Shown here piece after piece: positions 1 through 58,702 of a stretch of DNA of 58,702 nucleotides. A program made the translations under genes and the position numbers. The stretch is from assembly GCA_001775055.1 (NCBI GenBank), contig MFBU01000014.1, positions 59,833 through 118,534 on the forward strand, in the 5' to 3' direction. The number at the start of each line of letters is the position of its first letter. Within the stretch, counting starts at the first letter, position 1. The notes under the pieces were generated by a model. The model was not told the origin of the DNA, did no database searches, and saw only the letters and a list, made by a program, of their open reading frames with translations. The DNA comes from Candidatus Curtissbacteria bacterium RIFCSPLOWO2_02_41_11 (GTDB taxonomy: Bacteria; Patescibacteriota; Microgenomatia; Curtissbacterales; GWA2-41-24).

Positions 1-1
1 T

Positions 2-1759
2 TTTGAGGATTTTTGTGAGGTTCACTTAATCAAAAATAATAAAGTAGTCACTTCCCAAACTTCTAAATCTCCTATTTCTGCACAAAAGATTGTTGGACTA
101 GTTGGTAGATTAAAAGAAGAAAGTCAAGAGCTCCCGTCAAGAATTATTGTCTTTGGGGCAAATGAAAGTTCTGACATTTTCCAAAAGTTATCAGCGGTCA
201 ACTGGCATGATATTTTTGTTCATGAACCAAAAATTGATATTGTCAGTGATGAAGATTTGGCAAAATCAGTTGCCTATGCCCAGGCTCAGGATATTTTAGG
301 ATATGAGCCGACAATCGGTTCAGATACCAAAGGTAAAAAAGAAATAAAAGAGAGCATTGCCGAAGCTTCCGGTGAATTCGGCTTCATTGAGGGTGAAGAT
401 ATTTTGCTTGATAAAGGGGATGAAGAGTCTGATCGTAAGATGCCTCCACTTGAGCAAAAACCAGATGAGGATTTAATAAAAAAACCGCATGCGTTTGAGA
501 AGGAAGAATATGCTGTTGAAATTGACTCAACAGCCGCAAGTCCTGCCGAGGCAGAATCTGCCGAAAAACCGGATTTTGGTGAACAATTGGCAACTGTTGC
601 CTATCTGCCAAAGATTTTCGGCCTTTTAAAAAAACGGCCACCCCTTAAAAATTTGCTTATTGCCGTCGCTATTTTATTGATCATTTTCCTTATTGGGAGT
701 TTTGTAGCCGCCCAAACATTAACTGAAGCAAAAATACGCATAAAAGTTAATGCCAAGCCCCAGGAATCGAATTTTAATGTCAGTGCCGCAAGCGGCGGTT
801 CATTCGACCAAGACAGGCAGCAGATTGCGGCGGAAGAAATCTCGGCTCAGGCCTCCGGTAACCAAAAGGCGGTAGCTACCGGCTCTAAAAAATTGGGTGA
901 AAAAGCCCACGGTGAGGTGACTGTTTTAAACTGGACGACTTCTCCCAAGGATTTTCCCTCCCAAACAGTGATTCTTTCCAAGGATGGCCTAAAATTTACG
1001 CTTGATGCTGATATAGCAGTTGCCTCCCGAAGCGCTTCAACTCCTGGACAGAGCAAAGTCACTGTCAAAGCAGTGGAAGTTGGGCCAAACGGCAATATTG
1101 ATGCGGGTAATGACTTTACTTTTCAGCAGTTTGATGATCTTTTATATTCGGCGCGCAATGACTTGGCCCTTACCGACGGAGCCGAGAGACAGGTAACGGT
1201 GGTTTCCCAAGAAGACCAAGACAGGCTTAATAAATCACTGACTGACTTGCTAACGGACAAAGCCAAACAAGATCTAATGTCAAAAGCTTCCGGCAAAAAA
1301 TTGGCAGATGAGGCGATTGTTGTTAAAGTTCTTAAAAAAGCATTCGATAAAAAAATCGATGAGGAGGCCTCACTGGTTAATCTGGATATGGAAGTTGAAG
1401 CCTCGGCAATCGTTTATGATGAGAATGATTTGAAAAAGCTGCTGGCAGAGTCCATCACCAATCTTCCCGAAAATCTGGAAGCCAGACCGGAAAATGTTGA
1501 AATAACTAAAATTGATTCTCAAAGAAAGAATGATACTCTTAGCCTTTCCGGAAGATTTCAGGCAGAGCTTGTGCCGAAATTTAATGAGGATGAACTCCGC
1601 GGAAAAATTGCCGGCAAAAGCGTTAAAGAGATAAGAGCAATTATTAAGGAGGTACCGGAAGTTACAGATGTTATTGTCGAATTTTCGCCAAACATTCCCC
1701 TTTTTAATCCGATTCCGCGCAATAAATCAAAGATAAAATTTGCAGTTGAGGCAAGTTAA
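2..1759 (+). CDS. 5'-truncated hypothetical membrane-anchored protein (one TM helix, large C-terminal extracytoplasmic domain)
   Basis: The frame of ORF 257..1759 has no stop back to nt 2, so the TTG at 257 is probably internal. Hydrophobic helix LLIAVAILLIIFLIGSFVAA. No nameable catalytic motif. Confidence 0.6.
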   Translation, partial: FEDFCEVHLIKNNKVVTSQTSKSPISAQKIVGLVGRLKEESQELPSRIIVFGANESSDIFQKLSAVNWHDIFVHEPKIDIVSDEDLAKSVAYAQAQDILGYEPTIGSDTKGKKEIKESIAEASGEFGFIEGEDILLDKGDEESDRKMPPLEQKPDEDLIKKPHAFEKEEYAVEIDSTAASPAEAESAEKPDFGEQLATVAYLPKIFGLLKKRPPLKNLLIAVAILLIIFLIGSFVAAQTLTEAKIRIKVNAKPQESNFNVSAASGGSFDQDRQQIAAEEISAQASGNQKAVATGSKKLGEKAHGEVTVLNWTTSPKDFPSQTVILSKDGLKFTLDADIAVASRSASTPGQSKVTVKAVEVGPNGNIDAGNDFTFQQFDDLLYSARNDLALTDGAERQVTVVSQEDQDRLNKSLTDLLTDKAKQDLMSKASGKKLADEAIVVKVLKKAFDKKIDEEASLVNLDMEVEASAIVYDENDLKKLLAESITNLPENLEARPENVEITKIDSQRKNDTLSLSGRFQAELVPKFNEDELRGKIAGKSVKEIRAIIKEVPEVTDVIVEFSPNIPLFNPIPRNKSKIKFAVEAS

Positions 1760-2491
1760 GTGAGTTTAGCCGTTTACATTAAGGCTCCGCCAATTTATCG
1801 AAAATTACCTAAGATTGCCAAAGATCACAGCAAGCGTGACCGTTTTTTTTACGGATTGATTTCGGCGGTTGGCGCATTTTCAATAGGTTTTGCCATTTGG
1901 CCCTATTTTGCTTGGCAATTAACCACTGCTTCAAAACTGACCCAAAAGATTGAAAAGTTTCCGATTCCCCAAGCCCAAGTACTGTCGGCAAGCACCATTC
2001 TGGCAAACGAAGTTCAAGTTGCCAAAGACTCGGATGGCTTTTCTTACTTCACGACGACTTATAAACCAGAAGGTACAAGACCAACCGAATTTTTTATAAC
2101 CGTTCCTAAACTTGAAATTAAGGATGCGCGTGTTTTGATCGATAGCCTGCGTTTTGACAAAAGCCTGGCTCATTTTCCAGGTAGCGCTCTACCCGGAGAA
2201 GTCGGCAATTCGTTTATCACCGGCCATTCAGTGTTGCCTCAATTTGCCGACCCAAAAAATTACTGGGCAATTTTTACCAAACTTTCGGATCTTGAGATAG
2301 GGGATAATGTTTATGTTGAGATTTCCGGCCAAAAACTAAGTTTTGTCGTCCAATACGCTAAAATTGTCGATTCCCGCGATCTTTCGGTTCTTTTACCAAT
2401 TTCGGCAACCGGCCGTAATTTAACGCTAATGACCTGTGTTCCTCCCGGCACTAATTTAAAGAGATTAGTTGTCATCACTGGTTTGCTTTAA
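1760..2491 (+). CDS. sortase-family transpeptidase
   Basis: N-terminal TM. ITGHS (His), LTLMTC (TLxTC Cys) and a downstream Arg (KRLVV) follow the sortase catalytic arrangement. GTG start directly after the previous stop. Confidence 0.85.
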   Translation: MSLAVYIKAPPIYRKLPKIAKDHSKRDRFFYGLISAVGAFSIGFAIWPYFAWQLTTASKLTQKIEKFPIPQAQVLSASTILANEVQVAKDSDGFSYFTTTYKPEGTRPTEFFITVPKLEIKDARVLIDSLRFDKSLAHFPGSALPGEVGNSFITGHSVLPQFADPKNYWAIFTKLSDLEIGDNVYVEISGQKLSFVVQYAKIVDSRDLSVLLPISATGRNLTLMTCVPPGTNLKRLVVITGLL

Positions 2492-2533
2492 AGCGGGTTC
2501 GAACTCCATTTCAATTTCTGCTAGACTATAGCC

Positions 2534-3178
2534 ATGAGCAAAAATGGTTTTGTGCTGCCTTTGGTATTAGTTGCGGCTGTCGGATTGGCGATAGCAGGAG
2601 CGGCTGTTTATTCCCAAATAAAACTGAATGTCACACAGCCGCCTCAACCCCTTCAAGAAACAAATCATGAGTCTCCCTCTTTAAATCAAACGCCAGTCCC
2701 AAGTCCGACTGCTACTGCCAAATCCATAATTGATAAGGTAACCGGTGTTCTTAGTATCCAAGAAGTTAATAGTAACAAAGATGCTTATGTTGGAAAGCAA
2801 ATAAGTGTCAGAGGCAAAATATATGTCCGGCATAATTATTCGTTGATGCCTTGCAACGCCAATGATCCCGAAACTTGTAATCCTGAAATTGGTGATCCGA
2901 CGCTTCATCTTGTCAATCCGGATAGTTCATCCATAACCCCGAGCGGTGGCCAAATTCTTGATCTTTATCGAAGCGTTTCTGGCGGAAAATATGAACCTGC
3001 TACCTGTAAGACTATCAATCAAAACACCGTTGATTGCGGAAAGTATCAGCAAAACGAAGTTACCGTTATTGAAGGGATATTTACCAGGGATAAAATTCCT
3101 TATCAGCAAGTAGGCGATTCCGCCGGCAACATCAAAACCCTCAAATACCAAGACATCTATTTCTTGGTTATTGAATAA
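2534..3178 (+). CDS. hypothetical secreted/membrane-anchored protein
   Basis: 214-aa ORF with an N-terminal hydrophobic signal/anchor (FVLPLVLVAAVGLAIAGAAV). No recognisable motif. Confidence 0.6.
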   Translation: MSKNGFVLPLVLVAAVGLAIAGAAVYSQIKLNVTQPPQPLQETNHESPSLNQTPVPSPTATAKSIIDKVTGVLSIQEVNSNKDAYVGKQISVRGKIYVRHNYSLMPCNANDPETCNPEIGDPTLHLVNPDSSSITPSGGQILDLYRSVSGGKYEPATCKTINQNTVDCGKYQQNEVTVIEGIFTRDKIPYQQVGDSAGNIKTLKYQDIYFLVIE

Positions 3179-3233
3179 TTAATTTATTTTTCCAATATTT
3201 GACAATTGATCTACAACCTTCGACAATTAGTTC

Positions 3234-3617
3234 GTGATTTTGGGAATTGATCTTGGGCAAAAGACCACTGGCATCGCTATCTCCGAGGGTAATTTTGCAT
3301 CCCCATACACAACCATCAAACACCAAACAATTAAAGAGGCAGTTTCTAAAATATCTAAAATTTGTGATGAGTTAGGTGTTAAAAAGCTGGTTGTCGGTTT
3401 TGTCGAAGGCAAAATTAAATCCTATTTTCAAAAATTTGCCAAAATTTTTGAAAGAATCAATCCAGAAATTGAGGTTATTTTGTGGGACGAAACCATGACT
3501 ACTAGACAAGCCCGAAGTTACATGATAAAACTGCAAATACCTAAGATTAAAAGAGCAAAAAAGGAACATCAAGTAGCGGCTTCTATTATTTTACAAAGCT
3601 ACCTTGACAGTTTATGA
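3234..3617 (+). CDS. ruvX: Holliday junction resolvase-like nuclease RuvX/YqgF
   Basis: N-terminus ILGIDLGQKTTGIAIS is typical of the YqgF family. 127 aa. GTG start. Confidence 0.85.
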   Translation: MILGIDLGQKTTGIAISEGNFASPYTTIKHQTIKEAVSKISKICDELGVKKLVVGFVEGKIKSYFQKFAKIFERINPEIEVILWDETMTTRQARSYMIKLQIPKIKRAKKEHQVAASIILQSYLDSL

Positions 3618-3823
3618 TTAAAAAAATACTTGCTCCGGTTCAGGCCTGGATTTTGCTTCAGGGCAAATGTGTGGGTTGTGGCCGAAGTTTAGCACTAAGT
3701 CGCAAAATTGAAAGAGGCAACAATACCCAAAAAGTAATTTGTTCCTGTGGCCGCATTTTTATCTTCGATAAAAGAACGGGTAAGTATCACCGGGCAACCT
3801 TTGTGGAGGCCAAAGTTGATTAG
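3614..3823 (+). CDS. small four-Cys zinc-ribbon protein, function unknown
   Basis: CVGCG ... CSCG motif pair. ATGA start/stop overlap with ruvX. Confidence 0.5.
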   Translation: MIKKILAPVQAWILLQGKCVGCGRSLALSRKIERGNNTQKVICSCGRIFIFDKRTGKYHRATFVEAKVD

Positions 3824-4802
3824 GAAGAAATTTCTTATCTTTTCCATTTTATTTGTCGTTTTAATACTTGCGCCGATCGTTTTAAATCAGTACTACAATT
3901 ATTTACTCAAATCCCGATCGACACAGGAATCCTTCCAAATTTTCATCATCAAGCCCGGCCAGCCGATTGCCCAAATTGCCAAAAATCTTGAAAAAGCGGG
4001 ACTTGTCAAAAATGCCCTTGCCTTTAGACTTTTAGTTGCCCAGATGGGAATTGCCAAAAATATCCAATATGGTGATTTTCGCTTGTCACCTAACAAAACT
4101 TCCCGTGAGATCGCTCAGGAGCTAACTCATGGCGCAATAGATGTGTGGGTTACTTTGCCTGAAGGCATGCGTGTCGAGCAGCAGGCTGATTTGATTGAGT
4201 CCAAGCTGAAAGTTTCCTCCAATGACAAATATCAGTTTGACAAGAAAGAATACATTAAGCTTGCCCAAGAAGGTTATATGTTCCCGGATACTTATCTGAT
4301 TGCCAAAGATGCTGCCGCCAAAGATATCGTTGAAAGACTGCGCCAAACTTTTGATGAAAAAGTTGCTAAGAATTTGTTAGTGACAAGCTCAGGTCTGAGC
4401 GAGGATGAGATTGTGATTTTGGCTTCACTTATTGAAAAAGAGGCCAAAAGCGATGAAGAAAGGTCGACAATTGCCGGAATTTTATTAAACAGGGTCGACG
4501 TAGGTATGGCTTTGGAAGTTGATGCAACAGTTTCTTATGCCAAAGGTTATGATAGCGCAAATAATACTTGGTGGCCAACGGTAACCGTAGCTGATTACAA
4601 AAGCGTGAAATCATCTTATAATACTTATCTTAATGCGGGTTTGCCACCGGCACCCATTGCCAGTCCTGGTCTTGAGTCCATTAGATCTGCAGCTAGTCCT
4701 GCCCAAACAGACTACTTTTACTATCTTCATGATTCAAAGGGCCAAATCCACTATGCCAAGACAGTTGAAGAACACAACAAAAACATCCAAGATTTTCTCT
4801 AA
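3816..4802 (+). CDS. mltG: endolytic murein transglycosylase MltG (YceG-like)
   Basis: N-terminal TM, then LASLIEKEAKSDEER...AGILLNRV and YNTYLNAGLPPAPIASPG, as in YceG/MltG. Start uncertain: TTG 3816 is chosen, but the ORF is open from 3747. Confidence 0.85.
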   Translation: MIRKKFLIFSILFVVLILAPIVLNQYYNYLLKSRSTQESFQIFIIKPGQPIAQIAKNLEKAGLVKNALAFRLLVAQMGIAKNIQYGDFRLSPNKTSREIAQELTHGAIDVWVTLPEGMRVEQQADLIESKLKVSSNDKYQFDKKEYIKLAQEGYMFPDTYLIAKDAAAKDIVERLRQTFDEKVAKNLLVTSSGLSEDEIVILASLIEKEAKSDEERSTIAGILLNRVDVGMALEVDATVSYAKGYDSANNTWWPTVTVADYKSVKSSYNTYLNAGLPPAPIASPGLESIRSAASPAQTDYFYYLHDSKGQIHYAKTVEEHNKNIQDFL

Positions 4803-4822
4803 AATTAGTTTGAATTGTAAAA

Positions 4823-4851
4823 TTGACACTTAATATCAAATTTGATATAAT
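4823..4851 (+). promoter_or_regulatory. consensus-like sigma70 promoter with embedded 16-bp perfect palindrome (putative HigA-like operator)
   Basis: TTGACA(4823)-N17-TATAAT(4846) preceded by TG. The spacer contains ATATCAAATTTGATAT. The -10 box ends only 3 nt before the ATG at 4855, so the transcript start or leader is unclear. Confidence 0.5.
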
Positions 4852-4854
4852 TTA

Positions 4855-5211
4855 ATGGATTTTAAAATAGTCTTTTACAAAGACAGTTTTGGCAAAAGTC
4901 CTATTGAAGAATTTTTTCTAAAACTTGCCAGCAGCAATAGATTACTATTGGCCAAAGCTCGGGAAGGGATCGAGAAGTTAAGAAATAGAGCTTATCACAG
5001 AGAACCTTTATCCAAGTACATAGAGCAAGGATTATGGGAACTAAGAGTAAGATCAAATAATGACATATTAAGAATTCTGTATACTTTTACTAAAGGACAA
5101 ATAATTATTTTATTGCACGTTTTTATTAAAAAACAACAAAAAACGTCCAAAAGTGAACTGGAAATTGCCAGGAAAAGACTCAAAGAATTAATAGCAAGGA
5201 AAGATTCATGA
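4855..5211 (+). CDS. RelE/HigB-like toxin (phage Gp49-like family)
   Basis: 118 aa. Motifs GLWELRV...ILRILYTF...IILLHVF are typical of Gp49/HigB-like toxins. 4-nt overlap with the downstream HTH gene. Confidence 0.75.
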   Translation: MDFKIVFYKDSFGKSPIEEFFLKLASSNRLLLAKAREGIEKLRNRAYHREPLSKYIEQGLWELRVRSNNDILRILYTFTKGQIIILLHVFIKKQQKTSKSELEIARKRLKELIARKDS

Positions 5212-5528
5212 AAAGAAAAAAGGATGATTTGGACAGATTAACAGAAAAACTTCTTAAAAAAGATCCTTCTTTAAAAGAAGAGTTTGAAAGGGCAGGCCAA
5301 GCCTGGGATATTGCATTTCAAATTTATGATCTTAGAAAAAAAGCAGGGCTTACTCAAGCACAGTTAGCAAGACTCGTTGGAACAAAACAATCTAATATAG
5401 CCAGAATCGAATCTGCAGATTATACAGGTTATACATTCAAGACCTTGGAAAAGGTTACTAAAGCTCTAAAATCTAAATTAGAGATAAAAATTGTTCCTAC
5501 AACTTACATAAGATCTGTCCAAGCCTAA
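5208..5528 (+). CDS. HTH XRE-family antitoxin (HigA-like)
   Basis: HTH segment GLTQAQLARLVGTKQSNIARIE. Translationally coupled to the upstream toxin-like gene. Confidence 0.75.
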   Translation: MKRKKDDLDRLTEKLLKKDPSLKEEFERAGQAWDIAFQIYDLRKKAGLTQAQLARLVGTKQSNIARIESADYTGYTFKTLEKVTKALKSKLEIKIVPTTYIRSVQA

Positions 5529-5571
5529 TTTTTTTCCCCCCCGAATCCGTCCCAAAGTTAATTACCAAGTA

Positions 5572-5607
5572 GTTGTAGAGTAACCACAAACGGAAGTACA
5601 ATTGGTC
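5572..5607 (+). repeat. 36-nt repeat X, copy 1 (second copy at 6076..6111)
   Basis: gttgtagagtaaccacaaacggaagtacaattggtc vs gttgtacataaaatctcaacggaagtacaattagtc. They share an exact core aacggaagtacaatt. The two copies flank the XRE gene 5694..5999. Confidence 0.5.
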
Positions 5608-5623
5608 TGTTGAATATGACAGC

Positions 5624-5652
5624 TTGACATTAAGTAACTTATAAGTTACCAT
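5624..5652 (+). promoter_or_regulatory. putative promoter with 16-bp perfect palindrome operator upstream of XRE gene
   Basis: TTGACA(5624)-N17-TACCAT(5647). The palindrome GTAACTTATAAGTTAC (5634..5649) overlaps the spacer and -10 box. Confidence 0.45.
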
Positions 5653-5693
5653 ATGAAAAAGAATATTTTCTTAGATAAGGAGATTAAAACAGT

Positions 5694-5999
5694 ATGAATC
5701 GTAAAATTAAACAAGCTGTCAAAAGAGGAGAATTAGTTGACTATACTGATCTGTTTGCCAGCTATTCTAAGAAACGCCAGCAGGAAATCTTGAAGCGAGC
5801 TAGATATTTAAAAGCTGCAATGGAGCTGAAAAAATTAAGAAAGCAGCTTAGAATCTCCCAAAATGAACTGGCTCGTAAGATGAAAGTAAAACGAGAATAT
5901 ATTACTCGAATTGAGAGCGGAGAGCAAAATATAACAATTGAAACCTTAAACAGGATAGCCGAAGCAACCGGTAAAGAGTTTGAGTTTCATTTTAAATAG
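5694..5999 (+). CDS. HTH XRE-family transcriptional regulator (possible orphan antitoxin)
   Basis: HTH ISQNELARKMKVKREYITRIESGEQN. 101 aa. Confidence 0.75.
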   Translation: MNRKIKQAVKRGELVDYTDLFASYSKKRQQEILKRARYLKAAMELKKLRKQLRISQNELARKMKVKREYITRIESGEQNITIETLNRIAEATGKEFEFHFK

Positions 6000-6075
6000 C
6001 TATTTCCTCTAAGTTACTAGATACATTTTAAACCTTTTTTGTCAAAAAATTCCGGGATTCATCCATTCCCTGACT

Positions 6076-6111
6076 GTTGTACATAAAATCTCAACGGAAG
6101 TACAATTAGTC
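6076..6111 (+). repeat. 36-nt repeat X, copy 2
   Basis: See 5572..5607. About 27/36 identical by eye. Confidence 0.5.
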
Positions 6112-6226
6112 GGCGTAGAAGACTAAATGGTGAGTTTGGTCGAAGACGGTGAGGCTTTGTCGAACTGCCGAATCCATCAGCTTGGTTTAATGATCCTGAG
6201 GTCAAGACCGAAGGTCTCAGACTCGA

Positions 6227-6289
6227 ATGGGCAAGCGCGGTGATAGAAGATATAGAGAAGAAGATATTGAGAAGTTTATAAAAATTTAA
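6227..6289 (+). pseudogene. relic 3' end of a MerR/excisionase-type HTH gene
   Basis: Encodes MGKRGDRRYREEDIEKFIKI*. An in-frame stop lies upstream at 6197. Paralogous to 7085..7144. Confidence 0.55.
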
Positions 6290-6299
6290 AAAGCGGCTT

Positions 6300-6965
6300 A
6301 TGATAAACGCAACAAATAAAAAGATGGAGAAAAATACCAAACCAGCAAAATTTGTCTGCTATGCATTTATAGATGCAGCCAATTTATTTTATGGCGGAGA
6401 AAAAAGTTTAGGGTGGAGCATCGATTATAAAAAACTCTTGATCTATTTAAAGGAAAAATTTAAAGTTAAAAAGGCATTTTACTATGCTGGAGTTGAGCTC
6501 AACGGATTTCCTTATTCAATAATCGATTCCAAACCAATAGATTTATATAAACTCCTCTCATTTCATAATAAAAAGCTCTCAACAAAACTCTCAGAAGCCA
6601 AACTTTTAATTAGTCAAAAGCATATCCAAAGAATCAAATTTTATCGAAAGTTAGAAAAGTTTGGATACATGATGAGGTTAAAACCAACAAAAATTTATTG
6701 GGAAAATGAAAAACCGATTAAAAAAGCAAATTGTGACGTTGATATGACTTTTGATCTCATGCGCTACATGGAACAATATTCCCAAGCAGTAATTCTCTCG
6801 GGTGACGGCGACTTTGCTGTGGTAATTAAATATCTTATGAGTAAAGGAAGAAAAATTCATATACTGGCACGATCGGAAAGGACGGCTAAGGAAATAAAAC
6901 AGCTGGCTGCCGAAAGATTTATGGATTTTAATTATTTGAGAGAAAGGCTGAAGTACGAAAAATGA
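6300..6965 (+). CDS. NYN-domain (LabA/DUF88-like) predicted RNase
   Basis: FIDAANLFYG near the N-terminus, then CDVDMTFDLM and ILSGDGDFAVVIKYL: the acidic motif pattern of NYN/LabA proteins. Confidence 0.75.
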   Translation: MINATNKKMEKNTKPAKFVCYAFIDAANLFYGGEKSLGWSIDYKKLLIYLKEKFKVKKAFYYAGVELNGFPYSIIDSKPIDLYKLLSFHNKKLSTKLSEAKLLISQKHIQRIKFYRKLEKFGYMMRLKPTKIYWENEKPIKKANCDVDMTFDLMRYMEQYSQAVILSGDGDFAVVIKYLMSKGRKIHILARSERTAKEIKQLAAERFMDFNYLRERLKYEK

Positions 6966-6991
6966 ACAAAAAAGAAGGGAACCCATCTAGG

Positions 6992-7144
6992 ATGCCCTTC
7001 ATGTTTAGTAGCAATATTATAATTTACGATAAACTTCTGGTCAAGAGGTAAGTGGATTGGAAATTAAAAGCAATTATAATCAGCAAGCGCGGTGACAGGC
7101 GTTATAAAGAAGAAGATATTGAAGAACTAATAAAACACAAATGA
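6992..7144 (+). pseudogene. small MerR/excisionase-type HTH gene disrupted by in-frame TAA
   Basis: Reads MPFMFSSNIIIYDKLLVKR*VDWKLKAIIISKRGDRRYKEEDIEELIKHK*, with the stop at 7049..7051. The C-terminal half is paralogous to 6227..6289. Confidence 0.5.
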
Positions 7145-7181
7145 CAAAAACTCAAAAAAGAGTAAAATTAAGCTCCTAAAC

Positions 7182-8111
7182 ATGAAACAGCTCATCATTG
7201 GTTTGTACACAATTCTGACAGTCACAATAGCGAATAACAGGTTTTACTTGGCGCGTATGCTGGGTTTTAGAAGTGAATTGGAGCTTAGAGATTTTTTTAT
7301 AAAAAAGAAAAAAACTTTGCTTGATGGGGGACAATTTATATTTATGCCAAGAGAAAATCTTAAGCATCGTCTTTTATATATCACGATTACAAAAGATGAG
7401 AAAGAAAATTATATAGAATTTTATAAAAATATTTCCAAAATACCTATCGTTTCTCAACTATTTTTTATCACTTATTCTAGTTCTAAACACTGGAAGGACT
7501 GCAACTTTAATGCGAGAATTGATGGAAAAATAGTCAATATCAAAATTCCCCAACCAAATTTTACAGTCTATGGGTTTAAGAATGGTAAGTTTGAAAAATC
7601 CCGCATTGAAAAAATCGTCGATAATTTTGAAAAGAAAAATAGTTTGAGCTTTGGACGACAAAAAGAAAATAAACTTTCTTATCTTTCAAAATATGCTATA
7701 GACTCAGTAGAATCTGTATATTCGAATCGTTTTTTTCTCGATGTTATTTTAAGGGAATATCGAAAAGGTATGATTGACTTCGATGGAATTTTGAAAAAAG
7801 ATGAAAACTATTTACTACTAGAATCAAAGGAAAAAGATGCTGGAGGGAATGAAGGGGATAAGTACTTTGGGTGGGATTCTAGAAGGTTGCCTTGGTACTT
7901 ATATATTAAAAATGTTAGCGGACTTGAGACGTTTTATGTGATAAGGGAGGTTGATAACCAAACGGATAGAAATTTTGTTGATTGGAGATGCATAAGTCTA
8001 AATGACTTTTCCGAATCAGCTTCTTGGTTATCGGAAAGTGGAGGTGGAGGGAATGTTGGGACGATTACTTGTCCGGTTGGGGCTTTTAAGAGCTTAAAAG
8101 AACTTCTGTAA
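7182..8111 (+). CDS. candidate PD-(D/E)xK restriction endonuclease partnered with the Dcm/Vsr genes
   Basis: IDFDGI...LLLESKEKD fits D...ExK. Convergent with vsr, overlapping it by 18 nt. No family can be assigned by eye. Confidence 0.5.
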   Translation: MKQLIIGLYTILTVTIANNRFYLARMLGFRSELELRDFFIKKKKTLLDGGQFIFMPRENLKHRLLYITITKDEKENYIEFYKNISKIPIVSQLFFITYSSSKHWKDCNFNARIDGKIVNIKIPQPNFTVYGFKNGKFEKSRIEKIVDNFEKKNSLSFGRQKENKLSYLSKYAIDSVESVYSNRFFLDVILREYRKGMIDFDGILKKDENYLLLESKEKDAGGNEGDKYFGWDSRRLPWYLYIKNVSGLETFYVIREVDNQTDRNFVDWRCISLNDFSESASWLSESGGGGNVGTITCPVGAFKSLKELL

Positions 8112-8525
8112 CTGATACATTATTTTTTTTGCCGGCTGAACATTTTTACTAACATTAAATTCGTGTTCCCAAATCCTTAGAACACTCCACCCTTCTTTTT
8201 TTAGACTTCTATTCACTTCTCTGTCCCTTATTAAATTACGCCTAATTTTAGGGAGCCAAAAATTCTTATTAGTTTTTGGTGCTACAAAATGGTGCTTACA
8301 TTTATGCCAAAAACACCCATCAATAAAAATGGCTACTTTTTTTCTTGTAAAAACTACATCAGGCTTTCCAGTCAGTTTGTAATTAAGTCTATAACCCCTT
8401 ATGTTGTTGATGAACAGTAATTTTCGAAGTTGAATCTCCGGACTTGTGTCTCTAGAGAGAATTCTCGACATGTTAAAGCTTCTTTGCTGCGGTGTTAACA
8501 CATCCATGCTAAAGATTATATTCAC
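8094..8525 (-). CDS. vsr: very short patch repair endonuclease Vsr
   Basis: RSFNMSRI..SRDTSPE, GKPDVVF, VAIFIDGCFWHKC match Vsr motifs. The true start may be the internal Met (MDVLTPQQRS) at 8507. Confidence 0.9.
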   Translation of the reverse strand: MNIIFSMDVLTPQQRSFNMSRILSRDTSPEIQLRKLLFINNIRGYRLNYKLTGKPDVVFTRKKVAIFIDGCFWHKCKHHFVAPKTNKNFWLPKIRRNLIRDREVNRSLKKEGWSVLRIWEHEFNVSKNVQPAKKIMYQLQKFF

Positions 8526-8551
8526 CCGAATATAAGTTTTCTAGGGGAGAA

Positions 8552-9619
8552 TCAGCCTAAGGTTAAATTTGAGTATCCGTGTTCAGCCAATATGTCAGTG
8601 ATTTTTAAAGGTTTATTTTCTCTCGTTGAAACTTTTTGAGTTTTCATTGAAATTAAAACATTTTTAGCTAGTTCTCTGATAACCGGAACCGACACACTGT
8701 TTCCGAATTGTTTATATGCTTGTAGATCACTAACTGGAATCATAAAAGAGTCGGGGAATCCTTGAAGACGTGCTGCTTCACGGGGTGTTAATTTTCTAGG
8801 ATTTTTTCCTTTTTGCTCAATTAAAATTTCCGACCCGTCCTTATAGTATCTGGCGGATATTGTGTTCGTGTATGAAGATTTTTCGCTGAATAGTCCATAA
8901 CCGAATCCATTTCCTTTTAATCTGTGCTCAATTTTTCTTCTTTTATGACCAGACCAAAGTTTGTCAGATATTGTATATTTTGGATCAAATTTTTTTTCAA
9001 GAATATCGCCTACTTTTGTTTTTTCTCTTGATGGGTTAGGGAAAGAAAAGCCAGCTTTACCAAGAAATGCCACTATATAAATTCTTTCCCTATTTTGAGG
9101 TAAACCAAAATCCTTTGCATTCAAAACCTTATGATAGACATTGTAACCAAGCTGGGTTAGAGTTTTATTAATTACTCTTAGCGTATTGCCGTTGTCGTGT
9201 GTACGAAGTCTCTTTACATTTTCCAAAAAAACAACCTTAGGCTTATGATAGTCTACTATTTTTGAAATATCGAAAAACAAAGTTCCTCGGGTGTCCCCGA
9301 AGCCTTTTTTAGTGCCTGCCTGTGAAAAAGGCTGGCAAGGGAAACCTGCTAAAAGAATATCAAAAAAAGGAATTTGCTCAGGTTTTATTTTTGTAATATC
9401 ACCACAAGGTATTTCTTTAAAATTGGCTTGATATGTAATCTGACAAGGACGATCCCATTCAGAAGAGAAAACACATTCGCCACCGAGGTCTTCAAATGGG
9501 ATTCTAATACCTCCAATTCCCGCAAAGAGATCAATGAATGTAAATTGTGACTTCATTTTTGAATTTGGGCTATCGAATAAAGATTTTATTTGGAGACTGT
9601 TTAATTTCGGGTAGGGCAT
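8552..9619 (-). CDS. dcm: DNA (cytosine-5)-methyltransferase
   Basis: FIDLFAGIGG (motif I), GFPCQPFS (motif IV), ENV (VI), QNRERIYIV (VIII), TPREAARLQGFPD, GNSVSVPV (X). The start may be the internal Met at 9556. Confidence 0.95.
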   Translation of the reverse strand: MPYPKLNSLQIKSLFDSPNSKMKSQFTFIDLFAGIGGIRIPFEDLGGECVFSSEWDRPCQITYQANFKEIPCGDITKIKPEQIPFFDILLAGFPCQPFSQAGTKKGFGDTRGTLFFDISKIVDYHKPKVVFLENVKRLRTHDNGNTLRVINKTLTQLGYNVYHKVLNAKDFGLPQNRERIYIVAFLGKAGFSFPNPSREKTKVGDILEKKFDPKYTISDKLWSGHKRRKIEHRLKGNGFGYGLFSEKSSYTNTISARYYKDGSEILIEQKGKNPRKLTPREAARLQGFPDSFMIPVSDLQAYKQFGNSVSVPVIRELAKNVLISMKTQKVSTRENKPLKITDILAEHGYSNLTLG

Positions 9620-9765
9620 TGGCTAAATAATACGAATAAAACCCGAAATTGTCAATAGCCCAAAAGGTTTTCTCCTTCTACTTTTAGAATACTTCAGTAT
9701 ATATGAAATGTCTACACAGAAAGGTTCAGGTTGCTCTTAATAAATTCTAGGGTCTCACATCTGAA

Positions 9766-9816
9766 GAAATTGCAATTGTGAAAGGACAAACTTTATCCGG
9801 AAGTTGAGAAGTATTT
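9766..9816 (+). repeat. island repeat R, copy 1
   Basis: gaaattgcaattgtgaaaggacaaactttatccggaagttgagaagtattt is similar to 11771..11820. Its second half is similar to 12309..12346 and its first half to 12964..12983. Confidence 0.6.
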
Positions 9817-9927
9817 AACGCAACCCATCCAATTATATCCTCCTCATAAGTAATTGGGATATTGACTTTCAAAACACAATATGTTACATAAAGAGCACAT
9901 TTATAATATAATAGACTTTTGTATAAC

Positions 9928-10143
9928 ATGGAAGAATCTAGACACGAGAGATTTAAGAGATTAGCCACGCTTCGGACAAATGCTGTTCTGGAAAAACTTC
10001 GCCTCCTAGGTAATCTCTCGAGCAAAACCAATTATGAATATACTGAAGAAGAACTTAGTAAAATTTTCGCTGCGATTGACGCACAACTTAGAATGATTAA
10101 AGCTTTATTTTCCGGCAAAAAGAAAAAGGAGTTTAAGCTATGA
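9928..10143 (+). CDS. small helical protein, translationally coupled to the GHKL ATPase gene
   Basis: About 71 aa. ATGA overlap with the ORF starting at 10140. No motif. ATG 9928 is preferred over TTG 9919. Confidence 0.5.
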   Translation: MEESRHERFKRLATLRTNAVLEKLRLLGNLSSKTNYEYTEEELSKIFAAIDAQLRMIKALFSGKKKKEFKL

Positions 10144-11651
10144 TGTTAAATGTTTTAAGTCAGCAAACTCCTAAAAGTAGTCGAAAGTTGGAATTTCGTG
10201 AACAATTCAGTCCACGTTTAATTTCGGCTCTTTATAAAAACTTTAAAGATGCAAATTCTGCGATTTTAGAACTTATCGACAATGCCATCGACGATAGAAT
10301 ACCCGGCAAACTATTTGTCATTACTGTTGAAGTCCATGGAAACAAAATCACTATTATAAATAAGGGCGGAAAGGGAATGGGACCACGGGAGTTAGAAGTA
10401 TTTTTCATTTGGGGGCAAAGTAAAAAAAGGGGCAAATTAGGTAGGTATGGTCAAGGGGGCAAAGCTGCGATGGGCTATTTGGGAAAATCTTGGAAAATTT
10501 CAACCACAAAAGCTGGCGATAAAAATGAATATATTATTGAAGAAAAAAATTGGGATGACAGAAGTGGAGGAATGAAACGTTATATACCCCTAGTCATTCC
10601 AGCGAGGCTCATTGAGGATGGAGTAGTACAAATCGACATTTGGAATCTTAAGAAAAAGATTCATAAAAAGGAACTGGCAATAGAACTAAGCAATGTTTAC
10701 CGTCCATTAATTCAATCTGAGGAAGTACGAATTATAGTAAATGGGAAAAGACTTATGCCATTTCCTATCCCCTTGTATTGGCCTGAGGATAAAATCTCTT
10801 TTAAAGTTAATGGAAAAAATAATATCTATGGATGGTTATCAATCCTTGAAGCCGGCAGTAGTATACGTGGAGGGGTGCGTTGTTACGAATACGGTAGACT
10901 AATTTCTGATAAAGAATTTTTTGGGCAAAAAGGTCCTACTTACAAAGAATCACTTGATAGTTTGATTGGAGAATTATACATAGATTTCGAAATTCCACTG
11001 TTAATGAACAAAACAGATTTTGACAGGGATTCTGAAAGCTGGAAAAAAATTAAACATGAGATGCAAATTCTCCTTGAACCTTATATCCAAAGCCTTCTGG
11101 ATACCCCAGAAAGAGATCTTCCTTCTGAAAAAGAAATAAAAGCAGTTGAAGATGCAGGTAATACATGGAAGGAGTTTTTGAAATATTTATTATATCAACA
11201 GAAAGAAGGAACATTACCTGGGTTACCAATTGATATTGGACAAAAACCACCCACTCCTAGAAAAGAAAATAGAAATGATACTGAGCAAGAAGAAATGAAA
11301 ATTATTGAAAAAAGCCAATACAATCCTGCAACTCCTCCACCTTTAGATAAAATAGGTGCCAGGAAACGTACTGGTGGATATCTTAGGCCTATCCCTAAAC
11401 CATTGCCAGAAACTGACAGATATCAAATTGGTGAGGAAAATGGAGAAAAAGTTATTTTTATAAATACAAGATTTCCAATTTACAAGTTACGAAGAAATCA
11501 ACTTCATCTTTATACATGCGAAACATTAGTTTGTGAATATGCAAAATCTGAAGATCCTGAAAGCCAAACCGTTAAAGAATATATCGAAGATATGAATGAA
11601 ATGCTAAAAAATTTAGGAATTTTTATCAAAACTAAAAAAATTAAAATTTAA
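10140..11651 (+). CDS. GHKL-superfamily (HATPase_c_3 / MORC-MutL-like) ATPase
   Basis: N-box ILELIDNAIDD and G-box GRYGQGGKAAMGYLG near the N-terminus. 503 aa. Divergent from dcm-vsr. Confidence 0.75.
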   Translation: MMLNVLSQQTPKSSRKLEFREQFSPRLISALYKNFKDANSAILELIDNAIDDRIPGKLFVITVEVHGNKITIINKGGKGMGPRELEVFFIWGQSKKRGKLGRYGQGGKAAMGYLGKSWKISTTKAGDKNEYIIEEKNWDDRSGGMKRYIPLVIPARLIEDGVVQIDIWNLKKKIHKKELAIELSNVYRPLIQSEEVRIIVNGKRLMPFPIPLYWPEDKISFKVNGKNNIYGWLSILEAGSSIRGGVRCYEYGRLISDKEFFGQKGPTYKESLDSLIGELYIDFEIPLLMNKTDFDRDSESWKKIKHEMQILLEPYIQSLLDTPERDLPSEKEIKAVEDAGNTWKEFLKYLLYQQKEGTLPGLPIDIGQKPPTPRKENRNDTEQEEMKIIEKSQYNPATPPPLDKIGARKRTGGYLRPIPKPLPETDRYQIGEENGEKVIFINTRFPIYKLRRNQLHLYTCETLVCEYAKSEDPESQTVKEYIEDMNEMLKNLGIFIKTKKIKI

Positions 11652-11700
11652 TCTGAAAACATAAGTTAATGGGATATATTCTACAATGCAACGGCCTCAT

Positions 11701-11820
11701 GCGGGCTTGCCCTGAGCTTAGTTTACACTGAGTTTATCGAAGTGAAGGGAAGGACGTCAAACGTCCCAGGGAAATTGCAATTGTGGAAGAATAAACTTTA
11801 TTCAGAAGTTAAAGAATATT
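11701..11820 (+). repeat. island repeat: GC-rich module + R, copy 2
   Basis: gcgggcttgccctgag...gaagggaaggacgtcaaacgtcccaggg followed by gaaattgcaattgtggaagaataaactttattcagaagttaaagaatatt. The GC-rich part recurs at 12915..12963. Confidence 0.65.
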
Positions 11821-11832
11821 ATGTCAACTAGA

Positions 11833-11973
11833 ATGAATAAAGAGAAGATTATGGATAGCCTCGAAAGTGAACTATTCTTGCTCGACAAAAAAGTTAATTG
11901 GAAAATCGCTGAATCGATGGAAATTGCCAAAAGCATGAATTATATTTTAAACAACTGGGAAGTACTTAAATGA
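11833..11973 (+). pseudogene. 46-codon fragment resembling an IS66-family transposase C-terminal segment
   Basis: AKSMNYILNNWEVL resembles the conserved Y-x-L-N-x-W-x-x-L segment of IS66 transposases. Far too short to be functional. Confidence 0.35.
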
Positions 11974-12215
11974 AAGCGATAATTATTGCAAGGGTTAGCA
12001 CCGAAGAACAAAGAGAAGCAGAAAATTCCTTACCTGCCCAGTTATCCAGACTTGAAAGTTATTGCCAGAGAAAAAATTTCGATATTATCAAGAAATTTAG
12101 CTTTGATGAAAGTGCTTATAAGAAAAAACGCAAAGATTTTGATGACATATATGAAAGCAATACCAGAGCAAAAACAAAGACCACCCCTTTGTTATGGCTG
12201 CGAGCACTTTATTAA
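11970..12215 (+). pseudogene. truncated serine recombinase (N-terminal catalytic fragment only)
   Basis: MKAIIIARVSTEEQ...SLPAQ is the resolvase/invertase catalytic Ser motif. Similarity is lost after about 60 codons, where another frame (11986..12306) takes over. Confidence 0.7.
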
Positions 12216-12308
12216 AGGCGGTGACTGCGAGCTCAAATTGTGGCCAATCGGTAATGTTTTTATGGATGTTATCAATTACACTTGTCCCTCTTTTAAGAAA
12301 AGGTAAAA

Positions 12309-12346
12309 GAAATCGACAAACGTTATCCAGAAGTTGAAAAGAGTTT
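12309..12346 (+). repeat. island repeat R, partial copy (second half)
   Basis: gaaatcgacaaacgttatccagaagttgaaaagagttt aligns to the 3' half of 9766..9816. Confidence 0.45.
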
Positions 12347-12366
12347 GGTTTATAAATATTAATGTT

Positions 12367-12765
12367 ATGACAAATTTTGATATTAACAAATTTAAAAACT
12401 TAAATACAGAAAGTCAAAGATATACCAGACGGATCAGCTTCTTAAATTCTATAGGTATCGATACTCAGCATATAGAGAAAACAGTTGAACAGGCCGCGCA
12501 GAATTTCACTGGCCATTTCAAATCTTTTGTGATTTACGGAGAACCACAGAGCGGAAAAACCGAAATGATGATTGCCTTGACTGCAAAATTGTTGGATTTT
12601 GGTTATAAAATCGTAATCATTCTCTTAAATGATAATTTGCAGTTACTGAATCAGAATCTCGACAGGTTTAGGAAATCCGGAATTGATCCTACCCCCGTCA
12701 ACGTTTGTGGTGATATTGGGGACGGTCCTCGGAAGTATTGTTACAGCAGGCCAAACAAAACATAG
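12367..12765 (+). pseudogene. truncated P-loop NTPase fragment (N-terminus of a Z1-domain-type protein)
   Basis: Walker A in FVIYGEPQSGKTEMMIALTAKLL followed by IVIILLNDN. The ORF ends after about 130 aa, just before repeat debris. The Z1 assignment rests on remembered family features and the gene neighbourhood. Confidence 0.5.
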
Positions 12766-12810
12766 TATAATTAGAAAAACAGATTGACAATCAGTTTATG
12801 ATTCGATAGA

Positions 12811-12850
12811 TTCGACAAGCCCTTCGACCGTGAGCTCAGGGTCGAATCGG
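12811..12850 (+). repeat. GC-rich palindromic element
   Basis: ttcgacaagcccttcgaccgtgagctcagggtcgaatcgg. A 7-bp stem ttcgacc/ggtcgaa surrounds gtgagctcag. GC-rich against the AT-rich background. Confidence 0.6.
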
Positions 12851-12914
12851 CTCACTATAAATTTACTCCCTCCAAAGGCGGGTAGGCACCACAGGTAAAC
12901 TCTATGGTCTCCCA

Positions 12915-12983
12915 CCGGCTTGCCCTGAGTTTTGCCGAAGGGAAGAACGTCAAACGTCCCAGGGAAATTGCAATCGTGGAAAA
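12915..12983 (+). repeat. island repeat: GC-rich module + R first half, copy 3
   Basis: ccggcttgccctgagttttgccgaagggaagaacgtcaaacgtcccagggaaattgcaatcgtggaaaa is near-identical in blocks to 11703..11790. Confidence 0.65.
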
Positions 12984-13022
12984 TTCTGAATTGGTAAATA
13001 TTATTTGATTTATCAACTAATA

Positions 13023-13445
13023 TTACAAATCCGATGCCAATTTATAGCCTTTTGATTTATAGACCTTATCAAAACTAAAGATCGCATCTGCTTCATATTC
13101 GTCTGCAACGGCCATAACTACACAGTCGAACAAGGTATTTTTCTTACCTGTTGTCGGCCTGAAATAGTTTATCGCATTTGTTAAAGTATTTTGATTTACT
13201 TCTGCAACATTAACGTTTGGATCAGCAAAAACAGCAGCTGTGCCGTAAGCAGTTGCACCGCTATTAAGTCTTCCTTGTAGCACAGTTGTAGCCTCTAAAA
13301 CCGCAGTTGCCGGATAAATAACCTGAGCGCCTAGATTATTAAGTTTATCTGAAATGCTAACAGCACGCCCGTGGTTAGAATCATTGGGATAAGCTTGGGC
13401 TACAATAGCATCTGCATCAACAATTACCACTGGCGAATTACTCAT
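13023..13445 (-). CDS. vapC: PIN-domain toxin (VapC-like)
   Basis: VVIVDADAIVA at the N-terminus plus later acidic residues. 8-nt overlap with the upstream small RHH gene. Confidence 0.7.
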   Translation of the reverse strand: MSNSPVVIVDADAIVAQAYPNDSNHGRAVSISDKLNNLGAQVIYPATAVLEATTVLQGRLNSGATAYGTAAVFADPNVNVAEVNQNTLTNAINYFRPTTGKKNTLFDCVVMAVADEYEADAIFSFDKVYKSKGYKLASDL

Positions 13446-13704
13446 TGCTGTTTTTATTTATTCCCCAAAGGTATTTATCTAAATTTGCAGATAAATCCCT
13501 GGGGCCTTTGGGCTTATACTTTTCTCCAACTTCGGCAATTTTGAGCAATGCACGGGCAGAAACAGTTCCTTGTTGAGCCACAGCAGAAATGCCTTTTTCC
13601 AAAGCTTGTCTTATTATTTCTGCCTTACTCTTTTTTTGAGTTTCAGCGGTAAGCTTTATTCTTTTTTCTAATTGTTCCGGAATATAAAGATATGTTTTTA
13701 GCAT
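13438..13704 (-). CDS. vapB: ribbon-helix-helix antitoxin (VapB/CopG-like)
   Basis: MLKTYLYIPEQLEKRIKLTAETQKKSKAEIIRQALEKG is an RHH pattern. The internal Met at 13704 is preferred over the ORF start at 13755. Confidence 0.65.
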   Translation of the reverse strand: MLKTYLYIPEQLEKRIKLTAETQKKSKAEIIRQALEKGISAVAQQGTVSARALLKIAEVGEKYKPKGPRDLSANLDKYLWGINKNSNE

Positions 13705-13770
13705 GTTATAAGTATAATATGTTGTACAACATGTTGTCAACCAGTTCCTTATCACAGAAGGTTTGTTGTC

Positions 13771-13835
13771 ACATCCACTTCCGAGGTGTACTGGGTTTGC
13801 ACATCGGGATTATTCCTCCATTCTCAAATTCTTCC
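13771..13835 (+). repeat. hairpin repeat family H, copy 1
   Basis: acatccacttccgaggtgtactgggtttgcacatcgggattattcctccattctcaaattcttcc. Differs from 14432..14496 at 2 positions. Stem ccgaggtg/cacatcgg. Confidence 0.8.
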
Positions 13836-14029
13836 CCGTCCTGAACGAAGTTGATTAAAGGGGGAGAGTCCTATAGTTGCTTTTGCAAAGAAAGAGTGTT
13901 AATATATACGTCAGTTTAAATCAGAAGCGTTTTAAAAGTTTTCGATACTTCAAGAAATTAATTTTTCTCCATATCTTTAAACTTCTAAATTCAAATCTTA
14001 TTTAAATACCCAAGAAAGGAGGTAGATAT

Positions 14030-14332
14030 ATGGCAAAAAGATTATTCGTTGGAAATCTTACCTACAGTGCGACAAGCGCACAATTAGAGGAACTTTTTTC
14101 TCAGGTAGGAAAAATTACCAGCCTAAATTTAATTACAGACAAATTTTCTGGCCAAAGCAAAGGTTTTGCTTTTGTGGAATTAACCACAGATGCAGAAGCC
14201 GATGAAGCGATTAAAAAATTCAACAATTTTGAATTGGATGGTCGAAAAATGGTCGTTAACGAGGCACGCCCTCAAGAGAAGAAAGACAGTTCAGGCGGCG
14301 ACAGAAGATACGACAAACCAAGAAGTTGGTAA
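14030..14332 (+). CDS. RRM-type RNA-binding protein
   Basis: RNP-2 LFVGNL and RNP-1 KGFAFVEL. Strong SD (aaggagg) upstream. Confidence 0.9.
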   Translation: MAKRLFVGNLTYSATSAQLEELFSQVGKITSLNLITDKFSGQSKGFAFVELTTDAEADEAIKKFNNFELDGRKMVVNEARPQEKKDSSGGDRRYDKPRSW

Positions 14333-14431
14333 GCTTTTTTAAAAAGTAGGCATTTTATGCAAAAGAGTGCAAACCAAAATGCGTTTTCGTTGCGGCAAAG
14401 TCCGTATCTTTTCTAGTGGCCCAAAAGCACT

Positions 14432-14496
14432 ACATCCACTTCCGAGGTGTACTGAATTTGCACATCGGGATTATTCCTCCATTCTCAAATTCTTCC
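14432..14496 (+). repeat. hairpin repeat family H, copy 2
   Basis: Near-identical to 13771..13835. Lies 73 nt upstream of the start of ORF 14569. Confidence 0.8.
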
Positions 14497-14568
14497 TTTG
14501 AATCTCATATATGTTCGTGCTTAAATGTCCAAACTAAGGTAAAATATATCTAAAGGAGGTGATTTAAT

Positions 14569-14895
14569 ATGAGCGATGATGATAAATCAAAAACAGATGA
14601 AGTTGCAGAAGAAGCAGCCGAAGAGACAAAAGCTGAAGTAGAGGAAGAAGCCGACGAAAAACCGGCAGAAGAAGCGGGTACCCAAGAGCCAGAAGCGGAG
14701 GAACCAGAAGCTGACAAACCGAAAGAGGAAGCAGCATCAGGCGATGCAACACCTGCAGAAGTTGACCAACAAGGCCGCCAGCTTTACAACGTAAAGTGCA
14801 GCAATTGCGGAAGAGATACACAAGTTCCTTTTAAGCCTTCGGGTGACAGGCCGGTTTACTGTCGAGATTGCTACATGCAAAAGAAAAACTCATAG
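14569..14895 (+). CDS. acidic protein with C-terminal CxxC...CxxC zinc ribbon
   Basis: E/A/K-rich N-terminal half, then CSNCGRDTQVPFKPSGDRPVYCRDCY. SD aaaggagg upstream. Confidence 0.7.
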   Translation: MSDDDKSKTDEVAEEAAEETKAEVEEEADEKPAEEAGTQEPEAEEPEADKPKEEAASGDATPAEVDQQGRQLYNVKCSNCGRDTQVPFKPSGDRPVYCRDCYMQKKNS

Positions 14896-14900
14896 TTTTT

Positions 14901-14928
14901 AAAAATATACTAATTGGTATATTTTTTA
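14901..14928 (+). terminator. rho-independent terminator-like hairpin
   Basis: aaaaatatac-taattg-gtatattttt followed by T residues, right after the stop at 14895. Confidence 0.6.
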
Positions 14929-15062
14929 CTAAAGCCTTATATGTGGGCTTTTTTGATATGGCTGAAATTGACACTTTTTACCTAAAAGTTCTAGAATTTC
15001 ACGATGAGAGATTCTTCGTATAGAGTAAACCAAGTCCGACCTCGTCGCTCAAATTCTGTAAT

Positions 15063-15091
15063 TTGACAAAACACTTGTCAGGTGGTATAAA
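15063..15091 (+). promoter_or_regulatory. putative rpoBC promoter
   Basis: TTGACA(15063)-N17-TATAAA(15086) with TGg directly upstream (extended -10). About 215 nt upstream of the rpoB start. Confidence 0.55.
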
Positions 15092-15308
15092 ATCAAACTA
15101 GACAATCCTTGAATAAGGGGTATTTTTTGTACCTTCTTATTTTTTGTCGTGAGAAAACCTGTGGATCATTCCTACAACTAGATTTAAAAGACCTCTTTTG
15201 GTCTTAGGTGATCCTCCCAAAAGATTTGCTAGTTTAACCCAAAGCCAGTATAGAGAAGTCAATTATTTGGGATAAACTGCACAAGTTTTAAACCAATTAT
15301 ATAAACTA

Positions 15309-18300
15309 GTGACAAAAAGAATCTCCTGGGGACAACCTTCCAATATCAATTTGCCCTCTCTGGACTTGATTCAAGTTCAGAGAGAATCCTTTAGTGAGTT
15401 TTTAGATAAGGGAATCCGCGAAATCTTGAATGAAGTTTCGCCAATCGAGGACTTTACCGGCAAAAACTTTACTTTAACATTTGGCAACTACAGCTTTGGC
15501 AAATCCAAATATGGCCCGCAAGAAGCCATTGAAAAAGGCGTGACCTATGATCTCCCTCTTAAACTTGAGGCCCAAGTTGTTAATAAGCAAACGGGAGGCA
15601 AAAATTCTCAAGAGGTTTTTTTGTGTGATCTGCCGGTAATGCTTGAGAAAGGTTCTTTTGTTATTAACGGTATTGAAAGGGCGGTTGTTACCCAACTGGT
15701 AAGAGCTCCCGGAGTTTATTATTCCGGCGAAATCGACCCCCAAAGTGGGAAAATGCTTTATAGCTGCGAGATCAGACCGCTTCATGGTTCTTGGCTGGAA
15801 TTTGCCATTACTAAAAACGATCTAATTACAGTCAAAATTGACAGACGCCGAAAATTCCCGGTAACTACCTTTTTGAGGGCAATCGGTTTTTCCGAAAGTC
15901 AATCAATCATCAAGCTGTTTAGCTTCGTAAAAGACGAACAGGCAAAAAAGCTTCTTAACAATACTTTTGCCAAAGATACCACAACCTTACAAGAGGAAGC
16001 ATTGTTGGAGATTTACAGAAGAATGCGCCCGGGCGATCACGTAATTTTGGATAATGCTAAGTCTTTGTTAGAAAACATGTTTTTTAACCCGCGCCGTTAC
16101 TCTTTAGGAAAGGTTGGTAGGTATAAGATTGAGAAGCGCCTAAAATATATCAAAGATCACTTGACAATCGAGGCTCACCAGGATAAAGACAGTCAAATCC
16201 TGACCCCCTCAGATTTTGTTGCTGCCATTGTTTATCTTTTCGAATTAATGGCAGGTCGTGGCCGAGTTGATGATATTGATCATCTCGGTAACAGAAGAGT
16301 CCGACGTGTTGGTGAGCTAGTTGCTCAAAACGCCTTTAGGGTCGGAATTTTAAGACTTGAGAGGGTAATTAAGGAAAGAATGAGCCTAACACCTACCGAT
16401 ACTGTCCCTTCTCCAGCATCATTGATTAATGCCAGACCAATAATTTCGGCAATCAATGAGTTTTTTCGATCTAGTCAGCTTTCAACAATTTTGGATCAGA
16501 CAAACCCTCTTTCGGAAGTGGATAATTTAAGACGCTTGACAGTAATGGGTACAGGTGGCATTGCCAGAGAACGCGCCGCTTTTTCGATTCGCGATATTAA
16601 TCATTCTCAATATTCAAGAATTTGTCCGATTCGTTCACCAGAGGGCCCGAATATCGGACTTGTTACCTATATGGCTCTTTATTGTCGGGTTAATGAATAT
16701 GGATTTTTGGAAGCGCCGTACCGCAGGGTTGTCAAGGATAAAAATGGCAAAGCGAAGGTGACTGATGAGATTATTTACATGGCCGCCGATGATGAGGAAA
16801 ATTATCATATCACCCATGCCCAAGTACCAATAGACTCCAAGGGCTATTTTTGGGAAGAGAGCATCCCGGTTCGCTATAAAGGTGAGTTTACGACCGCCTC
16901 CCGGGATTTGGTTGAATTTATCGATGTTGTCCCAAGACAGGTCGTGGGAACATCGGCGTCATTAATTCCATTTTTGGCCCATGATGAGGCTAATCGGGCA
17001 CTGATGGGTACTCATATGCAGTGTCAGGCCGTACCGCTGATAAAACCCAAGGCTCCGATTATCGGAACCGGCATGGAGGAAATTGTCGGTTTTAACATGG
17101 GCCGAGTTGTCAAAGCACCGCAAGATGGAGAAATAGTTTATGTTGACAGTAAAAAAGTTATTTTGAAAACAAAACCGCAAGGCGTGGCCAAATCTGGGGA
17201 GATTACTTTCCCTATCAACAAGTTTTCTCGATCTCCCCAAAGTACCTGTTATTCTCAAAGGCCACGGGTCGTTATGAGGCAAAAAGTAAAAAAGGGAGAT
17301 GTGCTTATCGACGGTTCAGCAACTGATGAGAGTGAGTTGGCCTTAGGTCAAAATTTGACTATCGCCTACATGAGTTTTGACGGCCTTGGTTACGAGGATG
17401 CAATTGTTATTTCCGATCGACTTTCCAAAGAAGATATTTTGACCTCAATTCATATTGAAGAATACGAGACTACTGTTGTTGAGACCAAACTTGGACCGGA
17501 AGAAACAACCCGTGATATCCCCAATGTTTCCGAAGAGGATTTGGCCAAACTGGACGAAAATGGCATCGTGGTTGTTGGTGCCGAAGTTAGGCCAAATGAT
17601 ATCCTCGTTGGCAAAATAGCACCAAAAGGTGAGACCGAGCTGACCGCAGAAGAAAGGCTGCTCCGCACAATTTTCGGCGAAAAGGCTCGCGAAGTCCGGG
17701 ATACCTCTCTTCGAGTGCCGCATGGTGAAAAGGGAACTGTTATCGATGTCAAAATTCTCTCTCGCGATAAAGGCGATGAACTGGAGCACGGGGCGCTGGC
17801 AAAAATCATTGTTAAAGTTGCCCAAATGCGTAAAGTGGTTGTCGGAGACAAACTCGCAGGGCGTCATGGTAACAAGGGCGTTATTTCCAAAATTGTGCCG
17901 ACTTCCGATATGCCTCACCTTGCCGATGGTACACCTATTGACATTATCATTAGTCCCCTCTCGGTACTTTCTAGGATGAATTTAGGTCAACTTTTGGAAA
18001 CTCATCTCGGTTGGGCTGTTCATACTTTAGGTTACAAGGTTGCCATGCCTGTTTTTGAGCATGTTTCTGAAGAAAAAGTTATTGAGGAGCTTAAACGTGC
18101 CAATCTACCTGAAGATGGCCGAATTACACTTTATGACGGCAGGACAGGTTTACCGTTTGATCGACCGATTGTCGTTGGCAATACTTACATTATGAAACTG
18201 ATCCACATGGTTGAAGATAAAACCCACGCCAGAAGTACCGGGCCATACTCCTTAATTACCCAGCAGCCACTGGGCGGTAAAGCTCAAATGGGTGGTCAAA

Positions 18301-18686
18301 GGCTTGGAGAAATGGAAGTTTGGGCACTGGAGGCATATGGGGCTGCTTACTCTTTGCAAGAAATGTTAACTATTAAATCTGATGATGTTGTAGGTCGTGC
18401 CAAAGCCTTTGAAGCAATCATTAAAGGGGAGGAGATTCCGCAGGCTCTAATCCCTGAATCATTCAAGGTATTAGTTAAGGAATTAAATAGCTTAAGTCTG
18501 AGTGTTAGCACAATTGGTGCCAAGACGATTGAGAAAGCCAAAATTAAACCACAGGAAGAGGAAGAAACCAAACGAGCTCAAGAATTTGCAAAAGTTGCTG
18601 GAGCGCAAGTGATCGCCCAAAGTTCGGAAATCGCCAAAAGTGACAGCGCTATGGAAGTTGAAGAGGTAGGAGGAACTGCCAGATGA
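15309..18686 (+). CDS. rpoB: DNA-directed RNA polymerase subunit beta
   Basis: 1125 aa. Conserved beta-subunit blocks, e.g. GNRRVR, NPLSEV, RLTVMGTGG, GDKLAGRHGNKGV, GGQRLGEMEVWALEAYGAA. GTG start. Confidence 0.98.
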   Translation: MTKRISWGQPSNINLPSLDLIQVQRESFSEFLDKGIREILNEVSPIEDFTGKNFTLTFGNYSFGKSKYGPQEAIEKGVTYDLPLKLEAQVVNKQTGGKNSQEVFLCDLPVMLEKGSFVINGIERAVVTQLVRAPGVYYSGEIDPQSGKMLYSCEIRPLHGSWLEFAITKNDLITVKIDRRRKFPVTTFLRAIGFSESQSIIKLFSFVKDEQAKKLLNNTFAKDTTTLQEEALLEIYRRMRPGDHVILDNAKSLLENMFFNPRRYSLGKVGRYKIEKRLKYIKDHLTIEAHQDKDSQILTPSDFVAAIVYLFELMAGRGRVDDIDHLGNRRVRRVGELVAQNAFRVGILRLERVIKERMSLTPTDTVPSPASLINARPIISAINEFFRSSQLSTILDQTNPLSEVDNLRRLTVMGTGGIARERAAFSIRDINHSQYSRICPIRSPEGPNIGLVTYMALYCRVNEYGFLEAPYRRVVKDKNGKAKVTDEIIYMAADDEENYHITHAQVPIDSKGYFWEESIPVRYKGEFTTASRDLVEFIDVVPRQVVGTSASLIPFLAHDEANRALMGTHMQCQAVPLIKPKAPIIGTGMEEIVGFNMGRVVKAPQDGEIVYVDSKKVILKTKPQGVAKSGEITFPINKFSRSPQSTCYSQRPRVVMRQKVKKGDVLIDGSATDESELALGQNLTIAYMSFDGLGYEDAIVISDRLSKEDILTSIHIEEYETTVVETKLGPEETTRDIPNVSEEDLAKLDENGIVVVGAEVRPNDILVGKIAPKGETELTAEERLLRTIFGEKAREVRDTSLRVPHGEKGTVIDVKILSRDKGDELEHGALAKIIVKVAQMRKVVVGDKLAGRHGNKGVISKIVPTSDMPHLADGTPIDIIISPLSVLSRMNLGQLLETHLGWAVHTLGYKVAMPVFEHVSEEKVIEELKRANLPEDGRITLYDGRTGLPFDRPIVVGNTYIMKLIHMVEDKTHARSTGPYSLITQQPLGGKAQMGGQRLGEMEVWALEAYGAAYSLQEMLTIKSDDVVGRAKAFEAIIKGEEIPQALIPESFKVLVKELNSLSLSVSTIGAKTIEKAKIKPQEEEETKRAQEFAKVAGAQVIAQSSEIAKSDSAMEVEEVGGTAR

Positions 18687-21600
18687 ATGAATTAATTGAT
18701 TTTGAAGCACTAAAGATAACACTGTCTTCTTCCGAAGATATCAAAACCTGGTCTTTTGGTGAGGTTACTAAACCGGAGACAATTAACTACCGAACCTTAA
18801 AGCCCGAAAAAGATGGCCTTTTTGATGAACGAATTTTTGGGCCAACAAAAGATTGGGAATGTTATTGCGGCAAATATAAGCGAATTAGATACAGGGGGAT
18901 TATTTGTGACAAATGCGGTGTCGAAGTAACCCAATCGCGAGTAAGACGTGAGCGCATGGGGCATATTACTCTAGCCGCTCCGGTAGTCCATAATTGGTTT
19001 TTCAAAGGAAGTCCTTCTAAATTAGGTTTAATTTTGGATCTTTCTCCCCGAAGCTTGGATGCGGTTGTCTATTTTGCTTCATATTTGGCAATTGAAGTAG
19101 CTGACGAAGTTAAGAAACAAGTCATTAAAAAATTAAATGGAGAGCTTGAAAAGAAACGCAAAGAAGGGCAGTTGGAACTCAAGAAGAAGTTGGAAGAGCA
19201 GGAAAAAGAAGCTCAAAAGGAGATTTCGAAAATTAAGACTGGGGGTAAGGTTAAAGAGCAAACGGATTTGAAGATAGAAGAGGCTAGACTGTCGATGCGC
19301 CAAAGACAGGCAAAACTCCGTGATGAGAATGCTGTGGAGATCTTGCGGCTTGAGGAAATCTACAAAAATATTACCGATATGGTTTCTTCGATTAAACCCC
19401 TGGATATTCTTTCGGAGGAAGAGTATTTGAAACTAGCCGATTATAATGCCGAAGGTTTCCTCAAAGTTGGTATGGGGGCTGAAGCTTTATATCAGGTTCT
19501 TGAAAAAATCGATTTAGCCGAGCTTTCCATAAAGCTGCGTGAAGAAATACTCAGGGCAACCGGCCAAAAGTACATTAGAGCTACCAAAAAACTTCGGGTT
19601 GTCGAAAGCATGAAAAAATCCGGTATTTTGCCAACTTGGATGATAGTCAAAATTTTGCCGGTTTTACCGCCGGATTTAAGACCAATGGTCCAGCTTTCTG
19701 GGGGCAGATTTGCCACTTCTGACCTTAATGACCTTTACCGAAGAGTTATTAACAGAAACAACCGACTCAAAAAATTAATTGAATTGGGTGCACCGGAAAT
19801 AATCTTGCGCAATGAAAAAAGGATGTTGCAGGAGGCTGTTGATGCTCTTATTGATTCCCAGCGCATTAAATCAACCAGAGCATCTCAGGAGCTGAGATCT
19901 CTTTCCGATATGCTTCGGGGTAAACAGGGAAGATTTAGGCAAAATTTGTTGGGTAAACGTGTCGACTATTCAGGCAGATCGGTAATTGTAGTTGGACCGG
20001 AATTAACCTTAAATCAGGCGGGTATTCCTAAAGAAATGGCTCTTGAGATGTTTAAACCTTTTGTTCTTCGCGAAGTCATTGCCAAAGGGTACGCACCAAA
20101 TGTCAAAAGCGCCAAACATTATCTTGAGCGCAGAAGTGGTGAAGTCTGGGATATTTTAGAGGAAGTTACCAAAAACCATCCTATTCTTTTAAATAGAGCG
20201 CCGACTCTTCATCGTTTGGGGATTCAGGCATTTTACCCAATCTTAATAGAAGGTGATGCCATTAGAATCCATCCTTGTATTTGTGCCGGTTTTAATGCCG
20301 ATTTTGACGGTGACCAAATGGCTGTGCATGTGCCGCTCTCTGCCAAATCAAAAGAAGAAGCGGCTAACTTAATGGTAGCAGGCAAAAACTTACTGCGACC
20401 TGCTGACGGTTCACCAATAACCTTACCCAATAAGGAAATGGCGCTGGGAGTATATTACCTGACATCTCAGGATGCCCAGAGTTCTGAGTATCAAAATGTC
20501 TTCGCAAATGAACTGGATGTCATTTTGGCTTTGAATTCCGGCAAGATCAGGCTTAGGCAGCCGATAAAAATGAAAGCCGCAGGCGAAGTCATCGAGACAA
20601 CAGCAGGTAGGGTTCTATTTAACATGCAACTGCCCGAAGTCCTTCGTTTTATCAATGAAGCAGTCAGCGCTTCAACCATCAAAAGGTTAATTTCGGTGGC
20701 TATTGATCAGCTTAGCGAAGCTGAAGTTATTGATCTTATTGACAGGCTCAAAGGTTTTGGTTTTGAAGGAGCGACGTTTTCTGGCCTTTCGGTATCGGTT
20801 TTTGACTGTATGATTGTCGATGAGAAAAAACAAATTCTTCAAAAGGCAGAAAAAGAGGTTGAGGCTATTGAGAAGAATTTTAGACAGGGACTAATTACCA
20901 AAGATGAACAAAAGCGCCTCTCACAAGAAGTTTGGCTTTCAGTTACCAATAATTTGGCAGATTTAACTTGGAAGAGCTTGCCAAAGGATAACTCAATTAA
21001 AATTATTTCCGATTCAGGCGGTTCTCGGGCTACTGCCGAACAAATAAAACAGTTGGCAGCAATTCGTGGTCTAGTAACCGATCCGTCAGGCCAAATTGTA
21101 CCCCTTCCAGTAAAGTCAAATTTTAGAGAAGGGCTTTCAGTTTTTGAGTACTTTACTTCTGCCCGAGGTGCCAGAAAAGGTTTAGCCGATCGGGCTATTA
21201 AGACTGCCGAGAGCGGATATTTAACCAGGAGATTGGTTGATGTAGCTCATGATGCAATTATTAGAGTGGAAGACTGCGCAACTCATGAGGGAATTATTAT
21301 TTCCAAAAACGACCGTCGCTTAGCATCATTTACTGCAAGACTAGTAGGTAGAGTAACAGCCGCCGACATAATTTTTTCAAAGACTAAAAAAGTTTTGGTT
21401 AAGGCTGGTAGTCTTATTGATGAGCAAATGGCATCTGAAATAGAAAAAAACGGTTTTGAGGAAATTCTAGTCAGGTCTGTTCTTGCCTGTGAAGCTAAAT
21501 ACGGCTTATGTGCTATGTGTTATGGAAAGGATTTGGTTACCAGAAATTTAGTAGCAATTGGAACACCGGTTGGGGTCATTGCCGCCCAAAGTATTGGTGA

Positions 21601-22366
21601 GCCTGGCACTCAGTTGACAATGAGGACATTTCATACCGGTGGTATTGTCGGTTTGGACATTACCCAGGGTTTGCCGAGAGTAGAGGAACTTTTTGAAGCC
21701 AGGATGCCAAAGTTTGCTGCGGCTATTTCAGACATCACCGGTAAGATTAAAATTGAAGAATCTCCTCAAGGATTTCTGATTAAAATTAAAAGTACCAATC
21801 TCAAACCGCCGGTTGAACGTGAGTATTTTGTCCCGCCAACTTCGGAACTAACTGTTTCTAATGGTCAGCTAGTTACTGCCGGAATGCCCCTCTCAAGCGG
21901 CTATTTGGATGTTAAGGAAATTCTGGCAGTTTCCGGACTGCGCGCTGCCCAAAAATACATCACCAGTGGAGCTCAAGAGGTTTATGAAAGCCAGGGAGTA
22001 ACTATTAATGATAAACATTTCGAAGCCATTGTGCGAAAAATGAGTGACAAAGTTAGGATTGAATCGCCCGGCGATACGGTCCTTTTACCTGGAGAGCTAA
22101 TTGATAAAAATCGTTTTGAGGAAGAAAACGCTAAGGTTCTCGCAGAAGGCGGGGAGCCGGCAACTGCGCAAGTAATCATCCTGGGAATTACCAGGGCAGC
22201 TCTTTATACCGAGAGTTTTCTTTCAGCCGCTTCATTCCAAGAGACAACCAGGGTCTTGACCGATGCTGCTATTGAGGGCAAAGTGGATAATCTCCTTGGT
22301 CTTAAAGAAAACGTCATTATCGGAAGACTCATACCAACATCGCCCGAAAGGGCGCAGATACAATGA
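18683..22366 (+). CDS. rpoC: DNA-directed RNA polymerase subunit beta'
   Basis: 1227 aa. Zn-finger CYCGKY...CDKCGVEV, catalytic NADFDGDQMAVH, LNRAPTLHRLGIQAF. ATGA overlap with rpoB. Confidence 0.98.
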   Translation: MNELIDFEALKITLSSSEDIKTWSFGEVTKPETINYRTLKPEKDGLFDERIFGPTKDWECYCGKYKRIRYRGIICDKCGVEVTQSRVRRERMGHITLAAPVVHNWFFKGSPSKLGLILDLSPRSLDAVVYFASYLAIEVADEVKKQVIKKLNGELEKKRKEGQLELKKKLEEQEKEAQKEISKIKTGGKVKEQTDLKIEEARLSMRQRQAKLRDENAVEILRLEEIYKNITDMVSSIKPLDILSEEEYLKLADYNAEGFLKVGMGAEALYQVLEKIDLAELSIKLREEILRATGQKYIRATKKLRVVESMKKSGILPTWMIVKILPVLPPDLRPMVQLSGGRFATSDLNDLYRRVINRNNRLKKLIELGAPEIILRNEKRMLQEAVDALIDSQRIKSTRASQELRSLSDMLRGKQGRFRQNLLGKRVDYSGRSVIVVGPELTLNQAGIPKEMALEMFKPFVLREVIAKGYAPNVKSAKHYLERRSGEVWDILEEVTKNHPILLNRAPTLHRLGIQAFYPILIEGDAIRIHPCICAGFNADFDGDQMAVHVPLSAKSKEEAANLMVAGKNLLRPADGSPITLPNKEMALGVYYLTSQDAQSSEYQNVFANELDVILALNSGKIRLRQPIKMKAAGEVIETTAGRVLFNMQLPEVLRFINEAVSASTIKRLISVAIDQLSEAEVIDLIDRLKGFGFEGATFSGLSVSVFDCMIVDEKKQILQKAEKEVEAIEKNFRQGLITKDEQKRLSQEVWLSVTNNLADLTWKSLPKDNSIKIISDSGGSRATAEQIKQLAAIRGLVTDPSGQIVPLPVKSNFREGLSVFEYFTSARGARKGLADRAIKTAESGYLTRRLVDVAHDAIIRVEDCATHEGIIISKNDRRLASFTARLVGRVTAADIIFSKTKKVLVKAGSLIDEQMASEIEKNGFEEILVRSVLACEAKYGLCAMCYGKDLVTRNLVAIGTPVGVIAAQSIGEPGTQLTMRTFHTGGIVGLDITQGLPRVEELFEARMPKFAAAISDITGKIKIEESPQGFLIKIKSTNLKPPVEREYFVPPTSELTVSNGQLVTAGMPLSSGYLDVKEILAVSGLRAAQKYITSGAQEVYESQGVTINDKHFEAIVRKMSDKVRIESPGDTVLLPGELIDKNRFEEENAKVLAEGGEPATAQVIILGITRAALYTESFLSAASFQETTRVLTDAAIEGKVDNLLGLKENVIIGRLIPTSPERAQIQ

Positions 22367-22377
22367 GTCTAAAGATA

Positions 22378-22399
22378 ATATCAGACGAAGTGCTGATAT
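22378..22399 (+). repeat. ATATCAG/CTGATAT palindromic element A (minimal form)
   Basis: atatcag-acgaagtg-ctgatat. Lies between the rpoC stop and the relic rpoC 3' end. Confidence 0.65.
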
Positions 22400-22448
22400 A
22401 ATTGGCCGATTGATTCCAACCAGCCCTGAACGTGCAAGGATTCAGTAA
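22398..22448 (+). pseudogene. relic second copy of the rpoC 3' end
   Basis: Encodes IIGRLIPTSPERARIQ* vs authentic IIGRLIPTSPERAQIQ* (22316..22366). Almost every codon differs synonymously. It is in a different frame from rpoC. Confidence 0.8.
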
Positions 22449-22469
22449 ACCGGTCAATTCTGATATAAT
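22441..22469 (+). promoter_or_regulatory. putative rpsL promoter (extended -10)
   Basis: TGaTATAAT at 22461..22469 with a weak -35 TTCAGT 17 nt upstream. A second TGATATAAT lies at 22394..22402 inside element A. Confidence 0.45.
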
Positions 22470-22492
22470 CTGAAGATCAATTGGAGCATAGT

Positions 22493-22987
22493 ATGCCGAC
22501 AGTTAATCAACTTATAAGAAAAGGTCGAAAGTCAAAGCCAAAAAGAATAAGAGCAACGGCGCTTCGCCGTGCTTTTAACACGCATAAAAATAGGTACGTT
22601 TATTATCCTTCCGGTCAAAAAAGAGGTGTTTGCGTGGTTGTTAAAACCATGACACCCAAAAAACCGAATTCGGCGCTTAGAAAAGTTGCCAGAGTCCGTC
22701 TTTCCAATAAGCAAGAAGTAACTGCTTATATTCCAGGAATTGGCCATGAACTGGCCGAGCATTCGGTTGTTTTAATTCGCGGTGGCAGAGTTAGGGATTT
22801 ACCCGGAGTTAAATACCACATAATTCGAGGTAAATACGATACCACTGGTGTTGTTGGCAGGAAACAAGGACGCTCTTTATACGGTACTAAAATATCGGGT
22901 GCAGTTACGGGAGCCCAAGCGGCAGCAACTGTTGGTCAGGCGGCAGCAGTCTCACAGGCTCAAGTCGAAGCACCAGCAGAAGGCTAA
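22493..22987 (+). CDS. rpsL: 30S ribosomal protein S12 with about 30-aa Ala/Gln-rich C-terminal extension
   Basis: [13 protein letters not shown]...[15 protein letters not shown]...[20 protein letters not shown] 22493 is preceded by ggag. Confidence 0.95.
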
Positions 22988-23095
22988 TTTAAAAAGTAAA
23001 AATGAAAAAGGAAAAAGTAAATTTTCAATTTTCACTTGCCGAAAGCAACGCAAAGCTTTTCAATTTTCAATTTTGCGACCGAAGGGAGCATTATT

Positions 23096-23590
23096 GTGCC
23101 ACGAACTGGTAAGGTTGAAAAAAGACAAATTGCGCCAGATCCAATCTATCAAAGTCCTCAAGTTGCCAAGCTTGTTAATAAACTGATGATTTCCGGTAAG
23201 AAAGCTTTGGCGCAAAGAATTATTTATGAAGCTTTTAAATTAATTGCCAAAAAAGATAAAGATCCACTGGCGACATTTGAAAAGGCTCTGGAAAATGTTA
23301 CACCCAAAATGGAAGTTCGGCCAAGAAGAGTCGGTGGAGCTTCTTACATGGTCCCGATGGAAGTTAGAGGTGTCAGAAGAATGTCGCTTGCCATTTCTTG
23401 GTTGGTTGTTGCAGCCAGAAGCCGCACCCCTAGTGAAGTAGAAAAGCTTAAGAATAAACCGCTGATGATTTCTAAACTTACAGCCGAGATTTTAGATGCT
23501 GCCGAAGGCACTGGAAAGGCAGTTGCCAAAAGGGAAGAAATGCACCGCATGGCTGAGGCAAACAAAGCGTTCGCACACTTCAGGTGGTGA
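23096..23590 (+). CDS. rpsG: 30S ribosomal protein S7
   Basis: VPRTGKVEKRQIAPDPIY...MEVRPRRVGGASYMVP...ANKAFAHFRW. GTG 23096 follows gaagggag. The ORF track start at 23036 is probably too early. Confidence 0.95.
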   Translation: MPRTGKVEKRQIAPDPIYQSPQVAKLVNKLMISGKKALAQRIIYEAFKLIAKKDKDPLATFEKALENVTPKMEVRPRRVGGASYMVPMEVRGVRRMSLAISWLVVAARSRTPSEVEKLKNKPLMISKLTAEILDAAEGTGKAVAKREEMHRMAEANKAFAHFRW

Positions 23591-23602
23591 ACGAACGCTT
23601 TG
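23563..23602 (+). other. perfect 11-bp inverted repeat enclosing the rpsG stop codon
   Basis: caaagcgttcg (23563..23573) pairs with cgaacgctttg (23592..23602). The loop contains ...agg tgg tga. Confidence 0.7.
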
Positions 23603-23675
23603 TGCAGTCCTCCTAAATTTGCTCCTCGAGCCGTCTATGGATAATAGTGAAAAGGCGAGAGGTAAGAATTGGAGG

Positions 23676-23708
23676 GCAAATAAGGCTTTCGCACATTTTC
23701 GTTGGTAA
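23676..23708 (+). pseudogene. relic copy 2 of the rpsG 3' end
   Basis: gca aat aag gct ttc gca cat ttt cgt tgg taa = ANKAFAHFRW*. Identical peptide to the authentic end, with synonymous differences. Confidence 0.8.
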
Positions 23709-23783
23709 CGAAAATACTTGCAACTGCCTTGCGAGTACTGCGCTTGCTATCTAGATCGTTGTCAGATAGCACTCCGTACTCTA

Positions 23784-23810
23784 AAGGCTTTTGCCCACTT
23801 TCGTTGGTAA
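23784..23810 (+). pseudogene. relic copy 3 of the rpsG 3' end
   Basis: aag gct ttt gcc cac ttt cgt tgg taa = KAFAHFRW*. Confidence 0.75.
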
Positions 23811-23921
23811 TAGACTACTCGCCACAAATTCACCCAATGTGCTATAATCTGCGCTTAGTTTTGATTATTGTCAACAAGGCTATTTTTCTGCTTAAATAAA
23901 ATTTGTTAAGGATATTTGAAT

Positions 23922-24215
23922 ATGGTGCAAGCTAAAGCTCAAAAATTAAAACAATTAAAAAACAGGCTCAAAGAGCTTGAAGAAGTCAAGCTCAAAGAGG
24001 CGCTGGCCAAATATGGCGAGGCCTACCAAGAGTCCGGTTCGGCCTGGAATGAAAATGCTGCCTGGGAGCTTGCGGATGAAGAAGTTTCGGTACTTCGTGC
24101 AATGATTACCGAAATCAAAAATGAAATCAGAAATCTTGAGCATCCGGCAATTTCCCAGCTTAACGTTGAACCTCAAACTTCAAAAGCTGGTAAAAAATAT
24201 TCCAATTCCAAATAA
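23922..24215 (+). CDS. small coiled-coil protein resembling the GreA/GreB N-terminal domain only
   Basis: GEAYQESGSAWNENAAWELADEEVSVLRAMITEIKNEI parallels the GreA pattern (..GD..ENAEY.AA.E.Q....I..I). There is no C-terminal domain. aagga SD lies 8 nt before the ATG. TGcTATAAT at 23839..23847 lies upstream. Confidence 0.45.
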   Translation: MVQAKAQKLKQLKNRLKELEEVKLKEALAKYGEAYQESGSAWNENAAWELADEEVSVLRAMITEIKNEIRNLEHPAISQLNVEPQTSKAGKKYSNSK

Positions 24216-24228
24216 GACAGAAACTGCC

Positions 24229-24279
24229 ATGACACAGAAACAAAATAGACTGTATCCGCTTGACCGAATTCGCAATATA
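24229..24279 (+). pseudogene. relic copy of the fusA 5' end
   Basis: MTQKQNRLYPLDRIRNI vs authentic [17 protein letters not shown] (24374..). Divergence is synonymous. Homology stops exactly where palindromic element B begins. Confidence 0.75.
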
Positions 24280-24339
24280 TCAGCAGGTCGCCTTGGCACA
24301 ATTCTTCGAATTCGTGCCAAGGGCGCTCCTCTGATATAT
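24275..24339 (+). repeat. ATATCAG/CTGATAT palindromic element B
   Basis: atatatcagcaggtcgcc-[ttggcac aattc ttc gaatt c gtgccaa]-gggcgctcctctgatatat. The outer arms are the reverse complement of those in element C. The inner hairpin differs. Confidence 0.75.
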
Positions 24340-24373
24340 TGCTTGTTAGACTCGATGTCGAAAGGAGTTAATC

Positions 24374-26503
24374 ATGCCTGATAAAAACTCTCGACTATAT
24401 CCATTAGAAAGAATACGCAATATTGGTATTATTGCCCATATTGACGCGGGCAAAACCACGACAACTGAACGAATCCTTTTTTATACAGGCAAGACTTATA
24501 AACTGGGCAACATCGATGAAGGTAGCACCGTAACCGATTGGATGGCCCAGGAGAAAGAAAGAGGAATCACCATTGTATCGGCAGCAGTTACCACCTTCTG
24601 GATACCAAAAGAAGGTCCCTTTGCCGGTACTGAAACTCGGATTAATATCATTGATACTCCGGGTCACGTTGACTTTACGGCCGAGGTTGAAAGGTCACTT
24701 CGCGTTTTGGATGGTGGTGTAACAGTTTTAGACGCCGAGGAAGGCGTTCAATCGCAATCGGAAACAGTTTGGCGTCAGGCCGACAAATACAAAGTACCCC
24801 GAATTTGCTTTATCAACAAAATGGATAAAATGGGGGCAGACTATTTTGCCACTCTTAAATCAATCCGTGAGCGCCTTGGGGCTCCGGCCTGCCCATATAA
24901 TTTGCCATTAGGCCGCGAAAATGAATTTCAGGGAATCATTGACCTTTTGACTCAAAAAGCCTACGTCTGGAAAGACGAAACTGGTATGAAATTTGAAGAA
25001 ATTCCCATTCCAGAAGAGGAAAAGGCCAATGTTGAAAAATATCGGCACGAGCTTGTGGAAAAGATTGCCGAAAATGACGATACTTTACTCGAAAAATATT
25101 TAAAAGGCGAGCAAATTGAGACCGACGAGCTTAAGAAAGCTTTGAGGAAAGCCGTTATTACCTATAAAATCGTCCCGGTTTTGGCAGGTTCCAGTCTTCG
25201 CAATAAAGGAGTCCAGCCGCTTCTTGATGCAGTTGTTGATTATTTACCATCACCTCCAGATATTGTCGAGATTCAAGGAATTAATCCGAAAACCGGCGGA
25301 AAGGAAGTTCGTAAGCAAACTATAGATGCTCCTTTCTGCGGTTTGGCTTTCAAAATCCAAATTGATCCGCATGTCGGCAAACTTACTTATGTGCGAATTT
25401 ATTCCGGTACTTTAAAATCCGGGACTTCGGTTTTAAACGCCACTAGACACGATCGTGAAAGAATTGGCCGAATTCTTTTGATGCATGCCAATACCAGGGA
25501 AGAAATTGCTGAAAGCTATGCCGGAGAAATTATTGCTATTGTCGGACTCAAAAACACGGCCACAGGCGATACTCTTTGCAATGAGGCCGCTCCGATAATC
25601 TTAGAAACTATATCCTTTCCCGAACCGGTTATTTCCATGGCCATCGAACCTAATACCAAAGCGGATCAAGAAAAACTAGGTTACGCCTTAGGCAGGCTTA
25701 GTGAGGAAGATCCTACTTTTAAAATTAAAAGCGATTTTGAAACCGGTCAAACGATTATTTCCGGTATGGGCGAACTTCACTTAGAAATTTTGGTTGATCG
25801 TATGAAGCGCGAATTTGCGGTTGACGCCAAAGTCGGCAGACCTCAAGTTGCCTATAAAGAAACCATCGCAGGGCAAGCAACAGGTGAAGGTAAATACATT
25901 AGGCAATCCGGAGGCAGGGGTCAGTACGGCCATTGTTTCCTGCGGGTCGAACCTAAACCCCGCGGCGAAGGCTACGAATTTAAATCCGAAATCAAAGGCG
26001 GGGCGATTCCACAAGAATTTATACCGTCTGTTGAGAAGGGCGTTCGCGAAAAAATGGATATGGGTGTTTTAGCGGGTTTTCCGATGGTTGATATGAAAGT
26101 TGCTGTTTATGACGGAACTTATCACGATGTCGATTCTTCGGATATTGCCTTTAAAATCGCAGGAAGCTTGGCGCTCGAAGCGGCCGCCAAAAAAGCAGGC
26201 CTTACTCTTCTTGAGCCGATTATGAAAGTTGAAGTAACCATTCCTGAACAGTTCATGGGAGATGTTATTGGCGATTTATCGGCAAAACGGGCTCAAATTC
26301 TTTCAAGCGAACACCACGGCAAAAGTGTCATCATTACTGCTTTGGTACCACTTTCGGAAATGTCCGGATATGTGACAACTTTACGTTCTATGACTCAAGG
26401 CAGAGGTTCTGTCTATATGGAACCTTCTCACTACGAAGAAGTCCCCCAAAATATTGCAGATAAAATAGTGGCGAAAGCGAAAGGGGAGAGTAAAGAAAGC
26501 TAG
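24374..26503 (+). CDS. fusA: elongation factor G
   Basis: [38 protein letters not shown]. 709 aa. Confidence 0.98.
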
Positions 26504-26530
26504 CAAATTATAGGTGTACCACGAGTGGTC

Positions 26531-26608
26531 AGAGTATCAAGAGTACCACAAGCTTTTTAAGTTTTAAGCTCGTGATACCCGCGGTACTTTTAAAACCTTT
26601 GATACTCT
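26531..26608 (+). other. long imperfect hairpin downstream of fusA
   Basis: agagtatcaa (26531..26540) pairs perfectly with ttgatactct (26599..26608). An inner stem gtaccacaagc/gctcgtgatac is built from repeated words gtaccac/gtatcaa. Confidence 0.55.
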
Positions 26609-26732
26609 TAAATTCACCTCTTGCATTAGCCTGCCAAAATAGTATAAACTAGGCATTACAATCAGTCTAACTGACTGATGTTTTATTGCAATCAAAATTA
26701 CCCAAATTTCGAAGAAATTTGGATTTGACGGC

Positions 26733-27914
26733 ATGGCAGAAAAATTTGAAAGAACTAAACCGCATGTTAATATCGGCACCATTGGTCACGTAGACCATGG
26801 TAAGACCACGCTAACTTCGGCTATCACCAAAGTCTTGGCCAAAAAAGGTTTGGCTCAAGAAAAAACTTTCGATCAAATTGATAACGCTCCGGAGGAAAAA
26901 CAGCGCGGCATAACCATCAATATTACTCATGTGGAGTATGAAACCGAGAAGCGCCACTATGCCCATATTGACGCTCCAGGCCATGCAGACTATATCAAGA
27001 ACATGATTACCGGTGCTGCCCAGATGGACGGCGCAATTTTGGTGGTCTCTGCGCCTGACGGCCCTATGCCTCAAACCCGCGAACATGTACTTTTGGCAAG
27101 GCAAGTTAATGTCCCGGCCATTGTTGTCTATTTAAATAAGGTCGATATGGTTTCTGACAAAGAACTTTTGGATCTGGTTGAACTGGAGATTCGAGAGTTA
27201 CTTGATAAATACCAGTTTGACGGCAAAAATGCCGTCATCATTCGCGGTTCTGCCCTTAAAGCTTTGGAAGACGATGCCGAGGCAGTCAAATCAATTGAGG
27301 ATTTAATGGCCGCAGTTGATGAAAAAATTCCTACACCTGCTCGCGACCTCGACAAACCTTTCCTCATGCCTATCGAAGATGTTTTTTCAATTAAAGGTCG
27401 GGGAACTGTTGTTACCGGTCGTGTTGAGCGTGGCGTGGTTAAGGTTAATGAAGAGATTGAAATCGTCGGCATTAAACCTACCAAAAAGACAGTCGTTACC
27501 GGAGTTGAGATGTTCAGGAAGCAACTAGATCAAGGTCAGGCCGGTGATAATATCGGCGTCTTGCTTCGCGGAGTCGAAAAAGATGATGTTGAGCGCGGTC
27601 AGGTCTTAGCCAAACCGGGAACTACTACTCCCCATACCGAATTTGAAGCCGAGGTCTACATTTTAGCCAAAGAGGAAGGTGGCCGTCATACGCCATTTTT
27701 TACAGGTTACAGGCCTCAATTTTACATCAGAACTACCGATGTCACCGGCGAGGCCACTTTGCCTGAAGGCACGGAAATGGTCATGCCCGGCGACAACATC
27801 AAAATGAAAGTCAAACTTATTGCACCGGTTGCCCTAGAAGAAGGCTTAAGATTTGCAATTCGCGAGGGCGGCCACACGGTTGGCGCCGGCGTGGTTGCCA
27901 AGATTCTTGCCTAA
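26733..27914 (+). CDS. tuf: elongation factor Tu
   Basis: [32 protein letters not shown]. 393 aa. Confidence 0.98.
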
Positions 27915-27924
27915 TGCAGGAATC

Positions 27925-27959
27925 GACCCCTAGGCATTTGCCGCAGGGGTCTTTTTTTT
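27925..27959 (+). terminator. rho-independent terminator after tuf
   Basis: gacccct-aggcatttgccgc-aggggtc followed by T8. Confidence 0.85.
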
Positions 27960-27965
27960 GATATC

Positions 27966-28047
27966 ATATCTCAGCTCAGCTGAGTCTGATATATCAGAGG
28001 AGCGCCATTGCGAGGACTTTAGTCTCGCAAGGCGACCTGCTGATATA
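27966..28047 (+). repeat. ATATCAG/CTGATAT palindromic elements C0 (27966..27992) and C (27989..28047), sharing the junction ctgatatatcag
   Basis: C = atatatcagaggagcgcc-[attgcgagga cttta gtctcgcaa]-ggcgacctgctgatata. C0 = atatc(tc)ag-ctcagctgag-tctgatat. Confidence 0.7.
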
Positions 28048-28226
28048 CAATTGACGATCGCAAGATCTGAAGTGTGAAGTTAGAAATGCGAAGCTTGATT
28101 TTTGAAGTGAGAAAAATCGATTATAGCCAACTTTCAAATCAACTCGAATCTCACTTCGATATCTAGATTCCAACCCCTTACTTCTCACTTCTATTGTAAA
28201 CTTTCTGTCCGAAGGAGGTGTTACGA

Positions 28227-28538
28227 ATGCCAGAGGTTGAGGTAACAGAACAGGAAATGCATGCAATTGAGAGCTGGATTATTCACAATTCAAGACATTA
28301 TATGTTGAACATCGTTGGGAATCGGGATAAAAGAGAAAAGGGTGTAGCACATATTGCCGATGGAGAACCAATAGTTTTCCGTCCACTTTTTAAAGATGTC
28401 GCTAATATTTCGGGATACGGTATGTCTACAAGCAATGAAGTTTTAGTCAAACTAAGACAAGCTGGAGTCCAAAGACAAGGAATTATTGATGCAATCGATC
28501 AGGCGGCTTCGAGAGCGAAAGCTGATTTGGGGATCTAA
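28227..28538 (+). CDS. hypothetical protein inserted between tuf and rpsJ
   Basis: About 103 aa. aaggagg SD 8 nt before ATG 28227. No recognisable motif. Confidence 0.5.
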   Translation: MPEVEVTEQEMHAIESWIIHNSRHYMLNIVGNRDKREKGVAHIADGEPIVFRPLFKDVANISGYGMSTSNEVLVKLRQAGVQRQGIIDAIDQAASRAKADLGI

Positions 28539-28579
28539 GAAGTACAGAGCTAAAATTAGCACTTTAAAACAAAATAACC

Positions 28580-28888
28580 ATGCCAAAGGGAAGAATTCGG
28601 GTTAAATTAAAAGCTTACGATGCGCGGGTAATGGACGCGGCTTGTCGTGATATTATAAACACGGCTTTATCAACCGGAGCCAAAATTTCCGGGCCAATTC
28701 CCTTGCCAACCAAAATCCAAAGATTCACGGTTTTGACCAGCCCGCACACTGATAAAGACGCCCGTGAGCAGTTTGAGATGCGTATTCACAAGCGCTTAGT
28801 TGATATTATCGAGCCAACGAATAAGACAATTGATTCGCTAACTCATTTAGACCTACCGGCTGGAGTAGATATTGAAATTAAAATGTAG
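28580..28888 (+). CDS. rpsJ: 30S ribosomal protein S10
   Basis: [10 protein letters not shown]...[10 protein letters not shown]...[25 protein letters not shown]. Confidence 0.97.
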
Positions 28889-29182
28889 ATACGAATGTAT
28901 CCTAATTTGATTAGTCCGAATTTATCCTAACATTCGGATTCATTCGGAGTAATTTCATTCGGATAAATTCGTCAATCAGGAGGTATTTGACAAAAACTAA
29001 ATAAACAATTAACCATTAACAATTGACAATTGACATTTGACATTGTTAATCGGTGGGACACCTGAAGACATCTAAGGAGTCCTGCTTTTTTGCTGCTTGA
29101 ATCCGAATTGATCCGAATCAAGTTAATCCAAATTAACTCGAATATTAGGATTTATTAGGAGTAATAATTAGGAAAAATTAGG

Positions 29183-29935
29183 ATGATAAATACGATATTG
29201 GGCTTAAAAAAAGGAATGACAGCTCAATTTGATCAACATGGCCGGCGAATTCCGGTTACAAATATCGTGGCAGAGCCCAATGTCGTTTTGGCAATCAAGG
29301 ATGGCCGTATTCAACTGGGTTTTGGCCGAAAAAAGAAATTTAAAAAAACCGAAAATGCCTATGTTAAAAATGTCGGCTATGCTCCAAGGTTTATTAAGGA
29401 AGTAAAAATTGATAATGAAAAGCAAGAAATCAAAATCGGAGACAAAATGACTGTCTCCGTTTTTGAGCTCGGCGATTTGGTTAAAGTAACCGGTATAACT
29501 CTCGGTAAGGGATTTACAGGAGTAGTTAAAAGATGGGGTTTTGCCGGCGGGCCAAAAACTCACGGCCAATCTGATCGACACAGGGCTCCAGGTTCCATTG
29601 GTCAAACTACCACTCCGGGTCGTGTTTTTAAAGGTAAAAAAATGGCAGGACACATGGGTGTTGGCAAATTAACAGTGACTGGTCTTGAAGTTGTCAATAT
29701 TGACCCAGCCAAAAACCTGCTGGAGGTTAAAGGTTCGGTTCCAGGTAGCCGCAATGGTTTTTTGATTATTGAAAAAACCGGCAAGCTTAAGAGCTATACT
29801 TCGGCTCCACCACCGAAAGAAAAAGAAGAAGAGACAAAGGCCAAAGAGAAATCAGAAGAGTCAGAGGAAATAAAGGAGCCAAAGGGAGAAAGTAAAACAG
29901 ATCCTAAAGAGGAAAAAGAAACAGAGGAGAAATAA
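29183..29935 (+). CDS. rplC: 50S ribosomal protein L3 with Lys/Glu-rich C-terminal tail
   Basis: GLKKGMTAQFD..G..IPVT, GKGFTGVVKRWGFAGGPKTHGQSDRHRAPGSIG. Confidence 0.97.
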   Translation: MINTILGLKKGMTAQFDQHGRRIPVTNIVAEPNVVLAIKDGRIQLGFGRKKKFKKTENAYVKNVGYAPRFIKEVKIDNEKQEIKIGDKMTVSVFELGDLVKVTGITLGKGFTGVVKRWGFAGGPKTHGQSDRHRAPGSIGQTTTPGRVFKGKKMAGHMGVGKLTVTGLEVVNIDPAKNLLEVKGSVPGSRNGFLIIEKTGKLKSYTSAPPPKEKEEETKAKEKSEESEEIKEPKGESKTDPKEEKETEEK

Positions 29936-29937
29936 TT

Positions 29938-30750
29938 ATGGCAGGGAAAAAAGCTAATAAGATACCAAAAACTACAATAGTTCAAGCTGGCCCCAAAACT
30001 AGTTCTAAAACAGTGGATAAAAAAAGGATCACAGAGGTCACGGAAAAGAAATCACAGAGGTCACGGAAAACACAAAAGACCGTCAGGAGTAAACCTACCG
30101 CTCAAGGAGTTTCGGCTGCTCTTTATGATATTAACGGCCAATCTCTTGGCAAAGTTGTGCTTCCCAAAGAAATCTTCGGACAAAAACCTAATAAAAATCT
30201 TCTTGTACAGGCCATGCGTATCTACTCGAGTAATCAATCAGCCCATTGGGCACAGACTAAAACCCGCGCCGAAGTGCGCGGCGGCGGAGCCAAACCCCGG
30301 CGTCAAAAAGGTTCTGGCAAGGCAAGGGCAGGGTCAATCCGTTCGCCGCTTTGGGTGGGCGGCGGTGTTGCACTTGGCCCAAAGTATCGAAAAATCAAAC
30401 TAACTTTGCCTAAAAAAATGAAAAAGAAAGCCTTAGTTTTTGCCCTTTCTTCAAAAGCGCAGGCAGGGGATATTAAAGTAATCAAAAATATTGAAAACAT
30501 CCAAGCAAAAACGAAAATAGTCGCTGGTTTACTGAATAAATTGAAAACAAAGGATAATACACTTTTAGTAATTTCTGACAAATCAAATGATCAAAAGAAT
30601 TTGATTTTGGCGTCACGCAACATCAAACAAATTTCGGTAAGTCGCGTCAACAATCTTAACGCTTTTGAGATAGTTAAAAGCAACAATCTCTTGTTTTCCA
30701 AAGAGGCTTTGGCCGCCTTAGTTGGCGAAAAACCGGTAAAACAACTATGA
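29938..30750 (+). CDS. rplD: 50S ribosomal protein L4 with about 55-aa basic N-terminal extension
   Basis: KTRAEVRGGGAKPRRQKGSGKARAGSIRSPLWVGGGVALGPK. Confidence 0.95.
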   Translation: MAGKKANKIPKTTIVQAGPKTSSKTVDKKRITEVTEKKSQRSRKTQKTVRSKPTAQGVSAALYDINGQSLGKVVLPKEIFGQKPNKNLLVQAMRIYSSNQSAHWAQTKTRAEVRGGGAKPRRQKGSGKARAGSIRSPLWVGGGVALGPKYRKIKLTLPKKMKKKALVFALSSKAQAGDIKVIKNIENIQAKTKIVAGLLNKLKTKDNTLLVISDKSNDQKNLILASRNIKQISVSRVNNLNAFEIVKSNNLLFSKEALAALVGEKPVKQL

Positions 30751-31118
30751 AAAATATAATCAAAAAAGCAATACTCTCGGAAAAGGCTTATAAGTCAATG
30801 GAGAAAGGTATCTATACTTTTCTGGTTGATGCGCGTTCAACCAAAAAAGAAATTGCTAGACAAGTGGCCTCTCACTTTGCAGTCGAAGTGGTAAAAGTCA
30901 ATGTTGGCAATGTTGCAGCAAAGTCAAAAAGAATTGCCAAAAGCCGAAAACAGGTAAAAACGGGCGGAGGTAAAAAGGCCATGGTTTATCTCAAAGCCGG
31001 ACAAACAATCGCAGTGCTTTCACCAAAGTCAGAGGCCAAAGGTAAAAAAGCCAAAGAAAAAGGCCAAAGCAAAGAAAAAGATATTCAGCAGGTAACAGCA
31101 GAAGGTAAGGAGGGTTAA
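30747..31118 (+). CDS. rplW: 50S ribosomal protein L23
   Basis: Position and size match, with the pattern ILSEKAY...YTFLVD...KKEI...KVNV...KKAMVYL. Confidence 0.9.
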
Positions 31119-31936
31119 TGGCAATTAAAATTTATAAACCAAAAACACCAGGTCAAAGATTTAAAAGCGGTTTGGCTTTTGGCGATGTTACCAAGACGAA
31201 ACCGGAAAAGTCGCAAATTGCACCTCTTACAAAAACCGGCGGTAGATCAAGGGGACGGGTTACTGCAAGAAGCAAGGGTGGCGGTCATAAAAGAAATTTT
31301 AGATTAATTGATTTTGTTCGCAGCAAAAAAGATATTATGGCTCGTATTGCCGCTATTGAGTATGATCCCAATCGTTCGGCCAACATTGCCCTTCTTCATT
31401 ACACGGATGGGGAGAAGAAATATATTTTAGCACCGCAGGAACTTAAAATTGGCGACCAAGTTTTCGCCGGTGAAAAAGCCGAAATCAAACCGGGCAATGC
31501 CCTGCCTCTTGGCAAAATGCCGATTGGCACTGTTGTTCATAATATTGAGTTAATCCCCGGAGCCGGAGGTCAGATAGTCAGATCCGCCGGTGCCGGTGCG
31601 ATTGTTGCAGCTAAAGAGGGAAAGTGGGTACATCTTAAGCTTCCTTCCAAAGAAATAAGAAAGGTTCACAGTTTAAGTTATGCAACTGTTGGTCAAGTTG
31701 GTAATATTGATTGGAAAAATATTACTTTTGGCAAAGCGGGAAGATTGCGTCACATGGGCAAGCGACCAAAGGTTAGAGGTGTAGCCATGGATCCGGGATC
31801 ACACCCGCATGGCGGCGGTGAAGGCAGGTCCGGTATCGGCATGCATCCAAAAACTCCTTGGGGCAAACCGGCTTTTAAAAAAACCAGAAACAAAAAGAAA
31901 CCATCAAGCAAGTTCATTTTACAACGAAGGAAGTAA
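31118..31936 (+). CDS. rplB: 50S ribosomal protein L2
   Basis: [46 protein letters not shown]. Confidence 0.98.
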
Positions 31937-31983
31937 AATATGAGATTGCGAAGCAAGGCTGATATTTTATCTAGGAGGAAATA

Positions 31984-32268
31984 ATGAGCAGGTCATCTAA
32001 AAAAGGTCCGTATGTGGACCAGAAATTGTTAAAGAAAGTTTTAGCTCAAAAAGAGTCCGGCAAAAAAGAGCCCATTAAAACTTGGGCTAGAAACAGCCAA
32101 ATTCCGCCGGAATTTGTCAATCATACTTTTTCTGTCCATAACGGCCGGATTTTTATCAATGTTTTTGTCACAGAGCCGATGGTTGGCCACCGACTTGGAG
32201 AATTTGCACCGACAAGAACTTTTCGCGGTCACGGTAAGATTACAGAGAAATCCAGCGCCAAAAAATAG
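31984..32268 (+). CDS. rpsS: 30S ribosomal protein S19
   Basis: [43 protein letters not shown]. Confidence 0.97.
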
Positions 32269-32394
32269 AATGCGAATTTGTACGAATATAATTACACGAA
32301 TAGAAACGAATATTTTAATCAGCGAAGATCAGTCATCAATCCGCGGTAATCAATTGCTGATTAAAAAAACACCAAAAGTCAATCAGGAGGCTGT

Positions 32395-32820
32395 ATGGAA
32401 ATAGTAGCTGTGGCAAAGAATGTACGCATATCACCGCAAAAGGCAAGGCTTGTTGTCGATCAGATCAAAAAAATGGGGCCTCAGGAAGCAATAAAAATGC
32501 TGGATTTTATCCCAAAAGGCGCATCATCAGCCATTAAAAAAATTATTGCGTCCGCAATAGCTAATGCAAAAAATAATTTTGGTTTATCCCAGGACACTTT
32601 GACTTTTAAGGAAATTTCGGTGACAAAGGGGATTGTTTTTAAAAGGTATAGGGCAGTCTCGCGAGGCCGAGTCCATCCAATATTAAAGAGGACAAGCCAC
32701 ATAAAAGTAGTTTTGAAGAGTGAGCAGAAAAAAGAAGTATCACAAAAAGAGGTATCACAAGTATCAAAAGTACCAGAAGTATCAAAGGTGCCAGAGGTTG
32801 AAAAGAAAAATGAAAAATGA
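32395..32820 (+). CDS. rplV: 50S ribosomal protein L22 with repetitive C-terminal tail
   Basis: RISPQKARLVVDQIK, ...SAIANA.NN. The tail is EVSQKEVSQVSKVPEVSKVPEVEKK. Confidence 0.95.
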   Translation: MEIVAVAKNVRISPQKARLVVDQIKKMGPQEAIKMLDFIPKGASSAIKKIIASAIANAKNNFGLSQDTLTFKEISVTKGIVFKRYRAVSRGRVHPILKRTSHIKVVLKSEQKKEVSQKEVSQVSKVPEVSKVPEVEKKNEK

Positions 32821-32924
32821 AAATTTAAAAATATTTTTCAATTACTATTCACTATTTACTCTTTTCGATTCCTCGAAAATACGCTCTCGTATTCACTATT
32901 CACTACCGACCGAATGGAGGTCCT

Positions 32925-33566
32925 GTGGGTCAGAAAGTTAATCCAGTTGGTTTTAGACTTGGTAACCTCTACACTTGGAGCTCGCGCTGGTTTGCGGCTA
33001 AAAACAATCTTTTTGCCGAGTATCTTTTAGAGGACCAAAAAATTAGGAAATTTTTAATGGAGGTTCTTAAGGCGGCAGGTATCTCTAAAGTAGAGATTGA
33101 ACGTTCTTTTGACAAAAGAATTATAACAATTCATGTTTCAAGGCCAGGGGTTGCCATCGGTCGAGGAGGAACCGGACTTGAACAATTAAAAGATGCTTTG
33201 ATGAAAAAATTCAAAATTACTGATTCCGGCAAACTGGACATTAAATTTGAAGAAGTAAAGTCACCTGATTTGGACGCTTATCTTGTGGCAACGAACATTG
33301 CCGACCAACTCGTCAGGCGCATCCCATTTAGAAGAGTGATGAATCAGGCTCTTGAACGAGTCAAAAGATCCGGAGCCAAAGGCGTGAGAATTTCTTTGGC
33401 CGGCAGGCTTGGCGGTTCGGAAATTGCCAGGCGCGAGACAGTCAAAGATGGGTCTATCCCCCTGCAGACATTAAGAGCCCAAATAGATTTTGCCAAGATC
33501 GATGCCAAGGTGCCTAGAGCCGGCATCGTTGGTGTTAAAGTTTGGATAAACAAAGGTGAATCCTAG
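32925..33566 (+). CDS. rpsC: 30S ribosomal protein S3
   Basis: GQKVNPVGFRLG....W.S.WFA, KH-like IERS...I.IH..RPG.AIGRGG. GTG start after ggagg. Confidence 0.97.
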   Translation: MGQKVNPVGFRLGNLYTWSSRWFAAKNNLFAEYLLEDQKIRKFLMEVLKAAGISKVEIERSFDKRIITIHVSRPGVAIGRGGTGLEQLKDALMKKFKITDSGKLDIKFEEVKSPDLDAYLVATNIADQLVRRIPFRRVMNQALERVKRSGAKGVRISLAGRLGGSEIARRETVKDGSIPLQTLRAQIDFAKIDAKVPRAGIVGVKVWINKGES

Positions 33567-33596
33567 AATGATTAAAATTTTCAATTTTCAATTGAG

Positions 33597-34001
33597 ATGC
33601 TAGCGCCAAAAAGAGCAAAATATCGGAAACAATTTAGAAACAGGATGAAAGGACTGGCTACCCGTGGCAGTAGTATAGCTTTTGGGTCATTTGGCTTAAA
33701 AAGTCTCGAGACTGCTTGGGTTACTGCCAGACAAATTGAGGCAGCTAGGCGGGCAATGACCCATTACACCAAAAGGGGAGGTCGTATTTGGATAAGAATC
33801 TTTCCAGATAAACCGGTAACTAAAAAACCGGCGGAGACAAGAATGGGTTCAGGAAAAGGCGATGTTAACGAGTATGTTGCCGTTGTCAAGCCGGGCACGA
33901 TCCTTTTTGAAATGGGAGCACTGGATGCAAAAGTTGCCCAAGAAGCAATGAGACTGGCAGCGCATAAGTTACCAATCAAAACTAAGTTAGTATCAAAATA
34001 G
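33597..34001 (+). CDS. rplP: 50S ribosomal protein L16
   Basis: [48 protein letters not shown]. Confidence 0.97.
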
Positions 34002-34021
34002 CAAAAGAAAGGAAATATGTT

Positions 34022-34282
34022 ATGAAAAAGAAAGAGTTAGACGAGATAAAAAGTAAAAGCATAAGTGAGCTTAGGAACAAAATTAGCCAGCTGGAAAAAG
34101 AGAAAATCAATGCTCTCCTAGAACTTAAAATGGCTAAAGTCAAAAATGTTCATGCCGTTAGGGGTATTAAGAAAGATATTGCCAAGGTAAAAACAATTCT
34201 GAACTTAAAACTTTTTCTGGAAAAAAGTCAGGCTATGACCAATAAGCCAGAGGGCAAGGAGAAAGAAAATGCCGCAAATTAA
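34022..34282 (+). CDS. rpmC: 50S ribosomal protein L29
   Basis: Position between L16 and S17. Pattern [21 protein letters not shown]. Confidence 0.9.
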
Positions 34283-34499
34283 AACGGGAATTGTGGTTTC
34301 TGGCAAAATGCAAAAAACAGTTGTGGTTAAAGTTAGCACTAAGGTCAAGCATCGACTTTATAAAAAATTAATTACAAAAACTAAAAAATTCAAAGCCCAT
34401 GATGAAATAGGAGTCAAGATTGGCCAAAAGGTAAAAATTATTGAAACAAGGCCGATTTCAAAAGATATCCATTTTAAAGTCGTGGAGGTTTTAACTTAG
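34269..34499 (+). CDS. rpsQ: 30S ribosomal protein S17
   Basis: [18 protein letters not shown]......H.LYKK......K..AHDE....IGQKV.I.ETRPISK. Confidence 0.95.
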   Translation: MPQIKTGIVVSGKMQKTVVVKVSTKVKHRLYKKLITKTKKFKAHDEIGVKIGQKVKIIETRPISKDIHFKVVEVLT

Positions 34500-34868
34500 A
34501 TGCTTATTAGAAGATCAATATTGACTGTCGCCGATAATAGCGGTGCTAAAAATCTTAGAATTATTGGAATTGGTAAAGGTTCTGGCAGGCGCTTTGTCGG
34601 AATCGGTGATGTAGTAACTTGCACAGTCTTTGGTGCAAGCCCGATTGGTCAAGTTAAGGATCATGAGATTGTTCAAGCCGTGATTGTCAGAACAAGAAAA
34701 GAAACCCGCAGGAGAGACGGTTCATATATAAGATTTTCCGATAACGCGGCAGTTATTATTGATGCAAGTAAGGTGCCAAGAGCAACAAGGATTTTTGGAC
34801 CGGTGGCTCAAGAAATAAAAAATAAAGGATTTAGTAAAATTGCATCTTTGGCTAAGGAGGTAGTTTAA
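34500..34868 (+). CDS. rplN: 50S ribosomal protein L14
   Basis: MLIRRSILTVADNSGAK......IG, RRRDGSYIRFSDNA.VII. Confidence 0.97.
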   Translation: MLIRRSILTVADNSGAKNLRIIGIGKGSGRRFVGIGDVVTCTVFGASPIGQVKDHEIVQAVIVRTRKETRRRDGSYIRFSDNAAVIIDASKVPRATRIFGPVAQEIKNKGFSKIASLAKEVV

Positions 34869-34870
34869 AA

Positions 34871-35179
34871 ATGTTTAAATTCAAGGTTGGCGACGAGGTA
34901 TTAGTCACTTCAGGTCGAGACAAGGGCAAAAAAGGCAAGGTCGAAAAGGTGTTTCCTTCCGAATATAAACTCGTTGTTAGCAAAGTCAATATTTATAAAA
35001 GACACAGAAAGGCGACCAGGCAGCGAGGTGCAGGTATTTATGAGATTGCCCGACCGATTTCCGTTTCTAAAGTGGCTATTATTTGTCCCAAATGCGCCAA
35101 AGTGACAAGAGTCGGTTTTGGTGTTGATGGAAAAGCCAAAAATAGGATTTGTAAAAAATGTAAAGGAAGTCTTTCATGA
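34871..35179 (+). CDS. rplX: 50S ribosomal protein L24 (with CxxC...CxxC ribbon)
   Basis: KVGDEVLVTSGRDKGKKGKVEKV (KOW). CPKC...CKKC at the C-terminus. Confidence 0.93.
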   Translation: MFKFKVGDEVLVTSGRDKGKKGKVEKVFPSEYKLVVSKVNIYKRHRKATRQRGAGIYEIARPISVSKVAIICPKCAKVTRVGFGVDGKAKNRICKKCKGSLS

Positions 35180-35718
35180 CAAATTTAATTACCAAATATC
35201 AACAAGAGGTCTTACCAAAATTAAAAGAGGAATTTGGACTAGTTAATAATTTGGCCATACCAAAAGTTGAAAAAATTGTTCTAAATAGTAGCGTGGTTGA
35301 GGCAATTGAAAATAAAGAAGTTCTCGAAAGGGTAAAAGACCAACTGGCGATAATTTCTGGCCAAAGACCTGCTGTCAGACGCGCCAGACAATCAATTTCC
35401 GCCTTTAAATTAAAAGAAAAAGACCCCATTGGTGTAGTAGTGACCTTAAGAGGGAAAAAAGCCTGGAATTTTTTGGAAAAATTGATTGCGATTGTCATAC
35501 CCAGAATGCGTGATTTTCGAGGACTTTTACAATCAAAGTTCGATAAAAACGGCAATTATAGCTTGGGAATGCCTGAACAAATCCTTTTTCCTGAGATAGA
35601 TTATTCTAAAATCGACAAAATCAGAGGCTTAGTTGTAACGATAGTTGTAAAAAACAGCAATAGAGAAAAATCCCAAAGACTCTTGGAGCTTTTAGGAGCA
35701 CCATTTAAGAAGAACTGA
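35176..35718 (+). CDS. rplE: 50S ribosomal protein L5
   Basis: PKVEKIVLNS, ISGQRP...RAR.SI..FKL.E..PIG..VTLRG...W.FL.KL, RDFRG. Confidence 0.97.
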   Translation: MTNLITKYQQEVLPKLKEEFGLVNNLAIPKVEKIVLNSSVVEAIENKEVLERVKDQLAIISGQRPAVRRARQSISAFKLKEKDPIGVVVTLRGKKAWNFLEKLIAIVIPRMRDFRGLLQSKFDKNGNYSLGMPEQILFPEIDYSKIDKIRGLVVTIVVKNSNREKSQRLLELLGAPFKKN

Positions 35719-35725
35719 GGTTTAA

Positions 35726-35911
35726 ATGGCCAAGAAATCAAAAATTGTAAAAAACGAAAAAAAACCAAAGTTTGAAGTAAGACACAGAAATCGCTGTAAG
35801 ATTTGTGGTAGACCTCGAGGTTATTTGCGTAAATTTGGGATTTGCCGGCTTTGTTTTCGCGATCTGGTACATCGGGGTGAAATACCCGGTGTTCAAAAAG
35901 CATCATGGTGA
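35726..35911 (+). CDS. rpsZ: 30S ribosomal protein S14 type Z (zinc-binding)
   Basis: 61 aa. [22 protein letters not shown]. Confidence 0.95.
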
Positions 35912-36013
35912 ACATTAACGAATATAAACGAATAAAATTAAATTTAATATGAACGAATATTCGCACAAATTAGTCAAAATTAGTTTAAATTTGCAAGTAA
36001 CCGGAGGTTACCA

Positions 36014-36409
36014 ATGGATCCTGTAGCTGATATGTTAGTGACAATCAAAAACGGATATATGGCCAAGAAGGCACAAGTAATAATTCCTTATTCAAAGTTT
36101 AAATTTGAAATAGCCAAAATATTAGAAAAAGAACAATTTATTGGTAAGGTTACCAAAAAGGATTCCCGCCTGCCGGCAGGCAAGGCAAAAATCGAAGTGG
36201 AGCTTTTATACGATAAACAAAAGCCTAAAATTTCTGAAATTAAACGTGTTTCAAAATTGGGACTTCGCGTTTACACAAAAGGTAAAAATATCAAAGGTAT
36301 TAAGGGAGGTAAAGGAATAATTATTATTTCAACTCCCAAAGGCGTCATGACGGGAAGCCAGGCAAAAGCTAAAAATCTTGGAGGAGAGGTCATCTGCCAA
36401 GTTTGGTAA
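36014..36409 (+). CDS. rpsH: 30S ribosomal protein S8
   Basis: DPVADMLV.IKNG, ...IIISTPKGVMT...AK..N.GGEV.C.VW. Confidence 0.96.
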   Translation: MDPVADMLVTIKNGYMAKKAQVIIPYSKFKFEIAKILEKEQFIGKVTKKDSRLPAGKAKIEVELLYDKQKPKISEIKRVSKLGLRVYTKGKNIKGIKGGKGIIIISTPKGVMTGSQAKAKNLGGEVICQVW

Positions 36410-36456
36410 AAAATATAAAAATCAAATGATAAACTTAAATTTTAAATCGAAAATTT

Positions 36457-36543
36457 CAAAATTGGATCAGGCTTCGCCTGGACAATTTTGTCCATTAGGG
36501 GAAAGAGAATATTAAGGGAAAACCGTAAGGTTTGCCCTTAAAG
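36457..36543 (+). repeat. two-hairpin intergenic element E, copy 1 (upstream of rplF)
   Basis: caaaattggatcaggcttcgcctggacaattttgtccattaggggaaagagaatattaagggaaaaccgtaaggtttgcccttaaag aligns along its full length with 41049..41137 and 43029..43114. Confidence 0.8.
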
Positions 36544-36551
36544 TCAGTATT

Positions 36552-37103
36552 ATGTCTAAAATCGGTAAACAACCAATAATAATTCCACAAGGCGTAAGTG
36601 TTAATATCATGGACTCTGGGGTAAATGTTTCAGGACCCAAAGGAAATCTTTCTTTTAACTTCAGGCCTGAAATAAAAGTGGAAGTTGAGAATGGGAAAGT
36701 TAAGGTAATTAGAAAAACTGAGAACAAATTCTCCAAATCACTTCACGGTTTAACCAGAAGCATAATTGCTAATATGATCAAAGGAGTAGAAGAGGGTCAC
36801 CAAAAAATTTTGGAGATAGTGGGAGTTGGCTATCGCGCCGCTAAAGAAGGCGATAATTTAGTTTTAAATGTTGGTTATTCTCATCCAGTGGTGATTAAGT
36901 CCATAGCCGGAGTTCAAGTTGAAACCAAAGAAAATAAAATTATCATTTCAGGCGCGGACAAAGTTCTGGTTGGCGAAACGGCAGCAAGAATTAGAAGGGT
37001 TAGACCACCGGAACCTTATAAAGGTAAGGGAATTAAATATGTTGATGAAATTATCAGAAGAAAAGCTGGTAAAACTGTTAAGGCTGTTGGTGGTAATCTA
37101 TGA
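36552..37103 (+). CDS. rplF: 50S ribosomal protein L6
   Basis: SKIGKQPI.IP.GV.V.......V.GPKG.L, VGVGYRA, YSHPV, PEPYKGKGI.Y. Confidence 0.97.
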   Translation: MSKIGKQPIIIPQGVSVNIMDSGVNVSGPKGNLSFNFRPEIKVEVENGKVKVIRKTENKFSKSLHGLTRSIIANMIKGVEEGHQKILEIVGVGYRAAKEGDNLVLNVGYSHPVVIKSIAGVQVETKENKIIISGADKVLVGETAARIRRVRPPEPYKGKGIKYVDEIIRRKAGKTVKAVGGNL

Positions 37104-37465
37104 AAAACAAAAGATTGCAAAGGGTCGCAAGGCATCGAAGAGTCAGAAAAAAAATTAGTGGTACATCCAAGTTACCAAGACTTAGTGTATTTCGGTCAAA
37201 TAAACATATATATGCACAATTAATAGATGATCAAAGCGGTACCACGCTTATCTCGTCAGCGGATTTAAATTTGTCGGTACTTCATAAAAAATCAAAAGAA
37301 AGAATGCAAAGATTGAATACAGCTTTTGAGATTGGCAAGATTTTAGCCCAAAAGGCAATTAAAAAGAATATTAAAAAGATTATTTTTGATAGATCTGGTT
37401 ATAACTACCACGGACGAGTCAAGGCATTTGCCGAAGGCGCAAGAGTTGGGGGATTAAATTTTTAA
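37100..37465 (+). CDS. rplR: 50S ribosomal protein L18
   Basis: RHRRVRKKI.GT...PRLSVFRSNKHIYAQLIDD..G.TL, FDR.GY.YHGRVKA.AEGAR..GL.F. Confidence 0.96.
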   Translation: MKNKRLQRVARHRRVRKKISGTSKLPRLSVFRSNKHIYAQLIDDQSGTTLISSADLNLSVLHKKSKERMQRLNTAFEIGKILAQKAIKKNIKKIIFDRSGYNYHGRVKAFAEGARVGGLNF

Positions 37466-37466
37466 A

Positions 37467-37928
37467 ATGGCAACTACCGAAGAAGTATTTATGGGGCAAG
37501 CAAGAGAGTTTGAGGAAAAAGTCATACAGGTAAACCGTGTTTCCAAGAAAACAAAGGGGGGTAACAAAATTGGATTTTCAGTTCTAATTGTTGTGGGAGA
37601 TAAAAAAGGTCGAGTTGGAGTAGGCTTGGGGAAAGCGCGAGATGTAGCTTCAGCTATTAGAAAAGGGGCCAACTATGCCAAAAAGCACTTAATTAATGTT
37701 CCTATCGTAAAAGGAACAATTCCCCATGATGTTTACCTAAAAAGGGGAGCAGCAAAAATTCTTCTCAAACCGGCACCAGAAGGTTCTGGCATTATTGCTG
37801 GCGGTGCAGTTCGAGCAGTTGTTGAGGCAGCAGGGATTAGAAATATTTCAAGTAAAGTTCTTGGCACTAAAAATAAAGCATCTAATGTCTATGCAACACT
37901 TGAGGCATTGCAAGGATTTATAAAATGA
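37467..37928 (+). CDS. rpsE: 30S ribosomal protein S5
   Basis: [12 protein letters not shown]...F..L.VVGD..GRVG.G.GKA..V..AI.K. Confidence 0.96.
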
Positions 37929-38407
37929 GACTTGATACTTTACCAAAAATTACAACAAAAAGCGCAAAAAGAGTTGGCCGAGGTCACGGGTCTGGCAAGG
38001 GTAAAACAAGTGGGCGTGGGACAAAGGGGCAAAAAGCCAGAGGGAAACTTCCAATCACCCATCCGCATTTTGAAGGCGGCAGTCGACCGCTTATTAAAAG
38101 ACTTCCCATAAGACGAGGCAAGGGCAACCCGAAAATTTCCAAGAAGCCGCTTGTCGTTAATATTGAAGCTTTAAACATTTTGCCCAAATCTGTAGCCCAG
38201 ATTAATCTTGAGACTTTAATTAAATTAGGTATCGTTGATGAGGATGATGCCAAAATTTACGGGGTCAAACTTTTGGGTGATGGTCAGGTTGATAGACCAT
38301 TTACTGTTTATCTCCCTATTTCAAAAAATGCAACCTCGAAAATTGAAAAGTCCGGTGGAAAAATTATCCTAGTTAATAAAATCGAAAGAAAGGCCGAAAA
38401 TAAATGA
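37925..38407 (+). CDS. rplO: 50S ribosomal protein L15
   Basis: [29 protein letters not shown] overlap with rpsE leaves no room for an L30 gene. Confidence 0.96.
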
Positions 38408-39696
38408 ACTATTTTAGAACAATTTTAAAAATATTTGAAATCAGAGATTTAAGAAAACGGATCCTATTCACGTTTTTTATTTTTCTGATTTTTCGAATTT
38501 TTGCTCACATTCCGGTACCAGGCGTTGATATTGCCTCTTTGAAAAGACTTTTTGCCGAAAGTCAGTTGCTTTCACTTTTGGATATTTTTTCCGGCGGAAC
38601 TTTGGCAAATTTTTCTGTAATGTCTCTTGGTTTAAATCCCTATATCAACGCAAGTATTATTATGCAACTCTTGCAAATGGTATTTCCGAAACTGGAGGAA
38701 CTAGCCAAAGAAGGAGAAGCGGGGCGGCAAAAAATTAATCAGTATACTCGTTATTTGACTGTACCTTTAACCACTATTCAAGCTTTTGGAATGTATGTTT
38801 TGCTAAAGAATTCCCAAATAATTTCTCAAGTTAATCCTTTAACTCTTTTGTCTCTTGTTGCCACAATTACCGCTGGAACTATTTTTTTGATGTGGTTAGG
38901 AGAATTAATTTCGGAAAATGGTATTGGCAATGGGATTTCTATGGTGATTTTTGCAGGTATTGTCGGAAGGTTACCGATTGGTTTTGCACAAACAGTATCG
39001 GTTTTTGATCCAACACAGGTCAAAAATATCTTAATCTTTGTGATTATGGCTCTAGTTGTGATTGTTTCTATTGTTGTTGTGACCGAAGCTAGACGTCCTA
39101 TTCAAGTTAATTATTCAAGAAGAACCAGTGGACAAGCAGCGGTTGCTAGTTATATTCCATTTAGGGTTAATCAGGCGGGGGTAATTCCCATTATTTTTGC
39201 TATTTCCCTAATTTTACTGCCGACTACTTTTGCCAGATTTTTTGAAAGATCGCCTAATATACTTATTGCCAATTTAGCACAGGATATACAAAGATTTTTT
39301 TCTCCCCAGGGTGTTTTTTATAATGCAACTTACTTTTTATTGGTTGTTGCTTTTACATATTTTTATACGACGGTTGCCTTTAATACCAAACAAATTTCTG
39401 AAATGCTGATGAAACAAGGCGGTTTCTTGCCGGGAATCCGGCCAGGAAGTCCTACTAAGGCCTTTTTAGATTTCGTTTCTATGCGCGTTACATTTTTTGG
39501 AGCAATATTTTTGGGACTGATTGCTGTACTGCCATCAATCGGTCAGGCTTTTACCGGTATTACAACGCTTTTAATTGGCGGAACCGGGATTCTAATAGTT
39601 GTGGCTGTAGTTCTTGAGACATCCAAACAAGTTGAATCACATTTAGTAATGAGAGATTATGATGCTTTTTTAAGAAAGGGGGCATCAAAAGTTTAG
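38404..39696 (+). CDS. secY: preprotein translocase subunit SecY
   Basis: 430 aa, multi-[53 protein letters not shown]. Confidence 0.97.
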
Positions 39697-39711
39697 CTTT
39701 GGTATTTTTTT

Positions 39712-40263
39712 GTGAAAATAATTTTTTTGGGAAGCCAAGGCTCTGGAAAATCGACTCAGGCGCAACTTGTTGCCAAAAAGCTCAATTTGCCCTGCATTGA
39801 AATGGGTCGGCTTTTTAGAGATAGGGCCAAAGATAAAGATCCGAAAGTACAGGAAATAAAGAGGGCACTTGAGGGCGGTGAGTTAGTGCCAGATGAAATT
39901 GCCGTAAAAAGCTTGAGGGAGAGACTTTTAAAACCCGACTGTGCCAATGGTTATGTATTAGATGGTTATCCCAGAAATTATGCCCAACTTGAAGGTCTTC
40001 AATCCGATATCGATAAAGTCTTCTATATTAAGGTTTCCGATCAAGAAGGTATCAGGCGATTGATTGCAAGAGCCAGGCATGATGACAATCTCTCTATTAT
40101 TACTAGAAGATTACAGATCTATCATCAACAGACCGAACCACTTCTTGTCTATTTTAGGCAAAAAGGGATTCTTGTAGAAATTGATGGAAACCAGAGCATC
40201 GAGGAAGTAGCAGATGATGTTCAAAAGCGTTTAGAAAATGAATTTGACAAAAGACCATCCTAA
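39712..40263 (+). CDS. adk: adenylate kinase (short form)
   Basis: IIFLGSQGSGKSTQA (P-loop), GELVPDEI, YVLDGYPRN. GTG start. Confidence 0.93.
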   Translation: MKIIFLGSQGSGKSTQAQLVAKKLNLPCIEMGRLFRDRAKDKDPKVQEIKRALEGGELVPDEIAVKSLRERLLKPDCANGYVLDGYPRNYAQLEGLQSDIDKVFYIKVSDQEGIRRLIARARHDDNLSIITRRLQIYHQQTEPLLVYFRQKGILVEIDGNQSIEEVADDVQKRLENEFDKRPS

Positions 40264-41008
40264 GTTTGTAAAAAGTGATCAGGAAATAGAGCTTATGAAA
40301 ATATCGGGAAAAATTTGCGCGCAAGTCCTCAAAAAAGTTTTGGAAAATGTCAAGGTCGGTGTTACTTGTTTTACGCTTGATAAAATTGCCAAGCAAGAAA
40401 TTGAAAAGAGAGGAGCATCTTCTTCTTTTATGACGGTCGATGATTACAAATGGACCATTTGTACTACAGTTAACCAGCAGGTTGTTCATGGTATTCCGAA
40501 TAAACAGTCCCTTAAAAATGGCGATATTTTAGGAATTGATATTGGGGCGCTTTACCACGGTTTTCATAGCGACATGGCCATAACCATACCAATTGGTAAG
40601 GTTTCGACAGTTGTAGATAAATTTTTAGCAGAAGGCAAGAAGACTTTAGAAAAAGCCATAAGCTGTGCCAAAATCGGCAATCGGATTGGTGATATCTCGG
40701 CAACTATCCAGCAAGGTGTAGAGAGCGCCGGTTACTCAATTGTTAAAAGCCTGACTGGTCATGGAATCGGTCACGAGCTTCATGAGGAGCCGATGGTGCC
40801 AGGATTTGGCAAAGTGGGAACTGGACCAAAAATTCGGCAAAACATGGTATTGGCAATTGAAGTGATCTATACTCAAGGCTTGGGAGAAGTTAAGTTAGAA
40901 AAGGACAATTGGACAATATCAAGCGTTGATGGTTCATTGGCAGGGTTATTTGAACAGACTGTCTTAATAAACGGAAATGGCCCCATAGTATTGACGCCAT
41001 ACTTATGA
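40238..41008 (+). CDS. map: methionine aminopeptidase type I
   Basis: VKSDQEIELMK.SGKI, HGIP, GDILGIDIG, HSD, GHGIGHELHE.P, LAIEV. Confidence 0.95.
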   Translation: MNLTKDHPKFVKSDQEIELMKISGKICAQVLKKVLENVKVGVTCFTLDKIAKQEIEKRGASSSFMTVDDYKWTICTTVNQQVVHGIPNKQSLKNGDILGIDIGALYHGFHSDMAITIPIGKVSTVVDKFLAEGKKTLEKAISCAKIGNRIGDISATIQQGVESAGYSIVKSLTGHGIGHELHEEPMVPGFGKVGTGPKIRQNMVLAIEVIYTQGLGEVKLEKDNWTISSVDGSLAGLFEQTVLINGNGPIVLTPYL

Positions 41009-41048
41009 TTAGGTACAATATAGTTTTAAGAAAAACATCTCTAGAATT

Positions 41049-41137
41049 AAATTTGAATCGAGCTTCGCTTGTTCAAATTTGTCAATTAAAGGAAAGGGGA
41101 ATATAAAGGGGAAAACCGTTAGGTTGTCCCCTTAAAG
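41049..41137 (+). repeat. two-hairpin intergenic element E, copy 2 (upstream of infA)
   Basis: taaatttgaatcgagcttcgcttgttcaaatttgtcaattaaaggaaaggggaatataaaggggaaaaccgttaggttgtccccttaaag. Ends 1 nt before the infA ATG. Confidence 0.8.
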
Positions 41138-41138
41138 T

Positions 41139-41378
41139 ATGAAACCCGGCGTAATTGAAGTCGAAGGAGAAGTAACCGAGGCGTTACCAAATACTATGTT
41201 TAGGGTTAAGGTAGCCTCTGGTCAACTACCGAATGTTAATGAAGATAAGATTGTTTTATGTCACCTATCCGGCAGAATGAGAATACATTACGTGCGAATA
41301 TTACCCGGTGATAAGGTAAAGTTGGAAATGACGCCATATGATTTAACTAAAGGAAGGATAACTTTTAGGTATCGGTAA
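41139..41378 (+). CDS. infA: translation initiation factor IF-1
   Basis: [18 protein letters not shown]......[10 protein letters not shown]...VRILPGD.V..EMTPYDL.KGRI.FRY. Confidence 0.96.
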
Positions 41379-41389
41379 TAATAACCAAT

Positions 41390-41503
41390 ATGAAAGTTCA
41401 AGCTTCAGTTAAAAAAAGATGCATTAATTGCAAAATTGTTAAAAGAAAAGGCAGATTGTATGTGATCTGTCCTAATCCGCGTCACAAACAGCGACAGGGA
41501 TAA
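41390..41503 (+). CDS. rpmJ: 50S ribosomal protein L36
   Basis: Not in the ORF track (37 aa). Hand translation gives [37 protein letters not shown]. Confidence 0.93.
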
Positions 41504-41504
41504 A

Positions 41505-41933
41505 ATGGCCAGAATTGCAGGAGTGGATTTACCAAACGAAAAAAGAATTGAAGCGGCTCTGCCGTACATTTTCGGTGTTGGGCCAACTTTGGCTAAAAAA
41601 ATTGTTGCTGATTGCAATCTAGACCCTAACATAAGAACCAAAAATTTGAGCGAGGAACAAATTAATAAAATTGCTCGGGCGGTAGAAAAATACAAGGTTG
41701 AAGGAGATTTAAGAAGGGAAATTCAGGGAAATATCAAAAGATTACAAGAAATTGGTAGCTATCGGGGAATTCGACACAGCAAAAACCTGCCGGTAAGGGG
41801 CCAAAGGACAAGAGTTAATGCCAGAACTAAGAGGGGTAAGAGGATTACTATTGGAACAGTCAGAAAAGAGATAGTTGAAAGAACGGGTAAGACTATAGCA
41901 GTAAAGCCCACAAAGGAAGGAACGGCTTCTTAA
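41505..41933 (+). CDS. rpsM: 30S ribosomal protein S13
   Basis: [12 protein letters not shown]...AL.YI.G.G, YRG.RH...[12 protein letters not shown]. Confidence 0.97.
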
Positions 41934-41949
41934 ATAAGCCGTAATCATC

Positions 41950-42363
41950 ATGACACAGAAAATTAAAAAAACAAAAAATCAAGCTATAACCTTGAAAAAA
42001 AAAGCCGTAGATAAAAATATCACCTATGCTAGGGCATATGTAACTGCAACTTTTAATAATACTCTGATTACAATCACCGATACCAATGGTTCAACCGTCG
42101 TTTGGGGTTCAGCAGGCGCATCCGGTTTTAAAGGTGCCAGAAAATCAACTCCTTATGCAGCCACCACTGCCGTTGAAGAAGTTGCCAGAAAGGCTAAAGA
42201 AAAAGGCATTAGCAGCATCGAAGTCTATGTTAAGGGACCTGGTCCGGGAAGAGATGGCGCCATTAGGGCTTTTAAGGCAGCTGGACTTAATATAACGATG
42301 ATTGTTGATGTAACCCCAATTCCGCACAATGGTCCAAGAGCATCAAAAAGGAGGCGTGTCTGA
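41950..42363 (+). CDS. rpsK: 30S ribosomal protein S11
   Basis: A.V.ATFNNT.ITITD..G..V.W.SAG..GFKG.RKSTP.AA, V.GPGPGR..AIRA....[17 protein letters not shown]. Confidence 0.97.
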
Positions 42364-42971
42364 TGGCCAGATATACAGGTGCAAAACATAAACTTTGTAG
42401 GAGAGAAGGGATTGCCCTTTGTGGTTTACCTAAGTGTCCGGTTCTAAGAAAAAATGCCCCGCCACCTGGTCAACATGGTCAAAAAGGGCGCAGAAAACTG
42501 TCGGAATATGGAGTGCAATTAAGAGAGAAACAAAAAGTAAAAAGAATGTATGGACTTTTAGAAAGGCAATTTAAGAAATATTATCAATTGGCATCTGCCC
42601 AACGAAGTTCAACAGGAGAAGCACTTCTTGCACTTTTGGAAAGACGTCTTGATAATGTTGTCTACAGACTTAATCTAGCCAGAAGTCGCGCTCAGGCCAG
42701 GCAATTAGTTTCTCATGGGCACGTTTTTGTTAACGAGAAAAAAATAACTATTCCTTCATATAATGTTAAAATTGGCGATGTTATTTCACTTTCCGCCGAG
42801 ACCGCGAATTTAGACTTTATCAAAAAGCTGACAGAAGAAACTAAGGAGACAAAACTGCCTTCATGGCTTAAGAAGAAAGCGACAGTCGGTAAAATTGAAT
42901 CTTTGCCCAAGCGAGAAGAATTTGATGTCGACATTAATGAAAGATTAATTGTTGAGTATTACTCAAGGTAG
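42363..42971 (+). CDS. rpsD: 30S ribosomal protein S4
   Basis: MARYTG.K.KL.RREG, S.YG.QLREKQK.KR.YG..E.QF..Y, RLDNVVYRL..A.SR.QARQLV.HGH..VN. Confidence 0.97.
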   Translation: MARYTGAKHKLCRREGIALCGLPKCPVLRKNAPPPGQHGQKGRRKLSEYGVQLREKQKVKRMYGLLERQFKKYYQLASAQRSSTGEALLALLERRLDNVVYRLNLARSRAQARQLVSHGHVFVNEKKITIPSYNVKIGDVISLSAETANLDFIKKLTEETKETKLPSWLKKKATVGKIESLPKREEFDVDINERLIVEYYSR

Positions 42972-43028
42972 CTAGAAATGCCCAAGGGCTAAACGACTAA
43001 TGACTAATGCAATAAGGAATATAAAATC

Positions 43029-43114
43029 CAAAATTAGATCTCGCTTAGCCAGTCTAATTTTGTCCATTAAAGGAAGAGGAATACTAAGGGGAAACCTTTG
43101 GTGTCCCCTTAGAG
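43029..43114 (+). repeat. two-hairpin intergenic element E, copy 3 (upstream of rpoA)
   Basis: caaaattagatctcgcttagccagtctaattttgtccattaaaggaagaggaatactaaggggaaacctttggtgtccccttagag. Confidence 0.8.
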
Positions 43115-43134
43115 TCTAAAAGGAGGTGAAATAA

Positions 43135-44055
43135 ATGCTTGATTTATCACTTATTGAAGTTAAAACAGAGAAAGAGACACAAGATTTTGGCAAATTTATT
43201 ATAGAACCACTGGATCAAGGTTATGGCCATACCATCGGTAATTCTTTAAGAAGAGTTCTTTTGACCTCTCTATCTGGTGCGGCTATCACCCAACTTAAAA
43301 TTTCAGGTGTTCGTCATCAGTTTACATCTCTGTCTGGCATGACCGAGGACATTGTCGAATTTATCCTCAATCTTAAAAAAGTAAGATTGATAGTCTCATC
43401 TGACAAACCGGTTAAATTAACTCTCGATGTCAAAGGGCTCAAAGAAGTTAAGGCAAAAGATATAGAGAAAGCTGCTGGTGTTGAAATTATTAATGCGGAT
43501 TTGATACTGGCTCATCTTGCTGATTCAAAATCAAAATTAACAGCACATTTAATAGCTGAAAATGGAACAGGTTATTCTTTGGCCGAAGAAAGAAGGAGCG
43601 GTGAAATTGGCGTTATCCCCATTGATGCAAATTTTTCACCTGTTGTCAGTGTTAATTATAAAGTAGAGGCTACTCGTGTCGGCAGGTTGACAAATTATGA
43701 CAAATTAACACTTGAAGTAACAACTGATGGAACTATCAAACCATCTCAAGCCGTAAAACAAGCGGCGAAAATATTGGTTGATCACTTTTCGATAATTCAC
43801 CAACCACCAGTTGCAGGTAAACGCCAGAAAGTAGCTGAAAAAACACCAATCTCTGATGATCTCTTGAAGACTTCACTTGAAGAATTAGATTTGCCGGTAA
43901 GACTAACCAACAGTTTGAAGTCTGGAAAAGTTGAAACAATTGGAGATTTTCTAGCCAAGGACAGAAAAGATCTACTTAAAATGAAGAATATGGGACCAAA
44001 ATCAATTAATTTAGTTGAAGAAAAATTAAAAGAGAAAGGAATAAGTGTAAAGTGA
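43135..44055 (+). CDS. rpoA: DNA-directed RNA polymerase subunit alpha
   Basis: G.F.IEPL..GYGHT.GNSLRRVLL.SL.GAA, C-terminal LEELDLPVRLTNSLK....ETIGD. Confidence 0.97.
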   Translation: MLDLSLIEVKTEKETQDFGKFIIEPLDQGYGHTIGNSLRRVLLTSLSGAAITQLKISGVRHQFTSLSGMTEDIVEFILNLKKVRLIVSSDKPVKLTLDVKGLKEVKAKDIEKAAGVEIINADLILAHLADSKSKLTAHLIAENGTGYSLAEERRSGEIGVIPIDANFSPVVSVNYKVEATRVGRLTNYDKLTLEVTTDGTIKPSQAVKQAAKILVDHFSIIHQPPVAGKRQKVAEKTPISDDLLKTSLEELDLPVRLTNSLKSGKVETIGDFLAKDRKDLLKMKNMGPKSINLVEEKLKEKGISVK

Positions 44056-44519
44056 AACACTTAGTCTTTGGTAGAAAACTTGGCCGTGACACCAATGCAC
44101 GCAAAGCACTTCTTGCCAATTTGGCAAGTTCACTATTTATAAATGGTGCTATTGTTACCACGCTTGTTAAGGCTAAATTTGCTAGGCCTTATGTTGAAAA
44201 GCTAATTACTCAAGCCAAGACTAACAAGCTTACACCTAAAAGGCTTTTAGCTTCGGTTTTAGCGCATCAGGCATTCATAAAATTAACTGGCGAAATTGCT
44301 CTTGGTTTTGCCCAAAAGACAAGTGGTTATACCAGAATTATTAAACTTAGACCAAGAGCCGGCGATGCTGCAGCGATGGCTAGGATTGAACTTCTACCTT
44401 GGGAGAGATCTTCAAAATTAGCCGTTCCTCATCAAGCGCTGACTAAAAAAAGCGCAAAGAGATCAAAAGGTAATCGGCGAAAATCGGCATTAAAATCCGC
44501 GACATCAGGGGAAAAATGA
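44052..44519 (+). CDS. rplQ: 50S ribosomal protein L17
   Basis: KLGRDTNARKALL.NLA.SL......I.TT..KAK..RPYVEKLIT. GTG start overlapping the rpoA stop. Confidence 0.95.
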   Translation: MKHLVFGRKLGRDTNARKALLANLASSLFINGAIVTTLVKAKFARPYVEKLITQAKTNKLTPKRLLASVLAHQAFIKLTGEIALGFAQKTSGYTRIIKLRPRAGDAAAMARIELLPWERSSKLAVPHQALTKKSAKRSKGNRRKSALKSATSGEK

Positions 44520-44926
44520 GAAACATTAAAGCAAAAGATATAAATAGAAAGTGGCATTTGATTGATGCCAAAAATAAGGTGCTGGGCAGGCTAACATCAG
44601 AAATAGCCAAAATTTTGATGGGGAAAAATAAGAGCTACTTTACACCCAATTTGGATACTGGAGATTTCGTAGTTGTCGTTAATGCCAAGGATGTGATGCT
44701 TTCTGGCAAAAAAGAAAATCAAAAAAATTATTATCGCCATTCCGGTTATCCAGGCGGGATGCGTATTTCAACAGCCGCTCAGGTGCGGGTCAAAAAACCA
44801 GAGGATTTAGTCAAACATGCGGTTGTCGGTATGCTTCCCAAAACCAAACTTGGCAAGTTGATGGTTAAAAAGCTTTTTGTTTTTCCAGAGGCAGAACATT
44901 CATATAAAGATAAATTTAAAAGTTAA
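44516..44926 (+). CDS. rplM: 50S ribosomal protein L13
   Basis: W.LIDAK...LGRL.SEIAK.L.GK.K..FTP..D.GD.VVV.NA, Y..HSGYPGG. Confidence 0.96.
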   Translation: MRNIKAKDINRKWHLIDAKNKVLGRLTSEIAKILMGKNKSYFTPNLDTGDFVVVVNAKDVMLSGKKENQKNYYRHSGYPGGMRISTAAQVRVKKPEDLVKHAVVGMLPKTKLGKLMVKKLFVFPEAEHSYKDKFKS

Positions 44927-44951
44927 AATTAAAATGTAAAAATTGCCAGCC

Positions 44952-45401
44952 ATGCCAATAACAGAAAAAGATCAGACACCGGAATCAGTCAAAAAAGACA
45001 AAAAGAGTACCACCGACTATATTGTCGCTCATGGACGAAGAAAGGAAGCTGTCGCCAGGGTAAAATTATTCAGAGGGAAGGGTCAGATTGTCGTTAATGG
45101 TAAACCAATAGACCAATATTTTCCATCAGAGGTAGCTAAAATTAAGTGGCAGAGACCCTTTAATTTAACAAAATTGGATAATCAATACTCCGCGACTGTT
45201 AAAGTTGAAGGTTCCGGTAAAAGCTCGCAGCTTGATGCGGTTGTCCACGGTCTATCTCGTGCTCTTGTTCTTACTAATGCGGATTTTCGGGGAGTTTTAA
45301 AAAAAGCTGGCCTTTTAACTCGTGATCCACGCGTTAAAGAACGCCGTAAATACGGCCTGGCTCAAAAAGCCAGAAAAGGCAAGCAAAGTCCAAAGAGATA
45401 A
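44952..45401 (+). CDS. rpsI: 30S ribosomal protein S9
   Basis: GRRKEAVARV.L..G.G.I.VNG, GGG.S.Q..A..HG..RAL, LT.D.R.KERRKYG...ARK..Q..KR. ATG 44952 is preferred to TTG 44943. Confidence 0.95.
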   Translation: MPITEKDQTPESVKKDKKSTTDYIVAHGRRKEAVARVKLFRGKGQIVVNGKPIDQYFPSEVAKIKWQRPFNLTKLDNQYSATVKVEGSGKSSQLDAVVHGLSRALVLTNADFRGVLKKAGLLTRDPRVKERRKYGLAQKARKGKQSPKR

Positions 45402-45512
45402 AATCTAAAATTCTTCTTTGGAATTAATATTTTTAACGAGAAATTAGTCTAGCCTCTTGACCTCAACAACATCTTCAAGAGGTATTGACGCACCTGAATG
45501 TGCCTGACGCAC

Positions 45513-45695
45513 TTAATCTGCAGACTCGGCTTCTGTTTGGCAATAAGCAAAGCCTTTTTCAAGACTGACCACTGCCGAAAGTGGCCGAAGTCCAGCCGCA
45601 GTAGCATTCGTCTTATAATCCTCCCAGCCCTTGACCATATCAGCCTCTTGCATTCCCTCCGGTAATTTGTGAACTCCTAAAAACACTGCCATCAA
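45513..45695 (-). CDS. small DUF4242-like protein
   Basis: MAVFLGVHKLPEGM...KGFAYCQTEAES resembles the short SCO4226/DUF4242 fold family, judged from memory of the motif pattern. 60 aa. Confidence 0.4.
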   Translation of the reverse strand: MMAVFLGVHKLPEGMQEADMVKGWEDYKTNATAAGLRPLSAVVSLEKGFAYCQTEAESAD

Positions 45696-45950
45696 ATATC
45701 ACCTCCTTTTTAAATAAACATAAAAATGTCGGCCTTGTTAGACGAAATTAGGAACCTTTGGCATACTATCAATTCTTGGGAGTTTAGTCCAGCAAATGTT
45801 GGAAGATTTCTCAATTCATATCCTGCATTTGCAATTTCTGGCAGCTCTTTTTAATGATTTCCGAACCGCAAACTGGGTTACAATTATCAAATATCCTGAG
45901 TTAGCTTATCAGAAGTCAATGGAATTTCTAAGCAATTAGTTGAACCCCCC

Positions 45951-46184
45951 TTATTTTATCGATACGTAAACTAGAGCTAAGGTTGATAGAACTAGGCCAA
46001 TAGTAGCTACAGCTAACGTCCACGTTGCCACAGTAAGTTTATTCGTTTGTTTTGCAATAGCTTCTTGCAGTTTCACTTCTATAATTGCTTTAGCGATATC
46101 AAATTGTCTAGAAGTACTACCTTCCGTAGCACTCAAATCCTCAACTAATTTTTCAATGCTATCTGTATATCTCGGTGCTGGCAT
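45951..46184 (-). CDS. hypothetical tail-anchored membrane protein
   Basis: C-terminal TM WTLAVATIGLVLSTLALVYV. The internal Met (MPAPRYTD) is preferred as the start. Confidence 0.4.
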   Translation of the reverse strand: MPAPRYTDSIEKLVEDLSATEGSTSRQFDIAKAIIEVKLQEAIAKQTNKLTVATWTLAVATIGLVLSTLALVYVSIK

Positions 46185-46310
46185 TTTTATATCAACATAC
46201 AAGTAGAATCTACACCACTTAGAGGCTAAAAGTAAAATTACGCCCATAACCTACTTAGAACATGGGCACAATGCAACATTTGAGTTCAAAATTATTAAAA
46301 AGCGTACGAG

Positions 46311-47302
46311 GTAATTAGATCGTGGACACCTTGTACTTCTGTAAATACTCCTCAGGTGTATCAAAATTGAGTGAGTAATGCAACCGTTCGCTATTGTAGT
46401 AGTCGGTCCACTCCTCCAAAGCAGTATTCAGTTCTTCCAGCGTAAGATCTCTGGTATCCACCAGATTGTAGAATTCATCATCGTCAGTCTTGTGCGATCT
46501 CTCAACACAGCCGTTCTGGTCGGGAGTATGGATCCAGGTATACTGATGGGCGATATTTTTGCCTTCAAGGTACTTTAAGGGTTCTGTCTGGAACTCCAAA
46601 CCATTGTCAGTCTGTATTCTTTGGGTGTTGATGCCCTTTTTAACAGCATGCGTTAAAAGTTTCTCCAAGAAGTCAACTGTACTTTGGGCGCCAATCTGAC
46701 TGTAGGCGCGGATATATCGCCATTTGGAAACCACATCAATGGCTGTATACTGATACCTTTTCCTGCCGTCCAGGAATTTAGTATCAATCTGCACCAGCTC
46801 TCCAGGCACAGAAGCATGATTGAAAAGCCTGGTGGCTCGTCGCTTCCTTCTGTGCCTCTTGATAATCAAACCGCGTTTCTTCCACCAGTTGTAGATAGTC
46901 TTTGGCGAGCATGGAGGAACTCTACCTTCCTTTAGCCACAGCTGATACAGATAGTAGTGGCTCTTGGCAGGATGATCCCTCTTCCACTGGCAAGATCTCA
47001 ACCACAACCTGCCATGGTATTGTCCTTGTGGACTTTGGCCGTCTTGATCTTGTCTTGATGGTGGTTAAGTTGTATCTTTTGTACCTTTTCTTCCACTTGT
47101 AGAAGGTTGATTTACCAATGCTCATCAGTCTGCATAAATACCTGACGTTGACCTTACCATCCCTTCGCATCATCTCGTAAGCATCCATAACCTTAAGTCT
47201 TAGGAGCTCACCAGCATCAAGGTCTACATTGTGTATTCTCAATCGAAAACACCTCCTTTCCCAGAAGATATTCTAGTTAAGAAGTGTCCACGATGTGTTT
47301 AC
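46311..47302 (-). mobile_element. insertion sequence with DDE (rve-type) transposase, IS481/IS3-like, frameshifted
   Basis: Terminal inverted repeats gtaa..a.atcgtggacac at 46311..46329 and 47284..47302 (reverse complement). GTACGA occurs on both flanks (possible target duplication). The transposase is split into ORFs 46922..47242 and 46315..47007. Confidence 0.8.
46315..47242 (-). pseudogene. DDE transposase interrupted by a frameshift near 46.95-47.0 kb
   Basis: N-terminal HTH part (SIGKSTFYKWKKRY) is in one frame. The catalytic part (GELVQIDTK, YQYTAIDVVSKW, TDNGLEF, HTPDQNGCVERSH) is in another. Confidence 0.75.
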
Positions 47303-47403
47303 ACAGTACGAAAAGTTGTCCAAATGGGTTAATCAGCATAAAATGATTTATGTCTACATCCTCGCAGCTTCTGAAGAAAATAGGAGGACATTCATTATAA
47401 ATA

Positions 47404-47730
47404 ATGAAAAGTTGGGCTGAAGAAAAATTTAGACAATTTGTCAAAGCAAATTTTCCCAGCGTAAGGGTAACAAAGAAGGGGTTGCCTGATTTTATGGTTA
47501 TTAAAGATGACAAAGTGATAGGCTTCATAGAAGTTAAAAGAGTCAGTTTATTAAAAAGTGAGCAACTTAGAACTGAACAAAAAATGTTTCGAGATTTCTG
47601 CAGTAAAAATAACATCCCATATCAGGTCTGGACGCCAAACATGGCAAAAACTAATTGGTTAAATGGTAATGAACATCATCGTAAAATTTGGCGTGAAGGT
47701 GTTGATGTTTTAGCACTTACTGCAAAATAA
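47404..47730 (+). CDS. VRR-NUC / PD-(D/E)xK small nuclease
   Basis: KKGLPDFMVIKDDKVIGFIEVKR = GxPD...ExK signature. 108 aa. Confidence 0.65.
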   Translation: MKSWAEEKFRQFVKANFPSVRVTKKGLPDFMVIKDDKVIGFIEVKRVSLLKSEQLRTEQKMFRDFCSKNNIPYQVWTPNMAKTNWLNGNEHHRKIWREGVDVLALTAK

Positions 47731-47770
47731 GCTTAACTTAAAATAGGTAGGGAATTTTTCTATCACAGAA

Positions 47771-47808
47771 ATCACTTCCGATTTGGACTAGCTTTGCACA
47801 TCGGGAAT
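47771..47808 (+). repeat. hairpin repeat family H, copy 3
   Basis: atcacttccgatttggactagctttgcacatcgggaat. Stem ccgatttg/cacatcgg. The upstream tatcacagaa also matches the flank of copy 1. Confidence 0.65.
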
Positions 47809-47812
47809 CAAG

Positions 47813-47844
47813 AAGTCGGGGAGAGGGGCTCACAATTGAACCGC
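47813..47844 (-). pseudogene. degenerate fragment of the tRNA-Pro 3' half
   Basis: aagtcggggagaggggctcacaattgaaccgc vs aagtcggggtgggcgg---acttgaaccgcc at 50147..50174. Same orientation, and same position relative to an H-family hairpin. Confidence 0.5.
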
Positions 47845-47941
47845 TTTTAGGAGATTTAAACCGCTTACATGAGGCTTTTAAACCTGCTTTTGCTTAAAAG
47901 TGGTAGAATAACGTGCTAATATTAAATTGGAGGTGAAATAA

Positions 47942-48220
47942 ATGCCAGCAAAACAAAACTTAGTAGGAAAAAATATATTAAAACGGGAGATTGAATACTA
48001 CGAAAAGAATAAGCAGGAATATCTAAAGGAGTATAAAGGCCAATTTGTCCTCATCAAAGGGGACAGTTTCGCAGGGTCATTCACAACAGATGCAGAGGCT
48101 TATAAAACAGGAGTACAGAAATTTGGAAATGAACCATTTTTGATTAAACAGGTCTTAGATAAGGACGAAACAATTGCCTTTCCCGCCTTGGCTGTTGGAT
48201 TAGTCAATGTCAGTTTATAA
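47942..48220 (+). CDS. small protein coupled to the retropepsin-like protease gene
   Basis: 92 aa. SD ggaggtg upstream. Overlaps the next ORF by 14 nt. Confidence 0.55.
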   Translation: MPAKQNLVGKNILKREIEYYEKNKQEYLKEYKGQFVLIKGDSFAGSFTTDAEAYKTGVQKFGNEPFLIKQVLDKDETIAFPALAVGLVNVSL

Positions 48221-48689
48221 TCATTTTCTTTTACAAAACACACCACAAGGGAACACGATCAACCCTGGAGTCCTGTTTGAAGCAGGTCCAATAATAAATA
48301 TTGAAATATCAATTCCTAAAGCATTGGCCGATGTTTATTCTCAAACTGGACAAACGATTCCGCAACCAAAAATAGGGATTGCTTTAATTGATACTGGAGC
48401 TAAAAAGAGTTGTGTGCATGATTCAATTATGCAAGACCTAGGCGTTAGTACAATAGGACAAGTAATGTCTGGAACTGCTAACGGACAAAGACCATGTAAA
48501 TTATTTCCAGCTTTTTTCAATTTTCCAGGAACTGGGATATCTGTCGATTTTACTTCTGTAGTAGAAGTTAATTTATCTGGACAAATAATAAATGGTGAAC
48601 AAATTATCGCGCTTGTCGGTAGGGACCTACTTGCGAACACAATTTTCGTCTACAATGGACGGGTTGGTTTATATACTTTGGCGATTTGA
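48207..48689 (+). CDS. retropepsin-like aspartic protease
   Basis: IALIDTGAKKS (D-T-G-A active-site motif) and C-terminal IIALVGRDLL (hhG-x-D-h-L), as in clan AA retropepsin-like proteases. Confidence 0.7.
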   Translation: MSVYNHFLLQNTPQGNTINPGVLFEAGPIINIEISIPKALADVYSQTGQTIPQPKIGIALIDTGAKKSCVHDSIMQDLGVSTIGQVMSGTANGQRPCKLFPAFFNFPGTGISVDFTSVVEVNLSGQIINGEQIIALVGRDLLANTIFVYNGRVGLYTLAI

Positions 48690-48744
48690 TTTTCGAATAA
48701 AGTTATTTAACTCCCCAACTTCTCAATAACCGCAAGAATATCAA

Positions 48745-48957
48745 TTACTTTATAACTGGTCTTTTTAGAAGGAAAGCAAACGCATTTGTTTGTGTTTTGT
48801 TCGAAAAAAACCCAGCGCTTGTAATTGGTACAATGGCAACTAATTCCCAACAATCATTACCAAGTTCGTTTAGTTTTTCCACAGTTTTCTTCTCATCGAG
48901 ATTCTTAGCGTAAACACCGCCAGCGTTAATGTTAATTGATATATATTCCCACTTCAT
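48745..48957 (-). CDS. DUF4177-like small protein
   Basis: MKWEYISI...LNELGNDCWELVAIVPI pattern. Confidence 0.5.
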   Translation of the reverse strand: MKWEYISININAGGVYAKNLDEKKTVEKLNELGNDCWELVAIVPITSAGFFSNKTQTNAFAFLLKRPVIK

Positions 48958-49043
48958 TAATACTAATTTTCTAATTTTTCTATTACTATTTTACTATCAT
49001 TTGCAGGTCTATTTTCTAATGAAAGAATATGTGCCGCACATAT

Positions 49044-49292
49044 TCAAAACTCTTTACCAGTTTGCATATACCAAATAGCGTTAATCAAGAAGGTGGCTAT
49101 TCCGCCAAAGATAACTAACAATTGCCAAAAAGAGCTATTATCAATAGCCATACCAAATCCTTTACCGCTCTTTATTTGTAATGTGATAATAAAGACGTAG
49201 AAAATGGCAAATATTATAACGCCTTGCATGATATGATTATCAACCTCCTTCAACAACTTCCCCTTAAAAACAAAAATCTTAATTATTGGCAC
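49044..49292 (-). CDS. small membrane protein
   Basis: Two predicted TM helices (GVIIFAIFYVFIITL; LLVIFGGIATFLINAIW). Start uncertain. Confidence 0.4.
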   Translation of the reverse strand: MPIIKIFVFKGKLLKEVDNHIMQGVIIFAIFYVFIITLQIKSGKGFGMAIDNSSFWQLLVIFGGIATFLINAIWYMQTGKEF

Positions 49293-49391
49293 CTTTCTTT
49301 TAGGTCTTGGACTGATTATTGTTGGAATGTTAGTATATTACCTCTGGCCGACACCTGTTGGTACAAGAACTTTTAATGCTTAACTTACCTT

Positions 49392-50093
49392 CTATAAATT
49401 CCTTGTTTTACCCCCATAAGTATCAGTTTTTTTATGACAATCAATACACAATGTTTGACCATTACTAACATCGTATCTAAGTTCGGGAAATATTGAAAAA
49501 GGTTTAATATGATCTGCATGTAATTCAATTGTTTTGCCTAGACCTTTTTGGTTTTTAATTCCACAAATTTGGCAAGTATAATTATCACGTTCAAAAATTG
49601 CTTCTCGCCAAGTTCTATATTTTAAAGACCTTCGTATTATTTTATTAAGTGGAGATATCCCACCTTTCCAATTGGAACTCTTTATCCCACTAGAACTTAA
49701 TCGCATTTTCTCTTTGGTTTCTAAAGAGTGATGTTTATCAGACATACCTGACATTTTTAATCCCTTATTCCAAGATGGTTGTCCTTTTTTAAATTCTGTA
49801 TTTATGTTGTAGTGTTCCCCCTTTTTGAATAGTTGTTTATTATTTATTGCCCAAGGAGCTTTTTTCCCCTTTAGAGACTCACTTAATCTTTTTCTAGTTT
49901 CAGCAGATTTAATACGACCTTTGAGGGTTTCACTGATTTTTCTTCGAGTTTCTTCTGATTGAACATAGCCATTATGTCCTAAAATAAATCTATGTGGCTT
50001 CCCTTTAACCCACCCCATTCTCCTGGAAGTATATTTTGAAATAGGAGCAGGTTTTCCACAGCCACACTCACAAAGTATTTGTTTACTGGGCAT
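49392..50093 (-). CDS. free-standing HNH endonuclease with NUMOD3 repeats (homing-endonuclease-like)
   Basis: Three repeats ETRRKISETLKG / ETRKRLSESLKG / ETKEKMRLSSSG (NUMOD3-like). C-terminal CQICG...HADHIKPFS...NGQTLCIDCHKKT (HNH). Confidence 0.8.
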   Translation of the reverse strand: MPSKQILCECGCGKPAPISKYTSRRMGWVKGKPHRFILGHNGYVQSEETRRKISETLKGRIKSAETRKRLSESLKGKKAPWAINNKQLFKKGEHYNINTEFKKGQPSWNKGLKMSGMSDKHHSLETKEKMRLSSSGIKSSNWKGGISPLNKIIRRSLKYRTWREAIFERDNYTCQICGIKNQKGLGKTIELHADHIKPFSIFPELRYDVSNGQTLCIDCHKKTDTYGGKTRNL

Positions 50094-50110
50094 TATATGT
50101 CTCCTATCAA

Positions 50111-50146
50111 ACCCGGTGTGTATTAGCTTGACACATCGGGAATATT
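50111..50146 (+). repeat. hairpin repeat family H, copy 4 (immediately 3' of tRNA-Pro on the minus strand)
   Basis: Stem cccggtgtg (50112..50120) / cacatcggg (50132..50140), 9 bp including one G-U, with an 11-nt loop. Confidence 0.65.
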
Positions 50147-50149
50147 AAG

Positions 50150-50223
50150 TCGGGGTGGGCGGACTTGAACCGCCGACTTCCAGACCCCCAGCCTGGCGTT
50201 CTAGCCAACTGAACTACACCCCG
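50150..50223 (-). tRNA. tRNA-Pro (anticodon GGG)
   Basis: The reverse complement CGGGGTG-TA-GTTC-AGTTGGCTA-GAAC-G-CCAGG-CTGGGGG-TCTGG-AAGTC-GGCGG-TTCAAGT-CCGCC-CACCCCG-A folds as a cloverleaf. Anticodon loop C-U-GGG-G-G. Confidence 0.9.
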
Positions 50224-50380
50224 GCGTCGAGATGGACTCAGCTTTTCGTCCTGCAACTATTGTTGCAGGATCTTTACGCTTCGTCATCTCTCCTTTTCAA
50301 ATGCCGTTGGCATTTGATTCTTTGTATTTTATCACCACTTGTAATTTTGGCAAATCTATAGTAAAACTACTCTGGACTAT

Positions 50381-51451
50381 ATGACCACGGACGCTAAAAA
50401 ACAAGCGATTCTAACTGCCATTTCCCAAATCGAAAAAGCTTATGGTAAGGGTTCCATCATGAAGATGGGTGAATCAATCGGAAAATTGGAGATTGATGTT
50501 ATCCCAACAGGTGCAGTGCCGGTTGATTTGGCTTTAGGTGTTGGCGGTCTCCCACGAGGCCGAATTGTTGAAATCTTCGGACCGGAGGCTTCTGGCAAAA
50601 CAACCCTGGCCCTTGCAATTATTGCTCAGGCTCAAAAAAACGGTGGTCAAGCCGCGCTAATTGATGCCGAGCATGCGCTTGATCCAGCTTGGGCGCAAAA
50701 AGTCGGCGTAAATTTAGATGATCTTTTAATTTCCCAGCCCGATACCGGTGAGCAGGCACTGGAGATAACCGAGACTTTGATTCGCTCCGGAGCGATTGAT
50801 GTAGTTGTTATAGATTCGGTCGCCGCACTGGTTCCGCGTGCCGAAATTGAGGGTGAAATGGGTGATTCGATGATGGGTGTTCAGGCAAGACTGATGTCCC
50901 AGGCGCTGCGCAAATTAACCGGTGCCATTTCCAAATCCAAAACTATTGCCATCTTTACTAATCAACTGCGCGAAAAAATCGGCATTATGTTTGGCAATCC
51001 GGAAGTTACCCCAGGCGGCCGTGCCCTCAAATTTTATTCCTCAGTCAGACTGGATGTTCGTAAGATAGACAATATAAAGGAAGGCGATCGAGTAATTGGT
51101 TCACGCCATCGCGTCAAAGTTGTCAAAAATAAAGTTGCTCCGCCATTTCGAATTGCCGAGTTTGACATTATGGGGGAGGAAGGAATTTCCAAGGAGGGCG
51201 GACTCTTGGATGTAGCAGTAGAGCTTGGTCTGGTTACTAAATCAGGAGCCTTTTTTCGTTGGGGCAACAAAATGATCGGTCAAGGTAGAGAATCGGCCAA
51301 AGCCTATCTTGCTGAGCATAAGAAAGAAGCGGCTCTACTTGAAAAAGAAATCTGGGCTAAGGTCAAAAAAGGTTTGCCCCAAAAACCGCCAAAAGTCAGC
51401 AATTCCGAAACAGAGGATGAAGAGATTCTTGAAGAGCTAGCTACAGTATAA
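50381..51451 (+). CDS. recA: recombinase RecA
   Basis: [63 protein letters not shown]. Confidence 0.98.
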
Positions 51452-51453
51452 AT

Positions 51454-52107
51454 GTGCCTCGGATAACTTCAGTCAAACCCCAGAAAAGAAAAGAGAGATT
51501 TAATATTTTTTTGGACGGCAAATTTGCTTTTGGGGTAGATGAAAATATACTCGTTAAAAATCATCTAAAAGTTGGCAAAATATTAACCGGAGATCAGATC
51601 GACAAACTGATTAAAGAAACAGTACTTGGAAAACTTTTTGATCAGGCCCTTCGTTTTTTATCTTATCGTCCACGAAGCGAAAAAGAAATTACTACTTATC
51701 TTGCCCAAAAAATTGCTAAAAGAGAAAATATTAAGTTTCGAGAAGCCAAAGAAAGTCCGCTCATTGGCGCCGTCGCTCTCAAACTCAAAAGGTATAACTA
51801 CCTTGACGATCGCCAATTTGCCAAATGGTTAGTTGGCTTGCGAATCAAATCGGCTTCACGTGGTCTTTCTCTTATAAAACAAGAACTGATTCAAAAAGGT
51901 ATAGACAAAGAAATTATTCAGTCACTTCTTAGTAAATACCCAAACCAGACACTTATAGCTAAAAAAGCAATTGAGAAAAAATTAAAAAGATGGCAGGGGC
52001 TTTCAGAGTTGGGTTTAAAGAAAAAAGTCTATGCTTATCTTGCTTCCCGCGGTTTTGATTTTGAAACAATTAAAGAAGTATTTGCCTTTTTGCTAAAAAG
52101 GCGCTAA
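51454..52107 (+). CDS. recX: regulatory protein RecX
   Basis: Position right after recA. Helical-repeat pattern (ALRFLSYRPRSEKEI..YL, ..DD..FA..), GTG start. Confidence 0.8.
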   Translation: MPRITSVKPQKRKERFNIFLDGKFAFGVDENILVKNHLKVGKILTGDQIDKLIKETVLGKLFDQALRFLSYRPRSEKEITTYLAQKIAKRENIKFREAKESPLIGAVALKLKRYNYLDDRQFAKWLVGLRIKSASRGLSLIKQELIQKGIDKEIIQSLLSKYPNQTLIAKKAIEKKLKRWQGLSELGLKKKVYAYLASRGFDFETIKEVFAFLLKRR

Positions 52108-52257
52108 AATCAGAAAAACCGGAAAGAAAACTTAGCAAGAAGCAAGTTTTTAAAAGATGAAGTTTTTAATTAAAGCCGAGAGATTCGCGCTTAATTCTAC
52201 TTAAAGACCGTAAACTCGGTTTTTATTCTTGCTGTTTCTTTCCCATAAAATTGAACT

Positions 52258-53775
52258 ATGTCGCCACTTGGGATATTTGGAGATCAGAAACCGAAACAAC
52301 ATACCCAAAAATTACCTCAGAAGCCTAAAAAGGTAATAGTTTCTATTGGCAAACAAGTCGGCAAAGGTAGTTATCCGCCTGACGCAAAAGTTACTGCCCG
52401 CGAAATCATTCAAGATGCCAGAGACGAGGCCTTCCGCATTAAAAAAGCTGCTGAAGAAGAAGCCTCAAAAATTAGACAAGAGTCTCTAGAGCTTGAAAAA
52501 AGACTGGCCCAAAAAGAGGATTTACTGGATGAGCGGACCGTTCAGGTCGAAAAGCAGGAAAAACAACTGACTACTCTTAGAGAAGCATTATTAATTCAAG
52601 AGGAAGAACTCGCAAAACTTAGAAGTGAACTGGTTAATAAACTAGAAAAAATCAGCTCATTAACCGCTGAGGAGGCCAAGAAGTTAATTTTGGAAAATTT
52701 ACAGTCTCAGCTTAAAAATGAAATTGCCAAAAGGATTAAAGAAGCAGAGGAAGAAGTAAAGGCTCAGGCAGAGTTTCGCGCTCGCGAAATTTTAGCCAAT
52801 GCCATGATAGCTGGCGCCACTGATTGGGTCGCCGAATATACCGTTTCTTCAGTAAAGTTGGAATCTAGCGAAATTAAAGGAAGAATTATCGGCAAGGAGG
52901 GACGAAATATTCGGGCCTTTGAACTGGCGACCGGAGTTGATGTTGAACTTGATAGTGAAGATACCAATGAAGTCAGGCTTTCTTCATTTGATCCAATTAG
53001 ACGCGAAATCGCCAGAGTTGCTCTTGAATGGTTGGTTAAAGATACCAGGATTCAACCAGCAAGAATAGAGCAATTGGTTGAGAAGGCAAAAGCACTGGTA
53101 AGTCAAAATATGTCAGATGCTGGCAGGCGGGCAGCAGCTGAAGTCGGTCTTTATAATTTAAGTCAAGAGTCGCTTGATGGTTTAGGCAGACTGAAATTTA
53201 GATATTCCTATGGCCAAAATCAATTAATTGCCGCAGTTGAAACGGCTAAAATCGCCAAAAAAATAGCCGAGGAATTGGGTGCTAATACCACAACTTGTGC
53301 AACAGGAGGACTTTTTCATGATATCGGCAAAATCGAAGTTGAAAAAGAAGGCACTCACGTCCAGTTGGGAGTCGAACTTGCTAAAAAGTGGAATTTCCCC
53401 AAGGAAGTAATTGACTGTATTGCCCAGCATCATGAAGACGAACCGTTTTCGTCCACCGAATCGGTAATTGTCCATATTGCCGATGCTGTTTCCGGTGCAA
53501 GACCCGGCGCTCGCCATGAACCGGTTGAAGAGTACATTAGAAGATTATCCAATATTGAAAATATTGCCACTTCATTTGCCGGTGTTGAAAAGGCTTACGC
53601 AATTCAGGCTGGCAGAGAAATTAGGGTTATTGTTGAACCGACAGTTGTCGATGATACTGGTATTGTTACTCTTTCTCACCAGATTAGGGAAAAATTGGAA
53701 AAAGAATTGACTTATCCTGGTCAGATTACGGTCACAGTTATTCGCGAGGTCAGAGCAATTGATGTTGCCAAATGA
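52258..53775 (+). CDS. rny: ribonuclease Y
   Basis: Coiled-coil N-terminal region, KH motif GRIIGKEGRNIRAFE, HD domain GGLFHDIGK...QHHE. Confidence 0.93.
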   Translation: MSPLGIFGDQKPKQHTQKLPQKPKKVIVSIGKQVGKGSYPPDAKVTAREIIQDARDEAFRIKKAAEEEASKIRQESLELEKRLAQKEDLLDERTVQVEKQEKQLTTLREALLIQEEELAKLRSELVNKLEKISSLTAEEAKKLILENLQSQLKNEIAKRIKEAEEEVKAQAEFRAREILANAMIAGATDWVAEYTVSSVKLESSEIKGRIIGKEGRNIRAFELATGVDVELDSEDTNEVRLSSFDPIRREIARVALEWLVKDTRIQPARIEQLVEKAKALVSQNMSDAGRRAAAEVGLYNLSQESLDGLGRLKFRYSYGQNQLIAAVETAKIAKKIAEELGANTTTCATGGLFHDIGKIEVEKEGTHVQLGVELAKKWNFPKEVIDCIAQHHEDEPFSSTESVIVHIADAVSGARPGARHEPVEEYIRRLSNIENIATSFAGVEKAYAIQAGREIRVIVEPTVVDDTGIVTLSHQIREKLEKELTYPGQITVTVIREVRAIDVAK

Positions 53776-53893
53776 AATTAGGCTCCCTGCCTAACTTCAT
53801 TTGACAATTATCTTTTTTAAGATATAATTCTGGTTATTGAAACAATCATTCGGATAAATTCGGATTAATCCATTCGGATAAATTAGGATACAT

Positions 53894-54166
53894 ATGACTA
53901 AAAAAGAACTCACCGAAAAACTTTCCAAAAAAGTAGGCCTGACAAAAAAAGCAGCCTTTGAATCTGTTAATTCGGTTTTTGGTCTAATTAAAGATTCCCT
54001 TTCAAAGGGTGACAAAGTGATTATAACCGGCTTTGGAACTTTTGAAGTCAGGAATAGAGCAACAAGACGCGGCCGAAATCCCCAAACCGGCGACACTATC
54101 CAAATTGCCGGCCACAAACTTCCAGGCTTCACTGCCGGCAAAACCCTCAGAAGATTGATTAAATAA
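53894..54166 (+). CDS. hup: DNA-binding protein HU
   Basis: MTKKELTEKLS...GFGTFEVRNRATRRGRNPQTGDTIQI. Confidence 0.95.
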   Translation: MTKKELTEKLSKKVGLTKKAAFESVNSVFGLIKDSLSKGDKVIITGFGTFEVRNRATRRGRNPQTGDTIQIAGHKLPGFTAGKTLRRLIK

Positions 54167-54175
54167 AGGGATTTT

Positions 54176-54664
54176 TTAAGCAGCTTTTTCTTTAATTCGA
54201 CTCAGCTTCTGTTGTTTTCTTTTTTCGACTAGCTCGGCCATAAATTCTGGTAGAGATTTACCCTCGGGGTTTATAATTTTTCCATCCACCTCTGTTACTT
54301 CGACCTCGACAGGTTTCTCGACCAGTTTTTCTGCAGCCTGTTGCTCGTCTTGGGCAGCTCTAACCCTTACGTATTCAGGTAAAGGTAAACCCTCCTGATT
54401 GATAACATTTATTGGCTTTTCGTCCTCATTCTCAATTGGCTGAGCAATTCCTGAATCGACGATCCTTCTTACCCTGTCAGGAATTACTTTTCTACCTAAA
54501 GTATTCTGGGGAAAGTCTATAATTACTCCTGTTAATTCTCTTTCCACACCTGTTGGTTCGATTACAGTATCGTTAGTCCCATCAAATTCGGCAAGAAGCC
54601 GCCTCAGGATTTTAAAGGCTTTTCTTGCGCTATTGCTTCTGTCCAGCAAGTTATGTTCTGGCAT
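54176..54664 (-). CDS. hypothetical acidic protein with internal duplicated segment
   Basis: 162 aa. INQEGLPLPEYV and INPEGKSLPEFM are repeats. No known motif. Confidence 0.5.
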   Translation of the reverse strand: MPEHNLLDRSNSARKAFKILRRLLAEFDGTNDTVIEPTGVERELTGVIIDFPQNTLGRKVIPDRVRRIVDSGIAQPIENEDEKPINVINQEGLPLPEYVRVRAAQDEQQAAEKLVEKPVEVEVTEVDGKIINPEGKSLPEFMAELVEKRKQQKLSRIKEKAA

Positions 54665-54800
54665 TTTAACTCACCTACTAATAATTTAACCCGCTCGACC
54701 GAGTAAGTCAAAAAGCGGGTGATTTCATTTCTTGCAGAACGAAATATACTCTTTCTAGCCTCAAAAGTCAAATGAAATTTAGTGTGTTAGAATTGGCGAT

Positions 54801-55775
54801 ATGAGTATTATCCAAGTTAAAAATTTAACTAAAGTCTATTCAGTTGCCCAAAAACAGCCAGGAATTGTCGGTACTTTAAAATCATTTTTCCATAGGCAAT
54901 ATAAACATATTAGGGCTGTTGATGACATTTCTTTTAAAATTAATGAAGGCGAACTGGTTGGTTTTATCGGCCCCAATGGCGCAGGCAAAACTACAACTCT
55001 AAAAATTCTTTCTGGTCTTCTTTATCCCACATCAGGTCAAGTTTCGGTTGACACTTATATCCCATGGCAAAGAAAACCCCAGTTTCAAAAAGAAATAGCC
55101 TTTGTTGCTGGCCAAAAGAACCAGCTTTGGTGGGATTTACCGGCCTATGAAACTTTTCTTCTAAATAAAGAAATTTATGAAGTTCCAGATCACGATTTTA
55201 AAGAGAGGCTAAGTTATCTTGCCAAAATGCTTGATATCGCCGATTTACTCAATACTCCAGTCAAAAAACTCTCCTTGGGCCAGCGGATGAAGGCGGAACT
55301 GGTTGCTGCTCTAGTTCACGAGCCTTCGATTTTATTTCTTGATGAACCGACAATTGGTCTTGATATCATCGCTCAAAAAAATATGCATGATTTCATCAAA
55401 GGTTACAATTCAAAATTTGGTGCAACAATTATGCTTACCTCTCATTACATGGGCGATGTTGAAAAACTCTGTGATAGGGTAATCATTATCAACAAAGGAA
55501 AAATTGTTTATGATGGCAAACTTGCCCAAATTGTCGACCGATTTGCCAAGCATAAAGTTATTAGTTTGGATTTTGGAAAAAAGATTGAAAGAGAAAAACT
55601 CAAGGATTACGGTAAGGTTCTCACTTTCGATTTGTTGAATGCAAAAATTGAAGTCGAGAGGAACAAAGTCGCAGATATCACCTCGAGACTCTTAAAAGAT
55701 TTACCAATTGTCGATCTTTCGATAGAGGAACCGCCGATCGAGGAAATCATCAGATTATTTTTTACAAAAGAATGA
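54801..55775 (+). CDS. ABC transporter ATP-binding protein
   Basis: Walker A GPNGAGKTT, signature LSLGQRM, Walker B ILFLDEPT. Confidence 0.93.
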   Translation: MSIIQVKNLTKVYSVAQKQPGIVGTLKSFFHRQYKHIRAVDDISFKINEGELVGFIGPNGAGKTTTLKILSGLLYPTSGQVSVDTYIPWQRKPQFQKEIAFVAGQKNQLWWDLPAYETFLLNKEIYEVPDHDFKERLSYLAKMLDIADLLNTPVKKLSLGQRMKAELVAALVHEPSILFLDEPTIGLDIIAQKNMHDFIKGYNSKFGATIMLTSHYMGDVEKLCDRVIIINKGKIVYDGKLAQIVDRFAKHKVISLDFGKKIEREKLKDYGKVLTFDLLNAKIEVERNKVADITSRLLKDLPIVDLSIEEPPIEEIIRLFFTKE

Positions 55776-56569
55776 TTAAATATTTGGCAATCGCCAGAAT
55801 CACTTTTGCTAATCTTTTGCAATATCGATGGGATTTCTTGATTTCGCAATCAAGGATAATTTTACTTTTAATTACTTTATATTTCCTTTGGACTCAAGTC
55901 TTTAAGGCAAAAGCTACACTTTTCAACTTCAGTCAGGCACAGATTATCACCTACGTTTTTTTGGCATCAATTGTCAGGCAGTTCGTTCTAATTAGCGCTA
56001 CCGACCAAATTGCCCAGGAACTGCAGTCTGGGGGAAAATTTTTCTCATATCTTCTCCGTCCGGTCGGTTATTTCCGTTTTTGGTTCACCGTTGATTTAGT
56101 CTACAAAATTACCAGTTTAATTTTTATCATCTTGATAACTTCGGTCATGCTTAACATTTTAAACATCACTTTAACTTGGCCGACGGAGGTTTTCTCAACT
56201 TTACTATTTCTCGTTTCTATTTTTATTGCTTCTCTAATTTACTTTTATATCGGAATTCTAGTTTCCACAACCGGTTTCTGGACCAGCCAAGTTTGGGGAC
56301 TGCAATTTTTGGTGGTTTTGATTTTGGAATTTTGCGCCGGTTCTTATTTTCCTATCGATGTCCTGCCGGCCAATTTGCAATCAATTATTAAACTGACGCC
56401 TTTTCCTTATCTTTTATACTACCCAATTAGTATTTTTCTGGGGAAGTTGTCACTTGTTGAGTCAATCAAAGTTATTACCATCGCCGTTTTGTGGCTTGCA
56501 GCCATTTTTATTATTACCAAATTTATCTGGAACAAAGGTTTAAAAGTTTATGAAGCCTGGGGAGGTTAG
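55772..56569 (+). CDS. ABC-2 family transporter permease
   Basis: 265 aa, about 6 TM segments. ATGA overlap with the ATPase gene. Confidence 0.8.
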   Translation: MIKYLAIARITFANLLQYRWDFLISQSRIILLLITLYFLWTQVFKAKATLFNFSQAQIITYVFLASIVRQFVLISATDQIAQELQSGGKFFSYLLRPVGYFRFWFTVDLVYKITSLIFIILITSVMLNILNITLTWPTEVFSTLLFLVSIFIASLIYFYIGILVSTTGFWTSQVWGLQFLVVLILEFCAGSYFPIDVLPANLQSIIKLTPFPYLLYYPISIFLGKLSLVESIKVITIAVLWLAAIFIITKFIWNKGLKVYEAWGG

Positions 56570-57355
56570 ATGAAATATTTCAGGGTATGGTTAAAGTTGG
56601 GAAGAATGCGGTTTAGGGAGTATTATATTGAATCACGTCTTCATTCGACATTTTTAATTTCTGGAAAACTCGTTCGTTTTTCTTTCTTTTTAATTTTTAT
56701 CATTGCGCTTCTTACAAAAACCGAAAACTTAGCTGGTTTTGGCCTATACCAAACGATACTCTTTTTCATGACCTTTAATCTAATCGATATTACCAGCCAA
56801 TTTTTATTCCGAGGAGCCTATTCAATTCAATGGAACATAAACAAAGGGCAGTTTGATCTAAGCCTAACTCAGCCAATTAATGTGTTGTTCCGGATGGCTT
56901 TTGACATTATTGACCTGCTTGATTTAGCTACTCTACTCCCGGTGCTGGCGGTTTTGGGGTTTGTTATCGCCAGACTTTCAAGCCAAGTCACCTTTAGTGG
57001 CTTTTTGCTTTATTTACTGCTTTGTTTAAATGCGTTATTAATCGCCATGGCAATTCATATATTTATAATTAGTTTTTCGATCTTAACACAGGAAATTAGC
57101 AGTGAGATTTGGATTTACCGGGATTTAATGAATATGGGTAGGTTTCCTATTGACATTTACTCAAAATCAGTTCAAATGGTTTTAACCTTTCTACTGCCTA
57201 TTGCGGTGATGGTAACATTTCCCACCAAAGTTTTACTTGGTGTTTTGTCATGGCAATGGATTATGCTTTCTTTTTTTATCGGAGCAATTTTTATCTTTTT
57301 AAGTCTTAAATTTTGGAAATTTGCCCTAAAAAATTATTCTTCTGTCTCCTCATGA
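56570..57355 (+). CDS. ABC-2 family transporter permease (second subunit)
   Basis: 261 aa, multi-TM. Starts directly after the previous stop. Confidence 0.8.
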   Translation: MKYFRVWLKLGRMRFREYYIESRLHSTFLISGKLVRFSFFLIFIIALLTKTENLAGFGLYQTILFFMTFNLIDITSQFLFRGAYSIQWNINKGQFDLSLTQPINVLFRMAFDIIDLLDLATLLPVLAVLGFVIARLSSQVTFSGFLLYLLLCLNALLIAMAIHIFIISFSILTQEISSEIWIYRDLMNMGRFPIDIYSKSVQMVLTFLLPIAVMVTFPTKVLLGVLSWQWIMLSFFIGAIFIFLSLKFWKFALKNYSSVSS

Positions 57356-57367
57356 TAAGATTAACAT

Positions 57368-57739
57368 ATGGAAAAGCGAGACGGGCCAATTTTGCATGAG
57401 CAAAAAAGTTTCGGCTATGCTATTGAGGGTATTGTTTACAGTTTTAAAAAAGGAACTCATTTCAAAATTCATGTTATCGTTGCCGTTATTGCCATTATTT
57501 TAGGAATTATCTATTCCATCAGCACTTTTGAATGGTTAACTATCATTTTGATCTCCTCGGCAGTGATTGCAGCCGAAACCATCAATACCGCGATTGAGGA
57601 AACTTGTGATGTTTTACATCCCGAGCATCACCCCGGAGCGAGGCTTGCCAAACATTGCGCTGCCGGAGGAGTACTAATTTTATCAATCGCCGCAGTTATC
57701 ATCGGACTAATAATTTTCTTGCCAAAAATCTTTGGTTGA
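57368..57739 (+). CDS. dgkA: diacylglycerol/undecaprenol kinase (DgkA family)
   Basis: 123 aa, 3 TM. INTAIEETCD and AKHCAAGGVL motifs are typical of prokaryotic DAGK. Confidence 0.85.
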   Translation: MEKRDGPILHEQKSFGYAIEGIVYSFKKGTHFKIHVIVAVIAIILGIIYSISTFEWLTIILISSAVIAAETINTAIEETCDVLHPEHHPGARLAKHCAAGGVLILSIAAVIIGLIIFLPKIFG

Positions 57740-57884
57740 GTTTCACTTCTTGTGTTAAAATTCCCTCTGGTAATTATTAATTTTCCATTTACCATCTACC
57801 ATTTATTTATTAATTACTCAATTTGAGAATTTTCAAATGGAAAATAAATGGAATATGGAAAGTGGAAATTGGAAAATTTAATTT

Positions 57885-58702
57885 ATGAAACCATCATTTT
57901 TCATCAAAACCTTCGGTTGTCAACAGAATATCGCCGATTCCCAGCGTATTGCCAGTTATTATTTAGCACGAGGTTATCAGGAAGCCAAATCGATAAAATC
58001 GGCAAGCGAAGTAGTCATCAATACTTGCATGATTCGCCAGTCCGCAGAAGATCGAGTCACGGGATTGGTCAAAAATATAGTCAAATCTGCCAAAGGGCGG
58101 TCCAAAATCATTATCACCGGTTGTATGGTTGGTATGGCCACTCGTGATGACACCGGTAACTATCTAAGAACTCTCCGAAAAAGAATGCCAGAAGTCGATG
58201 AGTTTTTACCACTTGAGGAAGTAGGATTTGATTATCCGGCACTTCGAAACGATGTCACTCACGCGTGGGTGCCGATTTCCAACGGTTGTAATAATTTTTG
58301 CACTTTTTGTGTTGTTCCCTTTACCCGCGGTCGCGAAATCTCAAGACCCTTTAAAGATATCATCAACGAGATTAAAGAATTAGCATCAAAAGGCTGCAAG
58401 GAAGTCACCCTTCTTGGTCAAAATGTCAATTCGTATGGCTCGGACATAATTAGTTCAAAGTTCAACCCGTCCTCGACCGAGTCGAGACGAGGTCGGGAAG
58501 TTCAAAGTTCAAAGTTTTACAAATTGCCAGATGGAAGAAAAGTTAAACCGGTGATGGTAAAACATTTGGGAAGATTACGAATTCCAACTTTATTTCCTTA
58601 TTTATTAGAGGAAGTATGCAAAATCAGGGGGATTGAAACGGTTAAATTCATCTCCTCAAATCCCTGGGATTTTTCCGACGAGTTGATTAAGGTTATTGCC
58701 CA
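57885..58702 (+). CDS. miaB: radical-SAM methylthiotransferase (MiaB-like), 3'-truncated by window end
   Basis: Not in the ORF track (no stop before the window end). Hand translation gives FFIKTFGCQQN...VINTCMIRQSAE...GCM... and the radical-SAM CNNFCTFCVVP. Contains an in-frame GC-rich palindrome at 58466..58497. Confidence 0.85.
   Translation, partial: MKPSFFIKTFGCQQNIADSQRIASYYLARGYQEAKSIKSASEVVINTCMIRQSAEDRVTGLVKNIVKSAKGRSKIIITGCMVGMATRDDTGNYLRTLRKRMPEVDEFLPLEEVGFDYPALRNDVTHAWVPISNGCNNFCTFCVVPFTRGREISRPFKDIINEIKELASKGCKEVTLLGQNVNSYGSDIISSKFNPSSTESRRGREVQSSKFYKLPDGRKVKPVMVKHLGRLRIPTLFPYLLEEVCKIRGIETVKFISSNPWDFSDELIKVIA
58452..58516 (+). repeat. GC-rich palindrome flanked by AGTTCAA heptamer repeats, inside the miaB coding frame
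   Basis: agttcaaagttcaa-cccgtcctcgaccgagtcgagacgaggtcggg-aagttcaaagttcaaagtt. The reading frame stays open (..SSKFNPSSTESRRGREVQSSKF..). Confidence 0.7.

Follow-up and report, generated by a model that had tools for sequence, protein, structure and literature searches.

Some mobile elements integrate at the 3′ end of a protein gene and bring a replacement end, as e14 and phage 21 do in the icd gene of E. coli. Streptococcal integrative elements are found in rplL, rpsI, and fda, with deleted derivatives (CIMEs) and tandem accretion. The Correia elements of Neisseria belong to the miniature inverted-repeat or REP-like elements; elements of this type are not known to bring a recoded version of the neighbouring gene end or to leave a relic. 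IS200/IS605 transposons employ guide-RNA-assisted homing via TnpB or IscB with an omega RNA. In natural transformation of Acinetobacter and Streptococcus pneumoniae, homology-facilitated illegitimate recombination (HFIR) combines a one-sided homologous anchor in a conserved gene with a microhomology joint, by which foreign DNA can be inserted and recipient sequence duplicated.

In fungal mitochondria, mobile ORFs bring a foreign C-terminus to atp6 of Allomyces macrogynus and to atp6, atp9, cox2, and nad3 of Glomus (PMC3630166). These insertions are about 1 kb long and encode a LAGLIDADG or GIY-YIG endonuclease that moves them (PMC3630166). Judged by resemblance, such replacement of a gene's C-terminus is the closest known analogue of what was found in the rpoC gene of Candidatus Curtissbacteria bacterium RIFCSPLOWO2_02_41_11. 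In the 58,702-nucleotide stretch of its DNA that was analysed (the window), as in the fungal genes, an in-frame foreign C-terminus is followed just downstream by the native C-terminus, left as a relic. The nucleotide identity between the relic and the sister species is 92% for rpoC and 91-98% for the fungi, and that between the inserted and the native ends is 61% and 64-81%, respectively, with a peptide identity of about 100% (fungal values from PMC3630166). A horizontal origin is inferred in the same way in the two systems. The relic is closer to the sister than the inserted copy is, both for rpoC (4/51 versus 18/51 differences) and for rpsG. In contrast, the fungal system has an endonuclease ORF between the two ends, where the window rpoC has only 31 nt. 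Unlike the fungal mobile ORFs, the CPR inserts measure 82-120 bp, are non-coding, end in a small conserved hairpin or palindrome, reside in bacterial hosts, occur at gene starts too, and form nested triples. A literature search for a bacterial or CPR precedent found none.

The reading proposed here is that the rpoC relic was displaced by a foreign module of a recurrent class of gene-end replacements, integrated at the DNA level; I put its probability at about 0.7. The same arrangement at many housekeeping genes of CPR bacteria, which are ultrasmall, suggests an undescribed kind of mobile DNA. Like integrative elements, the modules supply a synonymous-variant gene end and leave the native end at the far junction, and repeated insertion at a site yields several ends. 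However, integrative elements measure kilobases, have identical att cores, and encode or require an integrase, whereas the modules have no integrase and a core identity of at most 8 nt (ATAATTGG, in the L001 lineage), which is imperfect in the window.

Two rpoC ends of different origin

As listed in Table 1, the rpoC ORF, which reads NVIIGRLIPTSPERAQIQ before its stop codon, is followed by a second version of its own tail. The preliminary description had reported two tails 31 nt apart, in different frames and both with a stop, and these coordinates and peptides were reproduced. Copy 2 lies in the +1 frame relative to rpoC and has neither a start codon nor a ribosome-binding site of its own. 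The two peptides share 15 of 16 residues, and a stop ends both. In contrast, only 31 of the 51 nucleotides are identical (61%; 12/17, 14/17, and 5/17 at the three codon positions). As had been noted before, the divergence is synonymous with a single Q/R change: 14 codons differ synonymously (TCG/AGC, AGA/CGA, CTC/TTG, and GGA/GGC among them) and one non-synonymously. The stop codon of copy 1 is TGA and is overlapped by an ATG (ATGA). All five module tails seen end with TGA and this ATGA overlap, while native tails mostly end with TAA or TAG.

Table 1. Features between rpoC and tuf, in window coordinates
Feature	Position	Strand	Basis
rpoC (beta-prime, 1227 aa) as translated now	18683..22366	+	ORF list, translation, Pfam labels on identical contigs
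Gene-end replacement module (recoded tail, stop, stem-closing sequence, short palindrome)	22316..22397	+	Absent from L082 with matching flanks; 78/82 in L084
Copy 1, active recoded rpoC tail, IIGRLIPTSPERAQIQ and stop	22316..22366	+	Translation, alignment
Hairpin enclosing the new tail (R1 AGACTCAT, 22325-22332; R2 ATGAGTCT, 22363-22370)	22325..22370	+	
Internally deleted family A palindrome (arms ATATCAG/CTGATAT, 22378-22399)	22371..22405	+	Covariance model R1, 18 bits, E = 0.04
Copy 2, relic, displaced native rpoC tail, IIGRLIPTSPERARIQ and stop	22398..22448	+	47/51 identical to the L082 single tail
Relic stem-closing sequence CCGGTCAATT (22450-22459), then putative native rpsL extended -10-like box TGATATAAT (22461-22469)	22450..22469	+	Fold, conservation
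rpsL (S12), next downstream gene	22493..22987	+	ORF list, labels on identical contigs
rpsG module: recoded tail ANKAFAHFRW and stop (23558-23590), R2 CGAACGCTTTGT (23592-23603), family B element (23607-23677)	23558..23677	+	Covariance model R2, 84 bits
rpsG relic 1, ANKAFAHFRW and stop	23676..23708	+	4/33 differences from the L082 active rpsG tail, all synonymous
Older hairpin spacer (23709-23783) and rpsG relic 2, KAFAHFRW and stop (23784-23810)	23709..23810	+	Both also in L082
Displaced native fusA head (MTQKQNRLYPLDRIRNI...), 50-aa ORF	24229..24381	+	Its stop overlaps with the start of the real fusA (ATGCCTGA)
Full-length family A palindrome between fusA decoy head and active head	24271..24344	-	Covariance model R1, 81.6 bits
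Family A palindrome downstream of tuf, intergenic, without gene-end duplicate	27984..28052	+	Covariance model R1, 82.9 bits

Could such a match arise by chance? The tail of each of the 147 ORFs of the window was scored against its downstream sequence with BLOSUM62. The median was 13 and the 99th percentile was 40, while rpoC scored 74. Among 160 rpoC loci of other genomes, none scored above 29 apart from the double-tail lineages, which scored 62-78. The peptide-preserving double tail thus lies outside both control distributions; a chance match had been named as a possible refutation. The 271-nt stretch 22250..22520 was matched exactly in eight other assemblies made from different samples with different assemblers, and these are 99.6-100% identical to the window across 12.9-21 kb.

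The sister lineage L082 has an rpoC gene 93% identical to that of the window (83% at third positions) and a single tail. This tail differs from copy 2 at 4 of 51 positions and from copy 1 at 18. Thus, copy 2 was shown to be the former native 3′ end of rpoC, now displaced, and it is very probably not translated. The final 17 codons of the present rpoC ORF are part of the inserted module. The stretch 22316-22397, consisting of copy 1 and the 31-nt hairpin spacer, is identical at 78 of 82 positions to a module in the L084 lineage, despite the rpoC genes of L084 and the window being only 75% identical, with 45% identity at third positions (saturated). The best of 374 upstream windows of 82 nt has 13 differences in the same comparison (binomial P about 1e-6). 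Therefore, the upstream copy, which is the one now in use, was shown to be the foreign one, and the module came from another lineage. The relics of L084 and the window differ at 12 of 51 positions, and L001, a closer relative of L084, has a different module variant. An ancient duplication with vertical descent and losses only was rejected, since it leaves the 78/82 identity unexplained against a 75% background. The comparison of both 51-nt versions with related genomes, which had been proposed as a check, thus bears out the idea that both evolved as real gene ends in separate lineages: copy 2 matches the sole tail of L082, and copy 1 belongs to an L084-like module.

The flanks of the insertion are L082-like right up to the junction between GTC and AT. 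About 55 nt on the upstream side were read without any donor-type substitution being seen, and the 18 nt that abut the junction are identical to those of L082. The module is a clean insertion between codon V1210 and the first Ile codon of rpoC. Double rpoC tails that share this junction (GCTGATATAATTGG) were seen in three separate Curtissbacteria clades, each beside a single-tail sister, and also in L177, a poor-quality genome bin with a frameshift in rpoC and a truncated rpsL. As for repeats at the two junctions, L001 has ATAATTGG at both, while the window has ATTATCGG and ATAATTGG.

The new tail is enclosed in a hairpin with an inner stem-loop (CGCCC-GAAA-GGGCG, 22341-22354) and a fold z-score of -4.1. 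Its stem is kept through compensatory changes (AGGCT/AGCCT in L001 and GCGCTT/AAGCGC in L002), and in L177 the stem, read by eye, is 19 nt long with 17 paired positions. The R2 segment is able to pair with the R1 of the active tail or with that of the relic. The hairpin that R2 forms with the beginning of the active tail shows covariation, which may point to a function of the arrangement at the RNA level. R2 was also considered as a guide to the native target and rejected, because it fits the active copy better than the relic (10/10 versus 7/10 in L200). Downstream of this hairpin lies an internally deleted family A palindrome, which scores 18 bits against 81-91 bits for full-length members with the same model. 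The first TGATATAAT is part of the 3′ arm of this palindrome, and the arm reaches into the beginning of the relic. It had been claimed that each copy is followed by this box. The motif does occur at 22394 and 22461 (CTGATATAAT at 22393 and 22460), but the first occurrence overlaps the first two codons of copy 2. A -10-like box is conserved at the same place before rpsL in the single-tail lineages L003, L085, L091, L162, and L163, and only the second TGATATAAT is the native promoter-like box of rpsL. Neither box was listed in a sigma-70 promoter scan, since neither has a -35 element.

Recurrence at other genes and two element families

Is the double end unique to rpoC? The preliminary description had proposed a search for other duplicated gene termini. 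Within the window, two relics of rpsG and a decoy head of fusA were found besides the rpoC relic, and a scan of all ORF heads and tails gave no relics beyond these four between rpoC and fusA. The rpsG gene has three nested tails. Its module is absent from L082, and the window has one module more than L082 at this gene. The older relic 2 reads KAFAYFRW before the stop in L082. Since the split from L082 at 7% divergence, the window lineage has gained two modules (rpoC and rpsG). The fusA decoy head is at the native position right after a conserved 97-aa ORF, as in L003, and it is called as a gene in L165 and L168. This relic again lies 3′ of a family A palindrome in the palindrome's own orientation. 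Two other species (L173 and L174) have the 56-nt core of the palindrome downstream of tuf at 100% identity.

Beyond the window, gene-end replacement modules were shown to form a wider class in Microgenomates (CPR), to which these cases belong. The inserts are 80-120 bp long and non-coding, with an element body of 31-70 nt. The layout was shown to be constant on either gene strand: the gene body with its recoded active end, then the structured element in the 5′ to 3′ direction, and then the native relic. The outer junction is always the 3′ end of the conserved structured element, in more than 10 different genes, and an element at a gene head is oriented antisense to its gene. Family A, a TATCAG...CTGATA palindrome, sits at rpoC tails and at fusA heads. 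Family B, a GAGCCGT...GGTAAG hairpin, sits at rpsG, rpmG, rpsI, rplL, rpsJ, gyrB, rpoD, pth, and other genes. Both have invariant unpaired nucleotides and covarying stems.

Family A has three copies in the window and occurs in at least five other genomes. Compensatory changes were seen in 12 of its 27 pairs, and its core is 100% identical across three species. It has inverted repeats (TATCAG/CTGATA) whose arms read as outward-facing -10-like boxes, and every full copy is flanked by TA, though this TA could belong to the repeat. Family A is similar to Correia-type elements as a short multi-copy palindrome with terminal inverted repeats, intergenic in several species with up to 100% identity; no partner transposase was identified for it. 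In family B, sampled from 61 species, 88.8% of the alignment cells are paired against 73.4% after shuffling, and 208 cells have double-sided changes against 69.5 (none of 500 shuffles reached this number). About 24 of the 61 copies are flanked by the active end and the relic of one gene, and about 60% have no recognisable relic. A search of Rfam 15 gave no match at E <= 5 across 22200-28300 or in four element-carrying loci. Families A and B are two new structured elements, neither of which is in Rfam. A self-splicing intron, a known small ribozyme, or another known RNA family was rejected for the lack of an Rfam match and for the antisense orientation at gene heads, and a phage origin was rejected because the core pattern of family B is absent from a viral contig collection.

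In 30 pairs of active end and relic (379 codons), 128 codons are identical, 218 differ synonymously, and 33 differ non-synonymously, with an ascertainment bias in that the pairs were chosen by peptide similarity. The seven least-diverged pairs have 31 synonymous differences and no non-synonymous one. Codon identity between pair members is 0.35, against 0.40 expected for independent encodings when the codon usage of the window is applied to all genomes. The copies thus differ as much as if one peptide had been encoded twice independently, which excludes local slippage, in accordance with what had been said of rpoC before. The near-complete synonymous saturation of most pairs goes beyond casual exchange among close relatives and hints at selection for recoding. 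Some relics have decayed: L002 has LMGRLIPTSGDRAKIQ in rpoC (relic LMGRLIPTSG...) and a fusA decoy SSYSLDRTRN, and the rpsG relics have an H-to-Y change in L082 and a frameshift in L179. The rpoC relic also varies in its frame (+1 in the window, +2 in both L001 and L002), and in L002 it is closely preceded by an in-frame TGA.

Mechanism and rival explanations

In the proposed mechanism, integration would occur at the DNA level, with the gene-side junction formed via homology with the conserved gene and the outer junction fixed at the 3′ end of the element. Because the module folds into closed hairpins, a clean gain by recombination with imported DNA is possible: the module would loop out while the donor gene body and the relic pair with the uninterrupted allele. 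Precise loss might take place through recombination between the two copies. Recoding would prevent recombination between the direct repeats, or their recognition as an empty site. The single tail of L087 consists of the 5′ half of L002 copy 1 and the 3′ half of L002 copy 2, which is the product expected from module loss through recombination between copies. Much of the patchiness in the distribution could stem from precise losses that occurred repeatedly, and not from repeated gains. A bolder version of the mechanism, which I consider tentative and on the whole unlikely, is that tiny non-coding selfish modules home into conserved gene ends, with a recoded self-immune end and the native end as a guide or homology arm. 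Likewise, it is possible but doubtful that the native end, kept beside a conserved structured scaffold, guides a nuclease or recombinase encoded elsewhere or acts as a recombination arm, with targets including rpoC, rpsG, fusA, rpmG, rpsI, gyrB, and rpoD.

The duplicate had been interpreted as a scar of replacement or insertion by DNA from a diverged relative. The foreign origin stands, as does an element-like insert with its own gene end; what did not stand is the one-off scar, since several clades share the junction and the duplicate is an instance of a recurrent module type. A single HFIR event would be an rpoC-anchored import with an illegitimate joint at ATAAT and no element or dedicated mechanism, the microhomology being between the -10 box of the donor rpsL and the ATA ATT codons of the recipient. 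The module is indeed foreign, single-tail relatives have CTGATATAAT before rpsL, and the junction (CTGATATAAT followed by TGG) is readable as a promoter box plus a tail start with 5-8 nt of microhomology. However, HFIR predicts scattered, idiosyncratic joints, while the module joint is fixed at the 3′ end of the structured element in more than 10 genes and in many lineages, and at rpoC different module variants in at least three clades share one junction. Two modules have been gained since the 7% split from L082, a donor tract was not seen in the roughly 55 nt read upstream of the junction, and the box belongs, as an arm, to a multi-copy palindrome. A single event does not account for the shared junction, and I regard it as improbable both for the import and for the proposed microhomology. 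A local tandem duplication of a tail-plus-promoter unit followed by divergence, or a chimera of two strains in the assembly, has a negligible probability. The structure is formally a repeat of tail, spacer, and CTGATAT, but the copies differ by 39% where the window and L082 differ by 7%, and copy 1 matches a distant species. Against a chimera, the junction is identical in the eight assemblies, the other double-tail types come from independent assemblies (four of the L001 type and two of the L002 type), and the sole repeat across the junction is 10 nt, too short to mislead those of the assemblies that were built with k = 141.

By analogy with TnpB omega-RNA systems, the element could be a guide-RNA scaffold and the relic a guide, with a nuclease encoded elsewhere that would cut uninterrupted alleles. 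This is rather unlikely in my estimation, as is its second part, in which repair would copy the module in and the active tail would be recoded to escape targeting. The modules do resemble these systems in having a scaffold followed by a flanking target, and selfish logic would fit clean re-insertion and immunity of the occupied site, although this is a resemblance only. The relic is always directly 3′ of the element in the element's orientation on either gene strand, the insertions are clean, recoding of the active copy reaches or exceeds saturation with the relic still native-like, both elements combine covarying stems with unpaired nucleotides that do not vary, and the window encodes an HNH/NUMOD3-like protein elsewhere (49392-50093). 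On the other hand, no nuclease gene is linked to the modules, no motif conserved across genes was seen at the gene-side junction, R2 pairs with the active copy rather than the native target, and some 60% of family B copies are without a recognisable relic. The elements are far shorter than known omega RNAs and match nothing in Rfam. It is very improbable that both copies are functional, with the relic translated (through splicing, bypass, frameshifting, or as a small peptide) or serving as part of an RNA switch. Such a role would agree with the overwhelmingly synonymous differences even in little-diverged pairs, with the alternative pairing of R2, and with an ATG that overlaps the rpoC stop in L001 and L177 and opens an ORF in frame into the relic. 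However, the frame of the relic differs among lineages and is preceded by a TGA in L002, older relics have frameshifts, truncations, and radical changes, the antisense element at gene heads excludes an intron or cis bypass there, and no Rfam intron or ribozyme family matches. Purifying selection on the relic via translation, for which the mostly synonymous differences among the relics of three species had been considered, was rejected on the inconsistent frames, the decay of older relics, and the evidence from L082 that the relic is simply the native tail. The coding-like look of the relic needs no translation, since the relic resembles the real tail of a sister lineage.

Consequences and the search for enzymes

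Under the reading of a displaced native end, the real end of rpoC can be told apart from the fossil end in annotation, and the duplicates of rpsG (twice) and fusA (once) are explained. Relics give rise to spurious small ORFs and possible gene-caller errors. The ends of genes for RNA polymerase, ribosomal proteins, EF-G, gyrase, and sigma factor are rewritten in CPR by non-coding inserts that cross species, and marker phylogenies based on rpoC or ribosomal proteins will include short, horizontally acquired tails. Two structured elements are new to Rfam, one of them in 61 species representatives. If the modules home, they would be a new class of mobile elements for which conserved genes serve as landing pads across species. 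If the elements have a nuclease or recombinase as a partner, they would make a compact, programmable-looking targeting device. If no enzyme is involved, hairpin-folded inserts would travel on conserved-gene homology in natural transformation.

No recombinase, endonuclease, transposase, or reverse transcriptase was found inside or beside any module. Neither a tyrosine nor a serine recombinase is encoded in the module or in flanking ORFs. Housekeeping genes make up the 101 ORFs that lie no farther than 700 nt from family B copies, and no endonuclease is enriched near the 61 copies. Larger, enzyme-bearing versions were looked for; the cargo of the rpsG insertions of L005 and L049 consists of a gene with weak similarity to peptidases and of unknown ORFs, with no endonuclease domains. 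No tnpA, tnpB, or iscB was found near the modules, and neither a motif conserved across genes at the gene-side junction nor a conserved target-adjacent motif was seen. A diversity-generating retroelement was rejected, because the copy differences hit all base pairs and not adenines alone, and no reverse transcriptase is among the called genes from rpoB to rpsE. With no enzyme in or beside the modules, the case for mobility is made entirely by phylogenetic discordance and by pairs of filled and empty sites.

Elsewhere in the window, an 81-aa ORF about 10 kb upstream (11970-12215) has an N-terminus that by eye resembles a truncated serine recombinase. An IS3-type rve ORF lies about 24 kb downstream, and the HNH/NUMOD3 endonuclease-like protein mentioned above is free-standing.

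Native and foreign 3′ ends of rpoC

The organism is a Candidatus Curtissbacteria bacterium (CPR, Microgenomates), and the gene order in the window is rpoB-rpoC-rpsL-rpsG-(97-aa ORF)-fusA-tuf-S10 operon. It was found that a second rpoC end, IIGRLIPTSPERARIQ followed by a stop codon, lies in the +1 frame at 22398..22448, 31 nt past the actual end of the gene. The preliminary description held that both ends encode the same peptide bar one residue with nearly all codons synonymously changed. The coordinates and codon counts agree: between the active tail (copy 1) and the relic (copy 2), 14 codons differ synonymously and one non-synonymously. The two 51-nt tails have 31 nt in common (12/17, 14/17, and 5/17 at the three codon positions), and some of the synonymous changes cross six-fold codon families (TCG/AGC, AGA/CGA, CTC/TTG, and AGG/CGT).

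Can such a match arise by chance? The tail/downstream match scores 74; the best such matches of the window ORFs (n = 147) have a median score of 13, with the 99th percentile at 40. A chance origin had been raised for testing on many genomes; among 160 rpoC loci of other genomes, the double-tail lineages score 62-78 and all others score 29 or less. The rpoC tail duplicate is far beyond chance. Judged on assembled sequence, a chimeric junction is very unlikely, because the surrounding 271 nt recur without a single difference in 8 further assemblies (NCBI GCA_001774895.1 among them), which were produced from different samples with different assemblers and agree with the window at 99.6-100% identity for 12.9-21 kb, and because the sole repeat spanning the junction, 10 nt, is too short for the k = 141 used in some of the assemblies.

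The sister of the window organism (L082; 93% nt identity over the upstream 1200 nt, 83% at third positions) has a single rpoC tail, ATAATTGGCCGATTGATTCCAACTAGCCCAGAAAGGGCAAGGATTCAGTAA. Against copy 2, this tail has only synonymous differences, at 4/51 positions; against copy 1, it has 18/51 differences. The window rpoC is L082-like right up to the boundary between ...AAAGAAAACGTC and AT. Since the only tail of L082 matches copy 2, copy 2 is, by this comparison, the displaced native rpoC end. The rpoC of another relative (L084) is 75% identical to that of the window and 45% identical at third positions (saturated). Its copy 1 plus spacer nevertheless differs from that of the window at 4/82 positions, while upstream 82-nt windows (n = 374) have a minimum of 13 and a median of 20 differences (binomial P ~1.4e-6). 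Because the module (the insert with a recoded gene end and a small structured element) is near-identical to that of L084 despite the 75% background, the 82 bp at 22316..22397 are a clean insertion of foreign origin. The L084 and window relics differ at 12/51 positions. L001, a closer relative of L084 (83% nt), has a different module variant, with a tail at 12/51 differences and a longer spacer. A scar of DNA inserted from a diverged relative had been proposed, and the lineage carrying each version was to be sought; copy 2 corresponds to the tail of L082, and 78/82 positions of the module are those of L084, so that the core of the proposal is confirmed. On these alignments, the direction of the event is resolved, the upstream copy being inserted and the downstream copy native.

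About 15 related rpoC 3′ regions were obtained from scans of species-representative genomes and metagenomes. Double tails are present in the window (= L081), L084, L001 (= L083, L093, L164), L002 (= L089), and L177, and single tails in L082, L085, L086, L087/88, L091, L003/90, L092, L161-163, and all more distant lineages. In a neighbour-joining tree of the upstream 400 codons of rpoC, the double-tail lineages fall into three separate clades, each with a single-tail sister (the clades being the window with L082, L001+L084, and L002 with L087). The L177 locus (reverse complement; a Curtissbacteria bin) was used with caution; its rpoC is frameshifted ~130 nt ahead of the tail (~3540) and its rpsL is without the 5′ part (~3990), due either to poor assembly or to real damage. 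Some relatives have a long rpoC-rpsL spacer (L084, 2484-2760; L003, 3900-4040), where a motif conserved just before rpsL, AAGGGnAAtATTAAGGGnAAAAC...CCCTTAAA, may be an S12 operon leader.

Structured elements of the modules

The region 22300-22475 is predicted to fold as three adjacent hairpins (z-score -4.1). The R1:R2 stem of the first encloses the new rpoC tail and an inner CGCCC-GAAA-GGGCG stem-loop. Compensatory changes keep this stem in the other lineages, namely L001 (AGGCT/AGCCT), L002 (GCGCTT/AAGCGC), and L177 (a 19-nt stem with 17 positions paired, as read by eye). All five rpoC tails belonging to modules (5/5) end in TGA with an overlapping ATG, while the usual stop codon of native tails is TAA or TAG.

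The mini-palindrome of the second hairpin is a member of family A, whose full-length form is TATATCAG-AGGAGCGCC-(variable stem-loop)-GGCGACCTG-CTGATATA. Full-length copies are also part of the rpoC module in L002 and in L177, and two further species have them in unrelated intergenic DNA (L173, 2764-2832; L174, 5446-5514). The 56-nt core of the copy downstream of tuf is 100% identical in the window, L173, and L174, that is, in three species. In L173 and L174, the copy adjoins the start codon of an opposite-strand gene. The apical stem covaries, with double-sided changes in 12/27 pairs, and TA is found on both sides of every full copy. The arms read as outward-facing TGnTATAAT boxes, and the intergenic palindrome may be a mobile bidirectional promoter. 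The preliminary description assigned a promoter box to each rpoC copy, and CTGATATAAT indeed occurs at both 22393 and 22460. The second is the native rpsL box, whose place ahead of rpsL is conserved among relatives with a single tail; the first has to be reassigned to the 3′ arm of the family A element. A sigma-70 scan lists neither because both are without a -35 element, and both are putative, promoter-like by sequence.

The core pattern of the second family, family B, has 61 exact matches in species-representative genomes (loci L179-L239), several genomes having two. They belong to Curtiss-, Levy-, Gottesman-, Roizman-, Woese-, Shapiro-, and Blackburnbacteria and one Saccharimonadales genome. 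The core pattern had no match in viral contigs, and the element had no match in Rfam. Covariation lends strong support to a four-helix structure: paired cells make up 88.8% (73.4% when shuffled), and double-sided changes number 208 cells against 69.5 in shuffled alignments (0/500 shuffles reach 208) and 13-66 in controls with partners slid by 1-3 columns. The invariant unpaired motifs are GA/GA, GAATA, and TGAAAA.

In about 24 of the 61 family B copies, an active gene end lies 5′ and a synonymously diverged relic of that end immediately 3′. The gene tails concerned are those of rpsG, rpmG, rpsI, rplL, rpsJ, gyrB, and rpoD; the gene heads, on opposite-strand genes, are those of a galU-like gene, a gene starting MEFV.DLHLHSKYSR, and pth. 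In approximately half of the tail cases, the sequence directly behind the stop codon, R2, is perfectly complementary for 7-12 nt to the start of the active duplicated segment, and R2 is a much poorer match to the relic. A further conserved palindrome, TTAGAAACTCTTAAC...AGAGTTTCTTAA, lies 5′ of many family B copies upstream of gene starts (L185, L188, L192, L194, L195, L203, L219, L221, L230, and L235) and is possibly a third element or an operator.

Coordinates of gene ends, structured elements, and enzyme-like ORFs in the window
Feature	Position	Strand	Remarks
81-aa ORF	11970-12215		N-terminus resembles truncated serine recombinase, by eye from translation
rpoC	18683..22366	+	ends ...KENVIIGRLIPTSPERAQIQ, then stop; last 17 codons 22316..22366
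Hairpin (i)	22325-32 : 22363-70		predicted; R1 AGACTCAT : R2 ATGAGTCT, across stop codon
Hairpin (ii)	22378-99		predicted; mini-palindrome ATATCAG-N8-CTGATAT
Hairpin (iii)			predicted; relic paired with its own closing sequence CCGGTCAATT
rpsG (S7) active tail	23558-90		ANKAFAHFRW, then stop
Family B element	23607-23677		71 nt, end of rpsG module; core GAGCCGT-N14-GAAAAGGCGA-NN-GGTAAG
rpsG relic 1	23676-708		ANKAFAHFRW, then stop
rpsG relic 2	23784-810		KAFAHFRW, then stop
fusA decoy head	24229-24381		MTQKQNRLYPLDRIRNI; family A palindrome then follows
Family A palindrome	24271-24344	-	after fusA decoy head; L002 equivalent decayed
Family A palindrome	27984-28052		downstream of tuf, intergenic, without gene-end duplicate
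IS3-type integrase core ORF (rve/rve_3)	46318-47007	-	~24 kb from rpoC
HNH/NUMOD3 endonuclease-like ORF	49392-50093	-	free-standing, 233 aa; adjoins tRNA-Pro (50149-50223) and recA

Relics at rpsG and fusA

A scan of all ORF tails and heads in the window gave exactly four relics, all of them in the stretch bounded by the 3′ end of rpoC and the 5′ end of fusA. Within the window, the search for other duplicated gene termini, which the preliminary description had recommended for the genome, returned rpsG twice and fusA once besides rpoC. The three rpsG tails (23558-23810) are mutually different at synonymous sites. L082 has only two of them: its active tail is the equivalent of relic 1 (4/33 differences, synonymous), and a second copy is that of relic 2 (KAFAYFRW, then stop). 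Because L082 has only two downstream tails, the window lineage must have gained a further rpsG module (23558-23677) atop an older one by nested, serial insertions.

The real fusA start is at 24374. The native position, which adjoins the conserved 97-aa ORF as in the relative L003, is occupied by the decoy head. The decoy ORF is 50 aa in length and its stop codon TGA overlaps the true fusA ATG, an overlap suggestive of translational coupling. In L002, this arrangement is present in a decayed state, and the decoy reads MAQAKTNSSYSLDRTRN. The 97-aa ORF (23922-24215), also conserved in L001, L002, and L003, weakly resembles GreA/GreB in their N-terminal coiled coil and is preceded by a conserved leader with a TGCTATAAT box (23819-23848).

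Among 30 active/relic pairs picked by peptide similarity (379 codons), 128 codons are identical, 218 synonymous, and 33 non-synonymous, with an nt identity of 0.73. The seven least-diverged pairs have 31 synonymous and 0 non-synonymous differences, which is incompatible with identical duplicates and a neutrally drifting relic. With the window codon usage applied to all genomes, degenerate codons for the same residue are identical in 35%, versus 40% expected for independent encodings (z ~ -2); the same measure, applied to orthologues as controls, is 40-45% in distant Curtissbacteria and 84% in the sister. Relics are not maintained indefinitely, because older ones show decay: the L002 rpoC relic (I>L, I>M, P>G), the L082 rpsG relic (H>Y), the L179 rpsG relic (frameshift), and the L002 fusA decoy. 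In L087, the single tail (~2350-2400) consists of the first 27 nt of L002 copy 1 and the 3′ half and downstream spacer of copy 2 (L002 region compared, 3853-4030), as would be expected if the two copies had recombined and the module had been lost.

Possible origins of the modules

In both families, the order is gene body with active recoded end, element (5′ to 3′), and relic, on either gene strand. Because the layout is independent of gene strand, cis action on the gene transcript (an intron or ribosomal bypass) is excluded, and the layout points to a DNA-level process in which the 3′ end of the element would be the fixed joint. The loci display a native relic, a foreign module, a recurrent layout, structured multi-copy elements, and clean filled/empty pairs. 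I favor, at a probability of about 0.72, a relic plus a foreign, element-associated replacement module. On integration, the joint on the gene side would form through homology with the conserved gene, and the outer joint would form at the 3′ end of the element. The module would fold into closed hairpins. Because the hairpin bases coincide with the junctions, the gene body and the relic of a donor strand could both pair with an uninterrupted allele, leaving the module looped out; such pairing would favor clean gain on recombination with imported DNA, as well as precise loss. Recoding may stop the repeats from recombining, or stop recognition as an empty site.

A guide-like system that homes actively is rather improbable. 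Alternatively, a nuclease or recombinase encoded elsewhere may act, possibly RNA-guided with the relic as the guide. No endonuclease, integrase, transposase, or reverse transcriptase was found in or beside any module, and the ORFs within 700 nt of family B copies (n = 101) are housekeeping genes. The window does encode a protein at 49392-50093 with the domain architecture of a homing endonuclease (NUMOD3 + HNH), and the 46318-47007 ORF is probably a transposase; no link to the modules was found for these or for the 81-aa recombinase-like ORF. Two further alternatives are target-primed copying, which would start at the 3′ end of the element, and homology-facilitated illegitimate recombination, which may account for the first event at each gene. 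Larger insertions after rpsG with the same relic signature exist in L005 (4900-6040) and L049 (= L121; 4790-5945). The 1.1-kb cargo of the former encodes a 341-aa secreted protein with an HExxH motif, weakly similar to metallopeptidases; the ~1-kb cargo of the latter has two ORFs (89 and 255 aa) without a Pfam match, and an rpsG relic of 30 aa is present as well.

The closest documented parallel to the favored replacement module, with the same identity pattern, is in fungal mitochondrial genes, where a mobile ORF inserts a foreign C-terminus and the native one is kept downstream (PMC3630166). However, the fungal elements are ~1 kb and encode their own endonuclease (PMC3630166), while the modules have none. 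Miniature inverted-repeat elements have palindrome features in common with family A but carry no recoded gene ends. Prophages and integrative elements insert at gene 3′ ends (icd, rplL, rpsI, and fda); they have the replacement-end logic in common with the modules, but they need an integrase and att cores. CPR rRNAs are reported to have insertions with homing endonucleases. The literature searched holds no description of such gene-end modules in CPR or other bacteria. The modules resemble known replacement-end insertions, and something more novel is a real possibility.

An accessory island (8552-14900) lies directly upstream of rpoB. Its Pfam matches are a C-5 cytosine methylase, a Vsr-like ORF, an ATPase-like 503-aa ORF, and a zinc-ribbon protein; by eye, it also seems to encode a PIN-like toxin with an antitoxin and an RNA-binding (RRM-type) protein, besides the recombinase-like ORF. 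Direct repeats of 65 nt (97% identity; 13771 and 14432) flank the RNA-binding protein gene, and repeats of 45-50 nt are present at 9766/11771/12296 and 11744/12937.

Follow-up and report, generated by a model that had tools for sequence, protein, structure and literature searches.

A Family of Small Hairpin Elements with a Polar Association with Relic Gene Ends in Curtissbacteria

Palindromic elements that lie between core genes of a Candidatus Curtissbacteria genome belong to a hairpin family of at least 115 copies, one arm of which repeatedly adjoins truncated relics of gene ends. On balance, we think that the three copies studied here, A, B, and C, are small non-autonomous, REP/MITE-like recombinogenic hairpins that are specific to the Curtissbacteria and have one polar end. 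They lie in a stretch of 58,702 nucleotides, which is called the window below.

Elements and relic gene ends in the window

An earlier note, made from the sequence of the window, had described A, B, C, and a possible fourth palindrome, C0, and had placed arms of A and B at points where relic gene ends start or stop. Both the positions and the coincidence of the ends were confirmed. The features are as follows.

22378 to 22399, minus strand: element A, ATATCAG-N8-CTGATAT, a copy of the B/C type that has collapsed through internal deletion
22397 to 22448, plus strand: rpoC relic, the last 16 codons plus stop (IIGRLIPTSPERARIQ), adjoining the canonical left (CAGNT) arm of A
22460 to 22469, plus strand: rpsL box, CTGATATAAT, 24 nt upstream of the rpsL ATG and identical to the element terminus
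24229 to 24278, plus strand: fusA-start relic, MTQKQNRLYPLDRIRNI, the first 16 codons, starting 13 nt past the ORF99 stop and cut off at the left arm of B
24275 to 24339, plus strand: element B, a full copy in canonical orientation; inner hairpin, TTGGCACAATTCTTCGAATTCGTGCCAA; covariance model score, 67.9 bits
24340 to 24373, plus strand: spacer between B and the functional fusA start, with its own Shine-Dalgarno sequence (aaaggag)
27961 to 27992, minus strand: C0, a companion small hairpin, ATATCAt-at-CTCAGC-tca-GCTGAG-t-CTGATAT, with ATAT common to the right arm of C
27989 to 28047, minus strand: element C, a full copy, canonical on the minus strand; inner hairpin, TTGCGAGACTAAAGTCCTCGCAA; covariance model score, 78.6 bits
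24275 to 28047, no strand: unit B-fusA-tuf-C0-C, in which B and C are inverted, each with its right arm toward the interior, and perfect inverted repeats of 20 nt form the ends

The outer ATATCAG...CTGATAT sequences span 24277 to 24337 in B and 27991 to 28046 in C. As the note had described, B and C have common outer arms in opposite orientations and different centers: both 18-nt arms match with 0 to 1 mismatch, the outermost 20 nt form a perfect inverted repeat, and the central hairpins show no sequence relation. The folds predicted for both are very stable (for B, −42 kcal/mol, z = −9.7). The palindrome at A is also real, but it is not a separate minimal form. The covariance model aligned it on the minus strand as ATATCAGCAC-TT(33 positions deleted)CG-TCTGATAT, with 23.3 bits, and at the same rpoC-rpsL junction, a relative (L127) carries a full copy in reverse orientation together with an rpoC relic of its own. 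C0 has a degenerate left arm (ATATCAT), and the orthologous copy in L035 keeps an intact ATATCAG. The arrangement CTGATAT/ATCAG-hairpin-CTGATAT beside a canonical right arm was found at about 10 other loci (for example, L035, L074, L076, and L123); C0 is thus a distinct, recurrent class of companion hairpin.

Dinucleotide shuffles gave 0.00 to 0.01 expected matches for ATATCAG...CTGATAT patterns of the A, B, and C types. For CTGATAT itself, 5.8 occurrences were expected in the window and 15 were found, eight of them within A, B, C, and C0 and one more in the promoter-like rpsL box at 22460. Since the covariance model found no further family copy in the 58.7 kb, all window copies lie in the rpoC-rpsL-rpsG-fusA-tuf-rpsJ junctions, in agreement with the note.

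The rpoC relic begins inside the right arm of A, as read on the forward strand. It shares 67% DNA identity with the real rpoC end but differs from it in only 1 of 16 amino acids, and the two copies therefore diverged as functional genes. The fusA-start relic terminates inside the left arm of B. In L206 and L207, where the element is absent, the real fusA gene begins exactly at the relic position and is 92% identical to the relic. The spacer at 24340 to 24373 is part of the incoming DNA; L208 has another spacer and another fusA start to the right of the same B junction. Relic and read-through open reading frames in this region, such as that at 24121 to 24381, are annotation traps.

The B-fusA-tuf-C0-C unit may be a single replacement segment. 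When we sought its right-hand boundary through the contexts of ORF103, we found only window-like strains and contig L220, which breaks 64 nt from C. Comparison of identities with relatives gave no clear signal of the origin or age of the fusA-tuf segment.

Family size, fold, and turnover of the element

The family extends well beyond the window. A 22-base pattern retrieved the copies of the B and C family, at least 115 in all, from metagenome stretches of groundwater and sediment, and the ten arm positions that the pattern left free were nearly invariant. The arms are asymmetric and almost unchanging (ATATCAG-CAGNT-CGCC...GGCG-CTCCT-CTGATAT). The inner hairpin is variable and shows strong compensatory covariation: 94.7% of inner-stem cells were paired, and 84 cells had changed on both sides versus 25.7 in shuffles, with none of 500 shuffles reaching 84. 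This bears out the earlier view of a conserved outer stem around an inner stem that keeps its structure and varies in sequence. The element is 47 to 76 nt long, with terminal inverted repeats that are perfect over seven bases and imperfect over about 16 nt, and a center of 15 to 45 nt. The arms meet only once it is folded. An extrahelical C, a 1x2 loop, and a T bulge are conserved in the folded form. The commonest apical loop on the reverse strand is a GAA triloop closed by C-G, a kind typical of very stable DNA mini-hairpins, and the reverse strand is predicted to be slightly stabler (−28.2 versus −26.5 kcal/mol). The flanks read T/ATATCAG...CTGATAT/A in about 75% of copies, and because the flanking ATAT is self-complementary, a target duplication cannot be distinguished from a repeat. 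The arms are about 100% conserved among hosts whose RF2 proteins are only 62 to 70% identical.

The note had not recognized a described element, and neither did we. Rfam 15 gave no match at the gathering threshold and none at an E value of ≤10 over 22300 to 28300, and we found no small interspersed element family described in the literature for the Curtissbacteria or the candidate phyla radiation (CPR). The family had no matches in viral contigs, phages, and plasmids or in 837 kb of non-CPR str-operon loci, and no solo arms or long versions were seen in 950 kb. About 94% of copies are intergenic, with housekeeping genes as neighbors. Two full copies occur in the 58.7-kb window and two in 104 kb of relatives; extrapolation from these counts gives about 10 to 30 copies per 1-Mb genome.

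Comparison of filled and empty sites, which the note had proposed, showed that relatives within the Curtissbacteria are empty at all three junctions: rpoC-rpsL (L126, L128, L130, and L132), ORF99-fusA (L126, L128, L130, L131, L132, L206, and L207), and tuf-rpsJ (L126 to L131). L207, a short contig, matches the window at 100% identity as far as 23906 and at about 84% beyond that point, and it may be chimeric; the empty ORF99-fusA site is also present in L206.

Filled sites exchange their inner hairpins. The inner hairpin of C was found again at nonhomologous loci (L042, L039, and rpoC-rpsL in L127), and the orthologous C copy at tuf-rpsJ in L035 has a different one. At grpE-dnaK, the place and orientation of the element are kept in four species and the arms persist, and the inner hairpin is replaced between orthologous filled sites. 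The uppP-prfB gap holds the element in either orientation, depending on the species. Exchange also involves the right flank. Strain L007 matches the window at 99.86% identity but carries another inner hairpin in B, where 11 of its 21 mismatches fall; its B allele is that of lineage L208, which has a different fusA start to the right.

Polarity of the breakpoint association

The association with breakpoints is not limited to the window, since relic gene and tRNA ends recur at many other loci. Similarity between the two flanks exceeded every null pair at nine element sites, and further relic cases were found in L127 (twice), in L021 (tRNA-Ile), and in L210. Differences between relic and intact copies are mostly synonymous or compensatory. 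Truncated copies were found next to the left arm 10 times and never next to the right arm, and the intact gene always lay beyond the other arm from the stub; the breakpoint association is thus polar, involving the CAGNT arm only. In 10 of 13 relic cases, the stub came within 5 nt of this arm through a microhomology of 2 to 6 nt, for example CTGATA with the anticodon loop of tRNA-Ile in L021 and AT/ATAT at fusA, with CGCAACATCGG as the native sequence. In the three exceptions to abutment (L016, L112, and L080), other palindromic modules lie between the relic and the element. A model in which the junctions are RNA 3' ends made at a terminator was rejected because the T-rich flank is on the right arm and the junctions are at the left arm.

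Relics were present at 6 of 87 element sites versus 3 of 150 other intergenic sites (odds ratio, 3.6; p = 0.08), and stacked relics without an element occur at rpsG in the window and at SecA in L077. Because relics are also found at element-free sites, their formation is a more general feature of these genomes, in which the element may be just one type of junction module.

Possible origins and relationships of the element

In the explanation that we prefer, two near-invariant, slightly asymmetric arms would pair only when one strand folds, around an inner hairpin that is freely replaceable, and the element would spread between loci and lineages along with the DNA flanking its right arm. There, ordinary homologous recombination in a conserved gene would join it to the recipient. 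At the left (CAGNT) terminus, joining would be illegitimate, using the 2- to 6-nt microhomology with ...CTGATAT/ATATCAG..., and a join that fell within one of the recipient's own gene ends would leave a truncated relic next to the left arm. Once inserted, the arms could serve as portable homology, so that the inner hairpin and the adjacent gene segment could be exchanged anew. Because its termini match the local extended −10 consensus (cTGATATAAT) exactly, a copy might also supply or preserve a promoter for the gene on the right-arm side. The direction of transfer and any promoter activity are our inferences, as is the agent that makes the left-arm end special, which might be a strand-specific nuclease, an HUH-type enzyme, or passive protection of the incoming single strand by the hairpin. 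Several observations sit less easily with this explanation: no enzyme was found near the copies, a density of about 2 full copies per 50 to 100 kb is unlike classic REP/MITE bursts, the enrichment of relics at the element is modest, and both the near-complete conservation of the arms and the 2:1 orientation bias could equally reflect a cellular function.

Such a function could be that of a host cis-regulatory module, in which a terminator, RNA-processing, or protein-binding hairpin upstream of an extended −10 box insulates adjacent genes, the arms are conserved through binding of a host factor, and the relics are incidental to frequent recombination. The downstream gene is co-oriented with the element in about 69% of copies, and divergent contexts outnumber convergent ones 16 to 8. 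The constancy of place and orientation at grpE-dnaK fits this idea, as do the relics at other intergenic sites. The right flank is T rich at positions 2 to 6, and the right arm with its flank reads TGATATAAT/TGATATATT followed by a T-rich tract and often by AATTTT...AAAATT-ATG. The note's description of the arms as extended −10 boxes is correct as a matter of sequence. The empty rpoC-rpsL sites in L130 and L126 keep CTGATATAAT and TTGATATAAT, respectively, at the place of the rpsL box, which is presumably the −10 element of the rpsL promoter, and half-elements are reused at rpsL as a Shine-Dalgarno sequence in L129 and as a −10 box in L131. A promoter or processing role is suggested by resemblance and position. 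A simple consensus scan for sigma-70 promoters and terminators, however, called the arms neither, a result of little informative value, and for 36 of 91 copies there was no gene reading into the element in the terminator orientation. About 30% of copies are reversed relative to genes and GC skew, one gap can hold either orientation, identical inner hairpins occur at unrelated loci, and the element is dispensable, since many orthologous gaps are empty in close relatives. The 10-to-0 preference of relics for one specific arm has no explanation in regulatory terms, and we consider this account unlikely.

Another account is that of an enzyme-specific single-strand recombination site, a folded hairpin that, with its conserved bulges, would be recognized by a dedicated HUH-type nuclease or a tyrosine recombinase, as in integron attC sites, IS200/IS605 or IS91 ends, REP/RAYT systems, and oriT. 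A nick at the left-arm terminus would join a strand carrying the element and its right-side DNA to ATAT-like pseudosites. Arms that meet only in the fold, the conserved extrahelical C, 1x2 loop, and T bulge, the reverse-strand triloops, a strand bias of 53 to 25 relative to GC skew (about 2:1), and a junction strictly confined to one terminus, with short similarity to it, all suit such a site. The earlier note had likewise considered an HUH/Y1, Xer, or integron-like cassette. That idea found no support: HUH, relaxase, and recombinase genes were not found near any copy, clustering of neighbors and open reading frames within 4 kb of about 100 copies yielded nothing but housekeeping families and pilins, with no transposase or recombinase that recurred, and the copies lack integron core sites, the GTAG motif of REP sequences, and cassette arrays. 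No RAYT or Y1 HUH protein was detected among 37 nonribosomal window open reading frames scanned against Pfam; the only recombination-type genes there are an unrelated rve insertion sequence (IS), an HNH-NUMOD3 endonuclease, and RecA/RuvX. That IS (46303 to 47310), the only one in the window, has its own 27-nt inverted repeats, unrelated to the element ends. ATATCAG copies flanking it at 45637 and 47619 were rejected as relatives, both being in coding sequence. A 70:30 strand bias is also weak for a strictly single-strand system, and we regard a dedicated site of this kind as rather improbable. A bolder possibility, which we advance as a speculation unlikely to prove right, is that polar, strand-specific DNA transfer or insertion in CPR bacteria, by a new HUH-like or competence-linked process, has its origin or terminus at the hairpin, which would then be a dedicated vehicle of core-gene exchange between diverged lineages. 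Transfer would start at the terminus of the CAGNT arm and carry adjacent, often essential, genes into related genomes, replacing gene ends and leaving relic stubs behind. Least credible, to the point that we give it almost no weight, is an assembly artifact in which the junctions are chimeric joins of co-occurring strains at a shared repeat. The material is metagenomic, arms are identical between species, L220 breaks near C, and L207 looks mosaic; but the 2 to 6 nt shared at relic-element junctions fall far short of what a graph join would need, these junctions recur in an NCBI genome and in at least 15 contigs obtained independently from various samples with various assemblers, and junctions with other sequences exist in other species (L127, L208, L210, and L021).

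Like REP sequences and REPINs, the element is a short, imperfect extragenic palindrome in which two inverted arms around a spacer form a hairpin, and it is non-autonomous, bulged and asymmetric, conserved by lineage, and biased in orientation. Unlike them, it has no GTAG-type 5' motif, its termini being (T)ATATCAG/CTGATAT(A), and no RAYT gene within 4 kb of about 100 copies. Its apparent copy density here is much lower, its inner part is replaced wholesale, and one terminus marks foreign-DNA junctions and relic ends, which is not a described property of REPINs. With short MITEs (the Neisseria Correia element and the pneumococcal RUP; IS630/Tc1-mariner ends) it shares terminal inverted repeats flanked by TA or ATAT (here TA/TCAG...CTGA/TA), an intergenic location, termini that can create −10 boxes, and long hairpins when transcribed. 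It differs in its small size, low copy number, and polar relic association, and no autonomous partner with the same ends was found in 950 kb. Integron attC sites are built alike, with an inverted outer core of 7 bp (the R boxes), a short spacer that is unpaired and has extrahelical bases, and an inner L-like stem with a terminal structure variable in form and length; attC works as a folded single strand, as the element may do. The cores of the element are nevertheless ATATCAG/CTGATAT rather than RYYYAAC/GTTRRRY, and instead of an integrase, attI, and a cassette array there are single copies in both orientations among essential and housekeeping genes. It also differs from IS200/IS605 ends and PATEs, being a single hairpin with inverted termini rather than two different subterminal hairpins and having variable sequence 5' of the left arm, with no fixed tetra- or pentanucleotide. 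Comparison with an intrinsic terminator gave a mixed picture: the T-rich right flank would fit one, and the 36 copies without an incoming gene and the outcome of the consensus scan would not. The TIGR-Tas arrays of CPR bacteria also differ from these single hairpins, being made of guides in tandem.

The junctions themselves resemble homology-facilitated illegitimate recombination in natural transformation, with one side anchored in a conserved gene, the other joined through 2 to 6 nt of microhomology, and an insertion with partial duplication. That generic process does not predict that the illegitimate end should repeatedly be the same hairpin terminus. Gene-end-displacing elements, such as tRNA-targeting islands and the atp6 insertion of Allomyces mitochondria, leave an intact gene whose end is foreign, with the displaced native end after it, and the double-hairpin elements of chytrid mitochondria, small and at variable intergenic sites, resemble the element described here. 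In our case, however, no integrase or endonuclease is encoded, many genes are targeted at both 5' and 3' ends, and what is inserted measures tens of nucleotides, not kilobases.

CPR bacteria have tiny genomes with few known mobile elements, and we know of no cultured Curtissbacteria. Judged by the literature that we found, this is the first such small interspersed element family for the group. Its conserved arms are likely contig break points. The stubs at one defined hairpin end are a built-in record of exchange of core genes (rpoC, fusA-tuf, rpsG, GAPDH, pth, and tRNA-Ile) between lineages that have diverged by 15 to 30% in DNA. Should the polarity be the work of an enzyme, there is a new single-strand recombination system to discover; should it be passive, the family remains a ready marker for recombination tracts and strain mosaics in groundwater metagenomes.

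Palindromic elements in the rpoC to rpsJ region

The window is part of a Candidatus Curtissbacteria genome (candidate phyla radiation) from the Rifle aquifer. A protein identical to its rpsL product is encoded on GCA_001774895.1 (MFBH01000043) and many Rifle contigs, and the nearest named relatives of S7 and ORF99 are all Curtissbacteria. The palindromes lie exactly where the earlier note placed them, at a frequency far above chance. As it had also described, B and C have both 18-nt arms in common, in opposite orientation, around unrelated centres, and homology to truncated second copies of gene ends ("relics") starts inside the right arm of A and stops inside the left arm of B. The features are as follows.

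Gene order, palindromic elements and relics
15309-18686, rpoB
18683-22366, rpoC
22378-22399 (-), element A
22397-22448, rpoC relic, starting inside the right arm of A
22493-22987, rpsL
ending at 23590, rpsG
23916-24215, ORF99, GreA-N-like
24229-24278, fusA-start relic, ending inside the left arm of B
24275-24339 (+), element B
24374-26503, fusA
26733-27914, tuf
27961-27992 (-), element C0
27989-28047 (-), element C
28227-28538, ORF103
28580-28888, rpsJ, followed by rplC

ORF103, between C and rpsJ, has no Pfam match and is missing from the tuf-rpsJ gap in 7 of 7 related species examined. S12 (164 aa) is extended at its C terminus by ~40 residues, in which Ala, Gln and Val are abundant; its relatives align over residues 1-133 only. 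Elsewhere, the window encodes a Dcm-type cytosine methylase together with a Vsr mismatch endonuclease, as well as a PIN/ribbon-helix-helix toxin-antitoxin pair (8094-9619 and 13023-13755, both on the minus strand). A free-standing HNH-NUMOD3 homing-endonuclease-like gene (49392-50093, minus strand) adjoins tRNA-Pro (50149-50223), directly upstream of recA-recX. At 46303-47310 lies a small insertion sequence that contains an rve (DDE integrase) ORF and has inverted repeats of 27 nt; its ends are unrelated to the hairpin family.

Conserved arms around a variable inner hairpin

We searched metagenomes, as the earlier note had proposed, with the pattern ATATCAG-N5-CGCC-N15-45-GGCG-N5-CTGATAT, in which 22 bases are fixed. 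At least 115 stretches matched; the same 22-base pattern had no match in viral contigs. Among the matches listed, the arms read ATATCAG-CAG[G/T/A]T-CGCC (canonical left, or CAGNT, arm) and GGCG-CTCCT-CTGATAT (canonical right arm) in all but two, and the ten arm positions left free by the pattern are nearly invariant. Host divergence is moderate (RF2 62-70% identical), while the arms are essentially identical. The palindrome is one base longer (T…A) in ~75% of copies. The right flank is T-rich, with AAT, ATT or ATC directly after CTGATAT, and together with the right arm it gives TGATATAAT-like boxes.

The hairpin at the centre falls into a few recurrent classes, among them TTGGCAC…ATGCCAA, TTGCGAG…CTCGCAA and TCAG…CTGA; in some copies, its loop contains a second, nested hairpin between direct repeats of 5 nt. 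In 76-nt members (e.g., loci L029, L043, L101 and L114) the nested hairpin is TCGAGTNNGACTCGA, bounded by TTTCA…TTTCA or CTTCG…CTTCG, and its sequence looks as if it had been inserted with target duplication. In a 47-sequence alignment, both sides of the inner stem had changed in 84 cells versus 25.7 in shuffles, and 0 of 500 shuffles reached 84. This compensatory change, taken with the near-invariant arms, indicates conservation of sequence in the arms and of structure in the centre. The length of the centre ranges from 15 to 45 nt, so the arms come to lie next to each other only if one strand folds.

We used the alignment to build a covariance model, which matched only B, C and A in the window, detected two full copies in the loci of related Curtissbacteria (104 kb), and had no match in str-operon loci of other phyla (837 kb). 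Rfam gave no match for the element even at E <= 10, a search of plasmid and phage sequences gave none, and a literature search returned no described counterpart. On the minus strand, A aligned to the model through its two arm stubs, with 33 inner positions missing. At the same rpoC-rpsL junction, the related locus L127 has a full reverse-oriented copy with the inner hairpin of the window's C and its own rpoC relic. This makes A a collapsed copy.

C0 belongs to a second class, a simple hairpin with ATATCAG/CTGATAT termini that shares ATAT with the canonical right arm; this pairing recurs at ~10 other loci, and L035, which is closest to the window in fusA and tuf, has an orthologous copy of it. 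The element is also repeatedly accompanied by other small palindromes, e.g., AATTTT…AAAATT directly before start codons and GTCTTCCTCTGC…GCAGAGCGAC. In several species, a small ATCAG…CTGAT hairpin lies 3' of a conserved tuf promoter. That promoter (TTGCAT-N17-TATAAA; window 26620-26680) is kept in L128, L129, L131 and L132, and the hairpin after it in relatives is ATATCAGCC…GGCTGATAT, with ATCAG…CTGAT termini as in the element. A different repeat structure lies in the rpsJ-rplC gap (28889-29184): a run of TTGACA-like repeats is enclosed by inverted arms of 62 nt (79% complementary) and direct repeats of 65 nt that are rich in ATCCGAAT-like units. Another 65-nt direct repeat (13771-13835 and 14432-14496, 97% identical) lies on either side of an RRM-domain protein gene (14030-14332); a shorter, partial third copy at ~47785-47810 contains GCACATCGGGA.

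Approximately 94% of 106 unique element sites are intergenic, and the neighbours are housekeeping genes (prfB, grpE-dnaK, greA, GAPDH, pth, uppP, L27, L10 and aminoacyl-tRNA synthetases). Neither solo arms nor long versions occurred in 950 kb. Orientation is biased ~2:1, not absolutely: gene orientations around the copies were 37 versus 16 in tandem contexts and 16 versus 8 for divergent versus convergent, and the canonical strand was the G-rich strand in 53 versus 25. A CTGATATAAT box is the presumed rpsL promoter in the window, and the same box is found at empty sites of relatives; judged from sequence and position, a promoter role for the arms is plausible.

Relic gene ends and site polymorphism

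The association with breakpoints extends beyond the cases in the window. When we compared the two flanks of every copy as peptides, nine sites scored above all 150 mismatched-pair controls. The relics derive from the rpoC end (window A), the fusA start (window B, = L067), the GAPDH end (L016), the pth start (L063), the pyrophosphatase end (L080; 84 nt, 99% identity), the start of an unnamed gene (L082), the EF-P end (L112), a short C-terminal piece (L118) and the uppP end (L120). Further cases are two in L127, the rpsG end in L210, and L021, where an intact tRNA-Ile is followed by 24 nt, a reverse-oriented element and the 3' half of a diverged tRNA-Ile. The geometry is the same in three weaker cases (L039, L042 and L085).

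Relics and intact copies differ mostly by synonymous changes, including codon-family switches, or, in the tRNA relic, by compensatory changes in the T-stem. Both copies were therefore functional in separate lineages before they were juxtaposed, and in situ decay of a duplication is ruled out. The truncated copy lay 0-5 nt from the canonical left arm in 10 cases and from the right arm in 0 (two-sided binomial, ~0.002; common ancestry is possible for two pairs). The intact gene, its start or end facing the element, lies 12-60 nt past the right arm. Other palindromic modules stand between relic and element in L016, L112 and L080. Junctions show 2-6 nt of similarity to the element terminus: the L021 relic starts in the anticodon loop CTGATAA versus CTGATAT in the element, native fusA has CGCAACATCGG versus CGCAATAT joined to ATCAG in the window, and the L210 join falls at AT.

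Comparison of empty and filled sites, also proposed in the earlier note, revealed polymorphism at rpoC-rpsL, ORF99-fusA and tuf-rpsJ. The rpoC-rpsL gap is empty in L126, L128, L130 and L132, has a full copy and relic in L127, and has a collapsed copy and relic in the window. Half-elements are found in L129, where the AGGAG arm is the rpsL Shine-Dalgarno sequence, and in L131, where the other arm is a -10. The tuf-rpsJ gap lacks both element and ORF103 in L126-L131. ORF99-fusA is empty in L126, L128, L130, L131 and L132 and also in L206/L207, the lineage closest to the window (92% identity in ORF99), whose fusA begins 13 nt past ORF99, exactly at the position of the window's relic. This start is 92% identical to the relic and only ~60% identical to the window's functional start. 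The relic is thus the ancestral native fusA start; B, the spacer and the present fusA start were imported.

Inner hairpins also turn over. C0 and C in L035 are orthologous to those of the window, with identical arms and flanks and an unrelated inner hairpin, and at grpE-dnaK in four species the inner hairpin is likewise replaced between kept arms. The uppP-prfB gap holds the element in either orientation, depending on the species. L007, from the window's own species, is 99.86% identical over 17.8 kb, with 11 of the 21 mismatches inside B, and its B allele is that of L208. L208 has the relic-element junction in common with the window, whereas its spacer and fusA start to the right differ. Exchange between lineages has therefore affected not only the inner hairpin but also the DNA right of the element, and the conserved arms are the obvious homology for it. 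One inner hairpin occurs at unrelated loci (window C, L127 rpoC-rpsL, L042 and L039), which argues for copying between loci.

Proposed movement of a polar element with its right-hand DNA

The best-supported reading is a nonautonomous, REP/MITE-like hairpin element that travels together with the DNA adjoining its right arm. One end would be fixed by homologous recombination in the adjacent conserved gene, and the left-arm terminus would be joined through microhomology. A relic would arise where that join falls within the recipient's gene end, and the arms would afterwards serve as portable homology for more exchange.

Relics are not exclusive to the element: they occurred at 6 of 87 element sites versus 3 of 150 intergenic control gaps elsewhere in these loci (odds ratio 3.6, p = 0.08), and stacked relics lie beside other small hairpins at SecA (L077) and at rpsG in the window. 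In L077 (~4700-5140), the SecA C terminus (…KRCGLIDAPQHKG*) is followed by two more relic copies, with no canonical element. The rpsG 3' end (…KAFAHFRW*) stands three times in tandem in the window (real, 23564-23590; relics, 23682-23708 and 23784-23810), with other small hairpins between. In L208, the real rpsG end leads directly into the sequence found after the window's second relic, which marks both relics as insertions. Stacking of gene-end relics is more widespread in these genomes, and relic formation looks like a general outcome of frequent interlineage recombination. What is specific to the element is the exact abutment of relics to one terminus.

The short contig L207, compared with window 21130-24278, is 100% identical for 2,777 nt up to 23906 and ~84% identical from 23907, and may be either a chimera or a true mosaic whose breakpoint lies at the ORF99 promoter; the empty ORF99-fusA site is independently present in L206. 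Otherwise an assembly artefact is excluded: the junctions have too few common bases to be joined in an assembly graph, and they turn up across many species and independent assemblies. A model based on transcript 3' ends is contradicted because the T-rich flank is on the right arm and the junctions are at the left. The left-arm polarity holds at 5' and 3' gene ends alike, and is predicted neither by simple selection for a promoter or terminator nor by a model in which any hairpin passively shields a DNA end. The polarity points instead to a strand- or sequence-specific step in the movement of the element, e.g., a nick 5' of ATATCAG on the canonical strand.

We found no enzyme for such a step, and no transposase or recombinase family recurred among the immediate neighbours or within 4 kb of copies. 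The architecture resembles that of integron attC, but core sites, integrase and cassette arrays are absent, and these results give no support to the suggestion of an HUH/Y1- or Xer/integron-like cassette. The element works most like REP/REPIN sequences and very short TA-targeting MITEs, although it lacks the GTAG motif, no RAYT gene was seen near copies and no autonomous partner was found. It is best filed under "small interspersed palindromic elements," with two unusual properties: an inner hairpin that is replaced wholesale while the arms stay invariant, and a polar terminus by which junctions to imported core-gene segments can be recognized.

Follow-up and report, generated by a model that had tools for sequence, protein, structure and literature searches.

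The window, a stretch of 58,702 nucleotides from a Candidatus Curtissbacteria contig, carries the end of the gene of ribosomal protein S7 (rpsG) three times in tandem, and the best explanation, to which we would give a probability of about 0.72, is that these ends are the footprints of two successive insertions, in register, into the last codons of rpsG. Each insert would have been a short (~70–120 nt), ORF-less and strongly hairpin-forming cassette coming from a diverged relative, which would have brought with it the last S7 codons in a synonymously different form, together with a stop codon and a hairpin or two; the end of the cassette would have taken over as the in-frame S7 end, and the resident end, shifted downstream and no longer translated, would have slowly decayed. 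The ends of the window would then be ordered by age, copy 3 being the oldest, copy 2 its successor, and copy 1, with its TGA and a perfect 11-bp hairpin, the newest. If so, the termini of the most conserved genes (RNA polymerase beta′, S7, EF-G, S10) would have been repeatedly overwritten by short foreign patches in a single ultra-small uncultured lineage, something unexpected in a core operon, and the relics left behind would constitute a dated and directional record of horizontal exchange, usable for tracing recombination partners within a CPR community.

The gene order in the window is rpoB-rpoC-rpsL-rpsG-ORF99-fusA-tuf-rpsJ. The rpsG gene (23096..23590, plus strand; Pfam Ribosomal_S7, E = 2.5e-53) starts with GTG and ends with TGA at 23588–23590, and ORF99 (23922–24215) encodes a small GreA_N-like protein with a weak Pfam match; ORF99 lies between rpsG and fusA in 7 of the 8 genomes checked by motif search, and L003, missed by the motif, has a similar ORF (related loci are designated here by L and a number). 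Translation confirms the three tandem S7 C-termini, with an identical peptide and differing codons, that were announced in the original prediction. All are on the plus strand: (i) the in-frame end of rpsG, ANKAFAHFRW* (copy 1, 23558..23590); (ii) a second ANKAFAHFRW*, closed by TAA, at 23676–23708, whose homology to rpsG probably reaches back to the Glu-Ala codons near 23671, with a 1-nt insertion (copy 2, 23671..23708); (iii) and finally, (TL)KAFAHFRW*, also closed by TAA (copy 3, 23784..23810), which stands in the same place as the in-frame stop of genomes that have no unit. Copies 2 and 3 share a frame, unlike that of rpsG, and the repeated S7-end units are spaced 118 and 102 nt apart. Over the 27 nt that they share with copy 1, copy 2 shows 7 and copy 3 shows 8 nucleotide differences, all of them synonymous, and AHFRW* or a longer match appeared in none of 200,000 shuffles of 23591–23915. 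The three-copy array is 100% identical in three metagenome contigs (L081, L082, and L085) with different JGI dataset prefixes, and its presence in three separate contigs speaks against an assembly artefact.

The region 23550–23830 folds as four successive hairpins (z = −6.35), each of them stable alone. Hairpin H1 (23562..23603, plus strand; dG −18.5 kcal/mol, z −3.8) spans the stop codon of rpsG, and its 11-bp arms, CAAAGCGTTCG (23563–23573) and CGAACGCTTTG (23592–23602), form the perfect inverted repeat that had been pointed out around this stop, of which the window holds no second occurrence. The second hairpin of cassette 1, H2 (CCTCC...GGAGG; 23608..23676, plus strand; dG −27.5, z −4.0), is of a type also found in L156, and in L097 with a nested mini-element. 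Cassette 1 itself, the 118-nt repeat unit at 23564..23681 (plus strand), comprises the recoded S7 end, TGA, the 3′ arm of H1, and H2; its left limit is not exactly placeable, the left limits of the inserts being known to within a few nucleotides. In H3 (23682..23730, plus strand; dG −15.1, z −3.6), GCCTT at 23726–23730 is the partner of the AAGGC in copy 2, and the inner stem is the smaller hairpin ATTTTCG-TTGGTAA-CGAAAAT, likewise foreseen, which is found at 23695–23715 with the stop codon of copy 2 in its loop. The body of cassette 2 (23709..23783, plus strand), which belongs to the family GCCTTGCG-hairpin-CTA, consists of an S7 end in inverted and diverged form (23709–23730) followed by H4 (dG −25.7, z −4.5). 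Each of the three cassettes of the window has two hairpins, and the inserts, of ~70–120 nt, are without an ORF. Their neighbour genes are rpsL, the GreA_N-like ORF99 and fusA, with no recombinase in or beside the inserted DNA. No terminator-like site is called within 23590–23850, and an intrinsic terminator was rejected because the hairpins of the array, stable as they are, have no T-run after them. At the gathering score the array matches no family of Rfam 15, the sole match in the window being a tRNA-Pro, and the best hits within 22250–24450, with E of at least 0.39, fall well short of the thresholds.

Which of the copies is the resident one is revealed by relatives in which the insert is missing. 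At rpoC, where a relic had also been proposed and is real, the in-frame end IIGRLIPTSPERA(Q/R)IQ* (22316–22366, plus strand, by translation) is followed by the relic IIGRLIPTSPERARIQ* (22398..22448, plus strand). The rpoC genes of the window and of L083 are ~95% identical, with 78–100% identity per 60 nt up to 22317 and at least 85% in all but one of these intervals, and the single rpoC end of L083 matches the relic of the window in 47 of 51 positions as against 33 of 51 for the in-frame end. Since it is the relic that matches the single end of L083, and the in-frame end does not, the 82-nt segment 22318–22399 (plus strand) has been inserted and the relic is the resident end; this cassette is formed by 17 recoded codons, TGA, and two hairpins (dG −29.1, z −5.7). 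The second pair concerns rpsG: the relic of L137 together with the 123 nt downstream is identical in 142 of 150 positions to the in-frame end and downstream sequence of L104 and L007, as against 20 of 27 for the last 27 in-frame nt of L137, in genes of S7 that are 94% identical, and an insert of ~73 nt lies in between. The relic of L137 later underwent a Trp-to-stop change. Both pairs are independent of the template used in the relic search, and on these alignments it can be taken as settled that the resident end is the one found downstream, and that the in-frame end came on a short foreign insert of recoded codons, stop, and hairpins.

In the array of the window, copy 2 matches the in-frame ends of L083 and L088 in 24 of 27 positions each, and copy 1 in 21 of 27 (L083) and 18 of 27 (L088), by hand count from the sequences. 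As copy 2 is thus nearer to these in-frame ends than copy 1, the newest insert is copy 1 with H1 and H2 (~23564–23681), and the designation of copy 1 as the authentic end has to be turned around: it is the newest and imported one, and copy 2 is the in-frame end that preceded it. The flank from position 23780 on aligns with the relic and the promoter region of L083.

The alignment of ORF99 was used to retrieve 80 further loci from metagenomes, 160 loci being fetched in all, and every one of the sequences is a metagenome assembly; the closest species representatives, MAGs named Curtissbacteria among them, have an S7 identity of 70–76%. After rpsG there are one to three extra S7 ends in at least 15 of 58 distinct related loci, and decayed ones in several more, as against none in 73 loci from other phyla, so that the relics of the S7 end are, as far as these sequences go, specific to one lineage, that is, peculiar to Curtissbacteria-like loci. 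The number of units per rpsG site among the relatives is 0, 1, 2, or 3, and most have no unit at all, with a spacer that may come down to 13 nt (L002), from which it follows that the units are dispensable. Serial insertion or replacement at a hot spot within an essential operon, as originally predicted, finds support in this variation of 0–3 units, in the two empty-site pairs, and in the unrelated genes that are inserted in the post-rpsG spacer of many relatives.

The usual unit is composed of the stop, the complement of the upstream codons, (A)AGCYTTGCG, a variable hairpin, CTA, and the relic AAR GCN TTY GCN CAY TTY CGN TGG TAR. The complement after the stop follows the synonymous codons that are actually used (GCTCAT/ATGAGC, GCACAT/ATGTGC, CATTTTCG/CGAAAATG, CAAAGCGTTCG/CGAACGCTTTG). 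With respect to the conservation of the hairpin over the stop codon, which had been suggested as a check, no single sequence is conserved; what does hold, wherever a unit is present, is that the bases after the stop complement the upstream codons.

When 18 relics, in 15 of the 58 distinct loci, were compared with the in-frame copies, there were 95 synonymous nucleotide differences as against 16 in changed codons, a synonymous excess inflated by the search itself, which relied on a degenerate peptide consensus with no more than 3 mismatches and is biased to intact relics. With synonymous sites near saturation and replacement sites intact, the relic is not a local duplicate in neutral decay; rather, the copies must have diverged as working ends in different lineages. 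The hairpins tell of movement. Hairpin types are 84–97% identical where the flanking S7 genes are only 61–73% identical, for example in L004 and L146 (35/36) or in the window and L088, where H4 coincides in 47 of 49 positions and the S7 genes are 61% identical; in contrast, the window and L083, themselves 93% identical, have unlike hairpin types (28/49). Being alike across diverged genomes and unlike between near-identical ones, the cassettes move horizontally. The relic of L102 has an Ala-to-Ser change of its host lineage, and the hairpin of L102 is identical in 31 of 34 positions to that of L006, which has Ala. Other relics are damaged, by stops (L110, L137), by frameshifts (L109, L146), or by degradation and truncation (L119, L097), as befits decaying leftovers that are not maintained, and they lie at random with respect to the reading frame of the gene, 7 of 18 being in frame. 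Read together, the alignments show in which direction the events ran, that the in-frame end is of foreign origin, that diverged genomes exchange cassettes, and that the relics decay.

The pattern common to rpsG and rpoC, as originally described, extends to both ends of fusA and to rpsJ. Relics of the rpoC C-terminus are found in the window, L002/L151, L145, and L159; relics of the fusA N-terminus in the window, L002, and L083; relics of the fusA C-terminus in eight loci; and a relic of the rpsJ C-terminus in L123. In the window, the relic of the fusA start, MTQKQNRLYPLDRIRNI (24229..24278, plus strand), is displaced upstream and is 95% identical in L083 and L082; between it and the present start of fusA (24374) lies a palindromic element, TATATCAG...CTGATATA (24276..24338, plus strand; dG −33, z −7.8), the right arm of which resembles a −10 promoter box. 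This palindrome recurs at 27989–28047, with two to three occurrences in the 58.7 kb, and copies with 93% identity occupy the rpoC-rpsL spacers of L002, L151, L159, and L160. The remaining ~45 kb of the window yielded no further relics. All the rpoC junctions overlap ATAAT, which belongs to the −10 box CTGATATAAT of the downstream promoter as well as to the Val-Ile-Ile codons GTCATAATT, and the cassette/relic junctions at rpsG coincide with AARGC, a stretch that forms the base of the hairpin and at the same time the Lys-Ala codons. One and the same process acts on rpoC, both fusA ends, and rpsJ as on rpsG in the Curtissbacteria-like lineage.

The process we favor is one in which the cassettes would have been exchanged by recombination, following the uptake of DNA among co-occurring Curtissbacteria. 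The left junction would have been set by alignment within conserved codons, and the right junction would lie where hairpin foot and gene share a microhomology of 5 nt (AARGC at rpsG, ATAAT at rpoC); it is because the junctions coincide with these short identities of cassette and gene that recombination between diverged alleles is favored. Since the genes are essential, only those products that kept the peptide would have survived, which would make every survivor look as if it were preserving the peptide. Once established, a unit situated between two copies of a conserved gene end could be swapped, gained, or lost by recombination there, and recombination in the bracketing copies would explain both the 0–3 copies and the exchange of hairpins between the window and L083. 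Against this reading speak the donor search described below, with its partial matches, the lack in both empty-site pairs of a visible donor tract on the 5′ side of the insert, which classical homology-anchored recombination usually leaves, and a boundary between cassette and relic that is constant within each cassette type, as a site-specific enzyme would also bring about. As for the hairpins, their most probable role is at the RNA level, where, ahead of the next promoter, they would serve the transcript as a 3′ barrier or stabiliser, though one that can be dispensed with; given that the units are absent from most relatives and that some spacers measure 13 nt, the array is better regarded as tolerated or selfish than as required.

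It is possible, though distinctly doubtful, to go further and see in these cassettes a class of tiny, ORF-less homing elements of Curtissbacteria that carry a gene end with them: hairpin elements of ~70–120 nt invading conserved termini (rpoC, rpsG, fusA, rpsJ) in register, rendered harmless by a recoded replacement terminus, stacking upon each other and moving between species, perhaps as single-stranded DNA by means of a host enzyme or an IS200-like HUH enzyme. If an enzyme were responsible, the cassettes would be a new minimal form of mobile DNA that enters essential genes without splicing. Somewhat less probable, and to be considered unlikely, is that they are non-autonomous single-strand hairpin transposable elements (PATE/REP-like), mobilised by a transposase or recombinase encoded elsewhere, which would target the conserved gene-end sequence and bring along a replacement end to keep the host alive, leaving the same footprint by an enzymatic, site-specific route. 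The precision of the junctions, identical within each cassette type, and the recurrence of insertion at one point would agree with such elements, as would the two hairpins in each cassette of the window, the high-identity cassettes common to diverged hosts, the palindrome dispersed at several loci with 93% identity in distant genomes, and a gene for an IS200-like Y1 transposase (Pfam Y1_Tnp, 2e-12) located at the rpsG hot spot, in the rpsG-ORF99 interval, of five related loci (L158, L132/L136, L133, and L134), of which three or more are distinct. However, a transposase query found no transposase or recombinase gene in the 58.7 kb of the window, the hairpins flanking the Y1 gene (AGGGACGGTCCT...) are unlike the cassettes, and a repeat search detected no inverted repeats around it; in the window and in L001–L007, the GCCTTGCG-CTAAARGC units are confined to the position after rpsG; one hairpin family stands beside relics of different genes, which would be hard for an element with one fixed gene end; and in L135 the relic comes immediately 3′ of the stop, with no hairpin.

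An array of four consecutive and individually stable hairpins, whose post-stop bases complement the upstream codons actually used, and which is placed directly upstream of a promoter-like site, also invites the idea of a selected RNA device, be it a 3′-end stabiliser, a terminator, or a translation-sensing switch, in which the copies of the gene end would be retained as 5′ hairpin arms or for alternative pairings in which GCCUU joins either the AAGGC before it or the one after it. The promoter-like site, for ORF99-fusA-tuf (23819..23848, plus strand), has a TG-extended −10, TGCTATAAT, at 23840–23848 (10 of 12 matches, TG present), forms the right border of the hot spot, and has a −10-like motif as its counterpart at the equivalent place in the spacers of relatives. 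Nevertheless, we hold such a device to be quite improbable, as the unit is missing from most relatives, some with 13-nt spacers, the terminal relics are not arms of strong hairpins and in some cases contain stops or frameshifts, no T-run follows the hairpins nor is any terminator-like site called, no Rfam family matches, and pairing cannot account for whole codons remaining synonymous, including transversions and switches between AGR and CGN arginine codons. Hardly any weight is left for a local tandem duplication by slippage followed by drift, for relics that are translated (by readthrough, frameshifting, or hopping), or for an artefact of metagenome assembly, despite the units being in tandem, 118 and 102 nt apart, some inter-copy spacers being stop-free multiples of three (75 nt in the window, 57 nt in L004, 51 nt in L006), and the data consisting entirely of assemblies. 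The copies are only 61–89% identical, with the saturation of synonymous sites and the integrity of replacement sites described above, relic frames are random, some relics have internal stops, and the array recurs not only in the three separate contigs but in homologous form in MAGs from other projects; the substitution pattern and the empty-site pairs have already largely refuted this group of explanations. Slippage, in particular, was discarded on the 95 synonymous differences as against 16 in changed codons and on the relic, rather than the in-frame copy, being the one that matches a close relative. Readthrough, frameshifting, or hopping had been suggested by a stop-free +1 ORF at 23496–23708 and by the stop-free spacers, and was dismissed with only 7 of the 18 relics in frame and stops in some of them. 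The template and variable repeats of a DGR were likewise rejected, the substitutions being of all types (C>T, A>G, G>T, A>C), all synonymous and not adenine-specific, with no RT-sized ORF in the interval, as were integron attC-like sites and CRISPR-like arrays, whose core motifs and spacings do not fit on reading of the sequence. Two degenerate patterns, one for the palindrome and one for the S7 unit, gave no match in IMG/VR that would point to a phage origin.

Recombination of cassettes between relatives has points of contact with several known systems. ICEs, IMEs, and prophages integrate into the 3′ ends of tRNA and protein genes, including rpsI, rplL, and rpmG in streptococci, and may accumulate by tandem “accretion” (PMC5357655, PMC5704250). 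As with these, the insertion falls within a conserved gene end, a replacement end is supplied, part of the old end remains beyond the insert, and arrays of repeats are formed; the restoration of the gene that characterizes integrative elements is also seen here, in that the in-frame end borne by the insert encodes an identical peptide in the rpoC and rpsG pairs. The inserts described here, however, measure 70–120 nt and have neither ORF nor integrase, N-terminal gene ends are hit too, and unlike att cores, the repeats are 61–89% identical (74–89% at rpsG, 61% at rpoC), with ~5 nt of identity at the junctions (AARGC, ATAAT). In the homology-facilitated illegitimate recombination of natural transformation (PMC3240628) and in the merodiploids that transformation generates (PMC3784515), there is homology on one side and a microhomology of a few bp on the other, with partial duplication of the recipient; the microhomology at the right junction of the cassettes is of this kind, but there is no visible upstream donor tract, a small set of sites is hit again and again across many genomes, and the products seem to pass from one species to another. 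The small palindromic intergenic repeats known as REP/BIME, MITEs, and PATEs of IS200/IS605 (PMC3184786, PMC3733652, PMC2229807) resemble the cassettes in being short ORF-less hairpin units at gene ends, to which may be added the dispersal of the TATATCAG...CTGATATA palindrome and the presence of a Y1 (IS200-like) gene at the hot spot in some relatives; they differ in that their insertions do not carry a recoded end of the neighbouring gene, and the S7-type unit, judged within the 58.7 kb and L001–L007, is not dispersed.

Homing elements (introns, inteins, and free-standing homing endonuclease genes) have highly conserved coding sequence as a universal target and leave the host gene functional. 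The cassettes do likewise, but with no splicing and no endonuclease gene, the function being kept by a replacement end instead of by removal of the insert. What sets the cassettes apart from integrative elements and from the products of illegitimate recombination is that the inserts are tiny and ORF-less, that identical att cores are lacking, that both gene termini are involved, and that the events recur at several essential genes in one CPR lineage; a limited literature search found no published description of gene-end cassettes or of their relics. For annotation and phylogeny, the consequence is that marker genes can end in xenologous codons and that relics create spurious small ORFs.

As regards the source of the inserts, cassette 1 is restricted to the lineage of the window: it is absent from L083, which is ~90–95% identical elsewhere, and is 100% identical in L081, L082, and L085. 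No donor having cassette 1 or the rpoC cassette as its native single end was found among the 160 loci fetched, and the best partial matches are those of L120, with 27 identical nt (a 22-nt BLAST match), and of L156, with 85% over 61 nt. The contig L082, for its part, is a mosaic of sequence of the window type and of the L083 type, produced either by real recombination or by chimeric assembly.

The footprint seen at rpsG recurs in rpoC (window 22318-22448), where an 82-nt insert made up of 17 recoded codons, a TGA and two hairpins is followed by the resident gene end, which persists as a relic, that is, as a displaced and untranslated copy; this relic is identical at 47 of 51 positions to the single rpoC end of L083, a close relative. 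The rpsL gene (S12; 22493-22987) carries a C-terminal extension of some 35 residues, rich in Ala and Gln, which is present in relatives too.

Relics are also found in the comparison loci. In L123, at approximately 9455-9560, there is a relic of the C-terminus of rpsJ (S10), preceded by the hairpin CTTGCGAG...CTCTCTAAAA, and relics of the fusA C-terminus, each preceded by the mini-hairpin GTTTACCCTGAGC...GTCGAAGG, occur in L087, L094, L105/L003, L112/L004, L132, L153 and L155; the same mini-hairpin is nested in L097 within a different cassette (a short, ORF-less, hairpin-forming insert with a recoded gene end). In L135 (approximately 629-660), a decayed second S7 end lies directly 3′ of the in-frame stop with no hairpin between them, and therefore either relics can occur without a cassette or the one here has been lost. 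The metagenome contig L082 (Ga0209431_10019922, 1-5153) is a mosaic, in which the units of the S7 array, the tandem rpsG ends, are 100% of the window type and the sequence past position ~469 is 99.9% of the L083 type; it is a recombinant that arose naturally, or else a chimera assembled from co-occurring strains.

Downstream of the array, ORF99 (23922-24215) encodes a 97-aa coiled-coil protein with a weak match to the GreA/GreB N-terminal domain (E = 0.0011, under the Pfam cut-off), and almost every relative examined has a homologue in this position, with rpsG on one side and fusA on the other. The rpsG-ORF99 spacer of relatives is a hot spot at which whole genes have been inserted, among them those for a patatin-like lipase (L004, 6710-7660), a sigma-70-type factor (L111) and an IS200-like Y1 transposase between AGGGACGGTCCT inverted repeats (L158, L132/L136, L133, L134), with insertions likewise in L087, L121, L128, L148, L150 and L153; there are several further inserted ORFs, some of which match no family.

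The start of fusA has a relic as well: at 24229-24373 a start relic (MTQKQNRLYPLDRIRNI) is followed by a 63-nt palindrome, and then by the current start at 24374. L083 and L082 share this relic, but the interior of their palindrome differs from that of the window, as does their replacement fusA N-terminus, which reads MASSSNSRLYP.... The palindromic element TATATCAG...CTGATATA (window 24276-24338 and 27989-28047; L002 5241-5295; L151, L159, L160) is scattered across the tuf-rpsJ, ORF99-fusA and rpoC-rpsL spacers, and distant genomes hold copies that are 93% identical. Its right arm, CTGATATAAT, resembles a −10 box of the TG-extended kind, and an AGGAG is present in the left arm; perhaps the element is a mobile promoter or leader.

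A 65-nt direct repeat (13771-13835 and 14432-14496; 97% identical, 661 nt apart) flanks the gene for a 100-aa RRM-domain protein (14030-14332), an arrangement that resembles a small inserted block with repeats at its borders. A 45-nt direct repeat (11744-11788 and 12937-12981; 96% identical, 1193 nt apart) flanks a pair of short ORFs, of which one gives a fragmentary match to ResIII helicase. On the minus strand, at 13023-13755, immediately before the rpoB region, overlapping small genes for a PIN-domain and a ribbon-helix-helix protein probably constitute a toxin-antitoxin pair of the VapBC type.

Follow-up and report, generated by a model that had tools for sequence, protein, structure and literature searches.

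Sequence comparison within Candidatus Curtissbacteria indicates that positions 24229-24279 of the window (the 58,702-nt stretch of contig MFBU01000014.1 analysed here) are the original start of fusA, and that EF-G is now made from a start at 24374, because a cassette with its own codons 1-17 was inserted in register. The explanation that fits best overall, and that is somewhat more likely than not, is that an in-register cassette of related-lineage DNA displaced the native start and left it heading a leader ORF coupled to fusA. The event is no isolated case but belongs to a site-specific cassette phenomenon that recurs in Curtissbacteria: cassettes of the same build share one fusA nucleotide across several unrelated lineages and differ between sister strains. 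The features of the fusA locus are:

23922 to 24215, plus strand: small ORF (97 aa) located before fusA in Curtissbacteria; independent contigs also have a gene call here.
24229 to 24279, plus strand: displaced ancestral fusA start, codons 1-17, MTQKQNRLYPLDRIRNI, 46 of 51 nt identical to the intact fusA start of L141, L174 and L175.
24229 to 24381, plus strand: 50-codon leader ORF, formed by the relic and read-through of palindrome and spacer, with a TGA stop overlapping the fusA ATG (ATGCCTGA).
24277 to 24337, plus strand: palindromic repeat B, arms ATATCAGCAGGTCGCC and GGCGCTCCTCTGATAT around a variable hairpin.
24338 to 24373, plus strand: cassette spacer with the Shine-Dalgarno sequence AAAGGAG (24361-24367), unalignable (56%) between sister strains.
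24374 to 24424, plus strand: cassette-borne replacement fusA codons 1-17, sharing 32 of 51 nt with the native L141 start.
24374 to 26503, plus strand: fusA (EF-G, 709 aa; Pfam GTP_EFTU, EFG_III, EFG_IV and EFG_C).
27991 to 28046, minus strand: second copy of B, in opposite orientation, downstream of the tuf terminator.

The nucleotides at 24229-24279, ATGACACAGAAACAAAATAGACTGTATCCGCTTGACCGAATTCGCAATATA, translate to MTQKQNRLYPLDRIRNI and agree with the working start in 12 of 17 residues and 34 of 51 nt. Within the RLYPL(D/E)RIRNI block, seven of the eleven codons differ synonymously between relic and working copy and one differs non-synonymously. A translated comparison of the two flanks scored 63, whereas mismatched control flanks reached 37 at most, and the match is far above chance. 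The initial annotation had described a second EF-G N-terminus here, 145 nt upstream of the working one, and everything it said of the sequence proved correct. Both copies end in the 8-nt CGCAATAT (24271-24278 and 24416-24423). A programmed bypass or frameshift joining relic to fusA was rejected, as the spacing of the copies is 145 nt (frame +1) and the N-terminus is present twice in full. A template and variable repeat pair of a DGR was also rejected, the copies differing by third-position synonymous changes that are not adenine-specific.

Homologues of the small ORF precede fusA in 28 species loci of Curtissbacteria, and most of these 28 loci have the short ancestral gap of 56-70 nt. The ORF has a weak GreA_GreB_N-like match (Pfam PF03449, E=1e-3) that falls under the family cutoff. 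The relic starts 13 nt past its stop, the same spacing as that of the intact starts in L141, L174 and L175. In these three empty-site alleles the working start of fusA has the sequence of the relic (46/51 nt) and runs straight into the gene; they are the relatives with the relic as native start that the initial annotation had proposed looking for. Presence and absence are therefore polymorphic at this site, empty in L141 and L175 and filled in the window.

If the fusA 5' end had been duplicated in tandem in situ, had then diverged and had later received the palindrome, the in-register structure would arise automatically, and strain mixtures are known to complicate assembly in conserved genes such as those of this locus. 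Both readings, duplication and mixed-strain artefact, are nonetheless extremely improbable. Identity to the empty allele is 90% for the relic and 63% for the new copy, whole unalignable cassettes differ between sister strains, and other relic pairs carry many synonymous and no non-synonymous differences, all of which contradict duplication in place. Over 8 kb, every relic included, five contigs assembled independently from different samples agree at 99.8-100% identity, and related haplotypes are present in the data of other studies, which makes very unlikely the assembly error that had been named as a way to refute the structure.

The cassette itself follows CGCAATAT and spans 145 nt: palindrome B, then 36 nt of spacer containing AAAGGAG, then diverged codons 1-17 that again end in CGCAATAT. 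The insertion lies exactly in register within fusA. In the window the two boundaries carry CGCAATAT in identical form; other lineages have (C/A)AATA(T) there, in what are conserved Asn-Ile codons anyway. The break at the palindrome stands as first described, with adjusted limits: the family consensus (ATATCAG...CTGATAT) places B at 24277-24337 rather than 24275-24339, and homology ends at 24278/24279, within the ATAT foot, not at the first base of the arm.

Compared with sister L180, the small ORF is 98% identical, the relic 94% (48/51 nt against the L180 relic), B 81%, the spacer 56% and the new start 76%. The fusA body is 93-94% and tuf 90-92% identical, with the cassette flanks at 93-98%; divergence from L180 is confined to the cassette. 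Together with the empty-site alleles, this bears out the earlier proposal that the old start was displaced by an inserted segment carrying its own RBS and 5' end. The divergence suggests that the window cassette may be of foreign origin; a donor lineage with the exact MPDKNS start or the spacer was found neither among the 120 closest EF-G clusters nor in a metagenome scan. Differences between real and displaced gene ends are overwhelmingly synonymous (in L084, 16 synonymous and 0 non-synonymous over 25 codons), and the two copies seem to have diverged as functional genes.

A much larger exchange was also considered, in which homology-facilitated illegitimate recombination brought in a foreign fragment from B through the whole of fusA, perhaps with tuf up to the second B (27991-28046), its right crossover homologous and its left end joined illegitimately to codon 17. 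The comparison with L141 suggested it. Fourfold-site divergence from L141 is 0.55 in the fusA body and 0.28 in the small ORF and relic, about twice as high, and could reflect a larger replaced tract. L141 is clearly nearest for the small ORF, at 88% where others reach 74-79%, and not so for fusA (80 against 78%) or tuf (77 against 81% in L142); inverted B copies also bracket fusA-tuf. Against L141 the new start is 63% identical (32/51 nt), the relic 90% and the following 190 nt 83-88%. This comparison is however no clean test, because the L141 lineage is itself mosaic, and recombination has made a mosaic of the region (L175, L181, L174), which blurs tract boundaries: L175 is 100% identical to the window upstream of 23906, and L174 has a different context. 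The closer sister does not uphold whole-gene replacement, since L180/L181 match the window at 93-94% in fusA and at 90-92% in tuf, close to the level of rpoC and rpsL, with sharp divergence in the cassette only, and such a replacement is considered improbable.

B belongs to a multi-copy, Curtissbacteria-wide repeat family. There are 55 stretches in 27 MAGs, several of them within single MAGs, with invariant, asymmetric arms of 16 nt and hypervariable, self-complementary centres, of which 53 are different. The right arm points toward a gene start in 38 cases versus 14. ATAT lies at both ends of 57 of 58 copies, a count to be read with the fact that the selection pattern itself contained ATAT. 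At the right foot, TGATATATT (24332-24340), straddling the foot and the start of the spacer, resembles by eye an extended -10, and the promoter scan called no full sigma-70 site in B or the spacer, so that a canonical sigma-70 promoter inside B was rejected. The RNA of 24229-24400 folds at -56.5 kcal/mol (z = -5.5). A known RNA family or riboswitch at the cassette was likewise discarded: at the Rfam gathering threshold nothing but one tRNA matched, and matches within 22300-24450 were at chance level.

B-type cassettes occupy the same fusA nucleotide in at least seven haplotypes (window, L176, L180/181, L179, L169, L165 and L170), dispersed across the EF-G tree; of these, the ones placed on the tree (window, L169, L165 and L170) each have an insert-free nearest relative. 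Cassettes turn over between strains that are 92-100% identical, and sister strains ~92% identical carry different ones in the one fusA site. Ten independent fusA cassettes measure 27-194 nt. Three short ones (L164, L156/L161) are without a palindrome, which is therefore not obligatory. No arrangement of B before fusA without a relic was found in the 28 species loci or the metagenome scan.

Similar architecture is found at the 3' ends of rpoC, rpsG, rpsJ and fusA, and at one fpg 5' end (L110), the 3' ends having cassettes comparable to the one described here. Each of these 3' cassettes consists of a replacement gene end, a stop and a palindrome that abuts the displaced native end, and every 3' cassette is 30-300 nt long. 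Those in the window are:

22316 to 22399, plus strand: rpoC 3' cassette, with the replacement last 16 codons, TGA, 11 nt and mini-B (22378-22399).
22398 to 22448, plus strand: displaced native rpoC 3' end, IIGRLIPTSPERARIQ and stop, with 46 of 51 nt shared with the single rpoC end of L180.
23591 to 23810, plus strand: two nested 3' cassettes after rpsG.
23591 to 23675, plus strand: rpsG palindrome A.
23676 to 23708, plus strand: rpsG relic 1, ANKAFAHFRW and stop.
23709 to 23783, plus strand: rpsG palindrome D.
23784 to 23810, plus strand: rpsG relic 2, KAFAHFRW and stop.

The rpoC cassette is missing from L180, whose single rpoC end equals the window relic, and with this the parallel drawn in the initial annotation between the fusA relic and the 3'-end relics holds. 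The real and displaced rpoC ends differ at 20 nt with one amino-acid change, and one serine is TCG in one and AGC in the other. L127 has a full-length B at the same rpoC junction. At rpsG, L176 has a single in-register hybrid end and L180 one D-type cassette. Junctions fall precisely at the hairpin foot in fusA, rpoC (window and L127) and fpg (L110), with ATAT or AT microhomology at B-foot junctions.

Larger elements that substitute gene ends offer a close architectural parallel. SXT/R391 ICEs insert in the 5' end of prfC, which, like fusA, encodes a translational GTPase (PMC2791158), and icd and icdC recombine on excision of e14 to give hybrid ends (PMC13626634). As in e14-icd and SXT-prfC, the native terminus here is displaced as a relic and a diverged, functional one is supplied in register, the insert lying between the two copies; the in-register hybrid rpsG end of L176 looks like the e14 hybrid ends. 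A phage or ICE that targeted the fusA 5' end with a replacement start and was later deleted to ~100 nt would share this architecture of displaced native end and element-borne functional end (PMC13626634, PMC2791158). Yet all ten fusA cassettes and all 3' cassettes are tiny, none contains an integrase, and no full-size element occurs at these sites in the 28 species loci, so that a decayed prophage or ICE was rejected as highly improbable. In contrast to e14 and SXT, which carry their own integrase and reach kb size, the insert is 145 nt without integrase or other gene, its only ORF being the read-through leader; the same build recurs at many genes with different small palindromes, and turnover is seen between nearly identical strains.

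B also resembles the CREE and other MITEs (PMC2649163) in being short and multi-copy with terminal inverted repeats, in AT-rich feet able to form -10-like boxes at either end, in a strong transcript hairpin, and in presence/absence polymorphism at orthologous sites (fusA in L141/L175 and rpoC in L180 are empty); Curtissbacteria probably take up DNA as well. Unlike CREE, it has invariant 16-nt arms and a hypervariable centre, and neither a cognate transposase nor a clear target-site duplication is demonstrable. To our knowledge, CREE insertions have not been reported to carry a replacement copy of a neighbouring gene terminus.

With integron attC sites and REP/REPIN elements, B shares conserved outer inverted boxes or stems, asymmetry with bulged, extrahelical bases, and a self-complementary centre of variable length. 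It differs from them in sequence, its termini being ATATCAG/CTGATAT with neither RYYYAAC/GTTRRRY nor a GTAG-type motif, and its cassettes carry gene fragments instead of whole ORFs. Among the scanned window ORFs, no intI/attI array, tyrosine recombinase, Y1 transposase or RAYT gene was identified.

This likeness underlies the main alternative for the mechanism, a dedicated hairpin-specific recombinase. The ~145-nt unit of B, spacer and codons 1-16, circular or single-stranded, would be a miniature integrative cassette whose folded palindrome foot recombines with an AATAT core in fusA codons 16-17 through a hairpin-specific enzyme acting in trans, either a recombinase or a transposase, of integron attC-like or IS200/REP-RAYT-like type, with the mimic of the gene end as 'designed' cargo as in SXT-prfC or e14-icd. 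One target nucleotide in the seven or more haplotypes, the direct repeat (C/A)AATAT at both boundaries, B termini that are always intact at junctions, different cassettes at one site in sister strains, and invariant asymmetric arms around a hypervariable self-complementary centre, like protein-recognised hairpin sites, would all follow. However, no recombinase candidate is linked to B (the sole such genes in the window, for an IS3-type rve fragment and a NUMOD3-HNH endonuclease, are far from the cassettes), the integron R-box consensus is missing, palindrome-free cassettes exist, and a recombinase that recognises ATAT alone would not explain why cassettes are seen solely beside their cognate gene and in register. 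This mechanism is rated as rather unlikely.

For the insertion, we infer instead that a cassette from a related Curtissbacteria lineage was guided by homology on the gene side and joined at the palindrome foot through ATAT microhomology, a reading given slightly less than even chances. Recombination on the gene side would be guided by the conserved codons 16-20, the other side being joined precisely at the foot, in a one-sided homologous or template-switch event where the hairpin defines the DNA end. A homologous anchor in the fusA body is undetectable against L180 and possible against L141. Such an event is close to homology-facilitated illegitimate recombination, discussed in PMC6382021, with one homologous junction, the other at a microhomology of a few nt and a donor ~10-35% diverged. 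It differs in that junctions fall repeatedly at the exact palindrome foot and at the same codon in many lineages, and in a tiny tract with no visible extension into the gene body.

More broadly, and quite tentatively, Curtissbacteria may carry miniature gene-end replacement cassettes of 50-200 nt, each a family-specific palindrome with a substitute 5' or 3' terminus for the gene beside it, which is often an essential one. These would move between lineages by in-register insertion, hairpin-foot-directed and homology-guided, turn over fast at fixed rpoC, rpsG, fusA and rpsJ sites, and rewire expression through new SD sequences or promoters, terminators and coupled leader ORFs. The occurrence of similar cassettes at fusA and other gene ends in related strains suggests an undescribed way of swapping gene termini; a literature search for such cassettes in CPR/Patescibacteria returned nothing relevant. 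Essential conserved genes (those for EF-G, RpoC, S7 and S10), usually thought the most static, would have their ends repeatedly overwritten by tiny cassettes. If general in CPR, the phenomenon would represent a new path for horizontal exchange and for the turnover of promoters, RBSs and terminators in minimal-genome organisms without genetics, and provide natural markers to track strain-level recombination. Short 'orphan' ORFs and duplicated gene ends beside palindromes would then be real features, a caution for annotation, and the ends of phylogenetic markers such as rpoC, rpsG and fusA may differ in history from their bodies. It would also point to a hairpin-directed recombination activity of possible biotechnological interest.

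The displaced start is probably not dead, and would initiate a leader ORF translationally coupled to fusA. It had been annotated as a relic of 17 codons, which holds for the homologous part; it is not a bare remnant but heads the 50-codon ORF 24229-24381. Likewise, AAAGGAG precedes the working start and the relic is without an SD, as first noted, but this is no sign of decay, because the intact native starts of relatives, 10-13 nt after the small-ORF stop, also lack one. In nine of ten fusA cassettes across lineages, the ORF that begins at the relic has no stop within the palindrome and ends -17 to +14 nt from the new ATG (by shuffling, P ~4e-6, for a range set after seeing the data), overlapping it as ATGCCTGA in the window, and translational coupling is therefore suggested. 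The pattern is absent from one cassette (L153) and from the fpg case (L110). In mycobacterial MIRU, an intercistronic repeat likewise preserves an open frame, with a stop that overlaps or adjoins the following start codon; the leader ORF here, unlike MIRU, begins with the downstream gene's own displaced, genuine start.

It is reasonably plausible, with the balance on its side, that the old start is still used and the leader translated to ATGCCTGA, fusA remaining coupled while the cassette SD adds autonomous expression. Ribosomes leaving the small upstream ORF would reinitiate at 24229 and translate the 50 codons, melting the palindrome hairpin (~-15 to -38 kcal/mol among family members), and would terminate on the new start, so keeping fusA translation coupled. 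The SD of the cassette, possibly with the extended -10 in the right B foot, would supply the autonomous part. Transcripts from such a foot promoter would begin ~7 nt after 24340, as distinct from read-through out of the promoter at 23819-23848. In L139, an otherwise near-identical strain that differs in the hairpin centre only, a palindrome 4 nt longer shifts the frame, yet the leader ORF still stops 5 nt before the ATG.

The locus is part of the ribosomal-protein/RNA-polymerase super-operon of a Candidatus Curtissbacteria bacterium (Microgenomates, CPR) whose EF-G, the product of fusA, is 81-83% identical to that of the nearest species-level genomes. The relevant genes are:

18683-22366, rpoC
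22493-22987, rpsL
23096-23590, rpsG
23922-24215, 97-aa ORF (the small ORF)
24374-26503, fusA
26733-27914, tuf

Every one of the 28 Curtissbacteria species loci that were retrieved with the small ORF has it between rpsG and fusA (window 23922-24215 and relatives L146-L173; L-numbers denote relative loci compared with the window). It contains 38 residues invariant across these loci, is tightly coupled to fusA, and resembles the N-terminal coiled coil of GreA/GreB only below threshold.

The window holds two fusA starts. The working start (24374-24424, 17 codons) is preceded by AAAGGAG, and 145 nt upstream a second copy, the relic (24229-24279, MTQKQNRLYPLDRIRNI), is identical to it at 12/17 residues and 34/51 nt, both terminating in CGCAATAT. 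In the block RLYPL(D/E)RIRNI, 7 of the 11 codons differ synonymously and one non-synonymously. Translated comparison of the flanks across the intervening palindrome (B) scores 63, the maximum for mismatched control flanks being 37. The second EF-G N-terminus with synonymous codon differences described in the initial annotation is confirmed, with some adjustments. Family consensus places B at 24277-24337 instead of 24275..24339. The homology does span 17 codons, but these are not isolated, as they head a 50-codon ORF (24229-24381) that continues across the palindrome and whose stop TGA overlaps the fusA ATG (ATGCCTGA). AAAGGAG does precede the working start alone, but the lack of a Shine-Dalgarno sequence (SD) at the relic is shared by native fusA starts in relatives.

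In most of the 28 loci 10-13 nt separate the small ORF from the fusA start, with 56-70 nt between the small ORF stop and the GIIAH codons, and the relic ATG occupies exactly this ancestral-type position. In the L141/L174/L175 lineage ATGGCACAGAAACAAAACAGACTGTATCCGCTTGAGCGAATTCGCAACATC runs uninterrupted into GGCATAATTGCCCAT, and the start sequence is identical to the relic at 46/51 positions and to the working start at only 32/51. Because this intact start matches the relic, the latter is the native fusA start, with 145 nt inserted after codon 16/17. The comparison with relatives proposed earlier thus supports the original interpretation that an inserted segment displaced the old start. Five samples yielded contigs that encode the identical EF-G and match the window at 99.8-100% over 8 kb, all relics included; in one of these contigs, L139, the differences are confined to the palindrome's central hairpin and four bases of tuf. 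An assembly artefact was rejected on this agreement.

At fourfold-degenerate sites the difference from L141 is 0.28 in the small ORF plus relic and 0.55 in the fusA body, and L141 is no longer the clear nearest relative of the window in fusA and tuf. This pattern hints at replacement of the whole gene and speaks for whole-gene HFIR, an explanation that is nevertheless improbable. The L141 lineage is itself mosaic: L175 is 100% identical to window 21130-23906 and then switches, and L174 has the same small ORF-fusA-tuf module behind a different gene. L180/L181, a sister closer than L141 with ~92% nucleotide identity to the window across rpoC to tuf, is a cleaner test of tract size.

Identity of L180/L181 to the window, by segment
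small ORF: 98%
relic: 94%
B: 81%
spacer: 56% (unalignable)
new start: 76%
fusA body: 93-94%
tuf: 90-92%

The difference from this sister is limited to the cassette, which also counts against whole-gene HFIR. The window, L176 and L180 have the small ORF, relic and relic|B junction in common, yet carry three different cassettes:

window: cassette start MPDKNS
L176: cassette start MADKTS
L180: cassette start MASSSNS

Several contigs are mosaic. L175 (3427 nt) is window-identical (100%) for 2.8 kb (rpoC-rpsG) and switches at ~23906 to an L141-type small ORF and fusA; L174 (4035 nt) has the L141-type module behind an unrelated membrane-protein gene; L181 (5153 nt) is window-like as far as the small ORF and L180-like beyond. 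These mosaics point to very frequent inter-lineage recombination, chimeric contigs being less likely.

The arrangement recurs at fusA. A B-type element, intact or decayed, abuts a fusA relic in the window, L176, L180/181, L179, L169, L165 and L170, and all of these relics are cut after the same Asn codon. The four carriers placed in the EF-G tree (window, L169, L165, L170) are scattered, and the nearest relative of each is insert-free. Wherever a sister exists the relic resembles its native start, as for the L170 relic and the L172 start (both MADKTN...); the L165 relic has decayed (NSSYSLDRTRN). Neither the 28 species loci nor a metagenome-wide pattern scan yielded B at fusA without a relic. 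In three further lineages (L164, L156/L161) the fusA cassette lacks a palindrome and the relic breaks off after RLY.

The relic is probably not dead. Of 10 independent fusA cassettes, 9 keep the ORF that it initiates open through palindrome and spacer, with a stop at -17 to +14 nt relative to the new ATG (P about 4e-6 by insert shuffling, for an interval chosen post hoc); ATGCCTGA, TAAATG and ATGGCGGCTAA are examples. A palindrome 4 nt longer alters the frame in L139, yet the leader ORF ends 5 nt before the ATG, and none of the seven B-containing fusA cassettes uses the frame that would reach the TGA in the B right arm. As native fusA starts lack an SD and lie close behind the small ORF, the ancestral arrangement would already have relied on reinitiation at what is now the relic ATG. 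Ribosomes would reinitiate there still, and leader translation would keep them crossing and melting the hairpin and deliver them to the new fusA start, which also has its own SD. A coupled-leader function is probable for the cassette phenomenon.

Palindrome B is one member of a repeat family. A search with ATATCAGMRGRKCGCC-N15-45-GGCGMYCYKCTGATAT matched 55 stretches in 27 assemblies, nearly all bearing the label Curtissbacteria, and single MAGs can hold several stretches. Every copy is asymmetric in the same way, with CAGCAGGTCGCC as left arm and GGCGCTCCTCTG as right arm. Among 54 distinct elements there are 53 different centres, 15-44 nt long, and these still fold (mean z = -3.7); B and its flanks in the window fold at -56.5 kcal/mol (z = -5.5). 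Rfam holds no family matching the element. In 55/58 copies a gene start lies to one side or both, the right arm facing one in 38 cases versus 14, and many copies terminate in TGATATAAT with an ATG ~20-50 nt further on. The motif alone suggests outward promoter activity, as in the Neisseria Correia elements to which B is likened (PMC2649163); a promoter scan called nothing in B. In TIRs, multi-copy state and presence/absence polymorphism the palindrome behaves like a MITE/CREE, any target duplication or autonomous partner being putative; only structural logic is common to B and integron attC or REP sites. Between strains otherwise 99.8% identical (L139 and the window, 24290-24332), only the central hairpin of B differs; L176 and L180 were compared as well. 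Centres are unique and self-complementary in 53/54 members, both halves changing together, and the arms are invariant.

The finding extends beyond a single fusA insertion to a recurrent cassette phenomenon, and the parallel drawn earlier with 3' relics holds. A scan of all fetched loci detected C-terminal relics with a stop codon, 30-300 nt past the real stop, in Curtissbacteria-type loci (rpoC, rpsG, fusA, rpsJ and others) and none in ~30 Acidobacteria control loci or other Microgenomates. A palindrome of family B, D, C or A separates real end from relic, which abuts its foot; GCGCTCC is common to D and B. The rpoC case in the window is:

22316-22448, rpoC 3' end: an in-register cassette of 80 nt (new last 16 codons, TGA, 11 nt and a mini-B), then the displaced native end

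This cassette is missing from L180, whose single rpoC end (~4140-4200) corresponds to the window relic at 46/51 positions; in L127 this junction holds a full-length B. The rpsG 3' end in the window (23561-23810) contains two nested cassettes (palindromes A and D) and three copies of KAFAHFRW-stop, multiple copies being confined to Curtissbacteria-type loci (window, L145, L144, L127, L032 and L005 examined). L180 (5380-5450) has one D-type cassette at rpsG, and L176 (1-260) a single hybrid end, in register, formed within a 5-nt identity (CACTT). Flanking terminal duplications accompany 5/57 B copies (scores 61-137, control maximum 37), one of them a second 5' case at an fpg/mutM-like gene.

Real and relic gene ends differ almost only synonymously, with 16 synonymous and 0 non-synonymous differences in L084 and a Ser codon TCG versus AGC among those at rpoC. 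Both copies thus have a history as functional gene ends, each in its own lineage. For this reason an origin by decay of a duplicate in situ was rejected, and in-situ duplication or artefact is scarcely credible as an origin.

Further examples were noted. In L110 (2190-2470) the displaced fpg/mutM-like start (I)PELPEVTVIVNQL abuts the B left foot and the new start MPELPEVTVITNQL lies 46 nt past B; the relic ORF has start codon ATT and stops at a TGA inside the B right arm. Relics of the fusA 3' end (ADKIVAKQKGETKES-stop and others) stand behind a third palindrome family (GAGTTTACCCTGAACG..AGTGAAGG) in L001 (6136-6230), L032 (6142-6245) and L127 (compare window 26504-26620), and a 21-aa rpsJ 3' relic behind a D-type palindrome in L144. 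L128 (reverse strand, 2099-2360) has a 225-nt insert with a small hydrophobic ORF, flanked by 36-nt gene-end repeats 35/36 identical (KKWGLEFRMDL-stop); it appears to be a gene-end cassette insertion of very recent date, with a whole small gene as cargo.

Any mechanism has to account for five features: in-register insertion, a diverged but functionally evolved terminus, the palindrome-foot junction, same-nucleotide reuse across lineages and rapid turnover. We tentatively favour one-sided homologous or template-switch recombination with related Curtissbacteria DNA. Homology would guide the exchange on the gene side, making in-register insertion automatic without any 'designed' cargo; on the other side the exchange would end at the hairpin foot and be rejoined via ATAT microhomology at the departure point. 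The foot junction, same-nucleotide reuse and rapid turnover are better explained by a recombinase dedicated to hairpins, integron-attC-like or REP/IS200-like, with a mini-cassette as its substrate, but this leaves cassettes seen only beside their cognate gene unaccounted for and is rather unlikely. Functionally, the fusA arrangement matches that of e14 in icd, where icdC is the relic, and that of SXT/R391, which occupies the prfC 5' end (PMC13626634, PMC2791158). Such elements have a defining integrase and size, whereas the fusA cassette has neither and is thus not of their kind; the scar of a large integrative element is a very improbable origin. The literature searched contained no description of cassettes of this kind in CPR bacteria.

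Other repeats are present. One type, rich in GAAGTGAGAA/TTCTCACTTC, separates tuf from the next ORF in the window (28050-28200); L176 (270-385) and L180 (5565-5680) have it inserted ahead of the small ORF, where the window lacks it. A 65-nt repeat with a hairpin (CACTTCCGAGGTGTAC...GCACATCGGGA; pair 97% identical) occurs at 13771-13835, 14432-14496, 47773-47806 and 50108-50141, one copy being flanked by the start of a NUMOD3-HNH homing-endonuclease gene (minus strand, 49392-50093) on one side and by a tRNA (50150-50223) on the other. A conserved ~74-nt motif ending GGAAAGAGAATATTAAGGGAAAACC, which may be a shared promoter or leader, is found upstream of several ribosomal-protein gene blocks (36451-36524, 41042-41115, 43023-43096) and before rpsG in L001 (~3000-3040). 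Segments 6226-6283/7078-7135 and 11744-11788/12937-12981 are duplicated. Remaining window features (46315-47007, minus strand; 8094-9619, minus strand; 4855-5999) comprise an IS3-type integrase-core (rve) ORF, a C5 cytosine methylase with Vsr mismatch endonuclease, and Gp49-like/HTH toxin-antitoxin-like pairs.
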